From positions 5,182 to 69,181 of the forward strand of contig CAZGWJ010000002.1 in the NCBI GenBank assembly GCA_964529445.1: a stretch of 64,000 bases of DNA, read 5' to 3'. Each line of letters begins with the position of its first letter. Position 1 is the stretch's first letter. Of the stretch, positions 1-64,000 are shown one piece after another. Under the pieces are notes generated by a model that made no database searches, was not told the DNA's origin, and was given only the letters and a program-made list of their open reading frames with translations. The DNA comes from an uncultured bacterium. Lineage in GTDB: Bacteria > Oederibacteriota > Muellerivitia > Muellerivitales > Muellerivitaceae. The position numbers and the translations under genes are program-made.

Positions 1-620
1 CCCTCGCAGCGAGGATGAAGCGCATCGGGCTCGACCGGATCTTCTGCTCGCCCGTACCCCGCGCGGTCCACACGATGGAGTACACGGCGAGGGCCCTGCG
101 GATGAAACCCGTTTTCCTGGAATGGACGCGGGAACTCTCGGATCTGAGGACCGAGCAACCGCCCTGGGGACCCCTCATGGCCTGGGATACGCCGCCCGAA
201 GTGCTGAAATCCCCGGATAGAAGAAGTCCCCACCGCATCGACGACATACCGGCCTTGAAGGGCCTGCCGATTGCAGCCACTGTGAGACGCCTCCGTCGGG
301 AATCGGATGCCTTCCTGGGGAGGCTCGGGTACAGGCGGGAAGGGAAGCGCTACCGCATCCTCCGATCCAATCGCAAAAAGATCGCCGTTTTCTGCCACGG
401 GGGTTTCGGTCTCACCTGGTTGTCCCTGCTCCTCGAGATCCCGCTTCCCCTCATGTGGGGCAACTTCTGGCTGGCTCCGACCTCGGTCACGACCCTTCTG
501 TTCGAGGAACGCTCCCGACGTTGGGCCACGCCCCGCGCCATCGGGGTCTGCGACGTCTCCCACCTTGATGCCGCGGGACTTCCCATTTCAACGCACGGGC
601 TGAAGGCCAATACGGCATAG
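1..620 (+). CDS. histidine phosphatase (phosphoglycerate mutase-like) family protein, 5'-truncated at window edge
   Basis: Frame open from window start. CSPVPRAVHT motif typical of the histidine phosphatase superfamily. The N-terminal RHG catalytic region would lie upstream of the window. Confidence 0.55.
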   Translation, partial: LAARMKRIGLDRIFCSPVPRAVHTMEYTARALRMKPVFLEWTRELSDLRTEQPPWGPLMAWDTPPEVLKSPDRRSPHRIDDIPALKGLPIAATVRRLRRESDAFLGRLGYRREGKRYRILRSNRKKIAVFCHGGFGLTWLSLLLEIPLPLMWGNFWLAPTSVTTLLFEERSRRWATPRAIGVCDVSHLDAAGLPISTHGLKANTA

Positions 621-717
621 CACATCGGCCGGCACGCTTTTTCGGAAGGGATCGTCCGGCGGGCATGCTCTCACATATGTATATTTTTTGTCTTATCTAT
701 TCGAAAGGGGCGGAGGG

Positions 718-1191
718 TTATTTTCGCGCCTTCTCGAAGGCCTTCCGGAGCCGCTTGTCGTAGCGGTCGTTGGGGGCCTGTTTCCGGGGCCAGGCCAGGC
801 CCGCCCGCACCAGCTCCTCGTTGAGCATGGACCCGTCGGGGAGGAAGACATAGGCGAGCAGGTTGCCCGATTTGTCATAGGTTTGCCGGTCCAATTCCAG
901 CCATACGCTCTTTCCCGGCTTGGCCCGGAACGCCACGAAGGCCTTGGCCTTGTCGCCCTTGGGGTTGGGTTCACGGTTGAAGCGGTCCCGCAGGGTCTTG
1001 GAGGTGGGGTCCTGGCAGGTAATGCCCAATAGGCGCACCCGTTCGATCCGTTCCCCCACCCGGACGAGGAGGGAATCGCCCCCCAGGACGCTTTGCACCA
1101 CCACTTCGTGCTTCTCGGCGGCCGCCAGGGGGGCGAAGGCCGCTCCGATCAACCCCGCCATCGCGAGCCATGCGAATCCGGATCTCCTCAT
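718..1191 (-). CDS. secreted thermonuclease (staphylococcal nuclease-like, SNase)
   Basis: N-terminal signal peptide (MRRSGFAWLAMAGLIGAAFA). SNase-like core (GDSLLVR..ERVRLLGI..NLLAYVFLPDGSMLNEELVRAGLA). Confidence 0.7.
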   Translation of the reverse strand: MRRSGFAWLAMAGLIGAAFAPLAAAEKHEVVVQSVLGGDSLLVRVGERIERVRLLGITCQDPTSKTLRDRFNREPNPKGDKAKAFVAFRAKPGKSVWLELDRQTYDKSGNLLAYVFLPDGSMLNEELVRAGLAWPRKQAPNDRYDKRLRKAFEKARK

Positions 1192-1263
1192 CGGTGTCCC
1201 TCCTATCCATCGGCGGTTGAACGGCGGTTCGACGTCAGCCGGCGGTCCATACCCGCAAAACGA

Positions 1264-2643
1264 TCATTTGCCGATGCAAAACGTGTTGAAGATCTCTTCG
1301 AAGGCCTCGGTCGACAGGTCTTTTCCCCGGATTCGACCCAGGGCTTTCGCGGCCGAGCGAAGGTCCTCCGCCCAGACGTCCAGGGGCCTTCCGGCCTGCA
1401 TGGCCTCCCCCAATCGGACAAGACAAAGGACGGCTTCCTCGATGAGGGTCCGATGCCGGGCCGACATCAGCGTCACATCCTCCCCCAGGAGGGCCCCGCC
1501 GATCGCCGCTTCCAGGACCTCGACGACTTCCATGAGCCCCAAACCGGTCCTGCAGGAAACACCCAGACATCGGTCATCCGACAAGAGCCCCATGTCCTTC
1601 TTCCAGGCATCCGGCGCTTCCAGAAGGTCCGTCTTGTTGAACAGGTACCAGGTGCGGTCCTCCGGCAGTTGCGCGGCGTAGGAGTCCTGAACCCCGGCTT
1701 CCGGTGCGCTGGCGTCCACCATCCACAGGACGACATCGGCCTCCTGGATGGCCTGTCGGCTCCTGCGGATGCCTTCCTGCTCCGTTTCCTGGGCGCCTTC
1801 CCTCAGGCCCGCCGTGTCGAAGAGACGGATCGGGACCCCTTTCAGGTTCAAGTCGCCCTCGATCACGTCCCGCGTGGTCCCGGGATGCGGCATCACGATG
1901 GCGCGATCCCGGCCCAGGAGAGCGTTCAAAAGGCTGGATTTTCCGGTATTGGGAGGTCCGGTAATGGCCACCTTTAAACCGGATGTGAGCACTTGCCCCT
2001 TGCGATAGCTTTCCACCAGCCCCACCAGTCTTTCCCCTGCCGCGGCGACGGCCTTCTCGAATTCCTCCCGTTCGAGGGGAGGCAACCCTTCGTCGGGAAA
2101 CTCGAGCCGGGCTTCCACCTTGAGAAGAAGTTCCTTGAGGGTCTGCTCGACGGGGTCCAACCGGGTGGCGAGCCCTCCGGTCAACTGTCGCAAGGCCTCC
2201 CTCCGGGCGGCCTCGCCCTGGGCCGAGACGAGGGCCTGGACGGCCTCGGCCTGGGAAAGATCGAGACGCCCGTTCAGGAAGGCCCGATAGGTGAATTCGC
2301 CCGGATGCGCAGGAAGGGCTCCCTGGGCGACAAGGGCCGAAACCAGCTTTTCAAGAAGGGAAGGACTGCCGTGCGCGTGGAACTCGACGACATCCTCGGC
2401 CGTATAGCTCTTCGGACCGGGCATGACCAGCAGAAGGCCCTCATCCAGGACCTCGTCAGTGGCGGGGTCCCGGAAAGCGCCCGTTCGCAGCGACCGTTCC
2501 CGTGTCAGCGGCCGGCTCCCCACGAAAAAACGGGAAGCGATGGCGAAAGCGTCGGGCCCCGAGAGACGCACGATGCCGACACCCCCCATGCCGGGCGGGG
2601 TGGCGATGGCGCAGATCGTGGAATCCATAGGGTTCATGGGCAC
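1264..2643 (-). CDS. mnmE: tRNA uridine-5-carboxymethylaminomethyl modification GTPase MnmE
   Basis: 459 aa with MnmE N-domain, G-domain (GPPNTGKSSLLNAL, DTAG) and the diagnostic C-terminal CIGK. Sits downstream of jag/yidC as in the canonical operon. Confidence 0.93.
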   Translation of the reverse strand: MPMNPMDSTICAIATPPGMGGVGIVRLSGPDAFAIASRFFVGSRPLTRERSLRTGAFRDPATDEVLDEGLLLVMPGPKSYTAEDVVEFHAHGSPSLLEKLVSALVAQGALPAHPGEFTYRAFLNGRLDLSQAEAVQALVSAQGEAARREALRQLTGGLATRLDPVEQTLKELLLKVEARLEFPDEGLPPLEREEFEKAVAAAGERLVGLVESYRKGQVLTSGLKVAITGPPNTGKSSLLNALLGRDRAIVMPHPGTTRDVIEGDLNLKGVPIRLFDTAGLREGAQETEQEGIRRSRQAIQEADVVLWMVDASAPEAGVQDSYAAQLPEDRTWYLFNKTDLLEAPDAWKKDMGLLSDDRCLGVSCRTGLGLMEVVEVLEAAIGGALLGEDVTLMSARHRTLIEEAVLCLVRLGEAMQAGRPLDVWAEDLRSAAKALGRIRGKDLSTEAFEEIFNTFCIGK

Positions 2644-2675
2644 ATCATAGCCGCCGATGGACGCCGATTCACGAT

Positions 2676-2716
2676 GAAAACAATAAAGGCCCCGCCCCCA
2701 ACGGGGGCAGGGCCTT
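2676..2716 (-). terminator. stem-loop plus T-run downstream of jag (minus strand), between jag and mnmE
   Basis: GGCCCCGCCCCC-AACG-GGGGCAGGGCC hairpin. On the minus strand it is followed by TTTATTGTTTTC. Confidence 0.4.
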
Positions 2717-2742
2717 GAAGGCGACTTGCCGGTCGACGGTGA

Positions 2743-3774
2743 TCAGCGGTTGCCGATGTCGTCGCTCACCGGGGTCTCGACGGGCATCACATTGCCCGGC
2801 TCGGGGGCTTCCTCCCCGGAAACGGCCGGCGCAACCGGGACGGACGGTTCCCCCGGCCCGGCCTCTTCCACCGGATTTTGCGGTTTCGGAGCCTCCTTGA
2901 CCTTCAGGTTCTTCGGGATGATCACGACGCGGCGGCGAAGTCCCTCCCCGCGGCTTTGCGTGGAGACCTCGGCATCGTCCTTCAACGTCATGTGAACGGT
3001 CCGCCGGTCCCTCGCGCTCATCGGACGCAGGGAAACCTCCTCGCCCGCTTCCTTGGCCTTGGCGGCCAGCGAAAGGGCGAGTTCGCGAAGCTTGTCGTTT
3101 TGCCGCTCGTGATAGCTCTCCACGTCCACGAGCACGAGGCTCTTCTCGTCGACGGTCACGCGCTGAAGGATCTTCTGGACGATGTACTGGACGGCCTCCA
3201 GGGTCTGGCCGTGGCGCCCGATGAGCACGCCTCCGGAGGGCCCCTGGATATCCAGGACGGCGTTTCCATCCCCGTCCCGCCGGCGTTTCACCTTGTCGGG
3301 CAGGCCCATTTCCTTCAGGATCTTGTTCAGGACCGTTTCGCCGTAGTTCTGAGCGGCCTCCGCCCCCAGTTGGACCCGGATCATGGCGGGTTTGAAACCC
3401 AGGATGCCAAGAAAGCCCTTCGAGCCCTCTTCGACCACCTGGATCTTCATCTGGTCGCGCCCGACTCCGAGGCGACGGGAAGCCTCCTCGATGGCGTCCG
3501 CCACCGATCGTCCCGTGATCTCGATCCCGGGTTCCCCCCTCCGACGCGGTTCGTCCTCGCCCATCCTCCTCTCGGGCCGGGGACGACGATCACGGTCCCT
3601 GTCGCGATTCCCGCCCGGACGTCCATATCCGCGATCGCGATCCCTTCCCCGGTCGTCGAATCCCCGGTTGCCGCGATACCCCCCTCGATCCCCGCCCCGG
3701 TTCGAACGCCCCCCCCGACCGGGTCTTCCGCCGCGGTCGTTGCGGCGCTGGTTTCCGTTCTGTTCCTTGTTCAT
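2743..3774 (-). CDS. jag: RNA-binding protein Jag/KhpB (Jag_N, KH, R3H) with an RG/RGG-rich disordered extension
   Basis: Start moved to internal ATG (MNKEQ...), which overlaps the yidC stop as ATGA. The Jag_N block (IEITGRSVADAIEEA) and KH/R3H regions are present. An RGG/RD-repeat stretch of about 80 aa precedes Jag_N. Confidence 0.8.
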   Translation of the reverse strand: MNKEQNGNQRRNDRGGRPGRGGRSNRGGDRGGYRGNRGFDDRGRDRDRGYGRPGGNRDRDRDRRPRPERRMGEDEPRRRGEPGIEITGRSVADAIEEASRRLGVGRDQMKIQVVEEGSKGFLGILGFKPAMIRVQLGAEAAQNYGETVLNKILKEMGLPDKVKRRRDGDGNAVLDIQGPSGGVLIGRHGQTLEAVQYIVQKILQRVTVDEKSLVLVDVESYHERQNDKLRELALSLAAKAKEAGEEVSLRPMSARDRRTVHMTLKDDAEVSTQSRGEGLRRRVVIIPKNLKVKEAPKPQNPVEEAGPGEPSVPVAPAVSGEEAPEPGNVMPVETPVSDDIGNR

Positions 3775-5489
3775 TTGGCTTGTATCCTCGCCTTCTTCAG
3801 TTGCCGGTTCACCATCTTCTGCTGAACGATGGACAGCAGGTTGGTCACCACCCAGTACAAGAGGAGCCCCGAGGGCCATTGCATCGAGATGGCGGTGAGA
3901 AAAACCGGGAAAAACCACATCATGAACTTCTGCTGGCCACCCTGGGCCGATTGGCCCATCTGGCCGGACACCCTCTGCTGGACGATCATGGAGACACCCA
4001 TCAGAAGGGGTAACACATACGACGGATCCCTGAGGGAGAGATCGCGGATCCAGAGGATGAAGGGGGCGCCGCGGAGCTCGACCGTGTGGACGAGCGTGGC
4101 GTAGAGGGCAAAGAAAACCGGGATCTGAAGGAGCATGGGCAGACAGCCCCCCATGGGATTAATGCCGGCTTTCTGGTAGAGGACGCTCATTTCCTGCTGT
4201 TGCTTGGTGCGATCGTTGGCGTATTTCTTCTTCAAAGCCTCCAGCTGGGGCTGGATGTCCTTCATCTTGCGCTGCATCTCGGACATGTGGATGTAGGAGG
4301 AGTGGGTGGGCCACCAGAGGAGGATTTTCACGAGGATCGAGAGCAGGATGATGGCCAGTCCCCAGTTCCCGAACCACTCGAAGAAGATCTTGAGCAGCTT
4401 CAACATGTACACGCTGATGAAACCGAACATCCCGAAATCGAGAACCCGGTCCAGCTCCAATCCCAGTTCCTTGAGAGGACGGTATTCCTGGGGCCCCAGG
4501 AAAACGCGTCCCGAGCGTCGGAATGCCTCCCCCTTCAAGAGGGAAGGAACGGCGTAGGTGAGGATCGGGCGCGGTGCGAAGGACTTGGGATCGATGGCCG
4601 GCTCAAGCTCCTTCTCGGTGGCCGGCAGGAAGGCGTTGAAATCGCGTGCCACCCGGGCCCCGGCCGGGGTCGCGGGATCCGGGATCAGGGCGGCCACGAA
4701 GAACTGGTCCGCCAAGGCCGCCCAGGACACCGGGGCCGGGACGATCACTTCCTCCCGTGTCTTCTTGGTCTTCTGGGTCTCCATCTTCCCGCCGGCGAAG
4801 GTGGCCACGCGCAGGCCGCCGGCCTGCGATTGCGTGCCCGTGAATTCCTCGATGCCCAGCGAGGGGGCCCATTCCATCGACATCGTCCCCGAGGGGAGCT
4901 CCCGGCGTCCCAGGTTCTTGACCGCCACCTCGTACCCGAACAAATAGGACCCGTTGGTGAAAATGAATGACTTCTCGACCCACACGCCTTCGCTGGTCCG
5001 CGCCCGGAAAAGCAGGCGGTGGGTTTCCCCTTCCGTCGAAAGTTTTTTGGATTCGCCGACGAACTCGAAAGGAAGCGTGGAGAGCCCCGGAAGGGCCGGG
5101 TGCGAAAGGGTCAGGGGACTGGGTTGTTCGGGATGGACGTGGACGAGCTGGACGGGTTCCTTCGTGCGCCGATCCTTGAACCGGGCCAGGGAGTATCCCG
5201 TCAGCACGGCGCCTCGGCTGGAAAACACCGCCTCGTAGTCGTCGGTGACGATCGTCACGGATCGAACGGGGATGTCCGCGGCCTGGCGGACGGGGGGAAC
5301 GTTCTCGACAACCTTCTCGACGCGGGAGGAGGAAGTGACGTCTCCCGAGCTCTTCGCGGTCGATGCGGCCGCCGGGATGGAGCCGGCGGTCGAGGCGGGC
5401 GGCGGAGGCGGGGCGGCGAATTGGCTCCAGACGACCAGGATCAGGGTCGATAGGATGAGGAAAATGAAAAAGCGTCCTTGGTTCTCCAA
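3771..5489 (-). CDS. yidC: membrane protein insertase YidC
   Basis: 572 aa with an N-terminal TM anchor, a periplasmic domain and the C-terminal 5-TM YidC core (WGLAIILLSILVKILLWPL..). Its position between yidD and jag matches the canonical operon. Confidence 0.93.
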   Translation of the reverse strand: MENQGRFFIFLILSTLILVVWSQFAAPPPPPASTAGSIPAAASTAKSSGDVTSSSRVEKVVENVPPVRQAADIPVRSVTIVTDDYEAVFSSRGAVLTGYSLARFKDRRTKEPVQLVHVHPEQPSPLTLSHPALPGLSTLPFEFVGESKKLSTEGETHRLLFRARTSEGVWVEKSFIFTNGSYLFGYEVAVKNLGRRELPSGTMSMEWAPSLGIEEFTGTQSQAGGLRVATFAGGKMETQKTKKTREEVIVPAPVSWAALADQFFVAALIPDPATPAGARVARDFNAFLPATEKELEPAIDPKSFAPRPILTYAVPSLLKGEAFRRSGRVFLGPQEYRPLKELGLELDRVLDFGMFGFISVYMLKLLKIFFEWFGNWGLAIILLSILVKILLWWPTHSSYIHMSEMQRKMKDIQPQLEALKKKYANDRTKQQQEMSVLYQKAGINPMGGCLPMLLQIPVFFALYATLVHTVELRGAPFILWIRDLSLRDPSYVLPLLMGVSMIVQQRVSGQMGQSAQGGQQKFMMWFFPVFLTAISMQWPSGLLLYWVVTNLLSIVQQKMVNRQLKKARIQAK

Positions 5490-5513
5490 AGAAGACCCCC
5501 GTACTCTTTTCTG

Positions 5514-5723
5514 TTATGGAACGGGGTGGAACCCTCCGGACGAAAAAGGATGGCAGCGACCCAAACGACGGAAGCCCAAACCCAGTCCCTTGACGACGCC
5601 GTGTCGTTCGATGGCCTGACGGGCATATTCCGAGCAACTGGGCGTGAACCTGCAGGACGGGGGGAGGTATGGCGAAATGAACCGCTGATAGCCCCGGATC
5701 AGGATTAAAAGTCCACGCTTCAT
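5514..5723 (-). CDS. yidD: membrane protein insertion efficiency factor YidD
   Basis: 69-aa C-terminal part of a longer ORF: [34 protein letters not shown].. This is the classic YidD hemolysin-like motif. The internal start was chosen by homology. Confidence 0.85.
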
Positions 5724-5767
5724 GAAGGGTCCTTGACGATCCTCTGTCGTCCCGCGGCCCGAAACCC

Positions 5768-6145
5768 TCAAGGAGCGTCGGTCCGGGGACTCTTCGTCCG
5801 GTTCAGAAGGCCAGATCGCCGAGCCAGGGTCAGGAAGGAATTCCGTAGCTCTTCGAACGTGGCGTTCACGGCGCCGGGTTGGGGTATCACAATGACCTGG
5901 TACCCCCCCCTGAACGGCGCCATCTCCACCCGGTAGATCTCTCTTAAACGTCTCTTCACGAGATTGCGTTGGTGGGCCTTCCCGAGGGCCCGCCCCACCG
6001 AAACCCCGAACTTCCTCAAGCCCTCCGTGCCGGTGAATTGCACGTAAAGGGCAAGCTTCCCGTCCTTCAGCTTCTTGCATTGCTGGAAGACGGCCTTGAA
6101 TTCTCCGGATCCTCCCAACCGCTCCTTCCTGGGGAATCGCGGCAT
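5768..6145 (-). CDS. rnpA: ribonuclease P protein component
   Basis: 125 aa, basic, RnpA-like (FPRKERL...KRRLREI). Lies between rpmH and yidD. Confidence 0.88.
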
Positions 6146-6175
6146 GCGAAGATCCTTCCTACCGATCTCGGGAAA

Positions 6176-6313
6176 CTATTGGACGCTGACCCGCTTGCGT
6201 CCCTTTTGGCGACGGGACGACAAGACCCGACGGCCTCCAACACTCCTCATCCTTTTCCGGAACCCATGGACCTTCTGGCGCTTGCGCAGGTTCGGCTGGA
6301 AAGTTCGTTTCAT
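6176..6313 (-). CDS. rpmH: 50S ribosomal protein L34
   Basis: Not in the ORF track because it is under 60 aa. Hand translation of the minus strand gives [45 protein letters not shown] (45 aa), an unmistakable L34. Confidence 0.9.
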
Positions 6314-6379
6314 CTCGTTGGATCCTCACGTTCGGTGCCGCCCCGGATGGGGGGGCCCTTCGGGTTTGCCTTATAGAAA

Positions 6380-6420
6380 AGGGGGCTGATTCTAGCCCAT
6401 CCGGCGCCGGAGCGTCAACG
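6380..6420 (-). promoter_or_regulatory. sigma-70-type promoter for rpmH-rnpA operon
   Basis: Minus strand reads TTGACG, then 18 nt, then TAGAAT, about 70 nt upstream of the rpmH ATG. Confidence 0.5.
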
Positions 6421-6718
6421 AAAGCCGGGAACGGGCGGTTTTTCCGGGGGTTTATCCGGCGGGTCTCCCGAAGCCCTTCCTTTCCCGAACCGTGGTTTTC
6501 ATCCCGGCCCGGGGCTTTTCCTTCCACGACCCGGAACGGGAAGGCGGAGCCCCCTTCCCGCCTCCGGCATTCGGTGACGTCCGTCTGCGAGGGAAAGTCG
6601 GGGCTCCCCTCTGCATCCTGTTCGTCGTACTGGCCGGGAGCGGTCCTGCTAAACTAACCGCCACCGGAGCGGAAACAACCTCCTCGCCCCGATCCCCACG
6701 GCCCGGAAAAGGAACGCC

Positions 6719-7510
6719 TTGGACCTCCTGAAAACCCGGGAACTTTCCTATCGATATCCCGATCTCCCGTCCTTCCGGCTGGAGAACGTTTCGCTGTCTT
6801 TTGCCGGAGGATCCTTCACGGGTCTTTTGGGACCCAACGGTTCGGGGAAATCCACCCTCCTCAAACTGCTGGCCGGTTTCCTGAAACCGCGTTTCGGGAG
6901 CGTCCTCCTGGAAGGGAAGAACCTCCTCGGGATGGACGGAGGATGGCGGGCCCGAAGGATCGCCTTCGTGCCCCAATCCTTCCATGCGACCTTTCCTTTC
7001 ACCGCATGGGACCTGGTGCTCATGGGTCGTCATCCGCATCGGAACCGCTTTCGCCCCGTCGACGCGGAAGACCGGCGGATCTGCGAGGGGGCCTTGAAGC
7101 GTTGTGACGCCCTTCCTTTCAAGGACCGGCTATTGGAGGATCTTTCCGGCGGGGAGAGACAGCGCGTCCTTCTGGCCTCGGCCCTGGCCCAGCAACCCCG
7201 CATCCTTCTCCTGGACGAGCCCGCCACCTCCCTCGACTTGTCCCATCAGGTATCCCTCTTCGGCCTCCTGGGCGAACTCGTCAGGAAGGAAGGGCTTTGC
7301 GTGATCTGCGCCCTGCACGACCTGAACCAGGCGCTCCGCTCCTTCCCCCGCGTGGTGCTCCTGCAAGCGGGACGGGTGGCGGCGGACGGCATCCCCGCCA
7401 AGGTGTTGACCGGCCGGAATGTTCGCGCCATCTACGGGGTTTCGGTTCGTCGGGTCCCGGCTCCCGGTCGTTCCTTCCTGCTGATCCCCGGTAAGGTGGT
7501 TTCCCGATGA
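6719..7510 (+). CDS. ABC transporter ATP-binding protein, iron-siderophore/cobalamin (FecE/BtuD-like) subfamily
   Basis: Walker A GPNGSGKST, signature LSGGERQRV, Walker B LLLDEP. 4-nt overlap with the downstream permease. Confidence 0.85.
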   Translation: MDLLKTRELSYRYPDLPSFRLENVSLSFAGGSFTGLLGPNGSGKSTLLKLLAGFLKPRFGSVLLEGKNLLGMDGGWRARRIAFVPQSFHATFPFTAWDLVLMGRHPHRNRFRPVDAEDRRICEGALKRCDALPFKDRLLEDLSGGERQRVLLASALAQQPRILLLDEPATSLDLSHQVSLFGLLGELVRKEGLCVICALHDLNQALRSFPRVVLLQAGRVAADGIPAKVLTGRNVRAIYGVSVRRVPAPGRSFLLIPGKVVSR

Positions 7511-8508
7511 ACCGGAGAAAACCCCGCGCCGCCTTGCTGATCTCCTTCCTCCTGTTCATGGCGGCCCTCGGCGTCTGCCCGTTCGTGGGACCTGCCGATC
7601 TTTCCTGGCGGTCCCTGGTCCCCGGATCGACGCATCCCGATTCGGTCATCTTCTTCTCCGTGCGTCTTCCTCGCGTCCTGCTGGCCCTTCTGGCGGGTGC
7701 CGCCCTTTCCTGCGCCGGGGTCGTCTTCCAAACCGCGCTTCGGAACCCCTTGGCTTGCCCCTACACGCTCGGTGTGGCCGGTGGGGCTTCCCTGGGAGCC
7801 GTGGTCTCCTTTCTCATGCCCTGGCCCGCCGCCGTCGCGGGATTCCCCACCCTGACCCTGTCCTCGCTGGCCGGGTCGTTCTTCGCCATCCTTCTCGTCC
7901 TGGGCGTCTCCTCGTCCGTGCGTCCCCTTTCCGTTCCCACGCTGGTTCTCGGGGGCGTCACGGTCAATTTCCTGTTCAACGCCCTCGTCATCCTCCTTCA
8001 CCAAGCGGCGGATCCCGCCCAGGGAGCCTCGGTTCTTCACTGGCTCCTGGGAAGTCTTGACGCGGCAGACCCGCCCTCCGTCCTTCGATTGATCCTCGGG
8101 TTCGCGCCGGCGGTCATCCTGCTCCTCTTCATCGCACGCGACCTGGACCTCCTGGCGGCGGGGGAGGAGTTCGCCTCCTCGCGCGGCGTGGCGACCGCAC
8201 GGACCACGGCCCTCTCCCTGACGATTGCGTCCCTCTTGACCGGCCTCGTGGTGGCCCATGCGGGTCCGATCGGTTTCGTCGGCCTGCTCGTCCCCCACGC
8301 CCTGCGTCCGTTCACGGGACCCGGACATCGTCGCCTGCTCATCGCGTCGGGCCTTGCGGGGGGCGCGTTCCTCGCCTCCTGTGACGCCGTGGCGCGATCC
8401 ATCCTTTCCCCGGCGGAAGTGCCCGTGGGCGTGATCACGGCGCTCTTGGGAGGAACCGTCTTTCTGTTCCTGTTGTTCCGGATGAGGCGTCCCTTCTCCC
8501 TGCGATGA
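7507..8508 (+). CDS. FecCD-family ABC permease (BtuC/FepD-like)
   Basis: 333 aa with about 9 TM segments and typical FecCD motifs (LLVPH, ITALLGGTVFLFLL). Translationally coupled to the ATPase. Confidence 0.85.
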   Translation: MNRRKPRAALLISFLLFMAALGVCPFVGPADLSWRSLVPGSTHPDSVIFFSVRLPRVLLALLAGAALSCAGVVFQTALRNPLACPYTLGVAGGASLGAVVSFLMPWPAAVAGFPTLTLSSLAGSFFAILLVLGVSSSVRPLSVPTLVLGGVTVNFLFNALVILLHQAADPAQGASVLHWLLGSLDAADPPSVLRLILGFAPAVILLLFIARDLDLLAAGEEFASSRGVATARTTALSLTIASLLTGLVVAHAGPIGFVGLLVPHALRPFTGPGHRRLLIASGLAGGAFLASCDAVARSILSPAEVPVGVITALLGGTVFLFLLFRMRRPFSLR

Positions 8509-8849
8509 AAGCGACCCCCTCCACGATCGCGGTCCCTTCGAACGCGAACCCCCCTCGGCATCCCCGGGGAATCCTCCACCCGCCTTTTCCATCAACCTGG
8601 GAGTTATGAAAACCGGGCGATTCCTTTCCCGGGCAGGCACATTGCCTAATATTTGGAACAGCACATGTGGTGACGCCGAACAAATAATGTTCAAGACAAG
8701 TCTTTGTGCCAATAATCCCTAATATTGGTCGCGATTTTCAGGTATTAGAAAAATGGCCGTTTAGCGTTCAAATTGCAAAATAGTGGTATGCTCATTAAGG
8801 TAAACGTTGCCCCGTGGGATGTTTTCGAGCGTTTAATAAGGAGGATCTC

Positions 8850-9458
8850 ATGAGATTCCCGGCGAGGGTCGACAAGAAGAATCTGACTCGCGGTTTGCAT
8901 ACCTTGGGACGTCTCTGGTCGCGCGGCTTGGTCCCTGAAGATCTGGAACGCCATTTCATGCTCTATTGGTTCCTCATCTGCGGCGGCAACATCCTCGAGG
9001 CGGCTCGACGTCTCAAGATCCATCGCAACACCATCCAAGGATACTTCCTTCGCTTCCATTATTCGCGAAGGGCTGTGCGTCTCCGCCACGCCTGGATGCG
9101 CTTGAAAACGCGTTTCCCGCGCAAGGACGAGGCGCAACTCTTTCATGCCTTCTACGGTAAATACGGTTCGAAACCTTCCTTCGCAGGCGAGGAAACCCGA
9201 GGTCTCGTCTCACTCTGGTCCGCAGGTTTTCCCATGAAGGTCCTGAAAGCCCATTATCTGCTCTGGGCCTCCCGGAAAGGGAAGTCACGGGACTGGATCG
9301 AATCCCGTCTCGGTTTCTCCAACCGCCACCAATTGCGCATCTTCGGTTCGATCGGCCGTGCCGGCTCCCGCGAGAATTTCTGGTTGGCACCTCTGTCCCC
9401 GAAGCGCGACGAATGGTACCTGCCCCGCTATCGGAAGATCATCGCCCGCAAACGCTGA
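8850..9458 (+). CDS. hypothetical basic protein with Fis-type helix-turn-helix (putative regulator)
   Basis: Start moved to the ATG 6 nt after AAGGAGG. Putative HTH at GGNILEAARRLKIHRNTIQGYF. GC is about 56% against about 67% in neighbours. An AT-rich promoter region lies upstream. Confidence 0.5.
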   Translation: MRFPARVDKKNLTRGLHTLGRLWSRGLVPEDLERHFMLYWFLICGGNILEAARRLKIHRNTIQGYFLRFHYSRRAVRLRHAWMRLKTRFPRKDEAQLFHAFYGKYGSKPSFAGEETRGLVSLWSAGFPMKVLKAHYLLWASRKGKSRDWIESRLGFSNRHQLRIFGSIGRAGSRENFWLAPLSPKRDEWYLPRYRKIIARKR

Positions 9459-9569
9459 CGTCTCTTTCTCCCGCTTTTCGGCCCCCGGAATCCCCTTTCC
9501 GGGGGCCTCTTCTTTGGATGTCCTCCTTCCCGCTTGACTCCGTTCCTGCGCCGCCCTATGTTGTCCTGC

Positions 9570-9735
9570 GTTGTCACTCGAGGTGTTCGGGAAGCCGGTG
9601 AGATTCCGGCGCGGACCCGCCACTGTCAGGGACGTCGTATCGCGCGAAACCATCCCGCTCAGGGAGTCCACTGTCCCCCGTTGGGGACGGGAAGGACCGG
9701 CCAGCGCAGTCCCAAGCCAGGAGACCGGCCTCGAG
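9570..9735 (+). ncRNA. cobalamin (AdoCbl) riboswitch
   Basis: GGTGAGATTCCGG..CCCGCCACTGT core (GCCACTG at 9619-9625). GGGAAGG element. Near-consensus B12 box AAGCCAGGAGACCGGCC at 9714-9730. Confidence 0.85.
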
Positions 9736-9806
9736 GAAATGACCGTCCGTCCTCTCCGGGATCGAGGGGCGCGGTTCACCGGACCCTCGCTCCCGATGGC
9801 CCTTGA

Positions 9807-9842
9807 ACCCGTCCTCCGCCCGACTGGAGGCCGGGTTTTTTT
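9807..9842 (+). terminator. intrinsic terminator (expression platform of the riboswitch)
   Basis: CCCGTCCTCC-GCCCGACT-GGAGGCCGGG stem (10 bp, 1 mismatch) followed by TTTTTTT. It lies between the B12 box and the receptor RBS/ATG. Confidence 0.6.
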
Positions 9843-9867
9843 GTTGGCCTCGGGGAGTGGGCCGAAC

Positions 9868-11883
9868 ATGGGAATGAATCCGGGAATTCCGAGCCGTTGT
9901 TCGGCGCTTTCTCCTTTCCGTTTGGGCGTGTTCCGTCGGGTTCTCCTGCTTTTCCTCTTTCTCGTCCACACCTTCCTGCGCGCCGAGGGCGCCGACCCGT
10001 CGCAGGACGCCTTCCTTCTTCCCGAGATCCTCGTCACGACCTCTTCTCTTCGCTTGGCCCCCAATTCTTCCCTTACGGCTTCCGTTCTGGACCGGGATCG
10101 GCTCACGCGCCATCATCATCGCACGCTCGCCGACGCCCTCACGGAAAGTGCGGGCGTCGATACAGCCTCCCTGGGGGCTGTCGGGGCCGCCCAACTCGTT
10201 TCCCTGCGCGGTGCCTCCACCGAGCAGGTTCTCGTGCTCCTGGACGGGCATCGTTTGAACCCTCTCCAGGGCGGAGGAGCCGACCTTTCCCTCGTCCCTC
10301 TGGAATCACTCGAGCGGGTCGAGGTCATCCGCGGGTGTGCCCCGTCCCGCTACGGCTCGGAAGGCCTCGGTGGTGTCGTCAACCTGGTCTCTCACGGCCG
10401 GCAGGAGGGTGGGCGCTTCGATGCCGCGACGGGTTCCGGCGGCAGCGGCCGTCTTGCGGGGCGCTATCGTTTGCGCCTGGACCGCGACGGAGCCTGGCAC
10501 CTCCGCGTGACGGGCTCGCAGGGTGTCGGCGCGCCCTCCTTCTCCTACACCGATCCGGAACGTGGGACCGTCCGGGAACGCGACAACGTGGATTCCTTCG
10601 TGCGGATGGGCGGACTCTCCCTCTCGCATTCCCCGGCAAGCGGCGTCCGTTTCCCCGATCTCTCACTGGACCTCGACCGGATGATTTCACGCCGCGGCGC
10701 CCCGGGACCTTCGGAATTCCCCTCCCCCGGGGCCCGTCTCGAGGAAACCGGTGGTGGCGGCCGTCTCCAGGCATCCTTTCGGGGAAACGGGGAAGGGGAT
10801 TCGCCTCTCGCCCTCTCGATGTCTTTCACGCGCCGAGACGTTCATTACCGGGATCCTGCGGCTCTTCCCCAGGCGGTTGAAGACTCCCATGTCGGCGATC
10901 GTATCGAGTTCGCGGCCGATTCCGGAGCGGTCCTTGGGGATCGTTTCGTCCTCCACGCCGGTGCCGGCGCCTCGAACGAGAAGCTCGAGAGTACGACCGA
11001 TGGTCTTCGAAGGGATTCCAAGTGTTTCCTTTCCTTGGAACCCCGCCTTCTGTTCGGCCGCCATCCCGGGGTATCCCCGACCTCGGATTTCGCGGCCCGC
11101 CTGAGCCTGGAAGGCGGGGTCCGCGTCGAGACCTCCCGTCTATTCCCGGCCCGCGCGACGCCTCGCGCCGGGATCCTGCTCACCCTTCACCCTCCCACCC
11201 GCATGGCCCTGCGCGCGAACGCCGGTCTGGCCGTGCGGAACCCGTCCTTCGACGACCTCTTTTTTTCCGCGGCGGCTTTCGCGCGCGGCAATCCGGACCT
11301 CCGCCCTGAGCGGTCCCGGCTCGTCGATGCGGGCCTCCTCTGGTCCCCCGGTCCCCTGGCTCTTTCGTTCACGGCATTCCGACACGATGCCCGGGATCTC
11401 ATCCAATGGTCGCCCGATTTCTCCGGGCGCTGGCGGCCCCTGAACGTGTCGCGGGCCGTCGTGAAGGGGTTGGAAGGGGAGGGTTCCCTCTCCGTCCCCA
11501 TGTCCTTCGGGCTTCTCGGCATCCTGGACTCGTCCTTTACCTGGATGCAGGCGCGGGACCGGAGCGGGGACCGCAACCTGGATGGGAAGCTTCTGCCTCG
11601 CCGTCCGTCCTTCAAGAGCGGGTCGGGCTTGCGCTTGTCCTGGCGCCAACGGGTCGGAATGCACGTGCGTTCCCGGTTCGTCTCCTACCGCTGGCTGGAC
11701 GCCCCGAACGTCTCCTACCTGCCTGGTTACCTGACCATCCAGGCCGGTCTTTCCGTCGAACCGGCACAAGACCTTGTTTTCGCCTTCACGATCCACAACC
11801 TGACGGATGTCCAGGCCCGCGACCTGAACGAGTACCCTCTTCCCGGTCGCCAATGGGAGCTGAAAACATCCGTTGGATTCTGA
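9868..11883 (+). CDS. TonB-dependent outer-membrane receptor (BtuB-like; riboswitch-controlled)
   Basis: Start set after the riboswitch terminator at MGMNPG (RBS GGGGAGTGGG). Signal peptide FRRVLLLFLFLVHTFLRA. TonB box/plug region (VTTSSLRL..LVSLRGAST..LVLLDGHRLN). C-terminal beta-barrel ends in F. The ORF track extends 5' to 9571 through the riboswitch, but that part is unlikely to be coding. Confidence 0.8.
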   Translation: MGMNPGIPSRCSALSPFRLGVFRRVLLLFLFLVHTFLRAEGADPSQDAFLLPEILVTTSSLRLAPNSSLTASVLDRDRLTRHHHRTLADALTESAGVDTASLGAVGAAQLVSLRGASTEQVLVLLDGHRLNPLQGGGADLSLVPLESLERVEVIRGCAPSRYGSEGLGGVVNLVSHGRQEGGRFDAATGSGGSGRLAGRYRLRLDRDGAWHLRVTGSQGVGAPSFSYTDPERGTVRERDNVDSFVRMGGLSLSHSPASGVRFPDLSLDLDRMISRRGAPGPSEFPSPGARLEETGGGGRLQASFRGNGEGDSPLALSMSFTRRDVHYRDPAALPQAVEDSHVGDRIEFAADSGAVLGDRFVLHAGAGASNEKLESTTDGLRRDSKCFLSLEPRLLFGRHPGVSPTSDFAARLSLEGGVRVETSRLFPARATPRAGILLTLHPPTRMALRANAGLAVRNPSFDDLFFSAAAFARGNPDLRPERSRLVDAGLLWSPGPLALSFTAFRHDARDLIQWSPDFSGRWRPLNVSRAVVKGLEGEGSLSVPMSFGLLGILDSSFTWMQARDRSGDRNLDGKLLPRRPSFKSGSGLRLSWRQRVGMHVRSRFVSYRWLDAPNVSYLPGYLTIQAGLSVEPAQDLVFAFTIHNLTDVQARDLNEYPLPGRQWELKTSVGF

Positions 11884-11915
11884 ATGGATCATTCCTTCTT
11901 TCTCGGGAGTACGTC

Positions 11916-12977
11916 ATGATCAAACCTGCCAGGTCGTCCGATTCGGTTGTTGTGATTTTCCTCCTTTCTTTCGCGTTCCTTTTCCCGGCCTGTCAGACCG
12001 CTCCTCCCGCCTCCCCCGGATCCGGCCCCCTCACCCTCGACCATTACCTGGCCGTCGTGAACGGGAACGGCGGATATCTCTCCTTCGTGCTGCCGTCGAA
12101 CGGGATGCATTTCCCGGGACCCGCCGTCGGGGCCATCTATCCTCAGTCCGTGCGGTCCTGCGGAGAGCGCCTCGTGGTCGTGAATTCCTCCGGCAACAAC
12201 CTCCGCCTTTACGGCGCCCGCACGCCCAACGTGCCAGCCGGCACGATCCAATTCGAACCCGGCACGAATCCCGTGGAGATCGCCTTCGCCGACTGCGAAA
12301 CGGCGTATGTCTCCTGCTATGACGCCGGGCGGATCCTCAAGGTGGACATGGCCTCCCTGTCCGTGGCGGCCACGCTCGCTGTTCCGCCGGCCCAGGGATC
12401 GAACCCGGACGGCCTCGCGATCGCGGGCGGAAAACTGTACGTCGGACTGCCCGGCTTCGGTTCGGGCCGAACCGTAGGAATCGTGGACCTTTCATCCTTC
12501 TCCTTCACCGCCGCCTCGCCGGTGACCGTCGGCGAGAATTCGCAGACGTTGCTGGTCGCGGGAGGCCGTGTCCACGTTCTCTGCACCAGCGGATACAACC
12601 CCGATTGGACGAACAAACTGCAGGGAAGCGTCCATGTCATCGACCCCTCCACGGACCAGGTGGAGCGCATCGTGGACCTCACCGGATCCGATCCCGCCTT
12701 CGGAACGGCGGCGGAGAACGGCCGGGTTTTCGTGAGCGGATGGGAAGGGGGATTGATGTGCTACGACGCCGCAACGGGTATCGTGCTCCGCGGTCCCGGA
12801 AATCCCGTCGCACGCCCGGCATCCGGCGGATTGATGGGACTCGCCTCGAGCGGCTCACACCTCTGGGCCTGCGCCTTCATGGAGGATTCGATCCTGGAAT
12901 TCGATTCGGACACCTTTGCAGCGACCCGATCCTTTCCCGTGGGTTCACAGCCCGGAGTCCTGGCCTTCGTGCCGTGA
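11916..12977 (+). CDS. surface lipoprotein with YVTN/YncE-like beta-propeller repeats (BtuG-like by context)
   Basis: Start at MIKPARSS (RBS GGGAG). Lipobox LFPAC-Q. Repeated about 40-aa blades (LYVGLPGFGSGRTVGIVDL.., VHVLCTSGYN.., RVFVSGWEGG..). Immediately follows the receptor in the same orientation. Confidence 0.6.
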   Translation: MIKPARSSDSVVVIFLLSFAFLFPACQTAPPASPGSGPLTLDHYLAVVNGNGGYLSFVLPSNGMHFPGPAVGAIYPQSVRSCGERLVVVNSSGNNLRLYGARTPNVPAGTIQFEPGTNPVEIAFADCETAYVSCYDAGRILKVDMASLSVAATLAVPPAQGSNPDGLAIAGGKLYVGLPGFGSGRTVGIVDLSSFSFTAASPVTVGENSQTLLVAGGRVHVLCTSGYNPDWTNKLQGSVHVIDPSTDQVERIVDLTGSDPAFGTAAENGRVFVSGWEGGLMCYDAATGIVLRGPGNPVARPASGGLMGLASSGSHLWACAFMEDSILEFDSDTFAATRSFPVGSQPGVLAFVP

Positions 12978-13019
12978 TGGTTTTCACCGCCTCTTATCCG
13001 GAACAAGCGCGTCAAAAAA

Positions 13020-13560
13020 AATCAAGGAGCAAATTTTTCAAATCCTCGCGCTTTTGAAGGGAAAGAAAAATTTTTCTTCCCGCTCTTTCGGGTAAAATTT
13101 CCTTGACTTCGAATCCAAAAAGCTTAAAAGGGTATGGCAAGATACAAAACAATGACTTTTCGCCGTGGATACGCGTTTCGCGGAAGTGACGATCAACGGG
13201 TTTCTTGTCGGGCCCACCGCGGCGACCTCGCGAACCAACACTCATAAAACTTTCCGAATCCGTGTCTTGCGGCCGCGTGTGGATTTGTGGATGAACGGTT
13301 CTTTTTTCTCCACCCACCGAGGCTTGGGCGGCATCCCTTTGTTTTTCAGCAGGGAGGCCCCGCGCGTCCCCTTTGTTGCGGGGTCGGCGGATCAGCCCAC
13401 CGAGAGCGAACAACTTATCCACAGGCTCATCCACAGGTGTGGAAAAGCCGCCCGTGAGGGGACGTTTCGCAGGGTTCTTCGGGATAGGTCGTTCATGGGG
13501 ATAAGCCGGGGATAAACCAACCCAAACCCCCGGGAATCCTTTTGTTTTGGCCGTTTTTAG
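13020..13560. other. oriC-type region: AT-rich DNA-unwinding element plus DnaA-box cluster upstream of dnaA
   Basis: AT-rich 13020-13160. DnaA boxes: TTATCCACA perfect at about 13424, tCATCCACA, TGTGGAaaa, TGTGGATtt, TGTGGATga at about 13285-13305. Strand switch of flanking genes (rpmH operon minus, dnaA plus). Confidence 0.6.
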
Positions 13561-13587
13561 GTGTTTTCCCGTCGGGGAGGCTTGTGG

Positions 13588-15018
13588 ATGACCGGCTCAA
13601 CGGACGTCTGGAACCGCTGCCTGGAGGCCCTTCAAAAGGACCTGAATCGGCAAAGTTTCGAGACATGGTTCAAGCCCACCAAGGGTTCCCTGGTGGACGG
13701 GAATACCCTCCAGGTCCTCGTTCCCAACGAGTTCTTCAGGGATTGGATCCGCGATCATTACAGCTGTGATATCCAGAAGGCCGTTCGGGACAGTCATCCC
13801 GAGCAATTGGAGATCCGTTTCGAAGTCGACCCCTCCCTTCGCACCCAGGAAAACCCCGGAACCGCCGCTCCCGATTCCCCGGACCTCTTGTCCGAGACCA
13901 AGAGCGGGGCTCCAGTTGCTGTTCCTGCCCAGGTTGAACTGACCTTCATCGAAAAACCCGTCTCAACCCGCGGAACCAAGGCCCATGAATTCGTACTGAA
14001 TCCCAAATTCGCCTTCGACAACTTCGTGGTGGGCAACAGCAACCGTTTCGCCCACGCCGCATCCCTAGCGGTAGCGGAGTCGCCGGGCAAGTCCTACAAC
14101 CCCTTGTTCATCTATGGGGGGGTCGGCTTGGGCAAGACGCATCTCCTGCAAGCCATCGGCAATTACGCCCGCCAGCAGAACCCCAACGTCAAGATCCTCT
14201 ATATCTCGTCCGAGCGGTTCCTGAACGATTTCATCGAGTCCATCCAGTCCGGAAAAAGCCTTGATTTCCGCAACAAATACCGCACCGTGGACCTCCTTCT
14301 CATCGACGATATCCAGTTCTGGGAGGGGAAAGAATCCACGCAGGAAGAATTTTTCCACACCTTCAACGTGCTTTACGAGGCTGGAAAGCAGATCGTCGCC
14401 ACCTCGGATAGTCATCCGAAGGAGATCCGCCTGGAGGAGCGCCTGAAAAACCGTTTCGAGATGGGGCTGGTGACGGACATCCAGGAACCCGATCTCGAGA
14501 CCCGGGTGGCCATCCTTCGAAAGAAGGCCGCCGGCGCGGGTGCGGTGGTCCCTAACGAGGTAATGACGTATATCGCCCACCACGTGAAATCCAACATCCG
14601 CGAGCTGGAAGGTTCCATGCTCCGGGTCCTGGCCTTCGCCTCCCTGACCAAGCAGGAGATCACCCTGGACGCCATCAAGGAGGTCCTGAAGGACTCGCTG
14701 CCCTCCGACGACCGCCGGGTGTCCATCGAGACCATCCAGCGGCTGGTGGCGGAGCGTTACAATTGCAAGTTCTTCGATATGCGCTCCAGGAAACGCACCA
14801 AATCGGTGGCGTTCCCCCGTCAGGTCGCCATGTACCTCTCCCGGGAATTGACCCCCCATTCGCTGTCCGAGATCGGGGCGGCTTTCGGGGGCAAGGATCA
14901 CACCACCATCATTCACGCCTACGACAAGATCGACGATCTTTCTTCCACCGATCCCACCCTCGCCGCCGAGATCCAGTCCCTCCGGAAAACCCTTACCGAG
15001 GGTTCTTCCCACGCATAA
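13588..15018 (+). CDS. dnaA: chromosomal replication initiator DnaA
   Basis: Start at MTGSTDVW (RBS GGGAGG). Domain I, AAA+ core (GGVGLGKTHLL, Walker B LLIDDIQF), domain IV (LSEIGAAFGGKDHTTIIHA). Confidence 0.93.
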   Translation: MTGSTDVWNRCLEALQKDLNRQSFETWFKPTKGSLVDGNTLQVLVPNEFFRDWIRDHYSCDIQKAVRDSHPEQLEIRFEVDPSLRTQENPGTAAPDSPDLLSETKSGAPVAVPAQVELTFIEKPVSTRGTKAHEFVLNPKFAFDNFVVGNSNRFAHAASLAVAESPGKSYNPLFIYGGVGLGKTHLLQAIGNYARQQNPNVKILYISSERFLNDFIESIQSGKSLDFRNKYRTVDLLLIDDIQFWEGKESTQEEFFHTFNVLYEAGKQIVATSDSHPKEIRLEERLKNRFEMGLVTDIQEPDLETRVAILRKKAAGAGAVVPNEVMTYIAHHVKSNIRELEGSMLRVLAFASLTKQEITLDAIKEVLKDSLPSDDRRVSIETIQRLVAERYNCKFFDMRSRKRTKSVAFPRQVAMYLSRELTPHSLSEIGAAFGGKDHTTIIHAYDKIDDLSSTDPTLAAEIQSLRKTLTEGSSHA

Positions 15019-15119
15019 TCCAGAAACGGGACGGCACCGGCTCCCGGGGGTGATCGGATCGTTCCCTTCCTCTCTGTAACGTCCCGGATCTTCCCGGGAA
15101 ACCCTTCATCCACCGAACC

Positions 15120-15300
15120 ATCCACAAATCACGAGGTCGTTTCCGGATAATGGGCACGACAACCCAAATCGGTTGCGGGGTTGTGGATTTGCCATATAAT
15201 ACCCACAAAACATACCCAGTCCCCGATAACGATTCCGTTGCGTCCGAGTTGATCGGGGTGGTTTTCCTGCACATATCCCCACCAACACTACGGCTACTTG
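15120..15300. promoter_or_regulatory. second DnaA-box cluster in dnaA-dnaN spacer
   Basis: TTCCGGATAA, two copies of GTTGTGGATTTG-like boxes, TTTTCCTGCACATATCC, AT-rich TTTTTAAATAG. Confidence 0.4.
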
Positions 15301-15352
15301 TTTTTAAATAGACTCTTTACAGTAAAGACAGGACGCTTAAAAGGAGCTTTTC

Positions 15353-16474
15353 ATGAAAGTCGTGGTACCCCGTGCGGATCTGCTCAAGGGAGTCTTAACC
15401 GTCCAGAACGCCGTGGCGGCGAAGCAAACCATGCCGATCCTTGCCAACATCCTGTTGGAAGCCAAGGACAACCGGTTCGAATTCGTGGCGACCGATCTGG
15501 ACATGGGTATCCGTTGTTCGGTGCCCGCCGAGGTGGTCGACAAGGGAAGCATCACCATCAACGCGAAGAAGATCTCCGACCTTTGCAGGGAACTGCCTGA
15601 TTCCAACGTGGACATCGAGACGGACGAGAATCACCGATTGATCATGGTCTGCCAGAAATCCCAGTTCAAGATCCACGGAATGCCGAAAGACGATTTTCCC
15701 ATCCTTCCCGACGTCCGGAAGGAGAAGGCCTACAAGATCAAGGGCTCCGTCTTCCTGGAAATGGTACGAAAGACCCTCTTTGCCGTTTCGACGGATGACG
15801 GACGCTACGTCCTGAACGGCGTATTCTTCAACGTCGAGGGCAACCGCTTGAAGATGGTCTCGACGGACGGTCATCGGTTGGCCTTCATCCAGAAAAAGCT
15901 GGAAGGGAAGGGTGATAACCCCTGTTCCGTCATCATCCCCACCAAGACCCTGAACGAGGTGTCCAAGATCGTCTCCGACGCATCCAAGGGCAAGGAGGAC
16001 GAGATCGTGGTCGAGGTGACGGCCACAGACAACCAGATCAAGTTCGTGGTGGCTGGGGTCGAGATCGTTTCCCGGCTTATCGAGGGTCAGTTCCCCAATT
16101 ACGAGCAGGTCATTCCCAAGGATTCCGACAAGAAGGTGGAAGCGGACGTGGCTGCCCTCGCGGCCGCCACCCGAAGGGTTTCGATCTTGGCTTCGGAAAA
16201 ATCCTATTCCGTACGTTACAAACTCGAGACAAACAACCTGGTCATCTCCACCAAAACCCCTGATATCGGGGAATCCCGCGAGGAGATCGCCGTCGATTTC
16301 CCCGGGGGCGAGGATCTGGCCATCGCATACAACGCCAAGTACGTCCTGGATGTCCTGAAGAACGTGGGAACCGAAAAGGTGATCCTGGAACTCACCCAGC
16401 CGTTGAATCCGGGCGTTTTCCGCCCCAAGGGTGACGCGGATTATCTTTGCGTCATCATGCCCATGAGGGTGTAG
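15353..16474 (+). CDS. dnaN: DNA polymerase III beta sliding clamp
   Basis: 373 aa with a three-domain clamp (MKVVVPRADLLKGVLTVQNAV.., LNPGVFRPKGDADYLCVIMPMRV). RBS AAAGGAG. Confidence 0.93.
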   Translation: MKVVVPRADLLKGVLTVQNAVAAKQTMPILANILLEAKDNRFEFVATDLDMGIRCSVPAEVVDKGSITINAKKISDLCRELPDSNVDIETDENHRLIMVCQKSQFKIHGMPKDDFPILPDVRKEKAYKIKGSVFLEMVRKTLFAVSTDDGRYVLNGVFFNVEGNRLKMVSTDGHRLAFIQKKLEGKGDNPCSVIIPTKTLNEVSKIVSDASKGKEDEIVVEVTATDNQIKFVVAGVEIVSRLIEGQFPNYEQVIPKDSDKKVEADVAALAAATRRVSILASEKSYSVRYKLETNNLVISTKTPDIGESREEIAVDFPGGEDLAIAYNAKYVLDVLKNVGTEKVILELTQPLNPGVFRPKGDADYLCVIMPMRV

Positions 16475-16606
16475 GGATTCAACGTCCCTCTCGCCAGGGG
16501 CCCTTCGTGTTGCTCGCGGTGCGGCCCCGGCGGGCTTTCCGTGCGATCGGCCGGATTCCCTCCCTGGTTCTTGTGACCCATCACCGGGTTCGTTATCATC
16601 CTTCTC

Positions 16607-19600
16607 ATGTCCTTCCGTCCCACCCGATCCCGACAGGACCCCAAGTTACTCGTCAAGGACCTTTTCCGCCGCGAAGAATTTCGCGATCGATTGGTCCATG
16701 TCGAGACGGTTCCTTCCCGTCCCGAGAGGACCGTGCCATGGCCTTCCTGCGTCGCGCCCCCCTTGGCATCCCTCTTCACCGGGACGGGCATCCACGAACC
16801 CTGGGTCCATCAGGCACGCGCATGGGAAGCGCTCGAAAGCGGCAAACACGTCGCTATTACCACCCCAACGGCCTCCGGAAAGACCCTGGTGTTCAACCTT
16901 CCCGTCCTAGGATCCATCCTTAAGGATCCCTCCGCGAAAGCCCTCTATCTTTATCCGACAAAGGCCCTGGCCCAGGACCAGCTGAAAACCCTGCAGGAGA
17001 TATCCGGGTTGATGTCCTCGGCCCGGATGAATCCCATCACGGCCGAGATCTATGACGGGGATACCTCTTCCTCCCGCAGGGCGCGCATCCGAAAAAACCC
17101 GCCCGGAATCCTTTTGACCAATCCCGACATGTTGCACCTGGGTTTCCTTCCGAACCAGGATGGCTGGTCCCACTTCTTCGGGAAACTGAAATATGTGGTG
17201 GTGGACGAAGCCCACTCGTATCGCGGCGTTTTCGGATCCCACGTGGGCCATGTGTTCCGGCGCCTGCGGCGCATCCTGGAGCTCCAGGGGTCGCGGCCCC
17301 GGTGGATCGCCTGCTCCGCCACGGTGGGAAACCCTAATGAATTCCTGGGGCAACTGACGGGGCTTCCCTTCGAAGTCATCTCGGAAAGCGGGGCCCCCAC
17401 CTCGACCAAGACCTTCGTCCTCTGGAACCCGCCGGCATCACCCTACACCGACGCCGTGACGCTCCTGGCCCATTGTGTGGAAGCGGGCCTCAAGACCATC
17501 GTCTTTACCAAGGCCCGGAAGATCACGGAACTCATTTCGATGTGGGTGAATCGGGCCCATCCCGAATGGGAAGGCCGGATCCGCTCCTACCGGGCCGGAT
17601 ACCTGCCTTCGGAACGGCGGGAGATCGAGGCCCTGTTGTTCTCGGATCGATTGAGCGCCGTCATCTCTACCTCGGCGCTGGAAGTGGGGATCGACGTGGG
17701 TGGGCTGGATGCCTGCATCCTGGTGGGATATCCGGGAACGATGATCTCGACCTGGCAAAGATCAGGCCGCGTGGGACGGGGTGACGCATCCTCCCTCATC
17801 TTCCTGGTCGGGATGCCGGACGCCCTCGACCAGTACTGGATGAGGCATCCGGGGAAGTTCTTCGAGTTCCGCCCCGAAGCGATCGTGGCCGACGTGGGGA
17901 ACGAGGTCATCGCGCGCGCGCATCTTCTTTGCGCGGCTGCCGAATCACCGCTGGACCCCGAGCGGGACGACGATCTGTACGACGGCATCCTTTCACGCGA
18001 GACGCCGGGTCTCCTGAAGGAGGGGCGCCTCTTGGAATCGGCGGAAGGGCGCCGCCTCTTCGCCTCCGATCCGAGGCCCCAGCGGGGGGTTTCCATCCGG
18101 GACATCGGAGAAGGTTATTCCATCGTCGATCGCGAATCGGGGGAATTGATCGGCACCATCGATTCGCATCGCGCTTTCCGCGATTGCCACCCGGGTGCCG
18201 TGTACCTGCACCAGGGGATGCAGTACGTGGTGAAGGACCTATCCTGGGAGGAGCGCAGGATCCAGGTTTCCGGCGAGGCGGTCGATTTCTACACCCAGGT
18301 GAACTACGAGGAGGAGACCGAGATCCTGGAGGAGGAGGCCACGCGCGCGGTCGGGGCCGCGGGCAGCCCCTGCACGCTCCATTTCGGACGGGTCCGCGTG
18401 ACGCAACGATTCATCAACTACGAGACGCATCGAACGGCCGATGGACAGGTTATCGCAACCCATCCGCTCACCCTTCCGCCGCAGATCTTCGAGACCGAGG
18501 CGATATGGCTGAAGCTTCCACAACGCTTGAATGCCGAGGTGACGGATCGGGGGCGGCATTTCATGGGCGGGCTCCATGCCGTCGAGCACGCTTTCATCGC
18601 CATGATGCCTGTGCACATCCTCTGCGATCGATGGGATCTCGGGGGCGTCTCCACGCCTGCCCACCCGCAGGTGCCCCAACCCGTCATCTTCATCTATGAC
18701 GGGTATCCCGGGGGGGTGGGACTGACCCGAAAGGCCTATGCGGAATTCGAGGGACTTCTCGCCACCACCGCCGGGATGGTCGCCGACTGCGGATGCGAGG
18801 AGGGGTGCCCCGCCTGCATCCAATCCCCGAAGTGCGGCAGCGGAAACCACCCCCTCGACAAGGGCGCGGCTCTGCAGATTTTGGGTCGCATCGAGGGAAC
18901 CCCGCGGGTTGAACGATCAAAAGCCGTCGGGAAAGGGAAAAACGGCGAAGACGGATCCCGGGAGGAGGTTCGGGGAGCCAACTCGCGCCCCTCCGCCTTT
19001 TCCGAATCGGAGAGGGACGCGATGGATCCGGGAAAAGCGCCTGCGTTTCCCGCACCCGTTCCGCCCGAAAGGACCGGACCCGTGGTTTTCGACATCGAGA
19101 CGCGTTACCTCGCCGGGGAGGTCATGGGCGGATGGAACAACCTGCCTGCCATGCGCATCGCCTGCGCCGTGGTCTACGATGTCGAGAAGGACGAGTACTT
19201 CGTCTACCGGGAGGAACACGCGGCGGAACTGGTCCGGCACCTGAGGGCCGCGACGCTCGTGGTGGGTTTCAATTCGCGGCGGTTCGATTACGGCGTCGTG
19301 CAGGGTTACACCGCATTCGACCTCTCGACCCTTCCCACCCTCGACCTGATGGCCGATCTCCAGACGAGACTGAAGCACCGACTGTCCCTCTCCCACCTGG
19401 CGCGGGAGACCCTCGGCGCCGACAAGACGGCCGACGGGCTCCAAGCTGTGCAATGGTGGCGGGAAGGGAAGGAGGACCTGGTGATCGGGTATTGCAGGGA
19501 CGACGTGAGAATTACCCACGAATTGTGGAGGTTCGGTCGGGAAAAGGGATACGTTCTATTCGCACATAAGGGGACGGGTGAGCGGGTGAAATGCCCGGTG

Positions 19601-19609
19601 GACTGGTGA
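16607..19609 (+). CDS. MrfA/YprA-type DEXH helicase with DUF1998 Zn-finger, fused to a C-terminal DnaQ/RNase H-like (YprB/MrfB-type) exonuclease domain
   Basis: Walker A [11 protein letters not shown], DEAH box [11 protein letters not shown], SAT, helicase-C ([19 protein letters not shown]). DUF1998 four-Cys cluster [25 protein letters not shown]. After a linker: exo motifs [34 protein letters not shown]. Confidence 0.75.
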   Translation: [1000 protein letters not shown]

Positions 19610-19789
19610 TCCCCGGATAAAAAAGTTCCAGGAAGCGGGAAGGAGACGTTCGGCGAACCCGAAAGGGCCAATTTAAGGGCAGAAAAGTCGACTTAATTTA
19701 CACGGCGATATTGGCAGGCTTGGGGTTTGAGCGGTATGATGAAACGGTTGGGAGAAGCGTTTAACCTTGGTGAATAACCGCATTTCAGG

Positions 19790-21028
19790 ATGACGGGGAC
19801 CATGGCGAAGAAGTGCTTCCGGATGGGTGATCTCCACGATCAGCTCTTAGCGCTGAATCGGATCGGCATCGCGCTATCCCGCGAACGAGACATCAACGAC
19901 CTGTTGAACCTCATCCTCTCCGAAAGCCGCAAGTTCACCGGCGCCGAGGCCGGAAGCCTTTATGTGCGGGAAGGCTCTCAGTTGAGGTTCGCCGTTTCGC
20001 AGAACGAGATCCTCGAACGGCGGCAGAAGGCCCTCCAGAAGAAGGAAGCCGTGGCCTTGCCCGAGACCGCGCCCGCGGGAAAGGGAAGCGGCGCCTTCTC
20101 CGGTTTCTACGTCTCCCTCAACAAGTCCTCCCTTTCCGGGTACGTCGGCGTGACCGGTCGCGTCCTCAACATCGCGGATGCCTACAAGATCCCCGCCGCC
20201 CGCGAATACCACTTCAACAAGTCCTTCGACGAAAAGAACAACTACCGCACGAAGAGCATGCTGATCGTGCCCATGAAGGATTCGGCCGACAACGTGGTGG
20301 GTGTCCTCCAGCTCATCAACGCCCGGAAGAACAAGACGGTTGTTCCTTTCGCGAAGAACTTCGAGAACCTGGTCCTTTCCCTCGCCAGCCAGGCCGCCAT
20401 CGCCCTGCGCAACGCCACCCTGACCCAGGAACTGCGCGAGGCCTACCTCGATACCATCTTCCGGCTCTCGATCGCCGCCGAGTACAAGGACACCGACACG
20501 GCCGCGCACATCCACCGCATGAGCCGCTATTCCGCCATCCTGGCGGAAGGACTGGGTCTCTCGACCGCCGAAGTGGAGACCATGCGCTATGCATCGCCCA
20601 TGCACGACATCGGGAAACTCGGCGTGCCGGACGCCATCCTCATGAAGCCCGGGAAGCTGACGCCCCAGGAGTTCAAGGAGATCCAGAAGCACACGCTGTA
20701 CGGGGCCAAGATCCTGGAGAACGCCAAGGCCGACCTCCTTCAGGCCTCCGAGGTCATCGCCCTCACGCACCACGAGAAATGGGACGGAACCGGTTATCCG
20801 AAGAACCTGAAGGGCGAACAGATCCCCCTCACCGGCCGCATCGTGGCCCTGGCGGACGTCTTCGACGCCCTTACCTCGAAGCGCGTGTACAAACCCGCCT
20901 TCTCGCTGGAACAGTCGCTGGACATCATCAAGGAGGGCGCGGGCACCCACTTCGACCCGAAGGTGGTGCAGTCCTTCATGGGCAACCTGGACAAGATCCT
21001 CGCGGTCAAGGCCCAATACAGCGGGTAG
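19790..21028 (+). CDS. GAF-domain HD-GYP phosphodiesterase (putative c-di-GMP hydrolase)
   Basis: N-terminal GAF domain. HD motif HDIGKLGVPD and HHEKWDGTGYP (HD-GYP signature). Confidence 0.8.
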   Translation: MTGTMAKKCFRMGDLHDQLLALNRIGIALSRERDINDLLNLILSESRKFTGAEAGSLYVREGSQLRFAVSQNEILERRQKALQKKEAVALPETAPAGKGSGAFSGFYVSLNKSSLSGYVGVTGRVLNIADAYKIPAAREYHFNKSFDEKNNYRTKSMLIVPMKDSADNVVGVLQLINARKNKTVVPFAKNFENLVLSLASQAAIALRNATLTQELREAYLDTIFRLSIAAEYKDTDTAAHIHRMSRYSAILAEGLGLSTAEVETMRYASPMHDIGKLGVPDAILMKPGKLTPQEFKEIQKHTLYGAKILENAKADLLQASEVIALTHHEKWDGTGYPKNLKGEQIPLTGRIVALADVFDALTSKRVYKPAFSLEQSLDIIKEGAGTHFDPKVVQSFMGNLDKILAVKAQYSG

Positions 21029-21144
21029 GCAGAGGAATTTCACCACGAAGACACGAAGGCACCAAGGAAGACTTGGGTCTCCGAATCATCGTTTCTTTTC
21101 GTCCGCCGATTCTTCGTGACTTCGAGCCTTCGTGGTGAAGTCGT

Positions 21145-23025
21145 TCATTTGAAGACGATCGCCTTCACTTCCAGGACGCCGTTGCCCTGGTTCCCCGGGA
21201 TATAGAAGTCCGCGTTCGATATGGCCTGCAGGTCCAATATATCGTTGCCCTTCTGGTTCCCCCAGACGCCCCGCTTCTGCAATTCCTGAAGGTTGATGCG
21301 GTAGGTCTCCCATTTCCCCGTGCCCACGAGCGCCGGGAATTCCCAGGACTCCCCGTCGGCGCCGAGCTTCGATTCGTACGAGGTCTTTCCGGGTTCCGCA
21401 TTCCCCGATTCACCGATGAAAAAGAAGCACTTCAAATCCTTCGGGAGCCGGGCCCGGATCACCACGGTGTCGCAACCGGCGAGATCGTCGGTTCCCTTCA
21501 CTGAGGGCAGGGTGGCCCCGCAGCCCCAGCCGGTGCCGGTCGAGCAGGCGAGGGAAAGAAGGCCGTTCGCGTGAGCGGGAACGATGTGCCCGCCGCTCCC
21601 CGTGTCGCCCCAGGGATGGACGGTGGAGTTCTCCCGCGGCTCGAAAAAGGCACGCGGAGCGGGCTTTGATCCGTCCGATCTCGTGCGCAAGGAGGGTTCC
21701 TTCGGACCGATGAAGGATACCGGCAAGGGCGAGGCGGCGCGAGCGTGGAGGGAGGATGCTTCCCGGTTCAGCGAGCGGTGCGCCTTCGTGAGGAGTTCGT
21801 ACGGACGGTCGTGGATGTCCACCAGGCCGTAGTTGGAATCCTCCCCGTCGAACCGGCCTTGGGGCGATTCGTCGGCCCAGGAGAACCAGTGAAGACCCAC
21901 GACATAGGGAAGGTCGAGACTTTGGATGGCATAACGGGTGAAATGCTCGGCCCGGTCCTTCTGGGTGGGGACCGTCACGTCGGCGCCCTTCGTGTTGGGG
22001 TCGCCGGACTGGTTCTCCATGGCGCGGAAGGAATATTCGGTGATGAGGATCGGTTTATCCGTACGAACGTGGTAGTTGTCCAATAGTTGCCGATCGATGT
22101 TCGCCGACTTGGCGTAGTGGTTCACGCTCACCACGTCGCACCACTTGCCGCAGGCCTCGACCACCTCCCAGGGATTCTCGCCCGCGAAACGCACACCCAT
22201 CACCAGGTGGTTCGGATCGGCTTCCTTCACCGCCCGGACGCAGACCTCGAAGAACCGGTCGGCGACTTTTCCCGTCCAGGCCAGGGCGTCCGCTCGCTGT
22301 CGGCGGGTCCTCGGCACGAGGGTGATCGGCGCATCGAGGGCCTCGAAGCAGGAGAGGCGCGTTCCCCAAACCGCGTTGAGATCCGCGATCTTCCCCTGGT
22401 ATCTCTCCGCAAAGAAAGCACGAAGGGCCAGCTTGTTCGGGTCGTCGGGCCCCCACAGGGCGTATTTCTCAAGGAGCGTTTTCTGGCCCGGATCCTTCCA
22501 TCCATATTCTCCCCACCAGGGGATTTCGTTGTCTAGGAAGTACCCGATGAGGAGCGCATCGTTCCGAGTCTTTTCGACGGCACGGGCCTTGGCCTTCACG
22601 ACGCTTTCGAATTGTTCGGAGAAAACCGCGTCGAGACGGGTCGCACCCTCGCCCGGCGAGAGATGGAGGATGACGCAGTAGGGCGTCTTTCGCCGGTAGA
22701 GATCGGGATGGCACCAGGCGCCCATCGTGTTGAAGCCCCAGGTGTTAAGTCGTTTCTCGACGCTCCGGAACCATTTTTCCGGATCGCCGCCGTACTGGTT
22801 GGGGATGGGGTTGTAAAAGGTCGGGTTGGGGGCCCGCCAGGCGCCGTCCGAGATGGCGTTGACGCCCATGGAGAGGAAGGGTTTTCCGTCGGGGGAAAAG
22901 AGCCAGGCGCGACCGTCCTTCCAACCCACCTTGAAGAAATCGCTTTTCTCCTGGGCCTGCATTGGTAAGTGAAGAAAAGCCAACAACAGGAGAAGGGGCC
23001 CTGCGAGGATTCGATCGTTTTTCAT
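21145..23025 (-). CDS. secreted clan GH-A (TIM-barrel) glycoside hydrolase with C-terminal beta-sandwich domain
   Basis: Start moved to MKNDRILAGPLLLLLAFLHLPMQAQ (signal peptide). Acid/base LDNEIPWW and nucleophile ILITEYS motifs. The exact family cannot be determined from sequence inspection (GH5/42/50-like). Confidence 0.6.
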   Translation of the reverse strand: MKNDRILAGPLLLLLAFLHLPMQAQEKSDFFKVGWKDGRAWLFSPDGKPFLSMGVNAISDGAWRAPNPTFYNPIPNQYGGDPEKWFRSVEKRLNTWGFNTMGAWCHPDLYRRKTPYCVILHLSPGEGATRLDAVFSEQFESVVKAKARAVEKTRNDALLIGYFLDNEIPWWGEYGWKDPGQKTLLEKYALWGPDDPNKLALRAFFAERYQGKIADLNAVWGTRLSCFEALDAPITLVPRTRRQRADALAWTGKVADRFFEVCVRAVKEADPNHLVMGVRFAGENPWEVVEACGKWCDVVSVNHYAKSANIDRQLLDNYHVRTDKPILITEYSFRAMENQSGDPNTKGADVTVPTQKDRAEHFTRYAIQSLDLPYVVGLHWFSWADESPQGRFDGEDSNYGLVDIHDRPYELLTKAHRSLNREASSLHARAASPLPVSFIGPKEPSLRTRSDGSKPAPRAFFEPRENSTVHPWGDTGSGGHIVPAHANGLLSLACSTGTGWGCGATLPSVKGTDDLAGCDTVVIRARLPKDLKCFFFIGESGNAEPGKTSYESKLGADGESWEFPALVGTGKWETYRINLQELQKRGVWGNQKGNDILDLQAISNADFYIPGNQGNGVLEVKAIVFK

Positions 23026-23151
23026 AGGGATATGATGACATATTTTTCGGCAGGTCGTGGGCGGTAAAGATTTCCGGGCCCTTTTGTTCTCATCCCGGGT
23101 GGTTTTAACTATCATTTCATCGAGTCGAATCTCCCGTTCAGGGGCCCATCC

Positions 23152-24018
23152 ATGCCCTCCTCGAAGCGGTCCAGAGAACCCATTTCCCAGGAGACCGTTC
23201 GCGTCCTCCATCCCGCGGACCTTCCCGGTGTCGAAGCCCTCCATGTCACCCATGCGGACCGTCTCTGGACCGTCTATCACACCATGTACAGTTTCTGTTC
23301 CGTTCTTGATTCGGGCGACGGGCACAGCGAGTGGTCCTGTCGCGGCAGGATCCATCAGGCCTGGACGGGACGCACGATGCTGGTCCAGCCGGGCGATCTT
23401 CACGTCACTCGCAGGATCACGCATCCCGGGAACTTCGAGGTCCTCCAGATCGACGAGACCCGGGTCCGGCGTTCCGCGACCGAAATGGGTTTTCCCTCCG
23501 GAGGAATGAACCTGAAGGCGAACCAGACCGACAGCCCCGTCCTCTTCGAGTCCCTACGGGCCATGCACCGGAGCCTGGCCGGGGAGGCCACAACCCTGGA
23601 GAGGCAATCCCGCCTCGAGTACTGCCTTTCCGTCCTCCTTCTGGAGCACATGGAAAGGACCCCGCTGAGGCCGGGTCCGAGCGAGGCGCTCGCCGTCCGC
23701 AAGGCGCGGGATTACTTGAACGATCGTTGGTCGGAGAATGTCACGCTCGATGAACTGAGCGAAGCATCGGGATTGGGCCGTTTTCATCTTCTTCGTTGCT
23801 TCAAGGAGGAGACCGGTCTGCCGCCCCACGCCTATCAGATGAGGATCCGGGTCGCCAAGGTCCGGGAGTTCCTGCGGGCGGGGATGAGCATATCGGGATC
23901 GGCGGCCCGGGCGGGTTTCGCGGACACGGCCCATTGTTGCAGGCACTTCAAGCGGGTCCTGAACGTTTCGCCTTCCATCTATCGTCGTGGCTCCGATCGC
24001 GGTGTACCGGAAGCCTGA
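23152..24018 (+). CDS. AraC-family transcriptional regulator
   Basis: C-terminal AraC HTH (RFHLLRCFKEETGLPPHAYQMRIRVAKVREFL). Divergent to the GH gene. Confidence 0.85.
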   Translation: MPSSKRSREPISQETVRVLHPADLPGVEALHVTHADRLWTVYHTMYSFCSVLDSGDGHSEWSCRGRIHQAWTGRTMLVQPGDLHVTRRITHPGNFEVLQIDETRVRRSATEMGFPSGGMNLKANQTDSPVLFESLRAMHRSLAGEATTLERQSRLEYCLSVLLLEHMERTPLRPGPSEALAVRKARDYLNDRWSENVTLDELSEASGLGRFHLLRCFKEETGLPPHAYQMRIRVAKVREFLRAGMSISGSAARAGFADTAHCCRHFKRVLNVSPSIYRRGSDRGVPEA

Positions 24019-24135
24019 TCGACGTCTCCGGGGGCTTGTTCAGCAGGGGGGGAGATCGCCCGATCCCCCTTTTTTTGTTCATCAGGAAACCTTCTTCTAT
24101 AATGACAGCCTGAACTTTACGAAAGGAACCCAGCC

Positions 24136-25086
24136 TTGAGCCTTCTCGTCACCGGAACTTGCGGTTTCATCGGAAGCCGACTCGCCAAGACACTCTGGCT
24201 GAACGGACGCAAGGACCTTGTGCTTTCCGATTCCGCGGAGCATCGGTCCCGCGCCTGTTTTTCCGGGCTGGAGGGGATCCCCTTCATCGACCGCGAAGGA
24301 CTGCCCGACAAGTTCGATACGCTCACGAACGTGGAAGGTGTCATCCACCTGGGCGCCTGCACCGACACGGGTCAGACCGACGTTCCCTATATGGAGAAGT
24401 GGAACACGGGATACGCGAGGAAGGTCTGGAGCTGGTGCGCGAAGCGGGGCATCCCCCTGGTCTACGCCTCTTCCGCCGCCACCTATGGACGGGGAGAGAA
24501 CGGATATTCCGACGACCACTCGCGTGTGAAGGACCTGAAGCCCCTGAACCTCTACGGCCGCAGCAAGCATGATTTCGACGTCTGGGCCCTCTCGCAGGAC
24601 ACCCGGCCCAGCGGTTGGTGGGGATTGAAGTTCTTCAACGTGTACGGCCCCGGCGAGGGCCACAAGGGCCGCATGGCCTCCTCGATCTTCCACGGCTACC
24701 ACGAGATCGTGAAGACCGGCAAGATGACGCTCTTCAAGTCGCACAAGGAAGGCATCGCCGACGGTCAGCAGAAGCGGGATTTCGTCTTCGTGGACGACAT
24801 CGTGGCGATGTGTCTCTTCTGCCTGGGAAGAAAACCCATGAACGGCATCTACAACGCGGGATCGGGGACCGCCCGTCCCTTCCTCGACCTGTCGCATGCG
24901 GTCTTCGCGGCGATGGGGAGGAAGCCCGACATCACCTGGGTGGACACGCCCGAGAAGTACCGCGAGGGTTACCAGTATTTCACGCAGGCCGAGATGGGTA
25001 AGATGAGAGGGGCGGGGTTTACGGAGCCGGCGACGAGCCTTGAGGACGGGGTTCGAATGTATGTGGAGTTCCTTGCCAGCAGTTAA
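24136..25086 (+). CDS. hldD: NAD-dependent epimerase; likely ADP-L-glycero-D-manno-heptose-6-epimerase
   Basis: TTG start after AAAGGAA. Rossmann motif TGTCGFIGS. YASSAATYG and YGRSK motifs typical of HldD/RfaD. Confidence 0.65.
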   Translation: MSLLVTGTCGFIGSRLAKTLWLNGRKDLVLSDSAEHRSRACFSGLEGIPFIDREGLPDKFDTLTNVEGVIHLGACTDTGQTDVPYMEKWNTGYARKVWSWCAKRGIPLVYASSAATYGRGENGYSDDHSRVKDLKPLNLYGRSKHDFDVWALSQDTRPSGWWGLKFFNVYGPGEGHKGRMASSIFHGYHEIVKTGKMTLFKSHKEGIADGQQKRDFVFVDDIVAMCLFCLGRKPMNGIYNAGSGTARPFLDLSHAVFAAMGRKPDITWVDTPEKYREGYQYFTQAEMGKMRGAGFTEPATSLEDGVRMYVEFLASS

Positions 25087-25640
25087 GTGTGAAAAGTTTG
25101 AAAAGTGCGAAAAGTATGAAATGGACACATGGGCAATATCGTGGATAACCCAAAGGAAACCGGACATAAAGCCGCCAAAACGTTCGAAGAACTGCACATC
25201 TATCAAGAAGCGCGGATACTGACCAACAGTATTTACGCTGAGACTCGCAAGCGCCCCTTCTCGGGTGATTGGGGTTTGTGTGACCAAATACGAAGAGCGT
25301 GTATTTCGATCATGTCCAATATTGCAGAAGGCTACGAAAGAGGATCCACTACGGAATTTATCCAGTTCCTATATATCGCCAAAGGATCCTGTGGTGAAGT
25401 ACGGGCACAATTGTGCATCGCCCGCGATCAGGGATATCTGAAGGCGGAAGAGTATGACCGACTCAAGAGACTGGCTTCCAAGATCGGAGGGATGACCTCC
25501 AACTTCATCAACCATCTTCAGGGAACGCGATACAAAGGCGAAAAATATGCCCGACCCAAAAGGATGATCGCGAATGGGTGATTTTCATTTACTTTTCAAA
25601 CTTTTCACACGTTTCAAACTTTTCAAACCCTGAAGCGAAT
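25085..25640. mobile_element. low-GC intervening-sequence-like cassette bounded by terminal inverted repeats (about 20-35 bp)
   Basis: Left end GTGTGAAAAGTTTGAAAAGTGCGAAAAGTATGAAA. The right end is its reverse complement: TTTCA..ACTTTTCAAACTTTTCACAC. GC drops inside. Sole cargo is a four-helix-bundle protein gene. Confidence 0.55.
25129..25581 (+). CDS. four-helix-bundle protein (TIGR02436; '23S rRNA intervening sequence protein' family)
   Basis: 150 aa. ELHIYQEARILTNSIYAET..ISIMSNIAEGYERGSTTEFIQFLYIAKGSCGEVRAQLCIARDQGYL is diagnostic of this family. Confidence 0.8.
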   Translation: MGNIVDNPKETGHKAAKTFEELHIYQEARILTNSIYAETRKRPFSGDWGLCDQIRRACISIMSNIAEGYERGSTTEFIQFLYIAKGSCGEVRAQLCIARDQGYLKAEEYDRLKRLASKIGGMTSNFINHLQGTRYKGEKYARPKRMIANG

Positions 25641-25679
25641 GACCTATGATAAGAGACCGGAAACTCCTGGAGGGTTGAG

Positions 25680-26582
25680 ATGACCACAAAGATGGTAATG
25701 GAGACGAACATCCCCGGGGCGCCGGCCCCGAAGCGCGGCAAGGTGCGCGACATCTACGACCTGGGCGACCGCATCCTCCTGGTCGTGACCGACCGCATCT
25801 CGGCCTTCGACGTCATCATGCCCAACGGCGTTCCCGACAAGGGCGTCGTGCTGAACCAGATCTCCCTCTACTGGTTCGACCAGGTGAAGGACCTCATCCC
25901 GAACCACATCCTTTCGACCGACATCGACACCCTGCCCGAGCCCTTCCGCGGGGCCCGCGACCAGCTGGAACACCGGTCGATGATCGTGAAGAAAGCCAAG
26001 CCGCTCGCCGCCGAATGCATCGTGCGCGGGTATCTCTCGGGTTCCGGGTGGAACGAGTACAAGGAGAAGGGCACGGTTTGCGGCATCCGACCCCCGGCCG
26101 GCCTCACGGAATCGGCGAAACTGCCCGAACCCATCTTCACGCCCTCCACCAAGGCCGAGGAAGGCCATGACCTCAACATCGATTTCGAGGAGATGAAGAA
26201 GGTGCTGGGGGACGCGAAGCTGGCCGAAAAGGTGCGGGAGGCCTCCCTTTCCATCTACAAGCGGGGGCGGGACCTGGCGGAGCAGAAGGGCATCATCATC
26301 GCCGACACCAAGTTCGAGTTCGGGATCTTCGAGGGGAACCTCATCCTCATCGACGAGGTCATGACGCCCGATTCCTCGCGGTTCTGGCCCAAGGCCGACT
26401 ATGCCCCCGGTCGCGGCCAGAAGAGCTTCGACAAGCAGTTCCTGCGCGATTACCTGCTGACCTTGAAGGATTGGAACAAGACCCCGCCGGGGCCGGTCCT
26501 CCCGGACGAGATCGTGAAGAAGACGAGGGACAAGTACGTGGAGGCCTACGAGAAGCTGACGGGGAGGAAGTTCGATTTCTAG
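25680..26582 (+). CDS. purC: phosphoribosylaminoimidazole-succinocarboxamide synthase (SAICAR synthetase)
   Basis: 300 aa. [25 protein letters not shown] and [15 protein letters not shown] are PurC signatures. Confidence 0.92.
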
Positions 26583-26879
26583 ATGAACGCAAGTCGGGAA
26601 TTACGGAGGGATCGAATGAAAGCAGCGATCGTGATGGTGGCATTGGTGGTAGCGGCCTGGATCTTCCTCGTTCAGCCCAACCTTCAAACCGAGGTGTGCC
26701 CGGCTTGCCTGGGGAAAAGCGCCGAGCGGGCCACGGCGGCGAAAACGCAATTGTTGAGCGGTCCCTCCGAACCTCCTCCTTCCTGTTCCGTCTGCGGCAA
26801 CACGGGGAAGGTTTCCCCCAAGCAGAAGGAAGAGTGGTTGAAGCTTCAGTCCGTCACAACGCCCGTCCCCAATCAATAA
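26583..26879 (+). CDS. small membrane-anchored protein with CxxC...CxxC zinc-ribbon
   Basis: TM helix AAIVMVALVVAAWIFLV followed by CPAC..CSVC. No recognisable family. Confidence 0.35.
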   Translation: MNASRELRRDRMKAAIVMVALVVAAWIFLVQPNLQTEVCPACLGKSAERATAAKTQLLSGPSEPPPSCSVCGNTGKVSPKQKEEWLKLQSVTTPVPNQ

Positions 26880-27011
26880 TCCAACCTTTGCATCCGGGAT
26901 GCCTTTCTAAATGGCATGGGAACGCTTTCATGACACCCCGAAGGCGTTCAGGCGTCTATATCAACGGAATTCCGGATCCAATCCGCGTTTATTCCACCAT
27001 CCCCTGATATA

Positions 27012-28466
27012 TTGGAAACCATGAGAACACGTACGACTTTTCTTCTCCTGATCCTCTCCATTCTTCCCGGGATCCTTCAAGCGGCGCCTTTGGCCCTTCG
27101 CGTGGTCGGCAACAAGGTCTACGATTCCAACGACTGCCTGATCCGCTTGAAGGGTGTCAACATCCCCTCGATGGAATGGCGGGACACCGGGGAAGGACCT
27201 GCGGGCAGCGGGGTTTATCCCATCACCGTGACCGTGAACGAGGTCCTGACGAATTGGGGGACCAACATCGTCCGCCTGCCCATGAGCCAGGATTTCTGGT
27301 TCGGCTACACCAACTCGAAGGACGGTTCGGTCAACATGAACACGTACCGCGGGATCGTGGATTCCATCGTGAACATGTGCTCCGCCGCAAACGCCTACGT
27401 CCTTTTGGACCTTCATTGGTCGGGGACGGGATCCTGGGGCACTGCGACCGACATCTGGGGCATGCCCGACAACAACGCGGTCACGTTCTGGACCGATGTG
27501 GCGACGCGCTACGCCAACAACCCCGCCGTCCTTTTCGATCTCTACAACGAACCGCACGGAACGTCCTGGAACATCTGGAGGGACGGGGGCACTTTCGGTT
27601 CCTTCAATACGCCCGGAATGCAGGCTCTCCTGAACGCCGTTCGCGCAACCGGAGCGATGAACGCCGTGGTGGTGGGGGGGCTCGATTGGGCCTATGACCT
27701 GCGGGGGATCGTGCCCGGTTATGCGGGACGAACCAACGGCTGGGCGCTCACCGAAAGCGGCGGCAACGGCCTCATTTACGCCACCCATATCTATCCCTGG
27801 AAGGCAACGCCCTGGGACAACTACATCACCGTCCTCAAGAGCTACCACCCCATCCTGGTGGGGGAAGTGGGACAGGAAAGGGATGGCCTGCGACAGTTCA
27901 CCGGAGGGATCGTGTCCGTCCTGAATTGGATGGATTTGCACCAGTACCATTGGACCGGGTGGAGCATGCACACGGGCGCCAGCCCTTGCATGATCTCGGA
28001 CTGGACCTTCTCTCCGACCACCTATGAGGGCGTCGACATGAAAGCGCGCCTGCTCGCCACCTCGTCGGGCCAGGGATGCGCCACCCCCACTCCCACCGCG
28101 ACGCCCACGAGCACTCCCACGCCCTGCTACGTGGCCTCCGCGGTCCCCTGCTCTCCCACCCCGACCTGGACACCGACCCCCGGTAACGGCGTGGAGGATA
28201 TCGTCCTTTACCCCAATCCGGTCCAAGAGGGCGAGACGGTGATGTTCTGGGTGAACTTCCCCAAGCCCGCGGCGGAATTAACCGTGCGCTTCTACACGCC
28301 ATCCTCCCGCCTTGTGGCCACGAAGCGCCTGACCCAGGTCGCTTCGGGCGGATATACCTTGACGCTCCGCGACGACAAGGAACGGCTTCTGGCCAACGGG
28401 GTCTATTACCTGAAGTTCTCCACCACCACGAAGGAACGGGTCTGCAAACTGCTGGTATTGCGGTAG
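27012..28466 (+). CDS. secreted GH5 endoglucanase-like hydrolase with PT-linker and T9SS C-terminal sorting domain
   Basis: Signal peptide. GH5 motifs (LYNEPHG acid/base). TPTPTATPTSTPTP linker. C-terminal about 90 aa beginning YPNPV and ending basic and hydrophobic (T9SS CTD type A). Confidence 0.75.
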   Translation: METMRTRTTFLLLILSILPGILQAAPLALRVVGNKVYDSNDCLIRLKGVNIPSMEWRDTGEGPAGSGVYPITVTVNEVLTNWGTNIVRLPMSQDFWFGYTNSKDGSVNMNTYRGIVDSIVNMCSAANAYVLLDLHWSGTGSWGTATDIWGMPDNNAVTFWTDVATRYANNPAVLFDLYNEPHGTSWNIWRDGGTFGSFNTPGMQALLNAVRATGAMNAVVVGGLDWAYDLRGIVPGYAGRTNGWALTESGGNGLIYATHIYPWKATPWDNYITVLKSYHPILVGEVGQERDGLRQFTGGIVSVLNWMDLHQYHWTGWSMHTGASPCMISDWTFSPTTYEGVDMKARLLATSSGQGCATPTPTATPTSTPTPCYVASAVPCSPTPTWTPTPGNGVEDIVLYPNPVQEGETVMFWVNFPKPAAELTVRFYTPSSRLVATKRLTQVASGGYTLTLRDDKERLLANGVYYLKFSTTTKERVCKLLVLR

Positions 28467-28529
28467 TATAAATCCGATCCACCCTTACCCCGACCCTCTC
28501 CCATCAAGGGAGAGGGGGAGACGCATGAA

Positions 28530-28997
28530 ATGCTTCACGTTGTTCTTCTCGAACCCGAGATCCCTTTCAATTGCGGCAACATCGGGCGCACCTGCCTCGC
28601 GGCGGGCGCGCGACTGCATCTTGTCGGCCGGTTGGGCTTCCACTTGGACGGGCCCCAGGTGCGCCGTGCCGGGCTCGACTATTGGGAACACGTGGACCCT
28701 GTCCGCCACGTCACGTGGGAGGATTTCCTTACGACCTTGATTCCGGGCGCGAACCTGCATTTCTTCTCGACGAAGGGCGGGCGTGGCCTGTGGGACATCC
28801 CCTTCCGGGACGGGGATTACCTGGTCTTCGGCCGGGAGACGGCGGGGTTCCCCGCCGAGTTCCATGAAAAATATTGTGATAGGATGGTGGCCATCCCCCA
28901 GGTGGAGGGACCGGTCCGGAGCCTGAACCTTTCCACCGCCGCGGGGATCGTCTTGTACGAAGCCGTCCGGCAGGTCCGGAAAGGGGGTTTTTCGTGA
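28530..28997 (+). CDS. trmL: tRNA (cytidine/uridine-2'-O)-methyltransferase TrmL (SpoU family)
   Basis: 155 aa with SPOUT motifs (LLEPEIPFNCGNIGRTC, LVFGRETAG, LNLSTAAGIVLYE). Confidence 0.88.
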   Translation: MLHVVLLEPEIPFNCGNIGRTCLAAGARLHLVGRLGFHLDGPQVRRAGLDYWEHVDPVRHVTWEDFLTTLIPGANLHFFSTKGGRGLWDIPFRDGDYLVFGRETAGFPAEFHEKYCDRMVAIPQVEGPVRSLNLSTAAGIVLYEAVRQVRKGGFS

Positions 28998-29308
28998 ACA
29001 TGTTCCTCAAGCGGGTCGTCGCCTTCCTCATCGATTCCATCGTCCTGGCCGTGGTCGCCATCCCGACCGGCGGCATCGCATTCGTGATCTACGACGTCCT
29101 TCTCCTGGTCCTTTGGAACGGACAGACCATCGGGAAGAAGGTGATGGGCCTTCGGGTCACACCTCAGCCGGACTGGGGCAAGGCGATCGTGAGAAGCCTG
29201 ATGAAGGTCGTCTCCCTGGCCCCCCTGGGCCTGGGATGCCTCTGGATGCTCTGGGATCCGAAGGGAGAGACCTGGCACGACAAGGTCTCCGACACCCGGG
29301 TCCAGTGA
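28994..29308 (+). CDS. RDD-family membrane protein
   Basis: 104 aa with RDD-like TM topology (LKRVVAFLIDSIVLAVV.., WHDKVSDTRV). 4-nt overlap with trmL. Confidence 0.7.
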   Translation: MNMFLKRVVAFLIDSIVLAVVAIPTGGIAFVIYDVLLLVLWNGQTIGKKVMGLRVTPQPDWGKAIVRSLMKVVSLAPLGLGCLWMLWDPKGETWHDKVSDTRVQ

Positions 29309-29330
29309 ACCGCGGAAGGAAAGGGAACCC

Positions 29331-30155
29331 ATGGCGCTGAAGGAGGAGATCGAACGCCAGGGCAACTGGCTTTTCCGCTGGAGGAGCTACCTGCCCCTGC
29401 TCATCCTGCCTTTGGCCTTCTGGGCGGCGGCGGACGCGGGGTTTTCCCGCCAGGAGCCGGGGTCCTGGGATGTCGTCTGTTTCGTCGTCTCCTGCCTCGG
29501 CCTCGCCGTGCGCGTCCTGGTTGCGGGTTTCGTGCCGGCGGGCACTTCGGGCCGCAACGTGGCGAAGCAGGAAGCCTCCCGTCTCAATTCCACGGGCATC
29601 TATTCCACGATGCGTCACCCGCTCTATGTCGGTAACTTCCTCATGGCGCTCGGCGTGGTGTTGTTCCTGCGTTCCCCCTGGTTCACCCTGGTCTTCGCCC
29701 TGGCGTACGGGTTGTACTACGAGCGCATCATGTTCGCGGAGGAGGAGTTCCTTCGTCGCCGGTACCGCGCGGGATACGAGAAATGGGCCGCCCGAACGCC
29801 CGCCGTCATCCCGTCTTTCTCGAGCTTCGCTCCCCTTCTCGCTCCGCACGGTCCTGCGGCGCGAGTATCCGGGCGTGTTCGGACTGGCTTTCGCCTTCAC
29901 CCTGCTCGCCGCCCTGCGCCGCCTTGCCTCCTCCGGGGATCTGGCGCTCCACCCGGGCTGGTGGGTCCTTCTGGCCGCATCGGGCCTTTTCTACGTCATC
30001 ACGAGGGCCCTCAAACACGCCGGTCGCCTTTCCATCCCGGGGCGCTGAGATCAACCCGGTCGGGCCGCTTTCCTCCCGACCGTTCCCGATCCTTTTTTCC
30101 CACCTGCGTCTTTTTTACCCAGGTTGAACGTATCGGTGCCCGGAAAACAACGTGA
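29331..30155 (+). CDS. isoprenylcysteine carboxyl methyltransferase (ICMT/PEMT) family protein; 3' end uncertain (possible frameshift near 29820)
   Basis: ICMT core (STGIYSTMRHPLYVGNFL, EEEFLRRRYRAGYEKWAARTPAVIP) ends around 29820. The remaining ORF is Ala/Arg/Pro-rich junk. The +2 frame (29830-30048) instead encodes a plausible TM segment. Confidence 0.55.
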   Translation: MALKEEIERQGNWLFRWRSYLPLLILPLAFWAAADAGFSRQEPGSWDVVCFVVSCLGLAVRVLVAGFVPAGTSGRNVAKQEASRLNSTGIYSTMRHPLYVGNFLMALGVVLFLRSPWFTLVFALAYGLYYERIMFAEEEFLRRRYRAGYEKWAARTPAVIPSFSSFAPLLAPHGPAARVSGRVRTGFRLHPARRPAPPCLLRGSGAPPGLVGPSGRIGPFLRHHEGPQTRRSPFHPGALRSTRSGRFPPDRSRSFFPTCVFFTQVERIGARKTT

Positions 30156-30248
30156 TTTCGACACGTTGTTTGGCATCCCTCTTGCTTGTATAGGAGCGCA
30201 AGCGGACGCGGTCGAGAAGGACGCAACGCCGCTTGAAAAGAGGATGAC

Positions 30249-30503
30249 ATGAAAAACGACAGCGCCTACCACTTGAGACTTTCCGAGTTCCGCCGGTTCT
30301 CGGAGATCGTCTTCAACCGAACGGGCCAGCGTTTCGACATGAAGCGTTACGACGAGGTGCGGCTTTTCATCGCCGACCGCATGCGGATCTTCCGGATGAC
30401 GGCCTACGAGCAGTACCTGCAGTATCTCGAGGAAGAGGAGCGGGGGCGGGAGATCGAACTCGCCATCGAGCGTCTTTCCAGGGACCGGGTTGCCGTCGCC
30501 TGA
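30249..30503 (+). CDS. stand-alone CheR N-terminal (CheR_N) domain protein
   Basis: 84 aa. LRLSEFRRFSEIVFNRTGQRFDMKRYDEVRLFIADRMRIFRMTAYEQYLQYLEE aligns with the CheR N-domain (LSDAHFRRISQLIYQRAGIVL..KRDMVYNRLVRRLRSLGLTDFGHYLNLLE). Confidence 0.65.
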   Translation: MKNDSAYHLRLSEFRRFSEIVFNRTGQRFDMKRYDEVRLFIADRMRIFRMTAYEQYLQYLEEEERGREIELAIERLSRDRVAVA

Positions 30504-30530
30504 ACCAATCCTCGTGGCGCAAGGGGAAAC

Positions 30531-31025
30531 ATGGGTATGATCGGACCACGCACCGAAGGGACGGGAGCCCTCTCCGAACCCGCCGGAGTCGACAGCCGTG
30601 GACTGCACGGCCTTTTGAACGAGGCCCTGCAGGGTTGGCTGGGCCTGGCGGCCCAGTATTTCTCCGTCCGGGAGGAGGGAGGCGTCGACCTTTCCCTGGA
30701 GCTCCTTCTCCGTTTCGAGGACCCCCAACCCGGCGTCTTGGTCCTGCGCAGCTCTCCGGCCTTCCGCGACGTTCTTCGGGAAGCCGCGGAACGCCGTTCT
30801 CCCGGTTCCACTGGGAACCGCGAGCTCTTCACGGAAGCGGTCGTCCATTTCTACCAGCGGTTCATGTGGGCGGTCCATGAGAGGGACTGCGTCTCCCTGA
30901 AGCCTGCCCGTTTCAAGTCGAGCCGGCCGACCGACTGGCCCCGTCGCGAGCCGGACGCATCCTGCCTTTCCTTCGTCGGCCGTTGCCCGGTGGAGATCCG
31001 TCTTTGGACGGGCGGTCTCTCTTGA
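30531..31025 (+). CDS. hypothetical protein
   Basis: 164-aa ORF between the two CheR_N genes. No recognisable motif. Confidence 0.35.
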   Translation: MGMIGPRTEGTGALSEPAGVDSRGLHGLLNEALQGWLGLAAQYFSVREEGGVDLSLELLLRFEDPQPGVLVLRSSPAFRDVLREAAERRSPGSTGNRELFTEAVVHFYQRFMWAVHERDCVSLKPARFKSSRPTDWPRREPDASCLSFVGRCPVEIRLWTGGLS

Positions 31026-31048
31026 TCGGGGAACTGAGAAAGGAAGCC

Positions 31049-31306
31049 GTGGAAGACGGAATCACCGGCGTTCCATCCGCCAAGATGAGTTTCACCGACC
31101 TGCGTCGACTGACCGATCTCTTGGACGAGAGGACGGGCATGCGTTTCGGCCCCAAAAGGTTCGGGGCCGTGCGGACCTGCGTGGTGCAGAGGATGAAGGC
31201 CCTCGGCATTACGGCTCTGGAGGATTACATCAACCACGCCCTTCATCCGGACCATCCCGAGGAGTTCCGGCAGGTCGCCGATTTGATGGTCGCCGACGGC
31301 GGGTGA
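31049..31306 (+). CDS. stand-alone CheR N-terminal (CheR_N) domain protein, paralog of 30249..30503
   Basis: GTG start after GAAAGGAAG. MSFTDLRRLTDLLDERTGMRFGPKRFGAVRTCVVQRMKALGITALEDYINHAL matches the CheR_N pattern. Confidence 0.55.
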   Translation: MEDGITGVPSAKMSFTDLRRLTDLLDERTGMRFGPKRFGAVRTCVVQRMKALGITALEDYINHALHPDHPEEFRQVADLMVADGG

Positions 31307-31438
31307 CCCCTTATCAACCGCCGCCCGGCAGGCCCGGCCCCGGATCGGGGCCGGGCCTTCTTATTTGAGGGGACGTCTTCTGCACTCGTGTTAGAATAAC
31401 GGTCTTTCGCCGCTCATTCGCTTCTCCCGGAGTCCCCG

Positions 31439-32881
31439 TTGGACCCAATCCCCGAAGACATTGCCTTCGTCACGCTCCCCAAGGTGCTGGCGGAGTTCCA
31501 CCACCTGCCGGAGCACGTGCCGGTTCCCGCGGACCTGGCCCAGGAGGCTCGTGAAAAGGGGTATCCTTTCGCGGCGGGCGTGAAGGCCATGGAAAGGGTG
31601 CTGGCGGAGAATCCTTCCGTTCCAGGCAACTACCTTTTTCGCCTCTTCACGGCCAAGTGGCCGAAATGGAGGGAAGCCGAGGCGATGCTTTCCGCCGGAC
31701 GTCTGGCGGAGGCCATCCATGTCCTGGTGGGCATCCTCGAGACGGATCCGGATTGCCCCCTGACCTGCTTCCAACTGGGATTCTGCTTCCGCGCGACGGG
31801 TGAACTCGAGAAGAGCGAATCCTTCTACAAGAAGGCCTTGACGCTGGCACCCGACGTGGGTTGGATCCATTCGAACCTTGGCCGAACCTACCAGGCGATG
31901 GGCGATACGGAGCGGGCCGCCGGGGCCTATTGGGCGGCCCTTGAACACCTTCCGAACGACCTGTTCGTCATCGAACAACTCGAGGCATTGGGCGAGATCG
32001 TGGCCGTGCCGGATGCCGGGGACAAGCCCGGCGAACGCTCCTTCATGAAACGCGACGATTACCGGACCCTGATCGAGAAGGAGATGTCCGCGACGACGGA
32101 CAGCTCCGGGTTTCTTTCGATCGGACGCCGCGCCTTGAGGGGCCGCCTCTGGGATCCGGCCGTCGCTTGTTTCGAGAAGGTTCGCGAGAAGGCGGCCTCC
32201 CCGCAGGAAACGGACGAGGCGGAATTGGGATTGGGGATCGCCCATCTGCACGCGGGTCGAGCGGAGGAGGCGGAACGTTGGCTCCTGGGTTTCCTGGACC
32301 GTAACCCGGACTCGGCCGTGGCCCACGTGAACCTCTTCAAGGTCTACCTGAGAACGGAGCACGAGGAACTCGCCTGGGAACAGATCCGGGCGGCGGCTTC
32401 ACTGGCTCCCGACGACCTGGATGTCCTCCAGCAGATGTTCCTGTTCTTCGAGAACACCGGACGGGAGGAAGAGGGCCTGGAGGCGCTCCGGGAACTTGCC
32501 CAGGAGGAGCCTCGGGCCGTGGCACCCCTTCTCCTGCAGGCCCAGCATCACGACGCGAAGGGCGATTGGGCCCTGGCCGAGACGCTCCTGAAACAAGCCC
32601 TGAAGCGCTCGCCCGAGAGCGAGTCCGTGCTGGCCTACTATACGGCCGCCTTGGGCCGGCTGGGTCGGGCGAAGGAGGCCGCCGCCCTCTTGGCTCCCTT
32701 GAGGCCCCGATTGACCTTTGTCCTGGCCGTGAACCTCGCAGTGGCCTTGCGGCAATCCGGGAATTCCGCGGAGGCGATGAAGGTCCTTGCGGAATTCAAG
32801 GATCGCCCGAACGCTTCCTCGCTGGACCGCATGAGGGCCGAAGTCTTGATGCTCGAGATCAATAAGGACAAGGCCTCGTGA
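31439..32881 (+). CDS. tetratricopeptide-repeat (TPR) protein
   Basis: 480 aa with multiple TPR units (e.g. FQLGFCFRATGELEKSESFYKKALTLAPD, SNLGRTYQAMGDTERAAGAYWAALEHLPN). Confidence 0.75.
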   Translation: MDPIPEDIAFVTLPKVLAEFHHLPEHVPVPADLAQEAREKGYPFAAGVKAMERVLAENPSVPGNYLFRLFTAKWPKWREAEAMLSAGRLAEAIHVLVGILETDPDCPLTCFQLGFCFRATGELEKSESFYKKALTLAPDVGWIHSNLGRTYQAMGDTERAAGAYWAALEHLPNDLFVIEQLEALGEIVAVPDAGDKPGERSFMKRDDYRTLIEKEMSATTDSSGFLSIGRRALRGRLWDPAVACFEKVREKAASPQETDEAELGLGIAHLHAGRAEEAERWLLGFLDRNPDSAVAHVNLFKVYLRTEHEELAWEQIRAAASLAPDDLDVLQQMFLFFENTGREEEGLEALRELAQEEPRAVAPLLLQAQHHDAKGDWALAETLLKQALKRSPESESVLAYYTAALGRLGRAKEAAALLAPLRPRLTFVLAVNLAVALRQSGNSAEAMKVLAEFKDRPNASSLDRMRAEVLMLEINKDKAS

Positions 32882-32959
32882 TCCAGCACCAGGACATGAG
32901 GGATCAAGGAAATTCGAAACGGATCCTTTCTTCGTGCCTTCGGAGTGGGGGGAAATGAC

Positions 32960-33772
32960 ATGCCGTTATTGATGGAAGCGGTCGTGTTGGGCGTTTTGCA
33001 GGGCTTAACCGAGTTCTGGCCCATCTCATCCTCGGCCCACCTGGCCGTTCTGCCCCAGGTCCTTCATTGGGACAGCGCACTCCTCAATTCCCGCGCCTTC
33101 GACGTGGCCCTGCATGCGGGGACCCTCGGGGCCGTGGTCATCTACTTCCTCGACGACATCCGCGACCTGACTCGCTGTTGGCTGAAAAGCGGCGACAACC
33201 CGGTCCTGCGGGGTAACCGTCGGCTTGGACGCAGGGTATGGTTGGCCACGATCCCGGCTGTCCTGGCCGCCCTGTGGTTCGACCGGTTCGCGGAGGAAAC
33301 GTTCCGTTCCCTTTTCTCCATCGCCATTGCCCTTGTGGCGGGGGGTGTCGTCATGGGAGTGCTGGACCTTCTCCGTCGACAACGGGAGGACCTGGACCGC
33401 ATGACGAATACCCACGCTCTCCTCGTGGGCGTTTTCCAGGCTTTCGCCCTGATCCCGGGTGTGTCCCGCTCGGGCGCGTCCTTGACCGCCCTGAGGGCCT
33501 TCGGTTTCAAGCGTCCCGATGCCGCCCGGTTCGCCTTCCTCATGTCCATTCCCATCATCGCGGGGGCGGTCCTCTACGAGGGTAGGGATATCCTGGGGAC
33601 CCTGTCGGGTAAGGAATGGCCGGTCCTGGTCGCGGGGGTGGCCTCGTCGTTCCTGTCGGGTTGGCTGACCATCCACGTGTTCATGCGGCTCTTGCGGCGC
33701 CACAGCCTCCTGGTCTTCGCGGTCTATCGCGTCGTGCTGGGGGCGGGAATCGGGGTTTGGTTGTATTTTTAG
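32960..33772 (+). CDS. uppP: undecaprenyl-diphosphatase
   Basis: ATG after GGGGGGAA. MPLLMEAVVLGVLQGLTEFWPISSSAHL is the BacA/UppP N-terminal signature. 8 TM segments. Confidence 0.9.
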   Translation: MPLLMEAVVLGVLQGLTEFWPISSSAHLAVLPQVLHWDSALLNSRAFDVALHAGTLGAVVIYFLDDIRDLTRCWLKSGDNPVLRGNRRLGRRVWLATIPAVLAALWFDRFAEETFRSLFSIAIALVAGGVVMGVLDLLRRQREDLDRMTNTHALLVGVFQAFALIPGVSRSGASLTALRAFGFKRPDAARFAFLMSIPIIAGAVLYEGRDILGTLSGKEWPVLVAGVASSFLSGWLTIHVFMRLLRRHSLLVFAVYRVVLGAGIGVWLYF

Positions 33773-33808
33773 AAGGGATGACAGGTTGAAGGCGGTTGGG
33801 GCAACCGT

Positions 33809-34261
33809 TCAGGGACGGGTCGAAAGATCCGACAGGGCCAGGCGGGTCTTTTTCGCGAAAAGGACGAGGATCCCGGGAACAAGCAGGACGAGGTCCCGCC
33901 CGACCGTCCACCAGGTGACCGGCTCCGAATCGAGCATCGAGAAGCAACCGCAGGCCATCGCTACGCCCCTCAACAGGTTGATCCCCAGGCCGAAGGTGTA
34001 GCCCGCCATCAGGGCGCAATACACCAGGGCGGCGCCGCGCCAGCGGAATCCCGAGATGAGCGACAATCCCGTGAAGAATTCCAACCAGGGGATGACCACG
34101 GAGGCCAGGGGCACGAGCGGAGCGGGGAGGATGTGGTAGGCCGCGATGATTTTCGCGAAAGCCACGGCCTCGCCCAGCTTGTCGAGGCTGGCATACACGA
34201 AGACGAAACCGCAGAGGATGCGCGTGAGGGTCAGGGCCCACGTTTTCCAGGAGTCCCTCAT
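33809..34261 (-). CDS. DoxX-family membrane protein
   Basis: 150 aa with 4 TM segments (LTRILCGFVFVYASLDKL). Start overlaps the upstream rhodanese gene stop (ATGA). Confidence 0.75.
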   Translation of the reverse strand: MRDSWKTWALTLTRILCGFVFVYASLDKLGEAVAFAKIIAAYHILPAPLVPLASVVIPWLEFFTGLSLISGFRWRGAALVYCALMAGYTFGLGINLLRGVAMACGCFSMLDSEPVTWWTVGRDLVLLVPGILVLFAKKTRLALSDLSTRP

Positions 34262-34875
34262 GGCGCGTCTCCCGTCGCGACGGGCAGGCCCGCCTTCTTC
34301 CAGGGCAGAAACCCGTCCTCGAAGAGCTTCACGTCCTTGTACCCCATCTCCCTCAACCGCCGCGCGAGCATCACGGAGTCGTCGCAGTCGCCCCCGGAGC
34401 AGTACACGAGGATCTCGGCTCCGGCCGGGAGGAGGGGCAGGGCCCGGGGCGCGGCCCTCTCGAAGTCGTTCACGTCGAAGGAAAGGGCCCCCCGGATGTG
34501 GCCCTCCCGGTAGTCGCGCTCGGGACGGGCGTCCACGAAAAGCACCTTCCCGTAGCGGGATTTGGCCCCCTCCAGGCTCAACCGAAGCAGGTTGTCCTCC
34601 TCGGCCAGGGGACGGGTCATGCGGGTCGGGGCTGACGGCTTGAAACCCGGGTAATCGGCCGGGTGGGCGGGAGTGATGTGTTGGAGAAGGGCCTTGGGAC
34701 GCGGATCCACCTTCAACTCGATGCCATCGGCGTCATAGAGGTTGAAGAGGATCCCGAAGGCCGCCGCAAAGAAGACCCAATCCACGGCCTCGCGCAGGGT
34801 TGAAGTCCATCCCCCGGGGAGGAGCGCGGCACGGGAAATTTCCGGATCACGAGTCTTCTTGCTCATGGAAGCCAT
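34258..34875 (-). CDS. membrane-anchored rhodanese-domain sulfurtransferase
   Basis: Start placed at MASMSKK before a TM helix. The ORF track extends 5' to 34965. Rhodanese motif VLFVDARPERDYREGHIRGA..LVYCSGGDCDDS. Confidence 0.7.
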   Translation of the reverse strand: MASMSKKTRDPEISRAALLPGGWTSTLREAVDWVFFAAAFGILFNLYDADGIELKVDPRPKALLQHITPAHPADYPGFKPSAPTRMTRPLAEEDNLLRLSLEGAKSRYGKVLFVDARPERDYREGHIRGALSFDVNDFERAAPRALPLLPAGAEILVYCSGGDCDDSVMLARRLREMGYKDVKLFEDGFLPWKKAGLPVATGDAP

Positions 34876-35007
34876 TGTATCGGCCGCGATGCATATTGCA
34901 AGCCGGGAGCCTTCCTTCGTTGCGAGGGTTCCCGTCGTCTCAGGTTCCGGGACTCCGTGATACAATGGCCTTCCGTTCGTTCCCCAAGTCTGTTCCTAGG
35001 GATCCTC

Positions 35008-37038
35008 ATGGCGCGCGTATCGGTGCAGGAAGGCCGGGGTCTTCTCCTCGGCGACTCCCCCATCCCCCTGGTCAGCGGGACCCTCCATTATTGGCGCCAT
35101 CCTCCCGCCGATTGGCCGCGGCTCCTCAAGGCCGTGAAGGGCCTGGGATACCCGATTGTCGAAACCTACATCCCCTGGGGCGTGCACGAGGCAGGGAGGC
35201 GTTCCTTCGATTTCGGGGGACTGGATCCCTCCCGGAATCTCGAGGCGTTCATTGCCGCCGTGAAGAAGTCGGGGCTGAAACTGATCGTGCGCCCTGGTCC
35301 CCACATCAACGCGGAACTCACGGATTTCGGCTATCCCCGCCGCATCGTCGCCGACCCGGAAATCATTGCCCGCGAGGCCCACGGCGGTTCGGCCGTCTAT
35401 GGGGAGGGACCCCGGCCTTTCGGCCTTCCCAGCTATGCGTCGGAGAAGTTTTACGCGGAGGTCGCGTTTTGGTTCGACGCCCTGGCGCCCATCCTGCGCC
35501 GACATCTCCATCCGGAGGGGCCCATCGTGGCCGTCCAGGTGGACAACGAGACCGGGTATTTCTTCCGGACCGGCGCCTACGCGATGGATTACCACCCTGA
35601 TTCCATTCGATGGTACCGCCGGTTCCTGGAAGGAAGATACGGGGACGTGAAGGCGCTCAACGCGACCTACGGCACCGATCACCCCGACTTCTCCTGCGTG
35701 GAACCGCCCCGACGATATCGGGGCAGGGATCTGGCGGATCTGCCGTACTACCTGGATTGGCAGATCTACAAGGAGTGGCAGATCCTCGAATGCCTGAAAC
35801 GACTGAAAGGGATGTGGATCGAGCGGGGCGTGATGGGCGTGCCCTTCACCCAGAACTATTTCGGATCCACCTCGACTCCCTATGACGTGATCGGGACGGA
35901 AGAGGACGGGTCGGGGTTGGATGTGGCGGGACTGGACGACTACTCGCGGCGGGAATCCTACCGGGACCTGGCGTGGAAATGCCTCTACCTCTCCGGATCC
36001 TCGCGTCTTCCCTATATTCCCGAGTTCGGCGCGGGGAGCTGGGCGTTCCCCCCCTGTTCCTTCCACATGGACGAGCGGGACACGGCGTTCACCGCGCCCC
36101 TGCTCTTCATGTTCGGTCTCAAGGCCGTGAACCATTACATGCTGGTCGAGCGCGACCGCTGGATGGGAAGCCCCCTGTCGGCGCGGGGCGAGGCGAGAAA
36201 ACCGCTCGCGGCAATCCATCGGGACCTCAACGCGTTCTTGAAGACCTCCCGCATCCTGGAGGCGGACCTGCAGGCCGACCTCCTGGTGCTGGCCTCCCGC
36301 GACGCGGAACGCCTCGGCAAGGTCCTCGTCTTCGCCGACGATCATCCCTGCCTGCCCTGGCCCGCCGAGGCGGGCCGGGCCGATGCGCCACCCCCCTTCA
36401 CCGTACCGCCCCACCAGGACCACGCCTCCCGGCTGAGGCGTTGGTTCGATTGGGTGCTGGATCGGCGCCTGCCCATGAAAACTTCTGACACGAACCTGCC
36501 CGAGGCGAAGTGGCGCGGGTACAAGGCCGTCGTCTTGCCGACCTACGAACTCATGGGCGCCGAGGCACAGGAGGCCCTGCGATGCTATGTGATGGAGGGA
36601 GGATCAGCCCTCCTGGGCCCCTCGCTTCCCGGCGCGGACGAACGAGGCCGGCCACTTTCGGTGTTTCCGGTTTACCATCTCGGGAAGCCGATGGCCGTCG
36701 GGAAAGGCCGAATCCTCGTGCTCGAGGAATGGGATGAGGCCGCCGCGTTCGATTTCCTGGCCGCCGCGGGCGTGACCCCGATCCTCCCGGATATTCCAAC
36801 GGGGATTCTCGCAACCCGGTTCACGGCACCCGGTCGTGTCATTCATTTCCTGGCGAATCCCTCGGACGGGGAGCGCGTCCTTCCGCGATTTGGCCCGAGG
36901 GGCGGTGTGGACTGGAACCCGCTTTGGGGCGCCGGGAAGCCATGGAAGGCGGGGAAGGAATGGACCCTCGCTCCCTGGAGCGTCGCGTGTTTCGAGAGTC
37001 CGTCCGAAATGCCCGGATCGGAGGCAACCGGGGAATGA
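35008..37038 (+). CDS. GH35-family beta-galactosidase
   Basis: Start placed at MARVSVQ. The ORF track starts at 34957. LHYWRHPPADWPRLLKAVKGLGYPIVETYIPWGVHE..RPGPHINAELTDFGYP closely matches the GH35 N-terminal catalytic domain. No signal peptide. Confidence 0.75.
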   Translation: MARVSVQEGRGLLLGDSPIPLVSGTLHYWRHPPADWPRLLKAVKGLGYPIVETYIPWGVHEAGRRSFDFGGLDPSRNLEAFIAAVKKSGLKLIVRPGPHINAELTDFGYPRRIVADPEIIAREAHGGSAVYGEGPRPFGLPSYASEKFYAEVAFWFDALAPILRRHLHPEGPIVAVQVDNETGYFFRTGAYAMDYHPDSIRWYRRFLEGRYGDVKALNATYGTDHPDFSCVEPPRRYRGRDLADLPYYLDWQIYKEWQILECLKRLKGMWIERGVMGVPFTQNYFGSTSTPYDVIGTEEDGSGLDVAGLDDYSRRESYRDLAWKCLYLSGSSRLPYIPEFGAGSWAFPPCSFHMDERDTAFTAPLLFMFGLKAVNHYMLVERDRWMGSPLSARGEARKPLAAIHRDLNAFLKTSRILEADLQADLLVLASRDAERLGKVLVFADDHPCLPWPAEAGRADAPPPFTVPPHQDHASRLRRWFDWVLDRRLPMKTSDTNLPEAKWRGYKAVVLPTYELMGAEAQEALRCYVMEGGSALLGPSLPGADERGRPLSVFPVYHLGKPMAVGKGRILVLEEWDEAAAFDFLAAAGVTPILPDIPTGILATRFTAPGRVIHFLANPSDGERVLPRFGPRGGVDWNPLWGAGKPWKAGKEWTLAPWSVACFESPSEMPGSEATGE

Positions 37039-37069
37039 ATTTGACCATGGATACCCTCTTCGCGCCTTC

Positions 37070-37843
37070 ATGTTTTCGTGGTTCAACCGGGGGCTTGTCG
37101 TGATCCGGCCCGACGTCCGGTTCGAGAACCTGAACCCCGTTCATGCACGGCGACTGATCGACGCCGCGAATCTCGCTCGGCCGCATCGAACGACCCTCTG
37201 GGTGCTCCACGATTCAGGCCGCGCACTCCGGATGTGGCACGACGAGAGAGGCGCGATCCCGCTCCCAAAAACCACCATCGAGCCCTCCCTGGAACTGGCC
37301 GCGCGCTGGTCCGCGGAGTACGAGGCCGCCGACGTGCGCATCGTTGATTTGACCGCCCGCGAAAGATTTCTTCGATGGGCACAGGATCCGTCCTGGGTGC
37401 TCGAACACGACGGAATGGGATATGCCTTCGAGGTGTACGAGGGTTTCTGGCGGCAGGACGAAGGTCTCATCGTGTATCCGCGTCGCGAGGCAATGGACCG
37501 GTTCGTGCCCGTCCCCCGCGCGCGCGAATTCCTGTCGAGGAGGATCGATCGCGGTGGCGCGTTCCTCCTCGGCATCACGGAAGGGAAGGGGTGGTGGGCC
37601 TCGCTGATCATCCTTCTTGAGAACGGCGAGGTGGCGCGGGTTTCCACCTTCGACGACCTGCCGGAGGGCCTGCGGAAGGGGCCCACAGCGGAGGATCCAG
37701 GAAAAACACTTGCCCGGGAAGCCGCCCGGCATTACCGGCGGAAGGCGACGGTCTTGCTTCTCCCGCGCGAGGATTTCGAGGAGGCGGCCCGACGCTCGTG
37801 GAGCGGCCTGGGAGGGCGCGAACTCCCCACCGCCGACCCCTGA
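37070..37843 (+). CDS. hypothetical protein
   Basis: Internal start MFSWFNRG after the GH35 stop. The ORF track extends 5' to 36836, overlapping GH35. No recognisable domain. Confidence 0.4.
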   Translation: MFSWFNRGLVVIRPDVRFENLNPVHARRLIDAANLARPHRTTLWVLHDSGRALRMWHDERGAIPLPKTTIEPSLELAARWSAEYEAADVRIVDLTARERFLRWAQDPSWVLEHDGMGYAFEVYEGFWRQDEGLIVYPRREAMDRFVPVPRAREFLSRRIDRGGAFLLGITEGKGWWASLIILLENGEVARVSTFDDLPEGLRKGPTAEDPGKTLAREAARHYRRKATVLLLPREDFEEAARRSWSGLGGRELPTADP

Positions 37844-37936
37844 ACGGGGCTAAAGACGCGAGAAATAGTCCTTCTTTCGGCGTGGCTTTCAACCGGTCGG
37901 GCGATACAATGGCCCTTCCACGGAGGGCACCGGAAA

Positions 37937-39052
37937 ATGGCCGTATCATTCAAGCTTTTCACGCGAAAGAACTTCTTCAGCGCGGCTTTTTTCGTATTTC
38001 TGGCCGCGTTCCTTTGGCTCATTCTCACCCTCCTTTCCCCCTTCATCACGTCCTTCCTTTGGGCCGCCATCATCGCCATGGTCTTCCATCCCGTGTACCG
38101 GAAGGTCTTCCAGTGGACGGGCCGCCGCCAGAACGTGGCCGCCCTCCTGACCACGACGGGCATTCTGCTGGCGTTGGGGTTGCCGGGCTTCTTCCTGTTG
38201 GTGAACCTCGGGCACGAATTGGCGCGAACCTACGAGGCCCTCTCGGCGACCTCCTGGGAGGAGACGGGGCACCGCGTCCTCGAGAAGATCCGGTTCCTGG
38301 ACCTGGAGGGCCTTCTTCAGCGCTGGGGCGTCCAGGCGGAGCAGGCCGAGCGGATGGTGAGCGAGGGCATCACTAACGGACTCAAGAATCTCTCGTCCAC
38401 GGTGATCGCCTGGCTTTCCAGCATCCTCCGCAACATGGGGCTCTTCGCGGTGCGGGTCTTCTTCATCGCGGTGGCACTTTTCTTTTTCCTGAGGGACGGG
38501 GAGCGCTTTTCCCGCAAGGCCATCGACCTCCTCCCCATGGAGTATGACCACCGCGAGACGGTGGTGGGCACACTCTCGGTGACCGTCACGGCCGTGGTTC
38601 GGGCTATGTTCGTGACGGGCCTGACACAGGGTCTCATGGCCGGCGCCGGGTTCGCCGTGGCGGGCGTCCCCCTGCCGGTCGTCTTCGGTTTCCTGACCTT
38701 CATCACCTCCTTCATCCCCTTCCTGGGCGCCGCCTCGGTATGGATCCCCGGCGTGATCTGGCTTTTCTTCCAGGACCAGGTTCCCCAGGCGTTCGGACTC
38801 CTGGTCTGGGGTGCCCTCATTTCGAGCGTGGACAATGTCATCAAGCCCCTCATCATCGGGGGCGAGGCGAAACTTCCCATCTTCCTTTTGTTCTTCACTA
38901 TCCTGGGCGGCTTGAAGGTTTACGGGTTCCTGGGCGTCTTCCTCGGCCCCGTCATCCTCTCGTTGGCGCTCGCCCTCCTGGCCATCTACAAGGAGGTCTA
39001 CCTTGAAAAGACCCGTGTCCCGCGCAGGCGTTCCGCCGCCCGGGGAAGGTAG
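37937..39052 (+). CDS. AI-2E family transporter (PerM/UPF0118)
   Basis: 371 aa with about 8 TM segments and characteristic C-terminal motifs (IIGGEAKLPIFLLFFTILGG..GPVILSLALALL). Confidence 0.8.
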   Translation: MAVSFKLFTRKNFFSAAFFVFLAAFLWLILTLLSPFITSFLWAAIIAMVFHPVYRKVFQWTGRRQNVAALLTTTGILLALGLPGFFLLVNLGHELARTYEALSATSWEETGHRVLEKIRFLDLEGLLQRWGVQAEQAERMVSEGITNGLKNLSSTVIAWLSSILRNMGLFAVRVFFIAVALFFFLRDGERFSRKAIDLLPMEYDHRETVVGTLSVTVTAVVRAMFVTGLTQGLMAGAGFAVAGVPLPVVFGFLTFITSFIPFLGAASVWIPGVIWLFFQDQVPQAFGLLVWGALISSVDNVIKPLIIGGEAKLPIFLLFFTILGGLKVYGFLGVFLGPVILSLALALLAIYKEVYLEKTRVPRRRSAARGR

Positions 39053-39058
39053 CGCGGC

Positions 39059-39799
39059 ATGATCGGTCGCCGGAAGGTCCTGGTCGTCATGCCGGCCTAC
39101 AACGCCGAGGCGACCCTGCGCCGCACCTGGCGCGAGATCCCCTTCGACGTGGTGGACGAGGTCATCCTTGTGGACGATGCCAGCCGCGACGGGACCGTCC
39201 GGGAGGCCCGGCGGCTCGGGATCCGCACGATCGTGCATCCCGAGAACCGCGGCTACGGGGGCAACCAGAAGACCTGCTACGAGGCCGCCTTGTCCCGCGG
39301 GGCGGACATCGTGGTCATGCTCCATCCCGATTACCAGTACACCCCCCGCCTCATCGCCGCCATGGCCCACCTTCTGGCTTCCGGGGAATTCGACGTGGTC
39401 CTGGGGTCCCGCATCCTGGGGGGCAAGGCGCTGGAGGGGGGTATGCCCCTCTACAAGTATTTCTTCAACCGGATGCTCACGCTCGTGCAGAACCTGCTCA
39501 TGGGCGCCAAGCTGTCCGAATACCACACCGGATACCGGGCATTCACGCGGAAGGTCCTCAAGTCCCTGCCCTTGAACCGGAACTCCGATGATTTCGTCTT
39601 CGACGCCCAGATGCTCTCCCAGGTCCTCTTCGCGGGTTTCCGGGTTGGGGAGATCACCTGTCCCGCCAAATATTTCCCGGAGGCCTCCTCGATCAACTTC
39701 CGGCGGAGCCTCGTATACGGGATCGGTTGTATCGTGACGGCCCTGCAATATCGCCTCAGCGCCTGGGGTTGGGTCCGAAGCCGCCTGTTCATCCGCTGA
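39059..39799 (+). CDS. family 2 glycosyltransferase (polyprenyl-phosphate hexosyltransferase, DPM1/GtrB-like)
   Basis: VLVVMPAYNAEATL, DDASRDGT, DxD-like VVMLHPD, and a C-terminal amphipathic region. Confidence 0.8.
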   Translation: MIGRRKVLVVMPAYNAEATLRRTWREIPFDVVDEVILVDDASRDGTVREARRLGIRTIVHPENRGYGGNQKTCYEAALSRGADIVVMLHPDYQYTPRLIAAMAHLLASGEFDVVLGSRILGGKALEGGMPLYKYFFNRMLTLVQNLLMGAKLSEYHTGYRAFTRKVLKSLPLNRNSDDFVFDAQMLSQVLFAGFRVGEITCPAKYFPEASSINFRRSLVYGIGCIVTALQYRLSAWGWVRSRLFIR

Positions 39800-39812
39800 A
39801 GGGGGTTCTCCC

Positions 39813-41285
39813 ATGAAAAACCGGATTCCGGTCGTTCGTCCCCACTTGGACGCCCTGGCCGACCATCCGACGATCCAGGCGACCCTCCTGATGCTTCTCA
39901 CCGCGCTCCTCTATACCCTGAAGCTCGGCGGCAACGGCCTGGCCAACTACGACGATTGCTTTTACGCCCAGAAGGCGAAGGAGATCCTCCAGAGCGGCTC
40001 CTGGCTTCACCTGACACTCGGCGGGATGCCCGCTTTCGAGAATCCTCCCTTCTTCATGTGGCTCTTAGCCTTCTCCTACAAGATCTTCGGGGTGGGCGAA
40101 TTCGCGGCCCTGCTTCCTTCAGCCCTGATGGGTTTCGGCGCCGTTTTCCTGACGTACCGGCTGGCGAAAAACGCCTACGGTCCCTGGGAAGGGCTTTGCG
40201 CCGGTTTCGTCCTGGCCACCACCACGGTATTCGCCAAGTATTCCCGGCGGGCCATGATGGATACGACGATGACGTTCCTGGTTCTGGCCGCCCTGAGCGC
40301 CTTCCGGATGGGTCTGCTCCGCCACCCGGCCTGGTTCCTGCTGTTCGGGGCAGCCGCCGGCACGGCCATCATGACCAAGAGTGTCCTGGGATTCTTCCCG
40401 CTCCTGATCGCCGTGCTGTTCCTGGCATGGACGCGCCGCTTCCGGGTCCTCTTCTCCGGCTGGTTCCTGGGCTCCTGCCTCCTGGCCCTGGGCTGGGGCG
40501 GGGTCTGGTACGCGCACGAGACGTGGGTTTACGGGAAGGTCTTCCTCGACGCCCATTTCGGATGGCTGATCTTCCAGCGGGGGTTCCACGCCGAGCCCCA
40601 GCCCTGGTGGCACCATCTTTCCTACCTGCGGGACCTCCTGGTCTTCTATTGGCCCTGGTTGCCCGTCTCCGTCGCGGGCGGGGCGCTCCTGCTCCGCTCC
40701 TTCCGCCGTCTCTCGGACGACGACCGCCTGATCCTGCTGTGGCCCCTGACCATCCTGGCCGTGATGAGTGCGATGCAGACGAGGGTGTTCTGGTACATCC
40801 TTCCGGCCTTTCCGGCTTTCTCGATCTGGGCGGCCCGGGCGCTGGGGCGCTGGGTGCCGCCGGCGCGACGACGCGGGATCGTGCAGGCCGCCTTGGGAGG
40901 CGGACTACTCGTCGTGCTGACGCTCGGGGTCCTACCGGTGCGGTTCGATTCGGTGAGGGAGCCGGATGTGAGGGCCATCGCGCCGGACGTGAAGCACCTC
41001 GGTCGGGAAGCGGGAACGAAGATCGGCAATTACCGCCTGCCCTATCATGGCATCAACAACGCCCTTCTCTTCTATTCCGACCACGCGGCCTATCCCGAGT
41101 GGTCGACCCCCGAGCAACTGCGGGAAGCCTTCGCGGATCCCGCGACCGTTCTTTGCGTCATCGACCGCAGGGATTTGGACGCGCTCCAGAAGGAGGGGTT
41201 CCACGCCTTCCCGGTCCGCATGGCGTGGCCCCGCGCGCTCATCGCCAACCGTCCCGTCGACACGTCCGGGGTCGTGAGGCCGTAA
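39813..41285 (+). CDS. ArnT/PMT-type (GT39/GT83) polyprenyl-phosphate-sugar-dependent glycosyltransferase
   Basis: 490 aa, multi-TM. N-terminal DD motif (LANYDDCFYAQKAKEIL). FFMWLLAFSYKIFGV is typical of the ArnT/PMT fold. Adjacent to the GT2 donor-lipid synthase. Confidence 0.75.
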   Translation: MKNRIPVVRPHLDALADHPTIQATLLMLLTALLYTLKLGGNGLANYDDCFYAQKAKEILQSGSWLHLTLGGMPAFENPPFFMWLLAFSYKIFGVGEFAALLPSALMGFGAVFLTYRLAKNAYGPWEGLCAGFVLATTTVFAKYSRRAMMDTTMTFLVLAALSAFRMGLLRHPAWFLLFGAAAGTAIMTKSVLGFFPLLIAVLFLAWTRRFRVLFSGWFLGSCLLALGWGGVWYAHETWVYGKVFLDAHFGWLIFQRGFHAEPQPWWHHLSYLRDLLVFYWPWLPVSVAGGALLLRSFRRLSDDDRLILLWPLTILAVMSAMQTRVFWYILPAFPAFSIWAARALGRWVPPARRRGIVQAALGGGLLVVLTLGVLPVRFDSVREPDVRAIAPDVKHLGREAGTKIGNYRLPYHGINNALLFYSDHAAYPEWSTPEQLREAFADPATVLCVIDRRDLDALQKEGFHAFPVRMAWPRALIANRPVDTSGVVRP

Positions 41286-41318
41286 GCGGGACGAATCGCG
41301 CGGTAAAGATGCAGGAGC

Positions 41319-41553
41319 TGGAGGCTTCCCGATGAGATACCGGTACCTGGGTTCGACGGGTTTGAAGGTGAGCGAGATCGGCTTCGGCACGGGTCCTGAA
41401 AGGGACCCGCGCGACCCAGACACGCTCCGAAGCTTGTGGCTTCGTCGCAGGACGCCGAAGGTTCCTTGTTCGGTGCGTGTGCAGGAGGCTTCCCGATGAG
41501 ATACCGGTACCTGGGTTCGACGGGTTTGAAGGTGAGCGAGATCGGCTTCGGCG
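41319..41553 (+). repeat. 70-bp perfect tandem direct repeat (95-bp spacer) duplicating RBS plus first 19 codons of the aldo/keto reductase
   Basis: GGAGGCTTCCCGATGAGATACCGGTACCTGGGTTCGACGGGTTTGAAGGTGAGCGAGATCGGCTTCGGC occurs at 41319-41388 and 41484-41553. The spacer contains the hairpin GGGTCC-TGAAAG-GGACCC. Confidence 0.8.
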
Positions 41554-42644
41554 CCTGGGCGATCGGGGGCCGGTGGTGGGGTCCCCAGGATGACGCTGAT
41601 TCCAAGGCGGCCCTCCACAAGGCCCTTGACTTGGGGTGCAATTTCATCGACACGGCCTGGGTCTACGGGGACGGGCACAGCGAACGCCTCATCGGGGCGG
41701 TTCTCAAGGAGAGGGGGTCGAATCCCGTCGTGGCCACCAAGGTACCGCCCAAGAACTGGCAATGGGACAACAAACCCGGCACCCCCCTGTCGGCGGCCTT
41801 CCCCCCGGAATGGGTCGTGGCCAAGTGCGAGGAATCCCTCGAGAACCTTGGAAAACCCCAGGTCGAATTGTTGCAGTTGCACACCTGGTCGGATGAGTGG
41901 AACGCTCAGGCCGGCGACCTGCTCTCCTGCATCGCGCGCCTGAAGCGGGAAGGGAAGATCCGGGCTTTCGGCATCTCCCTCCGCGACAAGGGGCCCAACG
42001 AAGCCAACGATCTTATCCGTCACAACCACTTGGACTCGATCCAGTTCTTCTTCAACCTGCTCTATCAGGAGCCCCTGAGGGAACTCCTCCCCCTGGCGGG
42101 CAAATACGGGGTGGGCCTCATCGCCCGAGTTCCGATGGCTTTCGGGGCCCTGACGGGCAAGTTCACCCATCGGACGCGATTCCACAAGGACGACCACCGG
42201 CGAAACCTCTACCGGGGCGACGCGCTGAAGGAGGTCCTGGCGAAGGTCGATCGCATCCGGAAGGTCATTCCGCCGGGCATGAACCTGCCGGAGGCCGCCG
42301 TGAAGTGGACCCTCGCCTACCCCCAGGTCTCGGCCGCCATCCCCGGCATTCGGAACCCCCGCCAAGCCGAGCAGAATTGCGCGGCTGGCGACGGGGCCCC
42401 GTGGCCGGAGGAGGCCCTGCGTTCCATGGAAGGTCTCTACCGATCCAATTTCGGCTTCCCGCTGAGGAACGTTTCCGACACGGCGAAGGTTCACGCGGTC
42501 TTCATGTCGGGGGTTGTGCGCTCGAAACCCCGGAAGGAGAGGCGTCGCCGCCCGGCGCATCGCAAGCGGCCCCTCCTGGCGCGACCCAACGCCGCGAAAC
42601 GCCACAAAAGCCGGGCGTCGAAACCGAAGAGACGGAAGCGCTGA
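41496..42644 (+). CDS. aldo/keto reductase with polybasic C-terminal tail
   Basis: Start at the second-copy ATG (RBS GCAGGAGG). AKR motifs (GFGAWAIGG, DTAWVYGDGHSERLIG). About 45-aa Lys/Arg-rich tail (RKERRRRPAHRKRP..KPKRRKR). Confidence 0.75.
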   Translation: MRYRYLGSTGLKVSEIGFGAWAIGGRWWGPQDDADSKAALHKALDLGCNFIDTAWVYGDGHSERLIGAVLKERGSNPVVATKVPPKNWQWDNKPGTPLSAAFPPEWVVAKCEESLENLGKPQVELLQLHTWSDEWNAQAGDLLSCIARLKREGKIRAFGISLRDKGPNEANDLIRHNHLDSIQFFFNLLYQEPLRELLPLAGKYGVGLIARVPMAFGALTGKFTHRTRFHKDDHRRNLYRGDALKEVLAKVDRIRKVIPPGMNLPEAAVKWTLAYPQVSAAIPGIRNPRQAEQNCAAGDGAPWPEEALRSMEGLYRSNFGFPLRNVSDTAKVHAVFMSGVVRSKPRKERRRRPAHRKRPLLARPNAAKRHKSRASKPKRRKR

Positions 42645-42860
42645 GGCGGAAGACGCCGGAGGGGAGGGTTGAAAAGCCACCCTTTTTCGCATCTCCGGTG
42701 ACGCGAGTTGCAGGAATCCCGGTTTTCAGCTATTTTGTCAATCCCCCGGTCTCCCCCCGGCGGGCGGCAGGTTCGGAACTATCCCTCCGGGACCTGCGCG
42801 GAGAGCCCCCTGATCGAGGGCGTTTCCGGCCTTGAATATCTGAACGTCAGGAGCTATTCC

Positions 42861-43448
42861 ATGAAACGCGTCTGCATCTTCATCGACGGCAGCAACTTGT
42901 ACTTCGCCCTCAAGCGCAACAGCAAGATGACCCGGGTCGATTACTTCCAGTTGTCGTCGGCCCTCGCGGGCCCCGAGCGCCAGCTGGTGAGAACCTACTA
43001 CTACAACGCCGTCTTCGACCCGGTCCAGTTTCCCGACAAGGCCAAGAGCCAACAATCGTTCCTGGATTCCCTCGATCGCACCCCTTTCCTGGACCTTCGT
43101 CTCGGGCGCATCGTCCAGAACCGCGAGGGGCATCGCGTCGAGAAGGGCGTGGATGTGCGCATGGCGTCCGACATGGTCTACTACGCCGCCCGCAACTTCT
43201 ACGATACGGCCATCGTTGTGACCGAGGACCAGGATTTCGCACCCGCGGTGGGACTCGTCAAGGAGTTCGGCAAGCACGTCGAGGTGGCGGTCTTCCCGGA
43301 CGCCCAGAACAAGGAGATGGTACGGGTGGCCGACCGTATCCTGAACCTCGAGGATATCGTGAACCACCACCAGTCCAAGATCTTCCCGCCGGCCCAGGGC
43401 GAGGATCGCAACACCCACGGCGAGGAGGAGATCTCTTTCGGGATGTAA
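42861..43448 (+). CDS. NYN-domain (LabA-like PIN-fold) protein
   Basis: MKRVCIFIDGSNLYFAL..GVDVRMASDMVYYAARNFYDTAIVVTEDQDFAPAV matches the NYN/LabA nuclease-like domain. Confidence 0.7.
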   Translation: MKRVCIFIDGSNLYFALKRNSKMTRVDYFQLSSALAGPERQLVRTYYYNAVFDPVQFPDKAKSQQSFLDSLDRTPFLDLRLGRIVQNREGHRVEKGVDVRMASDMVYYAARNFYDTAIVVTEDQDFAPAVGLVKEFGKHVEVAVFPDAQNKEMVRVADRILNLEDIVNHHQSKIFPPAQGEDRNTHGEEEISFGM

Positions 43449-43522
43449 AACGGTTTCGTCGAAGTTAGAAGTGAGAAGTATGAAATTCACGACGAAACAT
43501 GACCCGGTCTGAACATACGAAA

Positions 43523-43565
43523 AAATAAAACGGCCGTCCTCCGCGAAGGGGGACGGCCGTTTTAT
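43523..43565. terminator. bidirectional rho-independent terminator
   Basis: AAAAATAAAACGGCCGTCC-TCCGCGAAGGG-GGACGGCCGTTTTATT between convergent genes. Confidence 0.7.
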
Positions 43566-43581
43566 TGTCGGAGGTCGGCAT

Positions 43582-44046
43582 TCATTCGCCGCGGTGGTAG
43601 AAGAACATCGAACCCGGGTTCTCGGGCCGGTGTTGCAGGGTGCCCATGAGCGAGTCCAGCTTCTCCCAGAGCAGTTTGTCCGCATCGCCGCTTTTCTCGG
43701 GCGTGAGCATGCGCACCCAGGTGGGCTCGTCCTCCCAGCGGGGACGCGATTCACCCGTTTCGGTCTTCTGCCGCAACAGGTCCAGGACGTGCATCAGGGA
43801 GGAGGCCTGCCCGAGCCGCAGGCGCAGGTAGAGACCGTCGTTCCAGAAGAGGATGTCCAGCCACTCCACTTCGAGCATCTTCTGAAGCAGGAGCAGTGTC
43901 TGAAGCGTGCGGTGGGCGTTCTCCGGGAACGCCAGCCAGCTCTCTCCGCCGGCCGTCTTCAGGATCACCTCGTACACGAAACGGCTGCGTGCCGAATATC
44001 CTCCCGGCGCCTCTCTCGTCATCATCCATTCCAGTTTCGCGATCAT
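43582..44046 (-). CDS. hypothetical protein
   Basis: 154-aa ORF downstream of lexA. No recognisable domain. Confidence 0.4.
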   Translation of the reverse strand: MIAKLEWMMTREAPGGYSARSRFVYEVILKTAGGESWLAFPENAHRTLQTLLLLQKMLEVEWLDILFWNDGLYLRLRLGQASSLMHVLDLLRQKTETGESRPRWEDEPTWVRMLTPEKSGDADKLLWEKLDSLMGTLQHRPENPGSMFFYHRGE

Positions 44047-44288
44047 ATCGGGCCTCCTGAGCAGTATGTTGAATCAGTCATCTGGCGATGACTGTTTCGT
44101 GTCTTGCTCGCAAATCACCCTGCCGGAATTGCGAATATTGTTGTGATTCGCTCGAACCCCGTGGCCGCTGACGTGGTGCTGAAACGGTGTTTTCGGCACC
44201 ACGTTGGGTGTCATCAAGGTGTTGAAAAGAATACGTCTGTATGCCTCTCGCGAGCGTGAAAATCCCTTGGCGGGGCTTCACGGGGTTT

Positions 44289-44912
44289 TCAGCGGGGGGA
44301 AAAGACCCCCACCACGCGGCCGATGATGCGGAAATCGCGATCGGCCTCGACCGAGATGGGTTTGTATTTCGCGTTGGCCGGCTCCAGGAAAACCTTGGCG
44401 CCGGACTTTCGAAACGTCTTGACGGTGGCCTCGCCGTCCAGGAACGCCACCACGACGTCGCCGGGATCGGCGTGCGTCGTCTGGGCCACGATGACCTTGT
44501 CGCCCGGAAGGATGTGCGCGTCCACCATCGAGTCGCCCTTCACGTGCAGGGCGAAGAGGTTCTTGCGACCCCGCGCCATGTCGTGATCCACCACCATCGT
44601 GCCGTCGCGGTTCTCTTCGCACAGGATGGGCATACCGGCGGCTACGCGCCCGATCACGGGGATGGCCACGCCGACCGAGGAGTCCTCGGACAGCTTCAAA
44701 CCGCGCGCCGTGTGGTCTTCGCGCGAGAGGTATCCCTTTTCTTCGAGGGCGAGCAGGTGCTTGCGCGCGCTTTGCGGGGAGTTCCAATCGAAGTGACGCA
44801 TCACCTCGCGCACGGTGGGCGGGCGATGGTTCTCGTTGAAGTACTGTTGGACGTACTTCAAAACCTTCTGTTGGGACTCGGTCAGCTCTTCGTCGTCGAT
44901 CGGCGGCACCAT
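44289..44912 (-). CDS. lexA: LexA repressor
   Basis: Start at MVPPIDDEELTESQQKVLKYV (winged HTH). Peptidase S24 domain with AG cleavage site, catalytic S (GDSMVDA) and K (VKTFRKSG). Confidence 0.9.
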   Translation of the reverse strand: MVPPIDDEELTESQQKVLKYVQQYFNENHRPPTVREVMRHFDWNSPQSARKHLLALEEKGYLSREDHTARGLKLSEDSSVGVAIPVIGRVAAGMPILCEENRDGTMVVDHDMARGRKNLFALHVKGDSMVDAHILPGDKVIVAQTTHADPGDVVVAFLDGEATVKTFRKSGAKVFLEPANAKYKPISVEADRDFRIIGRVVGVFSPR

Positions 44913-44951
44913 TTCGGGCCTCCCTCTTTTCGTCTTGAAAAGAATACGGTT

Positions 44952-44965
44952 GTATACTAGTATAC
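44952..44965. promoter_or_regulatory. perfect 14-bp palindrome GTATACTAGTATAC in lexA-radC divergent promoter (candidate SOS box)
   Basis: Centred between the lexA start (44912, minus) and the radC start (45013, plus). Overlaps a TTGAAA -35 plus 17 nt plus TAGTAT -10 promoter for radC. Confidence 0.5.
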
Positions 44966-45012
44966 GCCTGTATCCTCTGTCAAGCCGAAAAACCGGGGAA
45001 AAGGAGCCTTCC

Positions 45013-45723
45013 ATGGTCACCGCCACCCTCGCCGAAAGCCCCCTGATGAGCGATCCCCACGCCGGACACCGTGCCCGCCTCAGGACCAAATACGCCCAGG
45101 CGGGGAAGGAAGCCCTCCAGGACTACGAGCTTCTGGAACTCCTCCTCACCTTCTCCATCCCCCATCGGGACACCAAGCCCTACGCCAAGCGGCTCCTGGC
45201 CGCTTTCAAGACCGTGCGCGCGACGCTGGAGGCCCCCCTGGCCGACCTCGAGGCCCTCGGGGGTTTGCCGCCGCAAAGCGCCATCCATATGAAGGCCGTG
45301 GGGGACCTTTTGCGCCTGGCGCGGGCCGAGGAATGGAAGCGGGGCCGCGTCATCGGGAGTCCCTCGGAAGTCGCCTCCTATCTAAGGGAAGAGATGGGCG
45401 CCTACGGCAAGGAGGTCTTCAGCGTGCTGTACTTGGACCAACGCAACCACCTGCTCTCCTGCGAGAAGGTGCAGGAGGGCACCGTGGACCAGACGGTCGT
45501 GTACCCCCGCGAGATCATGAAGCGGGCGCTGGACCTGAAGGCGACCGGGATGATCCTCGCGCACAACCATCCGGGCGGCAGTTTGGCCCCTTCCGACGCC
45601 GACCGGCAGTTGACGCATCAGATCCTGACGGCCGCGCGGGCCATGGGGCTGACGGTGCACGACCACCTCATTCTCACCGCGGAGGGGAGCTTCTCGTTCC
45701 GCCAAGCCGGGATGCTGGGTTGA
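45013..45723 (+). CDS. radC: RadC-family JAB/MPN-domain protein
   Basis: RBS AAGGAG. HhH-like N-domain. JAMM motif LAHNHPGGSLAPSDAD. Confidence 0.85.
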   Translation: MVTATLAESPLMSDPHAGHRARLRTKYAQAGKEALQDYELLELLLTFSIPHRDTKPYAKRLLAAFKTVRATLEAPLADLEALGGLPPQSAIHMKAVGDLLRLARAEEWKRGRVIGSPSEVASYLREEMGAYGKEVFSVLYLDQRNHLLSCEKVQEGTVDQTVVYPREIMKRALDLKATGMILAHNHPGGSLAPSDADRQLTHQILTAARAMGLTVHDHLILTAEGSFSFRQAGMLG

Positions 45724-45818
45724 TGCAAGGGATCGCGAAGCGATCCATCCAATCCCCCTCGCCCCCTGCGGGAGAGGGTAAGGGTGAGGGGTGTTTTGAG
45801 TCGTGGTGGTTTTCAGTC

Positions 45819-45964
45819 TAAGGTCACAAATTGTGACCTTTAACAGGACAAACGAATGAAAACGCAGTATTAGCAAGCCAATCTTGAGGTCACAATTTGT
45901 GACCTCAAGTTGGGAAAACGCAGGTTCAAGAGACAAGTCTTAAGGTCGCAAATTGCGACCTTAA
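45819..45964. promoter_or_regulatory. three spaced 19-bp palindromes AGGTCRCAAWTTGYGACCT upstream of ORF6N gene (operator/iteron-like)
   Basis: Cores at 45820-45838, 45886-45904 and 45942-45960. The last abuts the RBS/GTG start of the ORF6N gene. A fourth copy lies inside the gene (46187-46205). A variant GATATCGCAATTTGCGATATC lies at 47349-47369. Confidence 0.7.
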
Positions 45965-45979
45965 GGTCAGGAGGAAACG

Positions 45980-46525
45980 GTGAAAAAGGAACACAGGAAC
46001 GACAAGAACTTGTTCATCGGAGATTACATCCACATGATCCGAGGAAATCGAATCATGTTGGACGAGACCTTGGCATCGCTCTATGGAGTTTCAGTCAAAG
46101 TGTTGAATCAGCAGGTGAAAAGGAATAAGGAACGATTTCCGGACGATTTCATGTTCCGATTGACACCCGAGGAAACATCCATCTTGAGGTCGCAATTTGC
46201 GACCTCAAGATTATGGGGAGGCCGGAGGTATTCCCCTCTTGTGTTCACCGAGCAGGGCATCGCCATGCTCTCGAGCGTCCTCAAGAGCCCCCGGGCCATC
46301 CAGATGAACATCCACATCATGCGGGCCTTCGTGGCCATGCGTAAATACGCGATCACTCATGAGGACCTGGCCAAGCGCATCGACGAACTGGAAGGGAAGT
46401 ACGACGAGCAGTTCGCGGTGGTGTTCGAGGCGCTGAGGAAATTCTTCGAGGATCCTCCGCCGGACGACAAGAGGAAGATCGGTTTTCTCTCCGAGGAGCG
46501 CGCCCCCTACATCGTCTTCAACTGA
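45980..46525 (+). CDS. ORF6N/KilA-N-like (Rha/antirepressor-type) DNA-binding domain protein
   Basis: GTG start after AGGAGG. LYGVSVKVLNQQVKRNKERFPDDFMFRLT..GGRRYSPLVFTEQGIAMLSSVLKS matches the ORF6N domain. C-terminal coiled-coil region. Confidence 0.7.
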   Translation: MKKEHRNDKNLFIGDYIHMIRGNRIMLDETLASLYGVSVKVLNQQVKRNKERFPDDFMFRLTPEETSILRSQFATSRLWGGRRYSPLVFTEQGIAMLSSVLKSPRAIQMNIHIMRAFVAMRKYAITHEDLAKRIDELEGKYDEQFAVVFEALRKFFEDPPPDDKRKIGFLSEERAPYIVFN

Positions 46526-46639
46526 CCCCTCTCCCTCTCGCGGATCCTGATGGGATCTGTGCGAGCATTCTTCGCTCTCAGCTTGTGGCCTCGGGCGGCT
46601 CGATCCTCTCCCGTAATGGATTCGACCAAGCTCACCATC

Positions 46640-46820
46640 CACCGGAGAGGGAAGAAAAGGTAATCTCCCCTCCCCTGCTTGCGGGGGAGGGATCAAGGGA
46701 GAGGGGGTCTTGTCCGTGGTGGCTGTTACAAAGCAGTAAAACTAATACCCTCTCCCCTTGCGGGAGAGGGAGGGGCGAGGGGTGTCGTTCCATGTCCGTA
46801 GTAGCTGTTAGAAAGAGTTG
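46640..46820. repeat. two tandem copies of an about 80-bp composite REP-like element (CCCTCYCCC..GGGAGAGGG hairpin + GTCCGTRGTRGCTGTTAnAAAG tail)
   Basis: A related copy lies at 45765-45815, on the other side of the ORF6N gene. Confidence 0.6.
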
Positions 46821-46920
46821 ATGTTCTCTGTGTCTCCGCCCGCCATCGAATGCCTTCGATGACGAGGTCTCGCCAAAGGCGGACGTTTTCGTGGTTTATT
46901 TTAAGATCGAGAGGTGTGAC

Positions 46921-47313
46921 ATGCATTATTCCGAAAGCCGTTTGAGCGCCATCTGGAACGGGGTGGTCCTCTACAAGATGGACCGCGGCCGCTGGCCGAA
47001 GGACGACCAGGAACTGCTCCTCTTCGCGGCCCTCAAGGGCATCGATCTCGACGTGGACGGCTTCGAGTACCTGAGGTGGGAGGAGGGGAAGGACGGAGAA
47101 CTCGTCATCTCCTTCATCCTGCGTCCCCGGGAAGAGAAGGAATTGGCCGGTCGCATCCGCTTGCGTCTCTTGGGCGAGGGCGTGGTCGCCGATGCCATGC
47201 CGGTCACGGTGCGCATCCATTACACGCCCGAGAACCACAGGACCTATTGCCCCTGGCCGGGCTGTACTTTGAGCGTTCGCGAGGAGGTCCTCCCGGCGGC
47301 GAAAGCGTCGTGA
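46921..47313 (+). CDS. hypothetical protein
   Basis: Start MHYSESRL after GAGAGGTG. 131 aa, no recognisable domain. Confidence 0.4.
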   Translation: MHYSESRLSAIWNGVVLYKMDRGRWPKDDQELLLFAALKGIDLDVDGFEYLRWEEGKDGELVISFILRPREEKELAGRIRLRLLGEGVVADAMPVTVRIHYTPENHRTYCPWPGCTLSVREEVLPAAKAS

Positions 47314-47422
47314 TGGGCGTTGAGCCGACCGAAGTGAAAGGGTTTTGATATCGCAATTTGCGATATCAAGTTCCGGACATGGAGTGACCTTGACAAGGTG
47401 TCTCTAGTAGGAGACAATCTAT

Positions 47423-47755
47423 ATGGAAGCGATACCCAGGAAGTTCGAGAAGTACTACACGCCCGAAGGGCGCTCTCCTTTCGACGACTGGTTCCACGGC
47501 CTGAAGGATGCTTTCGGGAAGAGCCAGATCATCAAGCGTCTTCAAAGAGTGGAGGCGGGAACGCTGGGTCATACGGACAATGCGGGAGAAGGTGTCCAGG
47601 GCTTGAAGATCGATGTGGGTCCAGGTTATCGGGTCTATTTCGGTCAGCATGGCTCCGTGCTCGTTATCCTGCTATGTGGTGGCGAAAAACACAGGCAAGA
47701 CAGGGACATGGCGATCGCCAGAAGCTATTGGCGGGATTACAAGAGCCGAAAGTAG
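47423..47755 (+). CDS. type II toxin, HigB-like addiction-module killer protein (RelE/ParE superfamily, TIGR02683-like)
   Basis: GYRVYFGQHGSVLVILLCGGEKHRQDRDMAIARSYWRDY matches the 'addiction module killer protein' family. Followed by its antidote gene 16 nt downstream. Confidence 0.7.
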   Translation: MEAIPRKFEKYYTPEGRSPFDDWFHGLKDAFGKSQIIKRLQRVEAGTLGHTDNAGEGVQGLKIDVGPGYRVYFGQHGSVLVILLCGGEKHRQDRDMAIARSYWRDYKSRK

Positions 47756-47770
47756 CGAGGGAATGTCGCG

Positions 47771-48130
47771 ATGAAGAAGAGATCGGTGGTCCCGCCTTCG
47801 GGCGGAAGTCTCGACGAAACGGTCATCCGCGCCCTCAAGGAGGACGAGGGTTTTCGCATGGAGTATTTGAAGGATCTCCTGCAGGAAGAGGACGTGAAAT
47901 TGATGGCGATCGCTCTGCGGCCCCTGGTGGAGGCCCTAGGGGGGATCGGCAAGTTATCGAGCGAGACGGGATTGGGGCGACAGAGCCTGTATAAATCACT
48001 ATCGGGCAAAGTTCGTCCTGATTTCCCGACGCTTCTCAAGATCATCCACTTTGCGGGTTATGACCTGTCGGTCGATAGACGTCGCCCGTCCAAACGCCAT
48101 TCCAGGTCATTGGCCGGTTCTCGTTCGTGA
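47771..48130 (+). CDS. type II antitoxin, HigA-like addiction-module antidote (XRE HTH, TIGR02684-like)
   Basis: C-terminal HTH (LSSETGLGRQSLYKSLSGKVRPDFPTLLKIIHFAGYDL). Confidence 0.65.
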   Translation: MKKRSVVPPSGGSLDETVIRALKEDEGFRMEYLKDLLQEEDVKLMAIALRPLVEALGGIGKLSSETGLGRQSLYKSLSGKVRPDFPTLLKIIHFAGYDLSVDRRRPSKRHSRSLAGSRS

Positions 48131-48291
48131 GGAGGTAAAGTATGAAGAACAGTATTTTCGGAGTCATGGTGATCATCCGTGACGAGAATTATTACGCATC
48201 AATCACAAGTCCAGGAACCATATAACCTGTTTTCTCAAGCCGGATGGCATCCTGACAGCCAGTGAAAGGGTGACCATGAGTTGAAGGCAGC

Positions 48292-48585
48292 TTGATCGTG
48301 GAGAGTCCTGGTATGGATAAATGGAATGTCCTAGTCACCGAAGAGGCGGATCGTGAACTGGCTAAGGCGGTTCGGGAGAATCCGGACCTCAAACCCGACA
48401 TCCTGCTGAGGCTCGGGCTCCTGGCGGATTTTCCTCCTGAGAAATGGTTCTTCATTTCCCGGCATAAGGGATTGGACCTGTTCAGGGCCGAGACGGGACA
48501 GATGATCCGGATCTCGGGCCAAGCCGATCCCGGTACCCGGACCGTGCATATCACCCATATCCGGGTGATCCGGAGAGCCCGTTGA
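48292..48585 (+). CDS. putative RelE/ParE-fold toxin
   Basis: 97 aa. Pattern ..LFRAETGQMIRISGQADPGTRTVHITHIRVIRR resembles the RelE/ParE C-terminus (..yRiiY..d..k.v.Il.i.hR). Confidence 0.4.
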   Translation: MIVESPGMDKWNVLVTEEADRELAKAVRENPDLKPDILLRLGLLADFPPEKWFFISRHKGLDLFRAETGQMIRISGQADPGTRTVHITHIRVIRRAR

Positions 48586-48639
48586 CGATGTAATACATGT
48601 GTAATACAATCTATTTGACGGTCTATTCGGGAGGAACCC

Positions 48640-48954
48640 ATGCGCGCGATCATCAATTTCCGACCCAAGGTCGACCCGGCCACTTTGCGCAGGATCGCTG
48701 AAAAACAGAATTATCCCGACCTGTCCGGCTTCATCAATGACGCGATCGAGGAGAAGATCCGCAACATTCACGCCCATCCGCGCGACGAGAAACTGGTGAA
48801 CGACATCAAGAAAGCCGTCTATGAATTCAAGGGTTGGTCCTTCTCCAAGCCATCCGCCCGGGAAGCGGCGGAGATCCGCAAGAGGGCTGGTTCCGCCCGT
48901 TCCGGCAAGACAAGGACGATGCCCCTGAATGACGTTTTGAAGGAACTGACATGA
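48640..48954 (+). CDS. ribbon-helix-helix (CopG-like) protein, putative antitoxin
   Basis: N-terminal RHH (MRAIINFRPKVDPATLRRIAEKQNYPDLSGFINDAIEEKI). Own promoter with GTAATACA direct repeats. Confidence 0.5.
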   Translation: MRAIINFRPKVDPATLRRIAEKQNYPDLSGFINDAIEEKIRNIHAHPRDEKLVNDIKKAVYEFKGWSFSKPSAREAAEIRKRAGSARSGKTRTMPLNDVLKELT

Positions 48955-49547
48955 ACATCTCGATCATCCTGGGGCATCCCAAGCCCGGCAGTTTCAACCA
49001 TGCCATCGCCCGGACGGCGGCGGAGACCCTGAAAGCCAACGGACACCAGGTCGTCCTGCATGACCTTTGCGCGGAGGGGTTCGATCCGCTCCTGCCTCCC
49101 GCCGAACTCGCCAAGGGAGCCGTCCTCCCTGCCGACGTCCAGAAGCATTGCGATGAGATCGTGAAGGCCGACGGCATCATCATCGTGCATCCGAATTGGT
49201 GGGGACAGCCGCCTGCCATCCTCAAAGGGTGGGTGGACCGGGTCCTGCGCATGGGCGTGGCCTACACGTTCAAGGTGGGGGACAACGGGGAAGGGGTTCC
49301 CGTCGGGCTCCTGAAGGCGAAGAAGGCCCTGGTGTTCACGACGTCCAACACGCCCAGGGAGAGGGAGCGGGAGGTCTTCGGGGATCCGCTGGAAGCCCTG
49401 TGGGGCAAGTGCGTGTTCCCGTTCTGCGGGGTGGATTCTTTCGAGCGCCGCAATTTCGAGGTGGTGGTGGCCAGCACGGAGGAGGAGAGGAAGGGTTGGC
49501 TGGCGGAAGTACAGCAAAGAATTGAGAAGGCTTTCCCGAGGGTATAG
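48951..49547 (+). CDS. flavodoxin-like NAD(P)H-dependent oxidoreductase (Flavodoxin_2/MdaB-KefF-like)
   Basis: MNISIILGHPKPGSFNHAIA..VIVHPNWWGQPPAILKGWVDRVL matches NAD(P)H dehydrogenase (quinone) family. Confidence 0.75.
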   Translation: MNISIILGHPKPGSFNHAIARTAAETLKANGHQVVLHDLCAEGFDPLLPPAELAKGAVLPADVQKHCDEIVKADGIIIVHPNWWGQPPAILKGWVDRVLRMGVAYTFKVGDNGEGVPVGLLKAKKALVFTTSNTPREREREVFGDPLEALWGKCVFPFCGVDSFERRNFEVVVASTEEERKGWLAEVQQRIEKAFPRV

Positions 49548-49598
49548 ATATAGTTGTATCAGAAGGCATGGCAGTGGTCAGAATGACCACTGCCACAG

Positions 49599-50681
49599 AT
49601 GGCTGATATAATTGAGCATCCATGTGGGAAGGGATGGTTTGTGATCCAGAAGAGTCATAAGACCGCCACCCTGATCTTCCTCGTGTTCGTGGGGCTCGTG
49701 TTCCTCACGCTGGTGACGGCCGCCATCACGGACGGCCCCAAGCTCCTCTCCGTCGTCAACGACCTCAAGATGGGCTCCCTCGTCTTCGCCATGGCCTGCA
49801 TGGTGGTCTCCTACCTCGGCATCGCTCTCTCTTTCTCCGGCCTCTTCGAGATGACCACCTATCGCATAAAGTTCGCAACGCTCTTCTCCATCACCTTCGT
49901 GGCCGCCACCTTCAACTACGTGGTCTCCACGGCCGGCGTCTCCAGTCTCGCCGTCCGGGCATTCCTCTTCAAGCAACACAAGATCCCCTACACGACCACC
50001 CTGCCCCTCTCGGTCGCCCAGAGCATGATCACCAACATCGTCCTGGCCGTGATGTGCATGGGCGGGCTTCTTTACTTGAACCTCCACCCCGAGATGGTGG
50101 GGCCTGTCGAGCGCGGGGTGATCGCGGGTCTCGTGGGAGTCCTGGCGCTGTTGGTCATCGCCGTGATGATGATCTTCTTCCATACGGGATCAAGGAACTT
50201 CCTGTTGGACAAGGGAACCCGATGGGGTGGGGCCTTGCTGAACCGGATGACCCGTGGCCGCTTCCCGGCGGAACGGCTGAAGGCCATCCGGGCGAACCTG
50301 GAGGACTCCATCCGTCTCCTTCATAAAGGATGGCTTCAACTGTTCGTCACCATGTTCTGGATCACGATGGATTGGACCTTCACGGCGATGACCCTGTATT
50401 TCTGCTTCCAGGCGGTCGGAGTGAACCTCTCCCTCGGGCTGGTCCTGGTGGGTTTCTCGGTGGCCTTCCTGACCTCGACGGTGAACTTCGTGCCGGCAGG
50501 ACTGGGCATCACCGAGATGGCCGTCACGGGAACCTATATCCATCTTTTGAAGGTGGCGCCCGAGAAGGCCGTGGTGGCCACGATCCTATTCAGGATCATT
50601 TATTTCTTGATCCCGCTGGCGGTATCGACAGCGTTGTATTTGGATACGATGCGGACGGCTTATAAGAACCAGAAAAGTTAA
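49599..50681 (+). CDS. YbhN/UPF0104 family membrane protein (lysylphosphatidylglycerol synthase-like TM domain)
   Basis: 360 aa with about 8 TM segments. C-terminal motif VNFVPAGLGITEMAVTGTYIHL is typical of the family. Confidence 0.65.
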   Translation: MADIIEHPCGKGWFVIQKSHKTATLIFLVFVGLVFLTLVTAAITDGPKLLSVVNDLKMGSLVFAMACMVVSYLGIALSFSGLFEMTTYRIKFATLFSITFVAATFNYVVSTAGVSSLAVRAFLFKQHKIPYTTTLPLSVAQSMITNIVLAVMCMGGLLYLNLHPEMVGPVERGVIAGLVGVLALLVIAVMMIFFHTGSRNFLLDKGTRWGGALLNRMTRGRFPAERLKAIRANLEDSIRLLHKGWLQLFVTMFWITMDWTFTAMTLYFCFQAVGVNLSLGLVLVGFSVAFLTSTVNFVPAGLGITEMAVTGTYIHLLKVAPEKAVVATILFRIIYFLIPLAVSTALYLDTMRTAYKNQKS

Positions 50682-50689
50682 GGCACCCC

Positions 50690-50950
50690 TCACCCATCAC
50701 AGACCCTGAAGGGTCTGCGAGAACAACCGTCATCCTCAGCTTGTGGCTGAGGATGGTTCGGCCCTCTCCCTCAAGGGGAGAGGGGAAAAGGGGAAGGATA
50801 TGAAGCGGACGGCTTATAGAACCAGGAGAAGTAGGTCCCCCTCACCCTGGCCCTCTCCCACGGGGGGAGAGGGGAAGAGTATTAAGAAACAGGATAAGTA
50901 GGACCCCTCTCCCTAGCCCTCCCCCGCAAGCGGGGGAGGGAATTTGTGGG
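50690..50950. repeat. cluster of REP-like hairpins (CCCTCTCCC-N4-6-GGGAGAGGG; CCCTCCCCCGCAAGCGGGGGAGGG) plus other stem-loops
   Basis: At least three CCCTCTCCC..GGGAGAGGG copies. Also GACCCTGAAGGGTC and CATCCTCAGCTTGTGGCTGAGGATG hairpins. Confidence 0.6.
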
Positions 50951-51124
50951 AATTAACACAACGATAAAACCCCATAAAAGACACATACCTTTCCAAATAA
51001 CCTTGTTAAATAAGGATAAATCCTATTTGCTCGTCTAGTGTTGACATGAACCGACTCAAGTTATATGCTTTTGGAACAAAAGGATATGTTCGTCCGTCAG
51101 ATAAGGACGAAAGGGAGGGCAAAA

Positions 51125-51982
51125 ATGGAAAAGGTCCCATTCATCCAAGAAGACAAGGCGCTCAACCAATACCTGCGAGACATCTCCAGGATTTCCCTTC
51201 TTTCTCCGGACGAAGAACTCGCCCTGGCGCGCAAGGCCCGCAGCGGTGATGAAGAAGCCCATAACCGCCTTGTGGAAGCCAACCTTCGTTTTGTCGTATC
51301 CGTGGCCAAGAATTATCGTAACAGAGGCCTTTCGTTCCTGGACCTCATCAACGAGGGGAACCTCGGCCTGATCAAGGCTGCCCGGTCCTTCGATCCCGCA
51401 CGGGGCGTGCGATTCGTCTCCTACGCCGTCTGGTGGATCAAGCAGTCCATCCTGGCCGCCATCATGGACAAGGGCGACATGGTTCGCATTCCCCAGAGCC
51501 GGACCAAAAAGGTCCGTAAACTCACGAAACGACTGAAGGAAGCCCGCCAAAAAAGCGGGGAAAACAGCTCCAGCTTGGACCTCATGCGAGCCACCGGCAT
51601 CGATCGCAAGGACATGGATGAGGTGGCCCAGTTCGGCCATGGGTACCTGTCGCTGGACACCACCTACATCAACGACGACGGGACCACGATCCTGGCGCTC
51701 CTGAAGGACCCGAAGGACGTTCACGCCTACGAGAAGGACCTGATGGACGCCGACATGAGCGGGCGGCTCAAGAACGCCCTCAAGGGGTTGGAGGAGCGCG
51801 ACGGGCATATCCTCACCCTGCGGTACGGGCTCGACGGGAAGGGGGAGCGAACCCTTGACGAGATCGGAAAGCGCCTTAACATCTCCAAGGAGAGGGTGCG
51901 GCAGATCGAGGAGCGGGCCATCGAGCGTCTGAGGGGTTCCTCCGAGATGGGGCTTCTGAAGGATTACATCTCCGAAAGCTGA
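51125..51982 (+). CDS. RNA polymerase sigma-70 family factor, short primary-type (regions 1.2-4; about 285 aa)
   Basis: RBS GGGAGGG. Region 2 (DLINEGNLGLIKAARSFDPARGVRFVSYAVWWIKQSI). Region 4 HTH (TLDEIGKRLNISKERVRQIEERAIERL). Confidence 0.8.
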   Translation: MEKVPFIQEDKALNQYLRDISRISLLSPDEELALARKARSGDEEAHNRLVEANLRFVVSVAKNYRNRGLSFLDLINEGNLGLIKAARSFDPARGVRFVSYAVWWIKQSILAAIMDKGDMVRIPQSRTKKVRKLTKRLKEARQKSGENSSSLDLMRATGIDRKDMDEVAQFGHGYLSLDTTYINDDGTTILALLKDPKDVHAYEKDLMDADMSGRLKNALKGLEERDGHILTLRYGLDGKGERTLDEIGKRLNISKERVRQIEERAIERLRGSSEMGLLKDYISES

Positions 51983-51996
51983 AGAAGGGCCGTTCC

Positions 51997-52389
51997 ATGC
52001 GGATGAACCCCCAACAACCGCTCTTTACCATCGGAACGGTCGCGAAACTCCTGCAACTCCACGAGCAGACCATCCGTCAATACGAGCGGTTGGGGCTCGT
52101 TCTCCCCTCCCGAACCGCGCGACATACGCGCATGTATTCCCAGGCGGATGTCGAGCGCCTTGAATGCGTGACCTACCTGGTGAAGCATTGCGGTGTGAAC
52201 ATCGCGGGAGTGAAACTGATGGTGCAGTTCGGGGTCACACGACCCGAGATCGAGCAGTTCCTCAAGGCGCAGGCGAGGCTCAGGGACATCCAATGCATGA
52301 GCCAGAACCTGTTGCCACCCGGCCAGGAGGATATCCATGAGTCCCAAGTCGAAGAACCTGTCGCGCGGCCCCGAAAGCGCCGCAAGTAG
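51997..52389 (+). CDS. MerR-family transcriptional regulator (HspR-like heat-shock repressor)
   Basis: N-terminal MerR HTH (FTIGTVAKLLQLHEQTIRQYERLGLV). Lies directly upstream of, and overlapping, htrA. Confidence 0.7.
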   Translation: MRMNPQQPLFTIGTVAKLLQLHEQTIRQYERLGLVLPSRTARHTRMYSQADVERLECVTYLVKHCGVNIAGVKLMVQFGVTRPEIEQFLKAQARLRDIQCMSQNLLPPGQEDIHESQVEEPVARPRKRRK

Positions 52390-53902
52390 GCCTTTCTGGC
52401 GCTGGACGATCGGCGCCTTCCTCCTGGGTCTCATCGTCTCGGGGATCATCCTGCTCAAGACGGACGGGTGCGCCTCGGGCCTCCAGCTGAAGCAGGAACC
52501 CCCGCCCGTCAAGATCGCTTCCGACAATGCCGCCCTCGGTCTCCAGCAGGCTTTCATCCACGTGGCCGCCGCCGTCGGTCCTGCCGTCGTCAACATCAGC
52601 GCCGAATGGACCGAGAAGATCCCCGGCATGGAGAACTACCAGAGCATGGAGGATTTCTTCAATTACTGGTTCTTTGGGCCCGGCGGCCCTCCCGGGGGGA
52701 TGAGACGGAGGATGCCGGAACAGCTCCGCAAGGAACGCAGTCTGGGATCCGGCTTCATCATCACGACTGACGGTTACGTGATGACCAACGCCCATGTCTT
52801 GGGCAAGGCCACGAAGGTCACCGTCACCCTGCAGGACGGGCGGGATTTCAAGGGTGCGGTGGTGGGCCGGGACGAGAAGACCGACATCGGCCTCGTGAAG
52901 ATCGATGCGACGAAGCTTCCCTATGCCGTGCTGGGCGACTCGGACGCCATCGAGGTCGGCCAATGGTCCATTGCCATCGGCAACCCCTTCGCCCTTGACC
53001 ACACGGTCACGACGGGCGTCATCTCGGCCAAGGGGCGCACGGTGGCCCTGAATGAACGCTCCCCCTACCAGAGTTACATCCAGACCGACGCCTCCATCAA
53101 TCCGGGCAACTCGGGCGGGCCCCTGTGCAACATCTCGGGCGAGGTCGTGGGCATCAACACGGCCATCTATTCGCAGACCGGGGGTTCCGTGGGTATCGGC
53201 TTCGCCATTCCCGTCAATGTGGCCAAGAAGGTCGCCCACGACCTGGCCAACAAGGGGAAAGTCGTGCGCGCGGGCCTGGGCGCCACCGTGCAGTCTTTGG
53301 ATTACAAGATCGCCAAGAGTTTCGGTTTGGATTCCACCGAGGGGGCGCTGCTCTCGGCCATCCAACCGGGAAGCGCGGCCGCCAAGGCGGGGCTCAAACC
53401 TGGTGATATCGTCGTGGAATTGGACGGCTCGCCCGTGCGAAGCGCCTCCGAGATGATCGCCCGTCTTTACACCAAATCCGCAGGCGATGCGGTGAAGTTG
53501 ACCGTCCTGCGCGAGAAGAGGCGCTACAAGATGGATGTGACCCTGCAGGCCCTCGACGAGGCGCCGAGCTCGAAAAAGGAGGAACCGGAGGCGCCCGCAC
53601 CGGCGGCGCGGAATGCCGACGATTTGGGGCTTTCGGTCCAGGACCAGACCCAGGAGGTTCGCTCCCAACTCCCGCCCGAGGCTCCCCGGGGCCCCGTGGT
53701 CATGGGCGTGCGGCGGGGAAGCCCCGCGGCGGCCGCGGGACTCAAGGTCGGGGATGTTATCCTGCAGGTGGGGGACCGCGCGGTGGCGAACGCGTCGGAA
53801 CTCTCCAAGGCGCTCAAGGCGAACAACCTGAAGGAAGGCGTCCGGCTCTTCGTCTGGAGCGACGGGACGACCGGCTTCACGTTCCTCCAATCCGGCGAAT
53901 AG
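52337..53902 (+). CDS. htrA: periplasmic serine endoprotease DegP/HtrA (trypsin domain + 2 PDZ)
   Basis: TM/signal anchor. Catalytic triad context (TNAHV, DIGLVKI, GNSGGPL). Two PDZ domains. Confidence 0.9.
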   Translation: MSPKSKNLSRGPESAASRPFWRWTIGAFLLGLIVSGIILLKTDGCASGLQLKQEPPPVKIASDNAALGLQQAFIHVAAAVGPAVVNISAEWTEKIPGMENYQSMEDFFNYWFFGPGGPPGGMRRRMPEQLRKERSLGSGFIITTDGYVMTNAHVLGKATKVTVTLQDGRDFKGAVVGRDEKTDIGLVKIDATKLPYAVLGDSDAIEVGQWSIAIGNPFALDHTVTTGVISAKGRTVALNERSPYQSYIQTDASINPGNSGGPLCNISGEVVGINTAIYSQTGGSVGIGFAIPVNVAKKVAHDLANKGKVVRAGLGATVQSLDYKIAKSFGLDSTEGALLSAIQPGSAAAKAGLKPGDIVVELDGSPVRSASEMIARLYTKSAGDAVKLTVLREKRRYKMDVTLQALDEAPSSKKEEPEAPAPAARNADDLGLSVQDQTQEVRSQLPPEAPRGPVVMGVRRGSPAAAAGLKVGDVILQVGDRAVANASELSKALKANNLKEGVRLFVWSDGTTGFTFLQSGE

Positions 53903-54052
53903 AGCCGGTCATTCGAGGGTTGTTATTTCGTACGAATCCGGACCGCTTTGATCGAAGTCTGATGGGTAGCCACGCCCCGCTCAGACGGTGATACAATCAA
54001 GGCGGTTCTTTTTTTTCGGCGTGATTGAAAGCGGTTTCAGGAACGGTCATCG

Positions 54053-57000
54053 ATGCGGACCAAGACAAGGATTCTTGCGAACGGGATCATCCTCGTGCTT
54101 TTCCTGGGGACGGCGTCTCCGGTGAAGGCCGCCACCTATTTCGGCGATGTTGGATTCATCGAAACGGCGCTTGCCTCCCGCTCCGACATTCTCTTCTTCT
54201 CGGGTTACGAGACCAACCCCTGGAACTCGGTCTGGGGGCTTGATTGGGGTCCCTCGCCCGCCGTCAACCACACGATCATTACGGGCGCGGAAGCTTTTTC
54301 CGGCAACACCGCACGCGTGTTCTATCCCGCCAACACCTTCGGGACCTCCACAAACGGGACTCAATACTTCCAGGATTGGGCCAATTTCCCCATCGCCCCG
54401 CGGGAATCGGCCTATGTCCGCTACTATGTGAAATTCCAGCCGGGTTTCCAATTCGCCAAGGGCGGCAAGCTTCCGGGATTCTGTGGTGCCGGCTGCAACA
54501 CGGGTTGTTCGGGTATCCCGACCGGGTTCGACGGGTGGAGCGCCCGCATCATGTGGCGCGGCAACGGGCAGATCGTGCAATACGTGTACCACATGGACCA
54601 GGCCAACGAGTGCGGCACCGATTTCCCGTGGACGCTATCGGGATGTCCCGTTTACTTCAAGCCGGGCGAATGGCACTGTGTCGAGACCTACGTGCAGATG
54701 AACACCGTCGGCCAGGCCAATGGCATCCTGCGGTCCTGGTTGAACGGACAGTTGGCGCTCGAGGTGACGAACATGCGTTGGCGGGCTACCACCGCCATTC
54801 AGGTCGACCATTTCTATTTCTCGACCTTCTTCGGCGGGAGCGATGCGACCTGGAACTCGCCCCAGGATCAGTACGCTTATTTCGACAACTTCGTCATCGC
54901 CGAGAACTATATCGCACCCATCCCGGGTCCCGCAGGGACCCCGACACCGACCGCCACGCCCTCGCCGCCTCCCGGGTACACGATGGTCACGCGGATCTTC
55001 GACAGCGACAACACCGGTTGGGCGACGAGCAACTGGTCGTCGGGTACCTACAACTTCAACGATCCCGCCCAGAACCACACGACGGGAGGCGCGGAAAGCC
55101 TCCGCATCCAGTACGCGGACGGCGGGTGGGGGGCCGCGCAGTTCACCTCGCCCGTGACCCTGACACCTTCCGGTTTCGAAAACCTCTACCTCTGGGTCTA
55201 TCCGCTCGGGTGCGATGCGGTGTTCCGCGTAAGGGTCCGATTGGGATCCACGGACGTCGCGGAAACCGTCATCAACGGCGGATATGTGGGCGGTTGGCGC
55301 GTCAACCAGTGGAACCTGGTGATCGTTCCCAAGACACTCTTGAACCTCACCTCCCAGTCTTTCGATCGGGTCCTCTTGGTTTCGAACAGCACGGTGGCCT
55401 GTTCGGCTTTCCACGTGGACGACTTCGTCCTGGGGAACGCTTCCACGGTCCCGACCTCCACCCCGACCAGGACCCCGACCGCTTTCGTGCCGACCGCCAC
55501 TTGGACCCGGACGAACACATGGACGCCATCGATGACGTTCACACATTCGGTCACGCCGACGGCAACGAGGACCTCGACGGCGTCGAGCACGGCGACCCGA
55601 ACCGCCACCCAAACCGTCACCTCTACGGCGACCCGAACAGGCACGGCGACTTCCACGGTCACGCGTTCAGCGACCCCGACCGCGACGAACACGCCGACCC
55701 GCACGGCGACGAATACCCCCACTTTGTCCGCGACGCTTTCGCCGACGGGTACCCCGACCGCCACTTGGACGCGGACGAATACGCCCACCTTCACCTCCAC
55801 CCCCACCGCCACGCGCACCGTCACCCGGTCGGCGACACCATCGCTGACGGTCACGAACAGCGCAACCTCCACGGCGACCCGTACGGGCACGGCGACTTCC
55901 ACGGTCACGCGTTCGGCAACCCCGACCGCGACGAACACGCCGACCCGCACGGCGACGAATACCCCCACTTTGTCCGCGACGCCGTCACCCACGGCCACCC
56001 CGACGGATTCCCCCACGATGACGCGCACCCGGACGTTCACCCTGACGTTTTCACCGACGTGGACGCAGACCCCTACGGCGACACCGTCCCGATCCCCAAC
56101 CCGCACGGCTTCGCCGACCGCTACGGGCGCCGCGTGCGCCAAGCGCATGCTGGCCTACTATCCCTATTGGGACTCCACCTACCGGGCCGCGAACATTCCC
56201 ATGACGCGCTTTTCCCACATCTGCCATGCCTTCGTGCAACCCCAGGCGGACGGATCGCTGGTCGCGCCGGGGGGTTACCTGGAGCCCCAGTTGATCACCC
56301 TGGCCCATGCCGCGGGGGTGAAGGTACTGGTCTCGGTGGGCGGCGCGGATTCGGTTGCGGACGCGAATTTCAGGACGATCGCGGCTTCGGCCGCACTTCG
56401 GACCGCTTTTGCGAACTCGCTGGAATCCTTCTGTCGAACGAACGGCTATGACGGCGTGGATCTCGATTGGGAGTTCCCCTCGGACGCATCGGACCGGGCC
56501 AACTTGAACCTGATGGTGCAAGCCATCCGCGCCCGGTTCGACGGGGCGGCCGCCCCCGCGCCGGACTGGCTCATCACGATGGCCGTGAGCGGGTCGAACT
56601 GGTGGGCTCAGTGGCTCGATTACGCGACCTTGACCCCGCTGATGGATTTCTACAACCTCATGACCTACGACATGACCGGGAGCTGGCTGGACCACGCCGC
56701 ACACAACGCGCCGATGGTGCAGGGGGGAAATCCCTACGCGGACCTCGACGTGGCCGAGGCCGTGGACTACACGCTCATCACCCGGGGAATCCCGGCCGCG
56801 AAGGTGAACCTGGGCATCCCGTTCTACGGCTACCGTTTTCCCTCGACGGAGAACCTCTACGATCCCTGCGGCGGCCCCTGCTCGACGGCCGTGCAGATGA
56901 ATTACGACGCCATCGCGCCGTTGATCGGTGCCGGGTGGACCCGTTCCTGGGATGCCCAATGCCAGGTGCCCTACCTGCGCAACGACGCGGGGGCCGGGTT

Positions 57001-58531
57001 CATCACCTACGATGATTCCCAGTCCGTGACGATCAAGGCGAACTATGCGCTCACGACAAGAGGCCTGGGCGGGATCTTCATGTGGGACATCACGGCGGAC
57101 ACCGTGGGGGCCAGTCAGCCGCTCCTGGACGCCATGCACACCGGATACCTAGCGGCCTGCGGGTTGACCGGCTCTCCCACCCCCTCGGCGAGCTTCACTC
57201 CCACGCCGACGAGCACGAGTACGGTCACGACGACCGTCACCCGGACCCCGACTCCCACCGTCACGAACACCCCGACGAGAACGGCGACCGTATCACTGAC
57301 CCGGACCTCCACTCCCACGATGACGATGACATCCACGCCTACCTTCAGCTTGACGCTGACGTCCACCCCGACCCGCACCGGGACCTTCACTTCGACCTGG
57401 ACGGGCGTCCTGCCGACGTCGACCCCGACGTCGACGCATACAGCCACCCGAACACCGACGATCACTTGGACTTCCCCGTTCACGAACACGTCCACGAGTA
57501 CCGCGACGCGGACCTTCACGGCGACCTTGACAGCGACCCGAACTTGGACGGGTACTCCCTCCTTCACCCCGACGACGACCTCCACCCGGACGGGAACGGA
57601 TACTTACACGCCCACGCGCACGCACACAGCGACTTATACCCTGACCGCTACCTACACGGCGACGCCGACCTATTCCCCGACTTCGACGCTCCCGCCGGGA
57701 ACCGACACGCCCACCCCGGCACCGACGGATTCGATGACGCCTACGGCGTCCCTCACCGCTACCCAGTCAGCGACACTGTCGCTGACGAGGTCTCCGACGC
57801 CTTCGGCTTCGCCGACACCCACTTCCACGTCCACCGCGAGTTTCACGGCGACGGGGTCGCCCATTCCATCCTGGACGCCGTCCTTCACTCCGAGTTGGAC
57901 GCCTTCGGCGACTCCCACAGCGACACGGACGGCATCCAGGACGGCGACCGAAACCCGAACAGCGTCGCCAACCTCCACTTATTCGGTGACTTCGTCCCCG
58001 AGTGCGACACGAACCTCGTCGCCGTCTTTGACGCCCACGGACAGCCCCACGCCCACTCCAACGCGAACATTCACGCCCAGTTGGACGTTCACGCCGACGT
58101 ACACCCAAACGGCGGTATTCACGAACACGCCATCCTTCACCGGGACTCCGACCTTCAGCCCCACGCCGACCGAAACACCGGAATTCACCTCCACTCCGAC
58201 GTTGTCTTGGTCATCGACTCCTAACTTCTCATTCCTAACTCCTCACTCGACGGAAGTCGTGCCTTACCCCAACCCCTGTACGGGAGCCTGCGACGAGGTG
58301 ACGGTGAACGTGGAGGTGAGGGAATCGGGCGAGACCGTTCGCATCCGGCTCTTCACAACGGCCTACCGGAAGATCGCCGAGACCGCGTGGAACACCCTTC
58401 CGACGGGCGTCTCGCCGGTGAAGGTTTCCTTGCGGGATTCGAGGGGTCGGAGATTGGCGAACGGCCTGTACCATATCCGGGTGGTTTCGGGCGCGGGAGA
58501 GGCCGGCGGAAAACTGCTGATTCTAAGGTGA
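54053..58531 (+). CDS. giant secreted multidomain protein: concanavalin-like putative polysaccharide-lyase domain, CBM-like domain, Thr/Pro-rich linker, GH18 chitinase domain, second long Thr/Pro-rich region and T9SS C-terminal sorting domain
   Basis: Signal peptide. GGKLPGF..WSARIMWRGNG motif block. GH18 catalytic DGVDLDWEFP. About 230-aa and about 340-aa T/P/S-rich low-complexity regions encoded by tandem DNA repeats. CTD begins PYPNPCTG and ends LLILR. Confidence 0.75.
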   Translation: MRTKTRILANGIILVLFLGTASPVKAATYFGDVGFIETALASRSDILFFSGYETNPWNSVWGLDWGPSPAVNHTIITGAEAFSGNTARVFYPANTFGTSTNGTQYFQDWANFPIAPRESAYVRYYVKFQPGFQFAKGGKLPGFCGAGCNTGCSGIPTGFDGWSARIMWRGNGQIVQYVYHMDQANECGTDFPWTLSGCPVYFKPGEWHCVETYVQMNTVGQANGILRSWLNGQLALEVTNMRWRATTAIQVDHFYFSTFFGGSDATWNSPQDQYAYFDNFVIAENYIAPIPGPAGTPTPTATPSPPPGYTMVTRIFDSDNTGWATSNWSSGTYNFNDPAQNHTTGGAESLRIQYADGGWGAAQFTSPVTLTPSGFENLYLWVYPLGCDAVFRVRVRLGSTDVAETVINGGYVGGWRVNQWNLVIVPKTLLNLTSQSFDRVLLVSNSTVACSAFHVDDFVLGNASTVPTSTPTRTPTAFVPTATWTRTNTWTPSMTFTHSVTPTATRTSTASSTATRTATQTVTSTATRTGTATSTVTRSATPTATNTPTRTATNTPTLSATLSPTGTPTATWTRTNTPTFTSTPTATRTVTRSATPSLTVTNSATSTATRTGTATSTVTRSATPTATNTPTRTATNTPTLSATPSPTATPTDSPTMTRTRTFTLTFSPTWTQTPTATPSRSPTRTASPTATGAACAKRMLAYYPYWDSTYRAANIPMTRFSHICHAFVQPQADGSLVAPGGYLEPQLITLAHAAGVKVLVSVGGADSVADANFRTIAASAALRTAFANSLESFCRTNGYDGVDLDWEFPSDASDRANLNLMVQAIRARFDGAAAPAPDWLITMAVSGSNWWAQWLDYATLTPLMDFYNLMTYDMTGSWLDHAAHNAPMVQGGNPYADLDVAEAVDYTLITRGIPAAKVNLGIPFYGYRFPSTENLYDPCGGPCSTAVQMNYDAIAPLIGAGWTRSWDAQCQVPYLRNDAGAGFITYDDSQSVTIKANYALTTRGLGGIFMWDITADTVGASQPLLDAMHTGYLAACGLTGSPTPSASFTPTPTSTSTVTTTVTRTPTPTVTNTPTRTATVSLTRTSTPTMTMTSTPTFSLTLTSTPTRTGTFTSTWTGVLPTSTPTSTHTATRTPTITWTSPFTNTSTSTATRTFTATLTATRTWTGTPSFTPTTTSTRTGTDTYTPTRTHTATYTLTATYTATPTYSPTSTLPPGTDTPTPAPTDSMTPTASLTATQSATLSLTRSPTPSASPTPTSTSTASFTATGSPIPSWTPSFTPSWTPSATPTATRTASRTATETRTASPTSTYSVTSSPSATRTSSPSLTPTDSPTPTPTRTFTPSWTFTPTYTQTAVFTNTPSFTGTPTFSPTPTETPEFTSTPTLSWSSTPNFSFLTPHSTEVVPYPNPCTGACDEVTVNVEVRESGETVRIRLFTTAYRKIAETAWNTLPTGVSPVKVSLRDSRGRRLANGLYHIRVVSGAGEAGGKLLILR

Positions 58532-58599
58532 GTAACCGGGTCGACTCGAACAAGGAATATCTGTCTTTCCGCGATTCAGACGGTAAAATAAGCGTTCCT

Positions 58600-59652
58600 A
58601 TGAAAAAGCGCGCAACCATCGTGGACATCGCCCGTGCCGTCGGGGTCACCGACGGAACGGTGAGCCGTGCCCTCGCCAACGATCCCCGCGTGAGGGCCGA
58701 GACGCGCGAAAGGATCCTCGCCGCCGCGAAGGAACTGAACTACCGTCCCCACCTCTCGGCCCGGCTCTTCAAGCAGGGGATCACCAAGAACATCGGGGTC
58801 TACAGCGAGCAGGGGGCCTGGATCTTCTTCCACTCCTATTTCGGCCGCCTGGTCTCGGGGCTGGCCGAGGCCGCGCAGGCGGAGAGCGAACACCTCGTGT
58901 TCTACCTCCCCCCCAAGGAGGCCCAGCCCATCCGCTCGACCCTCGTGAAACTCGAGGGGCTTGACGCCCTGCTCGACGGGCGAGTGGACGGGGCGGTGGT
59001 CCTGGGGGGCGACCTCATCGCGCCCGGGGACCGGGCCATGCTGAAGGATTCCAACCTGCCCGTGGTCTTCCTATCCAACAACATCGACATCCCCGGCTTC
59101 TTCCAGATCCAATCCGGGGCGCGGGAGCGAACGCGAGCGGCCTTCGACCACCTGGTCGCCCTCGGCCACCGCCGCATCGGCCTCTCCGGCTACTACCAGG
59201 ACGCGCACTACATGCAGGCCTCGCTCAAGGGCTTCCGGGAATCGCTCGAGTCCCACGGCCTCCCCTGGGAACCGCGTTTCGTGGCCACCCCCACGCAGGC
59301 CGCCTTCTTCGATCCCGAGGACATGAGGGCCCGCCTTTCCCGCCTTCGGGAAGCGGGCGTCACGGCCATCATCTCGACGGAGAACGTGGAGGCACTGACC
59401 TTCGTCCAGCAGATGACGCTGGAAGGCGTCCGGATCCCGCAGGACATGAGCGTGGTGAGTTTCGGGCCCCTCTGGCGCGGTTTCTTCCAGGGACGCCCGC
59501 CGTTGTCCACCTTCGACGCGGCCCTGGACCTCTACGGCCGGAAATGCTTCGAGATGTTCAAGGAGGCGCGGGAGGGGAAACCCGTCCGCCAGGAGACCAT
59601 GGAATGGCGGCTGTCCCCCGGCGGCGAGACGCTGGGTCCGCCCCGGGGATGA
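58600..59652 (+). CDS. LacI-family transcriptional regulator
   Basis: Start MKKRATIVDIARAVGVTDGTVSRAL (LacI HTH) plus periplasmic-binding-fold domain. The ORF track extends 5' to 58387. Confidence 0.85.
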   Translation: MKKRATIVDIARAVGVTDGTVSRALANDPRVRAETRERILAAAKELNYRPHLSARLFKQGITKNIGVYSEQGAWIFFHSYFGRLVSGLAEAAQAESEHLVFYLPPKEAQPIRSTLVKLEGLDALLDGRVDGAVVLGGDLIAPGDRAMLKDSNLPVVFLSNNIDIPGFFQIQSGARERTRAAFDHLVALGHRRIGLSGYYQDAHYMQASLKGFRESLESHGLPWEPRFVATPTQAAFFDPEDMRARLSRLREAGVTAIISTENVEALTFVQQMTLEGVRIPQDMSVVSFGPLWRGFFQGRPPLSTFDAALDLYGRKCFEMFKEAREGKPVRQETMEWRLSPGGETLGPPRG

Positions 59653-59687
59653 TGGGAACCTTACAGGTTCGCCCGCGTCCAACAGAC

Positions 59688-60182
59688 ATGAACCCAACGG
59701 TCCCTCGATCCGCCACCGGCTTGTTCCTGGCCCTCCTTTTCCTTTCGTCCCTTTCAGCCTGCAAGAAAGCCGACAGTCCCACCCTGCCGGATCCCGGATC
59801 CCCCGTCCCCTCGTCGGGTTGCCCGGTCGCGGCCATTCCCGTGGCCGTCAACGCGGCCGGGGTGACCTTCGACCGGAGCACCACGGGAGCCGGGAACCAT
59901 TTCGAGGGGGCTTCCTGCCAGTCGGGCACGGGGGCGCCGGACGAGGTCTACGTCTTCACGCTGGCGTCCCAGGCCCGGGTCCAGGTGATGCGGGCGGCCG
60001 CCTGGGACCTGCGAGTGTCCCTCAGGTTTTCCTCCTGCACGGGCGCCGAAACGGTCTGTTTCTCGGGGACGGGATCCTCGGAAAGGGAACTGGCGTCGGG
60101 CACCTACTACCTGATCGTGGACGGGGATCTTTCCACGGATTCAGGGGAGTACCAGCTGGGGATCACCGATGTGACGCCTTGA
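59688..60182 (+). CDS. lipoprotein with pre-peptidase C-terminal (PPC)-like beta-sandwich domain
   Basis: Start MNPTVPRS. Lipobox LSAC. PPC-like pattern (DEVYVFTLASQARVQV...GTYYLIVDG). Confidence 0.45.
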   Translation: MNPTVPRSATGLFLALLFLSSLSACKKADSPTLPDPGSPVPSSGCPVAAIPVAVNAAGVTFDRSTTGAGNHFEGASCQSGTGAPDEVYVFTLASQARVQVMRAAAWDLRVSLRFSSCTGAETVCFSGTGSSERELASGTYYLIVDGDLSTDSGEYQLGITDVTP

Positions 60183-60229
60183 GACCCGTTTCCTGAGACT
60201 GTCGGAAAACCCAACCGTCACCCCAAAAG

Positions 60230-60370
60230 ATACGCCCCCTCTCCCTTTGTCCCTCCCCCGCAAGCGGGGGAGGGAGGATTTCCTTTGTTTCCCTCGCCCG
60301 TTTACGGGAGAGGCGCGTCCTGTAGCGTGCGCAAGGCGCTCGGCTACAGGGGCAGGGAGAGGGGTCTGTT
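60230..60370. repeat. REP-like hairpin cluster (CCCTCTCCC.., CCCTCCCCCGCAAGCGGGGGAGGG, CCTGTAGC..GCTACAGG)
   Basis: Same repeat family as at 28485, 45770, 46650 and 50760. Confidence 0.55.
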
Positions 60371-60415
60371 GTAGTTCGTCGTAAGTATCCGGAGGATTTT
60401 TCCGACAGTCTCTTC

Positions 60416-61777
60416 CTATTGATAGAACCGCACCGATAGCCACTTCGTCTCGCCCGCCTTCACCGTCACCGGCAGGACCTTCTCCTCCACCACGAATCCT
60501 CGCTCGCTCAGGGAGCGCACCACCAGGGTCTGGGGCCTTCCTTCGGGTACCGTGAGTTTCACCAGGCCGATGCGCCTGGGCAGGAGGAACCAGGACCGGG
60601 TATCGGCCTGCTCGGTGGTGATGTTCAGGAGGTTCACCGCCCACCCCACGAGGTCGCCGCCCTGTTTACGAGCCTGGTGGCGGGTCAGTTCCTTCGCAAC
60701 GGCCCGTGCCACAGTCTTGAGGAGCATCCCGGGGATCCCGCGACCGAACTCGTCGTGCGCGACCGGCGCGAGGTCCAGGAGTGTCTGGGTGGAGCGCAGG
60801 GTACCGTCCGCCGGACCCGCCTCGCAGGAGCCGCTCCGGAGGGGGAAGTCCTCCATCACAGGGAAGGCGAACTGCAGGACCTGCTTCAGCGTGACCTCGG
60901 TGTGGCGGTAGCTGAAGAGAGTACCGCTGAAGGTGTCCACGTAGCGCCGGGCGAGGGAATCGGACGACTCGCCATGCTTCACCTCCAGGAGCGGGAGCGT
61001 GATGGTGACCTCGCTCTTGTAGGGCACGAAACCCGTTTCGACGAAGAGGATAACGTTCCGCTTGGCCTCGGCGTCCGCGCGGGCGGGGAGCGCGGCGTCC
61101 TTCGCGGCCAGGTCCTTCACCTCGCCGGTCGCGCCCGCGCGTTTCGCGGCGAGGTAGTAGTCAGCCGCCAGGGTGGCCGGAGGGCCTTCCTTCATACGCG
61201 AATACCGGCGGTACGAGTTCCGGAACGAGATGAGGGCGTTGTCCCATTGTCCGGCCGAGGCGTAGAGGAGACCGGTCAGGTAGGTCAGGAAGGCCGCAGG
61301 CGGCCCGTTGCGCCCGTCGGATTTTTCCGTGTAGCGCGAGATGGAAAAATCCGATTTCCGAGCCTCGACCAGGGCCTCGTCGGGGAGCCCCAGGTTCCTG
61401 TAGTTGAGGGCGCGATAGTAGGGGATGAGCGACATCTCGAAGAGAGGGCTCGAGTAGGGAAGGACCTTGTCGGAGGTGATGAGGGAGAGGGCGGCCTTGG
61501 AGAGCGACTTCGTGTACAGCTCGTCGGCCTTGCGCTCAGCGCGCTCGAAAAGGACGTTGCTTTCCTTGAAGCGGCCGTCCAGGTGGAGAAGATGGGCTTT
61601 CTCCAGGAGCCAAAGGAGGTCGCCGTCCTTGGCTTTCTTCGCCTCGAAATTCTGCACGGCGCGGGGAACATCCCCCGCATAGAGGGGATAGCGCACTGAA
61701 CCCATGCTTTGCATGTGCGTGGCGCAGCCGGACAGGAGGAGCCCGGAGGTCAGGAATAAAAGGAGCAGGAATCTCAC
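60416..61777 (-). CDS. hypothetical lipoprotein (COG3014-like), partner of LpoB-like gene
   Basis: Signal peptide with lipobox LLLSGC. 453 aa with a TPR-like N-terminus. Co-oriented and adjacent to the lpoB-like gene. Confidence 0.45.
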   Translation of the reverse strand: MRFLLLLFLTSGLLLSGCATHMQSMGSVRYPLYAGDVPRAVQNFEAKKAKDGDLLWLLEKAHLLHLDGRFKESNVLFERAERKADELYTKSLSKAALSLITSDKVLPYSSPLFEMSLIPYYRALNYRNLGLPDEALVEARKSDFSISRYTEKSDGRNGPPAAFLTYLTGLLYASAGQWDNALISFRNSYRRYSRMKEGPPATLAADYYLAAKRAGATGEVKDLAAKDAALPARADAEAKRNVILFVETGFVPYKSEVTITLPLLEVKHGESSDSLARRYVDTFSGTLFSYRHTEVTLKQVLQFAFPVMEDFPLRSGSCEAGPADGTLRSTQTLLDLAPVAHDEFGRGIPGMLLKTVARAVAKELTRHQARKQGGDLVGWAVNLLNITTEQADTRSWFLLPRRIGLVKLTVPEGRPQTLVVRSLSERGFVVEEKVLPVTVKAGETKWLSVRFYQ

Positions 61778-61843
61778 GTTAGGTCGCTCGAAAGGGAATG
61801 GCGGGGCGGGAGGTTCCCGCCCCGCCCCTGGAGAAAGATCGCC

Positions 61844-62464
61844 TCAGGGTTTGAATTTGCCCTTTTGCACCATCTTCTTGATCTTGTGCTCGCCGATCCA
61901 GGCCTTCTCGTTGGTCTCGATGTTCACCAGCGTGAGGTCCACCTGGTAGTACTTCAGGTCCTTGCCCTTCTCCTGGTCGTTCAACTGGGTGATCTCGCCC
62001 AGGAGCATGAAATCGGCGCCCTTTTCCCGTCCCATGCGTTTCAAGGTCTCGGGGGAGGCGTTGACCTGCTGTTCGGCCCTCTCGTTGCGGACCTCGCCGC
62101 GCTCCTCGACCGAGGCCACCACGCCCACTTGGCCCGACTTCACGAAGGCCTTTTCGATCTCGCGCAGGAAGGCCGAGGTGGGAATGTGTTCCAGGGACTT
62201 GTTGCGGATGGAGCCCGCGATAACCACCGGGCGGCGGCTCTTGTTCGCCGATTCAAAACGGGCCAGCCACGGATCGCCCAGGCAGTCAGCGATCATGACC
62301 TTGGCGGTCTGCTGGGAATCCGTGTCGTTCCACATCCCGGAAAGGTCCACCTGGGTGGAAGGATCGATGCGGGTTACCTGCCGCTTGGCGCAACCGACGG
62401 TGCCGAGGAGCGTCAAAACGAGCGCCAGACTCGCCAGGGATGTCCAAAGGTTCTTTCGATGCAT
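61844..62464 (-). CDS. LpoB-like (COG3417) outer-membrane lipoprotein, putative penicillin-binding-protein activator
   Basis: Start MHRKNLW. Lipobox LGTVGC. Pattern VDLSGMWNDTDSQQTAKVMIADCL..PVVIAGSIRNKSLEHI..GADFMLLGEITQ resembles the LpoB family. Confidence 0.5.
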   Translation of the reverse strand: MHRKNLWTSLASLALVLTLLGTVGCAKRQVTRIDPSTQVDLSGMWNDTDSQQTAKVMIADCLGDPWLARFESANKSRRPVVIAGSIRNKSLEHIPTSAFLREIEKAFVKSGQVGVVASVEERGEVRNERAEQQVNASPETLKRMGREKGADFMLLGEITQLNDQEKGKDLKYYQVDLTLVNIETNEKAWIGEHKIKKMVQKGKFKP

Positions 62465-62617
62465 GGAAGACTCCTTGCTTGGAAAAAGGATCGACAGCGA
62501 GGGCCCATTGTATCCCCCGTCCATGAGACAAAGGAAGGCTGGCCGGGGTTCCCTTAAAAAACCGAGGACCCGGAAAATGGCCGTTTTTGGGCCGCTTCAG
62601 GGGTATATAATCCGTCC

Positions 62618-63643
62618 ATGACGCTCTATTCCTATTCCCGGATCAACTGCTTCCTGAACTGTCCCGCCCAGTTCCAACACCGCTACATCCTGAGGACCCC
62701 CTCGCCCGTGCCGGAAGGGATCGAACTCTTCATGGGTTCCCGGTTCCATGAGGCCATGGAGTTCCTCTACGACACGACCCGGCCCCCGGGACTTCCTCCC
62801 ACCCTGAAGGAGACCCTTGAGGAGTTCAACCGGGCATGGGAGAAGGCGCTGGAAGCGAACGTGGCCAAACAGAAGGCGCGGGGTTTCGAGACGCCGGTAC
62901 GCATCACCCGGGAGGGGCTTGCCATCGACGATTACCGGAGGAAGGCCGAGGGTTTCGTCGAGAACTACTATCGGAAATACCATCCCTTCAACTGGGACCG
63001 CACCGAGGGCATCGAGATGAAGGTGGTCTTCAAGCTCGACAAGGCCGGGAAATACATGATGAACGGGTACATTGACCGCCTGGCCGTGGATCCGGAAGGC
63101 ACCCTCTGGGTGCACGACTACAAGACCGGTGCCCGCAAGATGACCCAGGAGGAGGCGGACGAGGAGGACCAGCTGGCCCTCTACATGCTGGGATTGCGCC
63201 AGATCGAGAAATACCGGGAGATGCCCATCCGCCTGCAGTGGCACTTCGTGGCTTTCGAGGAGGACGAGGTGGTGTCGGAGAGGAAACCCGAGGACCTGAA
63301 GGTCCTGCGCAACCGTTACGTGCACCACATCCAGCAGATCGAGTCGGCCCGCCAGTTCAACACGCACACGAGCGCCCTTTGCGGATGGTGCGAGTTCCTC
63401 ACCCTCTGCAAGGACGGTCAGGAGGCCGTGGCCGCCCGAGCGAAACGCGCCGAAGAGAGAGCCGCCCTGGCCGCGCCCTTGGAGGAGATTCCACCTGCCA
63501 GCACACCGGGGGTTTCCTCGGCGGGGAATCCCGAGGCGCCGAAGCGGGTGGAGGAAGTTCCCAGGGTCTCGGGTCCGCCGGAAGAGCCGTCAACCCCTCC
63601 AAGCGGGGGCAAGCCGGGGAGTCAATTGTCGCTGTTCGATTGA
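62618..63643 (+). CDS. PD-(D/E)XK nuclease superfamily protein (RecB/Cas4-like) with C-terminal Cys cluster and disordered tail
   Basis: N-terminal Cys (INCFLNCP), nuclease core (HDYKTG), C-terminal CGWCEFLTLC, consistent with an Fe-S Cas4/AddB-type nuclease domain. Pro/Glu-rich tail. Confidence 0.6.
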   Translation: MTLYSYSRINCFLNCPAQFQHRYILRTPSPVPEGIELFMGSRFHEAMEFLYDTTRPPGLPPTLKETLEEFNRAWEKALEANVAKQKARGFETPVRITREGLAIDDYRRKAEGFVENYYRKYHPFNWDRTEGIEMKVVFKLDKAGKYMMNGYIDRLAVDPEGTLWVHDYKTGARKMTQEEADEEDQLALYMLGLRQIEKYREMPIRLQWHFVAFEEDEVVSERKPEDLKVLRNRYVHHIQQIESARQFNTHTSALCGWCEFLTLCKDGQEAVAARAKRAEERAALAAPLEEIPPASTPGVSSAGNPEAPKRVEEVPRVSGPPEEPSTPPSGGKPGSQLSLFD

Positions 63644-63660
63644 CGGCCTCGAGGATCCGA

Positions 63661-63700
63661 CCGGAAAAAGGCCCACCCCGGCAGGGGGAGGGCCTTTTTC
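63661..63700. terminator. bidirectional rho-independent terminator
   Basis: AAAAAGGCCCACCCCGGCAGGGGGAGGGCCTTTTTC. Confidence 0.7.
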
Positions 63701-63718
63701 ATTTAATGGAAGGGGAGA

Positions 63719-64000
63719 TCAGAAACCGCAGATGACGCTGACGCCCCGCGAGCGCAGGGCGGGCACCTGGATCGTCGTGACGGCCGAGGAGAGCGGGTTC
63801 ACGTTCACGTTGACCGTGACGCCCGCGGCCACAGCGGCGTTGTCCACGAGCGGCTGGATGTCGGTGATGAAGTTGTCCCCGAAATGGAGGAAGTCCGGGT
63901 CCTGGAGGGCGGCGGCGGGTCCGATCGTGGTGATGGCGTTGGTCTGCAGATAGACCTCGCGGATGCTGACCGGCAGGTTCGGGCAGTAGGTCATCTGGTT
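63719..64000 (-). CDS. hypothetical protein, C-terminal fragment (gene continues beyond window)
   Basis: Open minus-strand frame running to the window edge. Confidence 0.3.
   Translation of the reverse strand, partial: NQMTYCPNLPVSIREVYLQTNAITTIGPAAALQDPDFLHFGDNFITDIQPLVDNAAVAAGVTVNVNVNPLSSAVTTIQVPALRSRGVSVICGF

Follow-up and report, generated by a model that had tools for sequence, protein, structure and literature searches.

The 64-kb stretch of DNA analysed here, hereafter the window, has a G+C content of 61.9%. It harbours a cobalamin riboswitch followed by the genes of a BtuB-like TonB-dependent outer-membrane transporter and of a β-propeller lipoprotein, the latter gene sitting between the receptor gene and oriC. 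The identity of DnaA and DnaN (about 70-75%) places the host in candidate division FCPU426, an uncultured candidate phylum of soil and peat, and not in Bacteroidota. The preliminary description had spoken of another FCB lineage, but FCPU426 lies outside the FCB group in NCBI, and membership of that group is unproven. Likewise, the T9SS-type proteins ascribed to the window come down to one sub-threshold C-terminal domain (19.8 bits versus a cutoff of 23).

With regard to the leader, an Rfam scan identified a cobalamin riboswitch (RF00174) at positions 9564-9747 of the plus strand, with 88.1 bits versus a gathering score of 31.5 and an E-value of 2e-20. The alignment covers the full length of the model (positions 1-189 of 189) and begins at 9564, and not at 9570 as first described. 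The GCCACTG core (9619-9625) and the B12 box AAGCCAGGAGACCGGCC (9714-9730) are both present, and both motifs are invariant in nine of nine aligned riboswitches; the orthologous riboswitch of locus L006, a relative with 69% identity, reaches 84.7 bits. Rfam gave no other match in the 64-kb window, and no second copy was found there with our own riboswitch model, the region upstream of btuD included. A sigma-70-like promoter at 9534-9562 (+), composed of TTGACT, a 17-nt spacer and TATGTT (9 out of 12 consensus matches), ends 2 nt 5' of the aptamer. In an alignment with the L006 leader, the -35 element TTGACT is unchanged and the -10 element of L006 reads TAATGT. The segment in the window would act as the promoter of the unit.

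The 3' end of the aptamer lies 120 nt 5' of the receptor start codon on the same strand, and this interval contains a putative intrinsic terminator (9805-9842, +), in which a hairpin (9805-9838) runs into a U7 tract (9836-9842) located 26 nt 5' of that codon. The stem consists of a G+C-rich CCCG/CGGG core plus CCUCC(G)/(U)GGAGG and encloses a 6-nt loop. The preliminary description of a 10-bp stem plus U7 holds for the stem and the U tract, but the stem carries one internal U-C mismatch. The hairpin has a predicted energy of -20.2 kcal/mol (z -3.6), and one of 200 shuffled sequences folds equally well. A simple terminator scan of positions 9000-14000 returned six sites, the core of this hairpin among them, versus 6.5 expected by chance, so that the case for a terminator rests on its position, its energy and the hairpin found at the same position in the L006 leader, where the stem differs in sequence and the U tract (UUUUCAU) is weaker. 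Unconstrained folding of the entire 312-nt leader was uninformative (z -0.29). A candidate anti-terminator seen by eye, 9684-9692 (GGGGACGGG) pairing with 9808-9816, was dropped because L006 keeps only about 4 bp of it, and no anti-terminator was identified in the leader.

In the mechanism that we propose, binding of AdoCbl to the aptamer would let the terminator form and end transcription 5' of the receptor gene, and masking of the ribosome-binding site may add to termination. When B12 is scarce, the receptor and lipoprotein genes would be co-transcribed. As here, a cobalamin riboswitch governs the TonB-dependent B12 receptor gene btuB in E. coli, where it works mainly at translation. The two systems differ in that the E. 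coli one has no lipoprotein partner and that a canonical terminator follows the aptamer in the window.

The receptor gene (9868-11883, +), preceded by a GGGGAG ribosome-binding site (9852-9857), codes for a 671-residue protein with Plug (PF07715, 1.8e-21) and barrel (PF00593, 2.9e-35) domains. Its best NCBIfam models are TonB-B12 (TIGR01779) and NF007926, although with 125.1 bits versus a cutoff of 599.7 and 112 bits versus 836, respectively, it stays far below the level required for equivalog assignment. Among proteins of solved structure, E. coli BtuB (1.8e-19) and B. thetaiotaomicron BtuB2 (1.3e-15) are the best sequence matches. A TonB-box-like EILVTT was noticed by eye near residue 53. 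Further upstream on the same strand are the genes of a btuD-like ATPase (6719-7510; Pfam ABC_tran, 5e-30) and a btuC-like permease (7507-8508; FecCD, 2e-78), the latter having BtuC as best NCBIfam model with 192 bits, below the cutoff. Neither Rfam nor our own model detected a riboswitch upstream of these genes, which, judged from neighbourhood alone, probably encode the inner-membrane partner of the receptor unit.

The lipoprotein gene (11916-12977, +) starts 32 nt after the receptor gene, the direct succession that had been described, and is preceded by a GGGAG ribosome-binding site (11905-11909). The 353-residue product begins with a lipoprotein signal peptide (MIKPARSSDSVVVIFLLSFAFLFPAC, with Cys26) and continues with a linker rich in Pro, Gly and Ser. 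Although FPAC is not a typical lipobox, its Cys is invariant in nine of nine relatives. The residues after Cys26, QTAPPASPGSGP, include no acidic one and thus lack an export signal of the Bacteroidota type; the acidic lipoprotein export motif has been defined only for Bacteroidota. Structure prediction yields a seven-bladed β-propeller of the YVTN type (pLDDT 92.3), as expected from the earlier reading of the blades, and Foldseek places BtuG1, BtuG2 or BtuG3 at all ranks from 2 to 17 (1e-16 to 8e-15), before E-values drop to 8e-13.

Scans of the lipoprotein against Pfam and NCBIfam returned only sub-threshold Kelch, PQQ and YVTN matches, that to the YVTN repeat TIGR02276 reaching 17.5 bits versus a cutoff of 27.85, and neither DUF5074 (PF16819), the Pfam family to which BtuG1-like proteins do show a match, nor YNCE (PF21783) matched at E <= 0.1. 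E. coli YncE and the YNCE-like propellers of PF21783 are seven-bladed members of the same superfamily, and NCBI labels BtuG chains as YncE family proteins. The fold match to the YVTN propeller of the Methanosarcina mazei surface layer (PDB 1L0Q) is excellent, but the latter, part of an archaeal S-layer in fusion with PKD domains, has no lipid anchor, transporter partner or B12 link.

Homology to BtuG1, BtuG2 and BtuG3 is remote but detectable over the full length. A family profile built without the Pfam DUF5074 members aligned with a BtuG profile at a probability of 100% (hhalign, E 6e-54, 324 columns) and matched BtuG1 at 1.5e-31. Among 5.8 billion sequences, phmmer linked the lipoprotein to the BtuG1-like protein P0004 (E 7e-5), which in turn matches BtuG1 at 9e-36. 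The BtuG-like character proposed in the preliminary description thus stands, in the sense of a predicted remote homologue. Seven-bladed propellers include many enzymes, lactonases and lyases among them, and an enzyme acting on corrinoids or a B12-related substrate could be envisaged; this appears highly improbable, since the homology is to BtuG and YVTN proteins and not to lactonases (12% identity), there is no sign of a catalytic metal or nucleophile motif, and the strict adjacency to a TonB receptor gene is typical of binding partners.

Compared with the BtuB-BtuG system of B. thetaiotaomicron (BtuG1/2/3; PDB 8BLW, 8BM0, 8P97 and 3DSM), the lipoprotein shares only 15-19% identity, has no PF16819 match or Bacteroidota export signal, and belongs to a host from FCPU426. 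In BtuG2, B12 is contacted by E55, G56, F58, Q93, N107, S131, R135, W149, W194, S195, Y196, Q219, Y239, W272, Y316 and Y335. By sequence alignment, as opposed to coordinates, about 7 of these 16 positions are identical or similar in the lipoprotein (Q77, S91, N118, F181, N208, Y227 and F321), and four of them (Q77, S91, N118 and N208) fall on motifs common to YVTN blades in general. The Arg, Trp149, Ser195, Trp272 and Tyr316 of BtuG2 are replaced by V120, D136, G182, S258 and G305, so that the contact residues as a set are not conserved. Furthermore, a 5-residue deletion removes the blade-1 Glu-Gly-x-Phe loop (Glu55, Gly56 and Phe58 within NEGNF), and a second blade-1 segment, F..N...LGD, is deleted as well. 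Because this loop is absent, the binding site must differ from that of BtuG.

The loss of BtuG-specific contacts and of the blade-1 loop would fit a propeller that the transporter requires as its partner or lid but that has no high-affinity B12 binding of its own. Such a propeller may stabilise or gate the barrel, deal with another form of the substrate, e.g. protein-bound or incomplete corrinoids, or, in relatives without a riboswitch, take another ligand such as a siderophore. The last variant has a counterpart in XusA-XusB of Bacteroides, likewise a TonB-dependent transporter with a surface propeller lipoprotein catching a small-molecule substrate, but with a xenosiderophore as ligand and other regulation; XusB is found among the fold matches, although as a much weaker one (Foldseek 8e-11, TM 0.61, rank 41). 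We regard a partner or lid of this kind, without high-affinity binding, as unlikely. BtuG1 and BtuG2 themselves have only about 60% of their B12 contacts in common, which makes the missing residues weak evidence, and the nearest characterised homologues, the BtuG proteins, all bind B12 with picomolar affinity, on the face meeting the barrel.

The family around the lipoprotein became visible by exhaustive HMMER search, whereas a word-indexed homologue search yielded no more than three close relatives plus two weak bridges to DUF5074. It comprises at least 238 clusters (50% identity) with E <= 1e-10; among the 64 nearest relatives, 34 match PF21783 and 19 match PF16819. As judged from these sequence comparisons, the lipoprotein belongs to a large sister family of BtuG that has no functional annotation. 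A scan of 185,579 species representatives with the four closest sequences, which covers close relatives only, revealed none.

A census of gene order was based on 79 metagenome loci, of which the 36 with at least 4.8 kb (about 5 kb) of upstream sequence were used for counts. A TonB receptor gene on the same strand precedes the propeller gene in 33 of the 36, directly in 31; a cobalamin riboswitch is found in 22 (about 60%), and at least one of the two elements in all 36. Both a riboswitch and an adjacent receptor occur in 20 loci of the census. All 11 riboswitch matches rechecked with Rfam were confirmed. Co-occurrence of the homologues with riboswitches and receptors is far above chance, and none of the three outcomes that the preliminary description had named as speaking against it (no RF00174 match, a non-propeller fold or no similarity to BtuG, no co-occurrence) was encountered. 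The order riboswitch, receptor, propeller recurs in L006, L038 and L120, that of receptor and propeller in L009, L036 and L007/8, and in L012 the propeller gene is directly preceded by a riboswitch. On the other hand, 14 of the 36 loci lack a riboswitch over a distance of 5 kb, so that specificity for B12 may not hold for the family. The tighter linkage to the receptor than to the riboswitch, and the receptor-propeller pair without riboswitch in L118 from Cloacimonadota, also fit the partner or lid without high-affinity binding considered above, but the cobalamin riboswitch that stands over the pair both in the window and in L006 argues against it.

Gene order also bears on whether co-transcription is meaningful at all. 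L026 and L034, the closest FCPU426 relatives with a syntenic riboswitch-receptor-oriC unit, have no propeller, as would be expected if a generic surface or cell-envelope propeller had come to lie incidentally between the receptor gene and oriC. That idea is barely credible in view of the census, where dozens of unrelated contigs, with G+C contents from 36 to 73%, again have the propeller gene next to a receptor gene, and of the close spacing of the two genes, with gaps of 32 nt here and 16 nt in L006 and an overlap in L009.

The side of the membrane on which the propeller works has to be considered as well. A search of the 64 kb by tblastn with one BtuF-like query found no BtuF-like binding-protein gene, while FCPU426 relatives have one beside btuCD, and no recognisable surface-export signal follows Cys26. 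Both observations would be explained by a lipoprotein that faces the periplasm, with its anchor either in the inner membrane or in the inner leaflet of the outer one, and that takes the place of BtuF in carrying B12 on from the receptor towards the BtuCD-like importer. However, a T9SS sorting domain is present on some members of the family; these must be extracellular, which speaks for an action of the family beyond the outer membrane. A BtuF-like gene follows the propeller gene in several loci, and six loci (L045, L056, L066, L067, L098 and L107) encode both proteins; moreover, the BtuF gene of the present host may simply be elsewhere in the genome, and we know of no propeller that docks on BtuC-type permeases. 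A periplasmic shuttle is therefore very unlikely.

Taken as a whole, the locus is probably a B12-repressed, BtuB/BtuG-like unit for corrinoid capture and import at the outer membrane. The lipoprotein would be lipidated at Cys26, tethered at the outer membrane by a linker of about 17 residues and exposed at the surface, where it would bind B12. It would cap the transporter, as in BtuB-BtuG complexes, catch the corrinoid on one propeller face and pass it on to the barrel for import driven by TonB, and the btuCD-like ABC neighbours would then move it across the inner membrane. From the sequence, a leader of 280 nt and a soluble propeller construct about 330 residues long can be derived.

In the literature, BtuG is stated to be exclusive to Bacteroidetes, in agreement with the earlier remark that a btuB gene followed by a propeller lipoprotein gene is described only for BtuG, and lipoprotein-assisted B12 capture by BtuB-BtuG is presented as a speciality of Bacteroidetes that accounts for how well they do in the gut. 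We found no literature on BtuG-like proteins or on BtuG outside Bacteroidota. The present data suggest for the lid-plus-transporter design a distribution much wider than the one described so far. More tentatively, with the balance tipping slightly to the negative, we can propose that this phylum-spanning sister family, with its lipoprotein and T9SS-tailed forms, serves environmental diderms such as FCPU426 and Cloacimonadota as the general lid with which TonB-dependent B12 transporters capture corrinoids, the construction of its site differing from that in Bacteroides BtuG, and that BtuG is one specialised branch and not a Bacteroidetes invention.

Few microbes make corrinoids and most need them, and the mode of B12 capture matters as corrinoid uptake shapes microbial communities. 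If the proposal is true, a large family now labelled only as hypothetical or YVTN family proteins would receive a function. It would also be a natural source of variants of a picomolar B12 binder in which the site is constructed differently, useful for studies of corrinoid selectivity and as B12-capture reagents, and lipoprotein-assisted B12 capture would be a general outer-membrane strategy extending beyond Bacteroidetes.

The leader of the unit carries a full-length cobalamin riboswitch aptamer on the forward strand (9564-9747), which matches RF00174 over model positions 1-189 (88.1 bits, gathering score 31.5, E 2e-20); when all 64 kb of the window were compared with Rfam, it was the sole match. 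The two motifs quoted in the preliminary description, namely the GCCACTG core (9619-9625) and the B12 box AAGCCAGGAGACCGGCC (9714-9730), both lie within this aptamer. A sigma-70-like site (TTGACT, 17 nt, TATGTT), whose last base is 9562, lies two bases 5' of the aptamer, and because the preceding HTH gene (8814-9458) possesses its own terminator-like hairpin (9480-9507), the riboswitch appears to head a separate transcription unit. This HTH gene, located directly 5' of the riboswitch unit, codes for a product of 214 aa in which a PucR-type HTH is recognised (HTH_30, 27.8 bits); its synteny with the riboswitch-receptor unit recurs in loci of four relatives (L006, L026, L027 and L034), and it adjoins the propeller gene, on the opposite strand, in a fifth (L009). 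The product may regulate the locus or bind DNA near the origin.

Downstream of the aptamer, a G+C-rich hairpin (9805-9838) runs into seven T residues (9836-9842), in agreement with the proposed terminator of a 10-bp stem followed by U7, the stem measuring about 10 bp with one internal U-C mismatch. Its folding energy of -20.2 kcal/mol (z -3.6) was equalled by one of 200 shuffles. Terminator-like sites in the region do not exceed chance (6 observed vs 6.5 expected), and the case for a terminator is therefore built on position, energy and conservation. Alignment with the leader of L006, the contig of a relative with 69% identity, shows no change in the -35 hexamer, in the aptamer core or in a 21-nt block 3' of P1, and at the terminator position L006 harbours a hairpin whose stem differs in sequence and whose U tract (UUUUCAU) is weaker; as these leaders represent two distinct sequences only, the conservation is suggestive and does not amount to proven covariation. 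A conserved anti-terminator was sought in the leader and none was identified. When 9740-9870 is folded to minimum energy, 9786-9801 also pairs with the ribosome-binding region (9847-9862), so that an additional translational control is possible. Binding of AdoCbl to the aptamer would favour the terminator, making the leader an OFF switch, and under low B12 the receptor and lipoprotein genes would both be transcribed.

The two genes are arranged in an operon as initially described, the TonB receptor ORF (9868-11883, 671 aa) starting 26 nt 3' of the U tract and the propeller lipoprotein ORF (11916-12977, 353 aa) following after a 32-nt gap with a GGGAG ribosome-binding site. The receptor harbours Plug (1.8e-21) and TonB-dependent barrel (2.9e-35) domains, and among NCBIfam models it is matched best by the B12 receptors TIGR01779 and NF007926, although it scores far under the equivalog cutoffs (125 bits vs 600). 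Among proteins of solved structure, the closest to it in sequence is E. coli BtuB (1.8e-19), followed by CirA and then by B. thetaiotaomicron BtuB2 and BtuB3 (about 1e-15). These matches identify it as a BtuB-like transporter, not as a certified BtuB equivalog.

With regard to the lipoprotein, the signal peptide ends in FPAC (Cys26), the Cys being invariant in the nine nearest relatives, and is followed by a Pro/Gly/Ser-rich stretch. Pfam and NCBIfam scans returned no model above threshold. The AlphaFold2 model, computed from a 64-sequence alignment (pLDDT 92.3, pTM 0.87), predicts 27 strands forming seven four-stranded blades. The top Foldseek match in the PDB is the archaeal S-layer YVTN propeller 1L0Q (8e-18), and places 2 to 17 are all occupied by BtuG1, BtuG2 or BtuG3 (1e-16 to 8e-15, TM 0.72-0.77), after which a gap to 8e-13 is observed. 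Sequence comparison singles BtuG out. Within a database of 5.8 billion proteins, phmmer links the lipoprotein to the related protein P0004 (E 7e-5). P0004 itself matches BtuG1 (9e-36), and the lipoprotein alone matches BtuG1 chains weakly (about 1e-3). When a profile of the lipoprotein and its eight nearest relatives, all devoid of Pfam DUF5074, was aligned with a profile of BtuG1, BtuG3 and nine relatives of the NEGNF type, the alignment covered 324 columns from signal peptide to last blade (probability 100%, E 6e-54). Taken together, the bridge through P0004, the BtuG1 matches and the profile alignment indicate that the lipoprotein is a genuine, remote and full-length homologue of BtuG, and the similarity anticipated in the preliminary description is thereby borne out. 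That the propeller is an enzyme is very improbable.

The contact residues of BtuG2, taken from published papers, were mapped to the window protein through sequence alignments. Glu55, Gly56 and Phe58 are lost in a five-residue deletion directly after N49. Gln93 and Tyr239 correspond to Q77 and Y227, Asn107 to S91, Ser131 to N118 and the Arg neighbouring it to V120, Trp149 to D136, and the Trp194-Ser195-Tyr196 stretch to F181, G182 and S183. Gln219 is replaced by N208, the sole invariant residue across 64 relatives, Trp272 (Ala in BtuG3) by S258, Tyr316 by G305 and Tyr335 by F321. About 7 of the 16 positions are thus identical or similar, and several of these belong to a generic G-x-N/S-P blade motif also present in 1L0Q and are therefore no proof of a B12 site. 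A further segment of blade 1, bearing the BtuG-family signature F..N...LGD, is missing as well, and the window protein does not carry the conserved set of BtuG B12 contacts; it also lacks the acidic export signal that follows the cysteine in Bacteroidota lipoproteins. It has been published that only about 60% of contacts are common to BtuG1 and BtuG2. The lack of these contacts weakens the notion that the protein is a BtuG more than the notion that it works like one. A propeller that partners the transporter with another specificity, or with no binding at all, appears unlikely.

Close relatives of the lipoprotein number three among 5.8 billion clustered proteins (one at 100% and two at 69% identity). 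Searched exhaustively with HMMER, 1.84 billion representatives yielded 1125 proteins at E <= 1e-3, of which 238 at E <= 1e-10. Only about eight of the best 150 family members possess the BtuG-type NEGNF loop; the remaining ones share the signature V-x-N-G-x-x-E-T-L-S, Y-V-V-N-S-G, V-G-x-N-P-Q and H-V-V-C-T-G-N/D-Y. Two forms occur, namely lipoproteins of about 340-360 aa and longer, secreted proteins (about 410-440 aa) that end in FlgD-Ig or T9SS sorting tails. Where names are given, they read 'hypothetical protein' or 'YVTN family beta-propeller protein', and one named member derives from a Candidatus Cloacimonadota MAG.

The genomic company of the family is recurrent. The 18-kb contig L006 shares the window's gene order (ABC ATPase, FecCD permease, HTH protein, TonB receptor, propeller, dnaA, dnaN), with an RF00174 match of 84.7 bits at the equivalent position. 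Among more distant related proteins, P0007 (31% identity) follows a receptor 42% identical to that of the window on a contig ending before the leader; P0006 and P0011 have the end of a receptor gene directly 5', and P0009 an RF00174 match (98.8 bits). P0013, on a 4.6-Mb contig, closes the series RF00174 (104 bits), T9SS-tailed propeller-like gene, receptor and uncharacterised gene, and the T9SS-tailed P0023 displays the order riboswitch, receptor, propeller. In Cloacimonadota, P0021 is preceded by a btuD-like ATPase and a receptor, without riboswitch.

A census with the motif HV[VL]CTG[DN]Y, which samples one part of the family, retrieved 79 metagenome loci; cobalamin riboswitches were searched with a covariance model built from nine riboswitches, and receptors by tblastn. 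Some of the metagenome contigs may be Bacteroidota, and near-duplicates are included (L097, L101 and L105 score identically). Among the 36 loci with at least 4.8 kb upstream, a same-strand receptor lies upstream in 33 (adjacent in 31), a same-strand cobalamin riboswitch in 22, and one or the other in all 36. Of the 26 riboswitch-positive loci, 20 have the riboswitch 2.4-3.0 kb 5' of the propeller, the receptor lying between the two; five have it about 0.4 kb upstream, immediately before the propeller, and one (L046) has it 4.8 kb upstream, where further sequence separates receptor and propeller. An Rfam recheck confirmed 11 of 11 riboswitches (64.8-114 bits), and Rfam scans of the 14 negative loci of the 36 revealed no riboswitch of any kind. 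Cobalamin riboswitches are present in a handful of copies per genome by our estimate, yet occur in about 60% of these operons, which is far from chance. The co-occurrence expected in the preliminary description is thus found, and a merely incidental co-transcription of receptor and propeller is scarcely credible. BtuF-like binding-protein genes lie 3' of the propeller in several loci, riboswitch-negative ones included. In L038 (1126-7071), a single cobalamin riboswitch (104 bits) stands at the front of an operon of four genes in which a T9SS-tailed propeller and a lipoprotein propeller flank a TonB receptor and a 501-aa protein (weak BNR and FlgD-Ig matches); it may be a multi-component relay reminiscent of Bacteroides BtuG/H/J/K sets. 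The riboswitch-less L075 and L109 (about 100-2700) encode an 840-880-aa membrane protein ahead of a receptor and a T9SS-tailed propeller, with trpS and scpAB after them.

The lipoprotein would be anchored at the outer membrane and face outward, a topology supported by the T9SS-tailed family members, which are necessarily extracellular. It would cap the receptor, capture the corrinoid and hand it over, as in the published BtuB-BtuG 'pedal bin' complexes, and the btuCD-like ABC genes (6719-8508) would complete import. These genes have no riboswitch of their own in the window; in eight FCPU426 relatives (L013, L017, L020, L021, L024, L030, L031 and L033), a strong cobalamin riboswitch (99-131 bits) lies 5' of the dnaA-adjacent btuD. 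A tblastn search of the 64-kb window with one BtuF-like query (from L045) found no BtuF-like gene, which lends something to the quite improbable alternative of the propeller being a periplasmic BtuF substitute. BtuF-like genes sit beside btuCD in L016, L017, L018, L023 and L032, and the binding protein of the present system may be encoded elsewhere or missing.

As for the host, the window DnaN is 89% identical to that of L006 and 69-75% identical to those of 23 species representatives, mostly labelled 'candidate division FCPU426', whose DnaA proteins share 67-72% identity with the window's. A host outside Bacteroidota is well supported. The proposed assignment to another FCB lineage is corrected to FCPU426, which NCBI places under 'Bacteria candidate phyla', outside the FCB group; membership of that group is unproven. 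The G+C content of the window is 61.9%. The T9SS-type proteins noted at first come down to one sorting domain, which belongs to a GH5 protein and stays under threshold (19.8 bits vs 23). The propeller is absent from all 23 FCPU426 dnaN loci. Two of them (L026 and L034) display the syntenic HTH gene, riboswitch, receptor, oriC and dnaA, with a receptor about 30% identical and no propeller, so that the receptor-propeller pair behaves as a cassette of some FCPU426 lineages only and looks swapped in. The L026 receptor is seemingly split in two ORFs.

Between the propeller gene and dnaA, the segment 12978-13560 has a G+C content of 0.52 vs 0.62 for the window and contains five of its nine DnaA-box-like 9-mers (TTATCCACA, at most one mismatch), a sixth lying at 13583. 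It is probably oriC, and the B12 uptake operon would thus end at the replication origin, in an mnmE-jag-yidC-yidD/rnpA ... dnaA-dnaN neighbourhood. The window also encodes a protein of 1492 aa that combines PL14 and GH18 (chitinase-like) domains, a GH5 cellulase whose T9SS/FlgD-Ig-like C-terminal domain is sub-threshold, a GH35/42-like protein whose top NCBIfam model, exo-beta-D-glucosaminidase, is far under cutoff, and a protein of 759 aa whose sole match, to GH42, is borderline and under threshold (jointly 54053-58531, 27012-28466, 34957-37038 and 21145-23424). These large glycan-degrading enzymes suggest a polysaccharide-degrading lifestyle.

The 2018 discovery paper and a 2024 structural preprint describe BtuG as exclusive to Bacteroidetes, in line with the preliminary statement that the arrangement of btuB and a propeller lipoprotein was described only for Bacteroides BtuG. 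A September 2026 review likewise gives BtuG in Bacteroidetes only, the spread to other phyla that it discusses concerning BtuH and BtuJ, not BtuG, and full-text literature searches for 'BtuG-like' or BtuG in other phyla found nothing. With the lineage corrected, the original interpretation stands, B12 binding being putative. A riboswitch-controlled BtuB with a propeller lipoprotein is an already known kind of system, which would here operate in a new phylum, and the propeller partner comes from a sister family of BtuG that is distinct, carries no functional annotation and has a differently built putative binding face.

Follow-up and report, generated by a model that had tools for sequence, protein, structure and literature searches.

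The ORF6N-domain gene at 45980–46525 of the window, the 64,000-nucleotide stretch of DNA analysed here, contains a perfect palindrome within its coding sequence. About 220 ORF6N homologues of many phyla, drawn from genomes, metagenomes and viral contigs, have a 27-nt palindrome at the same position of the gene. The palindrome is conserved in two different reading frames, and its half-site bases co-vary with residues of the predicted recognition helix of the encoded protein. We propose that the palindromes, which also stand upstream of the gene in the window, are probably double-stranded DNA operators of the ORF6N protein itself, read by a dimeric winged-helix domain.

Palindromes around the ORF6N gene

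A pattern scan of the 64 kb with AGGTCRCAAWTTGYGACCT gave four exact matches, at 45821–45839, 45887–45905, 45943–45961 and 46187–46205. The mean chance expectation is 0.03 matches per shuffle, and none of 100 shuffles reached four; no further match was found in the 64 kb, even at three mismatches. The sequence-only reading had described the four copies as 19-bp perfect palindromes, which is correct for the core, but their full extent is longer, 21, 27, 27 and 31 nt for sites 1–4. Together with a fifth, variant palindrome of 25 nt, they all lie within 1.6 kb around the ORF6N gene. The features of this region are:

45820–45840: upstream palindrome 1, 21 nt perfect, class TCACAA, centre 45830 (−150 from the start codon); putative distal operator copy
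45868–45873, + strand: TATTAG, within the block GAAAACGCAGTATTAGCAAG (45858–45877), which is better conserved than any other non-palindromic stretch from site 1 to site 2
45883–45909: upstream palindrome 2, 27 nt perfect, class TCACAA, centre 45896 (−84 from the start)
45939–45965: upstream palindrome 3, 27 nt perfect, class TCGCAA, centre 45952 (−28 from the start); putative proximal operator abutting the ribosome-binding site
45969–45974, + strand: Shine-Dalgarno sequence AGGAGG of the ORF6N gene, as read from the sequence
45980–46525, + strand: ORF6N-domain gene, 181 aa, with a predicted N-terminal winged-helix-like DNA-binding domain and long C-terminal helices
46094–46126, + strand: predicted recognition helix, codons 39–49, VKVLNQQVKRN (helix at 39–48 in the structural model)
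46181–46211: intragenic palindrome 4, 31 nt perfect, class TCGCAA, centre 46196 (+216 from the start), inside the ORF6N coding sequence
47345–47369: fifth palindrome, 25 nt perfect, with the variant core TCGCAATTTGCGA at 47351–47363 and different outer arms (TTGATA/TATCAA)

Measured start to start, sites 1–3 are 66 and 56 nt apart, as had been noted before, and the next interval, to site 4, is 244 nt. Site 3 ends 3 nt before AGGAGG, which is followed by the GTG start at 45980, and site 4 covers codons 68–78 (I68–L78, peptide ILRSQFATSRL); both placements had been read correctly from the sequence. Folded computationally as single-stranded DNA, the window sites give hairpin scores of −8 to −13 kcal/mol, with −8.1 kcal/mol (z −5.4) for site 1 and −11.9 kcal/mol for site 2. 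Upstream copies are found in three to four of the four syntenic orthologues, and in every case the centre of the nearest copy falls at −27 to −30, as in L355, L358 and L359. L355 also has a counterpart of site 1 at −142 and a counterpart of site 2 with a symmetric TC-class core and otherwise conserved flanks. The block GAAAACGCAGTATTAGCAAG is conserved between the window and L355, and the TATTAG within it may, by inference, be a −10 element; a consensus scan of 45600–46000 found no sigma-70 promoter. T runs are absent after all five window sites, so that none has the GC-rich hairpin plus T run of an intrinsic terminator, and the sole call of a terminator prediction is a marginal one on the minus strand at site 3.

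The fifth palindrome is located 54 nt upstream of a RelE/ParE-type toxin gene (47423–47755) that is accompanied by an HI1420-type antidote gene, in agreement with the variant core previously placed before a higBA-like pair. A sigma-70-like promoter of the toxin-antitoxin pair lies 21 nt downstream of the palindrome. This copy, absent from the syntenic locus L355, is a possible trans target of the ORF6N protein.

The encoded protein

The product of the gene matches the ORF6N family PF10543 over residues 17–100 (E=7e-34, 116.4 bits against a cut-off of 27.8), as the sequence-only reading had proposed. By sequence it is a clear member of the ORF6N / KilA-N / Rha group of ‘anti-repressor’-type phage regulators, and it matches PHROG 4792, a family labelled anti-repressor. 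No solved structure was found by sequence match to the protein. An AlphaFold2 model (pLDDT 74.5) consists of a helix-turn-helix and two further helices, 104–140 and 143–157, with weak fold matches (E about 0.05–0.09) to Dachshund/Ski winged-helix domains, followed by MerR, RacA and MarR. K40, V41, Q44 and Q45 of the predicted recognition helix are at the positions that co-vary with the palindrome across the family, and the peptide encoded by site 4 falls in a low-confidence loop of the model. One paper names the ORF6N domain in passing as a regulator. The literature mentioning ORF6N, as far as its text was available, yielded no binding site or mechanism for these proteins, and literature on KilA-N, palindromes and operators yielded nothing relevant.

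The intragenic palindrome is conserved as DNA

To describe the pairing, 86 intragenic sites from 80 genomes and the window were used. Paired cells amount to 96.0%, compared with 78.8% in shuffles, and none of 500 shuffles reaches the observed value. At least nine of the 12 pairs are formed in 86 of 86 sites; double changes occur in nine of the 12, with 187 compensatory cells. The palindrome centre, an invariant and AT-rich CAAWTTG, coincides with codon position 2 in 63 sites and with position 1 in the other 23. One subfamily encodes the site as L-R-S-Q-F/I-A/V-T-S. In the second, the core GGTCRCAAWTTGYGACC is shifted one base out of frame and encodes E-V-V-A-N-C-D-H-L. Since the same core is kept in two reading frames, the conserved unit is the DNA and not the peptide. 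The outer arms are entirely different between the two subfamilies and are still complementary.

An alignment of homologues, suggested earlier as a check on codon constraint, gives the same picture: the palindrome is kept in all but one (L016) of the approximately 220 genes, and it is DNA rather than codons that is conserved. Site 4 of the window is spelled with rare synonymous codons (TTG 11%, AGG 11%, TTT 8%, TCA 2.4% and AGA 2.5%), and the product of its codon frequencies in this genome is 5e-9. A codon-level test confined to the five close orthologues is suggestive only (4 of 6 against 28%, P=0.07). Most genes have a single site; some carry two to three tandem internal copies, and in-frame tandem duplications of the module occur.

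The sequence-only reading had allowed that the palindrome is a mini-MITE that landed in the gene. A miniature mobile element of the MITE or REP type, spreading locally, would account for the upstream arrays, the abutting 27-mers at L095 and L112 and the in-frame tandem copies, and coding copies of other genes are similar to site 2 and its flanking sequence. However, practically all homologues examined have the intragenic copy at one and the same location, in both frames, and it is therefore ancestral to the family; it is orthologous in about 220 homologues across many phyla. The palindrome might also have proved ubiquitous irrespective of the gene family. In the sequence available it is tied to that family: the 64-kb window has only five copies, all within 1.6 kb, and 205 of 222 elements in 692 kb are inside an ORF6N gene, at most 400 nt upstream of one or just past its stop codon. 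Neither target-site duplications nor a transposase were seen. Sequence comparison thus already appears to have largely refuted a mobile element, which we consider hardly tenable.

Stable stems and strong covariation could also be properties of RNA hairpins in the 5' UTR and coding region of the mRNA, which would control its stability, processing or translation. The three upstream sites could be part of a leader, and one of them touches the ribosome-binding site. The mismatches, however, reveal no wobble tolerance: the 179 among 2076 pairs comprise 56 G·T, 43 A·C and 80 of transversion type, with G-U cells at about 1% compared with 4% for other mismatches. Strand bias is absent, and an Rfam scan of 44000–49000 (E≤1) returned two chance-level matches only. 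Co-variation with a DNA-binding helix, described below, would be unexpected for an RNA element. A function at the RNA level is very improbable.

Helix residues predict the half-site bases

Residues 40, 41, 44 and 45 predict the half-site bases at positions 4, 5 and 7 in three independent samples: 162 gene-site pairs, 217 database proteins and 46 viral homologues picked by protein similarity. Helices with Gln44/Ala45 are paired with TCAC cores and those with Arg41/Glu44/Gln45 with TCGC cores; Arg44 corresponds to G at position 5. Among the 162 gene-site pairs, A at position 4 is accompanied by Gln44 in 56 of 58 cases, G by Glu44 (60 of 67), Arg41 (61 of 67) and Gln45 (66 of 67), and C by Arg or Lys44 (29 of 30). 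All 20 sites with G at position 5 go with Arg44, and 110 of the 116 with G at position 7 go with Lys40. The pattern was replicated in the database proteins, where Glu44 is found in 67 of 72 members of the CG class, Arg44-Gln45 in 60 of 60 of the GA class, Gln44-Gln45 in 27 of 27 of the TG class and Gln44 in 35 of 39 of the CA class. In the viral homologues the code is obeyed by 43 of 44 centred sites.

Within the main subfamily, the mutual information of residue 44 is 1.47 bits, compared with at most 0.61 bits for columns outside the helix and the palindrome, including those between the two. On the tree, base and residue change together on 30 branches, where 7.2 are expected (P about 1e-17). 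The window protein is a hybrid, V41-Q44-Q45, and TCAC and TCGC sites both occur at its locus and in close relatives. The single homologue lacking the intragenic palindrome, L016, has lost it and carries a GC-class palindrome just upstream of the start; its helix has Arg44-Ala45, and the upstream palindrome is of the class that this helix predicts. The code is a correlation across the compared sequences.

If the palindrome had no function in cis, it would be a coding accident, frozen in place and perfected by template-switch mutation; the copies upstream would be fragments of decayed genes. Template switching at quasi-palindromes is a known mutational process that can perfect them, and some upstream copies do end N-terminal gene fragments. 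This account leaves unexplained the code at residues 40/41/44/45, why one core should persist in two reading frames and why orthologues keep their proximal site at −27 to −30; the helix-predicted class of the upstream site in L016, after its internal loss, also stands against it. We regard it as decidedly improbable.

Symmetry of the arms

Of the 11 non-coding sites of the window clade, 10 are symmetric at position 10 and nine at position 13. Symmetry at position 4 is kept in 10 of them, although the protein of this clade tolerates either purine there. Such near-perfect symmetry at positions that the protein seems not to read is beyond what dimer binding alone predicts.

One explanation would be that the palindrome works in a folded form, either extruded from the DNA as a hairpin or cruciform, or as a hairpin that arises while the DNA is single-stranded in replication or transfer. 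The paired arms would then form the duplex stem of a half-site, read by the ORF6N protein or by a structure-specific factor, with a role in recombination, replication or the entry of mobile DNA. The near-perfect complementarity over 12–13 bp, which includes freely varying positions that differ between sites of one locus, is consistent with this, as are the AT-rich invariant centre, the hairpin energies given above, the gene fragments broken exactly at the palindrome, the tandem module duplications and the RadC, ArdA and integrase neighbours described below. On the other hand, a chemically sensible helix code points to ordinary major-groove readout, and no recombinase or nuclease is a conserved neighbour. 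The differing cores of tandem-array paralogues are poorly suited to recombination between them, and template switching could maintain perfect arms even if their structure served no function. We therefore consider structure-based recognition unlikely, and retain double-stranded operators as the preferred reading.

Upstream copies and genomic context

Extra copies just upstream of the start codon are found in about 20% of loci, including the window; promoter-level autoregulation therefore cannot be the universal role. The class of the upstream copy equals that of the intragenic site of the adjacent gene in only nine of 31 cases, so upstream copies may be weak sites or targets of other paralogues. 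A simple model in which the same protein reads the same site, applied to all upstream copies, finds no confirmation at this rate of agreement. At some loci (L130 and L016) upstream copies are situated at the end of N-terminal gene fragments.

The neighbouring genes are unrelated across the 80 genomes, with 161 Pfam families each present in at most three loci, which fits a self-contained module. No conserved partner gene, such as a recombinase or a restriction-modification gene, was found among 145 neighbours in these genomes. An att-site or shufflon model was dropped for this reason, and an adjoining integrase is found only in some Bacteroidota elements. The idea that the palindrome marks recombination breakpoints was likewise set aside, with only a handful of fragments ending at it. 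A few gene fragments (L130, L107 and L016) break exactly at the palindrome. In cultured hosts, homologues are carried by the Legionella pneumophila plasmid NZ_CP048619 and the Bacteroides ovatus plasmid NZ_CP081918, and also by plasmids of Sulfuricurvum kujiense DSM 16994. A JAB/RadC gene adjoins the ORF6N gene both in the window and in B. ovatus, where ArdA follows and an integrase precedes. The other neighbours in the window are LexA, the toxin-antitoxin pair and housekeeping genes.

The array had been likened to an iteron or operator array. Replication origins can lie inside the gene of the protein that binds them, as in the phage lambda ori inside gene O and the pT181 origin inside repC. 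An iteron set or origin bound by its initiator would be in keeping with sites inside the binder's own gene, in a segment coding for a linker, with dyad symmetry and with the two to three tandem internal copies of some genes. However, the window gene is chromosomal and syntenic, with housekeeping genes on either side in five related genomes, replication genes are absent from its vicinity, most genes have one site, and the intervals of 66, 56 and 244 nt are irregular where iterons would be regular repeats. An origin is thus most unlikely, and that half of the comparison falls away. The operator half stands, with helix residues that co-vary with the palindrome bases and elements that concentrate at ORF6N genes.

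A scan of viral contigs with the 17-nt core gave more than 120 matches, compared with 50 and 18 for permuted controls. As 97 of 120 matches are without an ORF6N gene and many are terminator-like, chance matches and trans targets are inseparable in this set.

Discussion

In the mechanism we favour, the ORF6N protein, a predicted DNA binder of the winged-helix type, would dimerise, probably through its long C-terminal helices. Each subunit would set its recognition helix (residues 39–49) on one half-site, 5'-GGTCRCAA-3', with the half-sites meeting at the central A or T. The operator at +216 would lie where the gene encodes a loop, and the DNA would largely dictate the amino acids there. It would be the ancestral, family-wide site, travelling with the gene wherever the gene lands. 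The window would have three more putative operators at −150, −84 and −28, the last touching the ribosome-binding site, and a fifth before the toxin-antitoxin operon. Most likely this arrangement serves negative autoregulation, in which protein bound upstream would occlude initiation and protein bound within the gene may act as a roadblock to elongation. The outcome would be a constant level of a stand-alone, horizontally mobile regulator under any promoter. Dyad-symmetric sites at the start region of the protein's own gene, and a site sequence that co-varies with its recognition residues in 162, 217 and 46 members, are what an autoregulatory helix-turn-helix operator would be expected to have.

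Several known systems share parts of this arrangement. Lambda O has dyad-symmetric sites inside its own gene, in a poorly constrained linker segment, and sites and DNA-binding domain co-vary among relatives. The ORF6N sites are similar in symmetry, in location and in co-varying with the DNA-binding domain. Unlike lambda, with its four regularly spaced iterons, AT-rich region and role in replication, ORF6N genes usually have one site and no replication context, and they differ in fold and in using two frames between subfamilies. A parS palindrome lies inside the spo0J gene, and the ORF6N palindrome resembles it as the site of a DNA-binding protein within that protein's own gene. ParB, however, spreads in a CTP-dependent manner, has many sites close to the origin and works together with ParA; no ParA-type partner or such distribution of sites was seen at ORF6N loci in the 80 genomes. 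RacA, which binds ram sites, combines a winged helix-turn-helix with a long coiled coil, a similar design, and is also among the weak fold matches of the window protein.

Phage CI/Cro operators, antitoxin operators and the controller (C) proteins of restriction-modification systems with their C-boxes also involve a small helix-turn-helix protein, dimeric as predicted here, with palindromes arrayed upstream of its own gene and a proximal site that overlaps the start region of translation or transcription. Operators of those systems are intergenic and imperfect, whereas the universal ORF6N site is intragenic, perfect up to 31 nt and family-wide. Like Rickettsia palindromic elements and in-frame MITEs, it is palindromic DNA translated in a tolerant protein loop. 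Those elements are dispersed in unrelated genes; the ORF6N palindrome stays at one place in a single gene family, whose DNA-binding helix evolves together with it.

More tentatively, the ORF6N protein and its palindrome may form a self-contained module that has kept its site through a change of frame and has been re-tuned dozens of times by swaps at residue 44 (Gln/Glu/Arg/Lys) together with 41 and 45, with the perfect arms reflecting action on a hairpin or cruciform, for example in single-stranded or supercoiled mobile DNA. If true, this fold would be used in a way, whether for regulation or for a DNA transaction, that has not been described for it.

ORF6N-domain proteins abound in bacteria, plasmids and phages, with at least 8000 significant matches. 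They are annotated today only as ‘anti-repressor’ or ‘DNA-binding protein’, and the portion of the searched literature that was accessible gives no target. If the operator reading is true, the target of each member could be read directly from its own gene, and the family would hold a natural, repeatedly evolved residue-to-base code and ready orthogonal repressor-operator pairs. A regulator whose site resides in its own coding sequence, and is carried along in horizontal transfer, would be a clean case of selection at the DNA level dictating a ‘conserved protein motif’. LRSQFATS and VVANCDHL are one DNA in two frames, a warning against reading conserved motifs as protein function.

Palindromes at the ORF6N locus

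The sequence-only reading had described a palindrome array around and inside an ORF6N gene, taken as an operator or iteron set or as a mini-MITE family that had also landed in the gene. The array is real: AGGTCRCAAWTTGYGACCT has four exact matches in the 64-kb window, where shuffled sequence gives 0.03 on average, and no further copy occurs in the 64 kb with up to three mismatches allowed. The perfect palindromes are longer than first read, and the 13-nt core used as a relaxed pattern adds one site (site 5). Sites 1-4 are listed by the first base of the exact match.

45821: site 1, 5' of the ORF6N gene; 21-nt perfect palindrome, core TCAC
45887: site 2, 5' of the gene; 27 nt, core TCAC
45943: site 3, 5' of the gene; 27 nt, core TCGC
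45980-46525 (+): ORF6N gene, 181 aa
46187: site 4, inside the gene; 31 nt, core TCGC
47345-47369: site 5, 13-nt core at 47351, core TCGC; 25-nt perfect palindrome with outer arms unlike those of sites 1-4, 5' of genes for a RelE/ParE-type toxin and an HI1420-type antidote

Cores at this locus are thus mixed. Site 3 ends 3 nt before an AGGAGG, and the gene's GTG start codon (45980) comes after this motif. Codons 68-78 are taken up by site 4 and encode ILRSQFATSRL. The gene product matches PF10543 (E = 7e-34), and its PHROG family is labeled anti-repressor.

The G+C content is 44-52% over 45800-46400, a stretch that takes in the upstream sites and the first half of the ORF6N gene, and about 55% in the toxin-antitoxin region (47.2-48.8 kb), compared to a background of 60-67%. 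A REP-like hairpin, CCCTCTCCC-N5-GGGAGAGGG, which frequently has a GGGxGAGGGGTGT tail, is dispersed in the window (10 strand-matches; 0.02 expected). Its copies bracket the ORF6N module and also lie 5' of the orthologues in comparison loci L355 and L357.

28494-28516: REP-like hairpin
45756-45794: REP-like hairpin
46669-46691: REP-like hairpin
46748-46785: REP-like hairpin
50762-50784: REP-like hairpin
50851-50873: REP-like hairpin

The intragenic site is conserved as DNA

Among 80 ORF6N loci from one-genome-per-species contigs of many phyla (45-60% amino acid identity to the window protein), every homologue except that of locus L016 has a 27-nt palindrome at its LRSQFATS-orthologous codons. 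Such family-wide occurrence at orthologous codons speaks against a mini-MITE that landed in the gene. In an ungapped alignment of 86 intragenic sites with a 12-bp stem, 96.0% of cells are paired, compared to 78.8% in column shuffles (0 of 500 as high). Nine of the 12 pairs have changed on both sides, compensatory cells number 187 versus 52 in shuffles, and sliding the register leaves no more than 45% of cells paired. Compensation spans amino-acid boundaries, linking Ser(TCA)/Val(GTG), Ser(TCG)/Ala(GCG), Cys(TGC)/Gly(GGC), Tyr(TAC)/Gly(GGT) and Phe(TTC)/Gly(GGA), and sites alternate between Leu(TTG)...Ser(TCA) and Trp(TGG)...Ser(TCC).

A second sample, 80 metagenome loci of another large ORF6N subfamily, carries the same core, GGTCRCAAWTTGYGACC, at the equivalent place with the frame shifted by one base (E-V/L-V-A/T-N-C-D-H/R-L/F). 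Codon position 2 holds the palindrome centre in 63 sites and codon position 1 in the other 23; 86/86 retain at least nine of the 12 pairs, and the outer arms of this subfamily covary (GAGGTGG...CCACCTC alternating with GAACTGG...CCGGTTC). The palindrome is also present in 46 of 46 non-redundant viral homologues, a third sample selected by protein similarity only. In the window gene, the nine site codons are mostly rare synonymous ones (product of synonymous frequencies, 5e-9). Retention of the palindrome across samples and in two frames, together with the rare codons, argues that the conserved unit is the nucleotide palindrome and not the peptide, the ‘conserved peptide motifs’ being its translations. 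AlphaFold2 places this peptide at a helix end and in the internal loop of lowest confidence (residues 71-80, mean pLDDT 59), which would be consistent with weak constraint on the protein.

The palindrome module is duplicated in tandem and in frame (14-15 codons) within the ORF6N genes of seven loci (L026, L048, L070, L076, L149, L166 and L441), with three copies at a 42-nt period in L076; the proteins carry two or three LRSQxxTS-like repeats. Over the whole family, A and T are about equally frequent at the centre, where the codon is accordingly Ile or Phe. In otherwise near-identical Bacteroidota-type viral contigs, the central base upstream of ORF6N, the sole asymmetric position of that palindrome, is A versus T (L185:994 versus L219:1444 and L233:8367).

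The recognition helix covaries with the site

The AlphaFold2 model of the ORF6N protein (pLDDT 74.5) contains strands, a helix-turn-helix (residues 28-35 and 39-48) and, towards the C-terminus, a pair of long helices (104-140 and 143-157). The closest folds, all weak (E about 0.05), are winged-helix DNA-binding domains (Dachshund/Ski), followed by MerR, RacA and MarR.

In 162 gene-site pairs, each protein column was scored by its mutual information with the site bases in the same gene; bases are numbered outward from the palindrome centre. With A at position 4, residue 44 is Gln (56/58); with G, the protein has Glu44 (60/67), Arg41 (61/67) and Gln45 (66/67); with C, Arg or Lys44 (29/30). G at position 5 is accompanied by Arg44 (20/20) and G at position 7 by Lys40 (110/116). 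In the main subfamily, residue 44 reaches 1.47 bits, above the palindrome-encoded residues themselves. Columns outside the helix and palindrome stay at or below 0.61 bits, including variable columns between the two, evidence against simple block linkage. On the predicted recognition helix, residues 40, 41, 44 and 45 share one face, and the pairings are chemically conventional (Arg/Lys-G, Gln-A, Glu-C).

A neighbour-joining tree of the remaining protein sequence has about 49 changes of the position 4 base and about 47 of the residue class; both change on 30 branches versus 7.2 expected (hypergeometric P about 1e-17). Because the tree is noisy, the observed counts are upper bounds. The association recurs in 217 database proteins whose site class was deduced from the encoded peptide: Glu44 for CG (67/72), Arg44-Gln45 for GA (60/60), Gln44-Gln45 for TG (27/27), Gln44 for CA (35/39) and Arg44 for GC (8/8). 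It is valid in both reading-frame subfamilies, in 43 of 44 centred sites of the viral sample and in homologues from cultured hosts, which also carry the element. L016, the sole gene to have lost its internal palindrome, has a GC-class palindrome just 5' of its start, the class predicted by its Arg44-Ala45 helix. The V41-Q44-Q45 helix of the window protein is a rare hybrid; close relatives that share it carry the TCAC or TCGC class inside the gene, which, with the mixed cores of the window locus, fits a helix that would tolerate either purine at position 4. These results are strong comparative evidence that the ORF6N protein would bind the palindrome of its own gene.

Upstream copies and gene context

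Across 692 kb (160 loci and the whole window), 174 elements lie in ORF6N genes, 28 within 400 nt 5' of an ORF6N start, three just past the stop and 17 elsewhere, several of the latter being in ORF6N genes missed by the search pattern or unrelated palindromes. Upstream copies occur in about 20% of loci, one to three each, mostly centred 20-100 nt before the start; their class is that of the adjacent gene's own site in only 9/31. Tandem ORF6N paralogues with differing cores are frequent (L014, L032, L064, L118), and upstream sites of a foreign class could be due to cross-regulation between paralogues.

Four syntenic orthologues (72-81% protein identity) share the order NYN, unknown, LexA, RadC, ORF6N, 130-aa ORF, and their upstream sites number 3, roughly 0 (a single degenerate remnant), 1 and 3; in each case the site closest to the start has its centre at -27 to -30. 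L355 and the window have conserved flanks, among them the block GAAAACGYAGTATTAGCAAG with a possible -10 element, yet the core of site 2 is switched on both arms (TCAC in the window, TTCC in L355). In 80 genomes, no common neighbour of ORF6N genes was found (161 Pfam families, each in at most three loci); the ORF6N gene is a stand-alone module. A Legionella pneumophila conjugative plasmid has an internal site and a second 18 nt past the stop, and a Bacteroides ovatus plasmid has the order integrase, ORF6N, JAB, ArdA.

A second palindrome 18-25 nt past the ORF6N stop is seen in L440 (L. pneumophila plasmid NZ_CP048619, sites at 2181 and 2894), L007 (1209) and L144 (2036), where two sites bracket the 3' part of the gene. 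In L095 (573-626) and L112 (1398-1426), 27-mers with differing cores abut 5' of ORF6N at a spacing of 26-28 nt with no spacers. A JAB/RadC-family gene adjoins ORF6N in the window (45015-45723) and in the B. ovatus plasmid NZ_CP081918 (L441, 2796-4080), and an SSB gene lies upstream in one locus (L007, 39-587). This JAB/RadC, ArdA, integrase and SSB context recalls conjugative-element leading regions, but the 80 genomes show no enrichment for it. The window LexA gene (44289-44936, -) is divergent from RadC (45015-45723, +), an arrangement kept in all syntenic relatives (L001, L355, L357 and L358). The 130-aa ORF after ORF6N is conserved in orthologous loci. Small (+) ORFs at 46921-47313, 48292-48585 and 48640-48954 have no Pfam, NCBIfam or PHROGs match; the latter two may be another toxin-antitoxin-like pair.

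The 17-nt core GGTCRCAAWTTGYGACC occurs in at least 120 viral contigs (L167-L286), versus 50 and 18 for two permuted control palindromes. Among the 120 viral core matches listed, 97 have no ORF6N gene nearby, and many lie between A runs and T runs, like bidirectional terminators. They may be chance matches, terminators or trans targets of ORF6N proteins.

Other readings and symmetry beyond the code

For an RNA element, wobble tolerance and strand bias would be expected to show; neither is seen. The 179 mismatches in 2076 pairs (173 distinct sites) comprise 56 G.T, 43 A.C and 80 of transversion type. In the 86-site intragenic alignment, G-U amounts to about 1% of all cells versus 4% for other mismatches. 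An Rfam search of 44000-49000 gave nothing beyond two matches at chance level, and no window site has a T run 3' of it. The palindromes lack the defining features of structured RNAs, terminators, iterons and MITEs, and, from the window and the loci compared, the MITE and replication-iteron readings are rejected.

Symmetry extends beyond what the helix would read. Of the clade's 11 non-coding sites, 10 are symmetric at position 4, 10 at position 10 and nine at position 13, and the outer arms differ between the two subfamilies while being complementary in both. Symmetry thus persists where the helix seems not to read and where the clade protein is tolerant, which a dimer-operator mechanism does not account for. 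One candidate explanation is neutral mutational bias through quasi-palindrome template switching, in which one arm serves as template for the other. Another is a requirement for a hairpin or cruciform form, each stem showing one half-site as duplex; hairpin energies of the five window sites, folded as single strands of DNA, run from -8 to -13 kcal/mol.

A proposed self-encoded operator

Functionally, the palindromes would be an operator set for an autoregulator. The operator interpretation has strong comparative support and is extended here to a self-encoded, family-wide site that co-evolves with its protein. For an embedded site, the closest likenesses are the lambda ori iterons inside gene O and parS inside spo0J, from which the ORF6N site differs in fold, context, site number, perfect symmetry and two-frame reading. 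The searchable literature gave no description of an ORF6N binding site.

We infer that the protein binds the site, that it forms a dimer, which way it regulates, and that the internal site is a roadblock. A dimeric winged-helix protein would occupy a 15-17-bp dyad of two GGTCRCAA half-sites, one copy of which is carried within its own gene. The simplest function would be negative autoregulation, with the internal site acting as a roadblock at +216, to which promoter- or RBS-proximal sites, where present as in the window, would add. Site 5 may bring the toxin-antitoxin operon under ORF6N control. Embedding the site in the gene would keep protein and site linked during horizontal transfer to arbitrary contexts.
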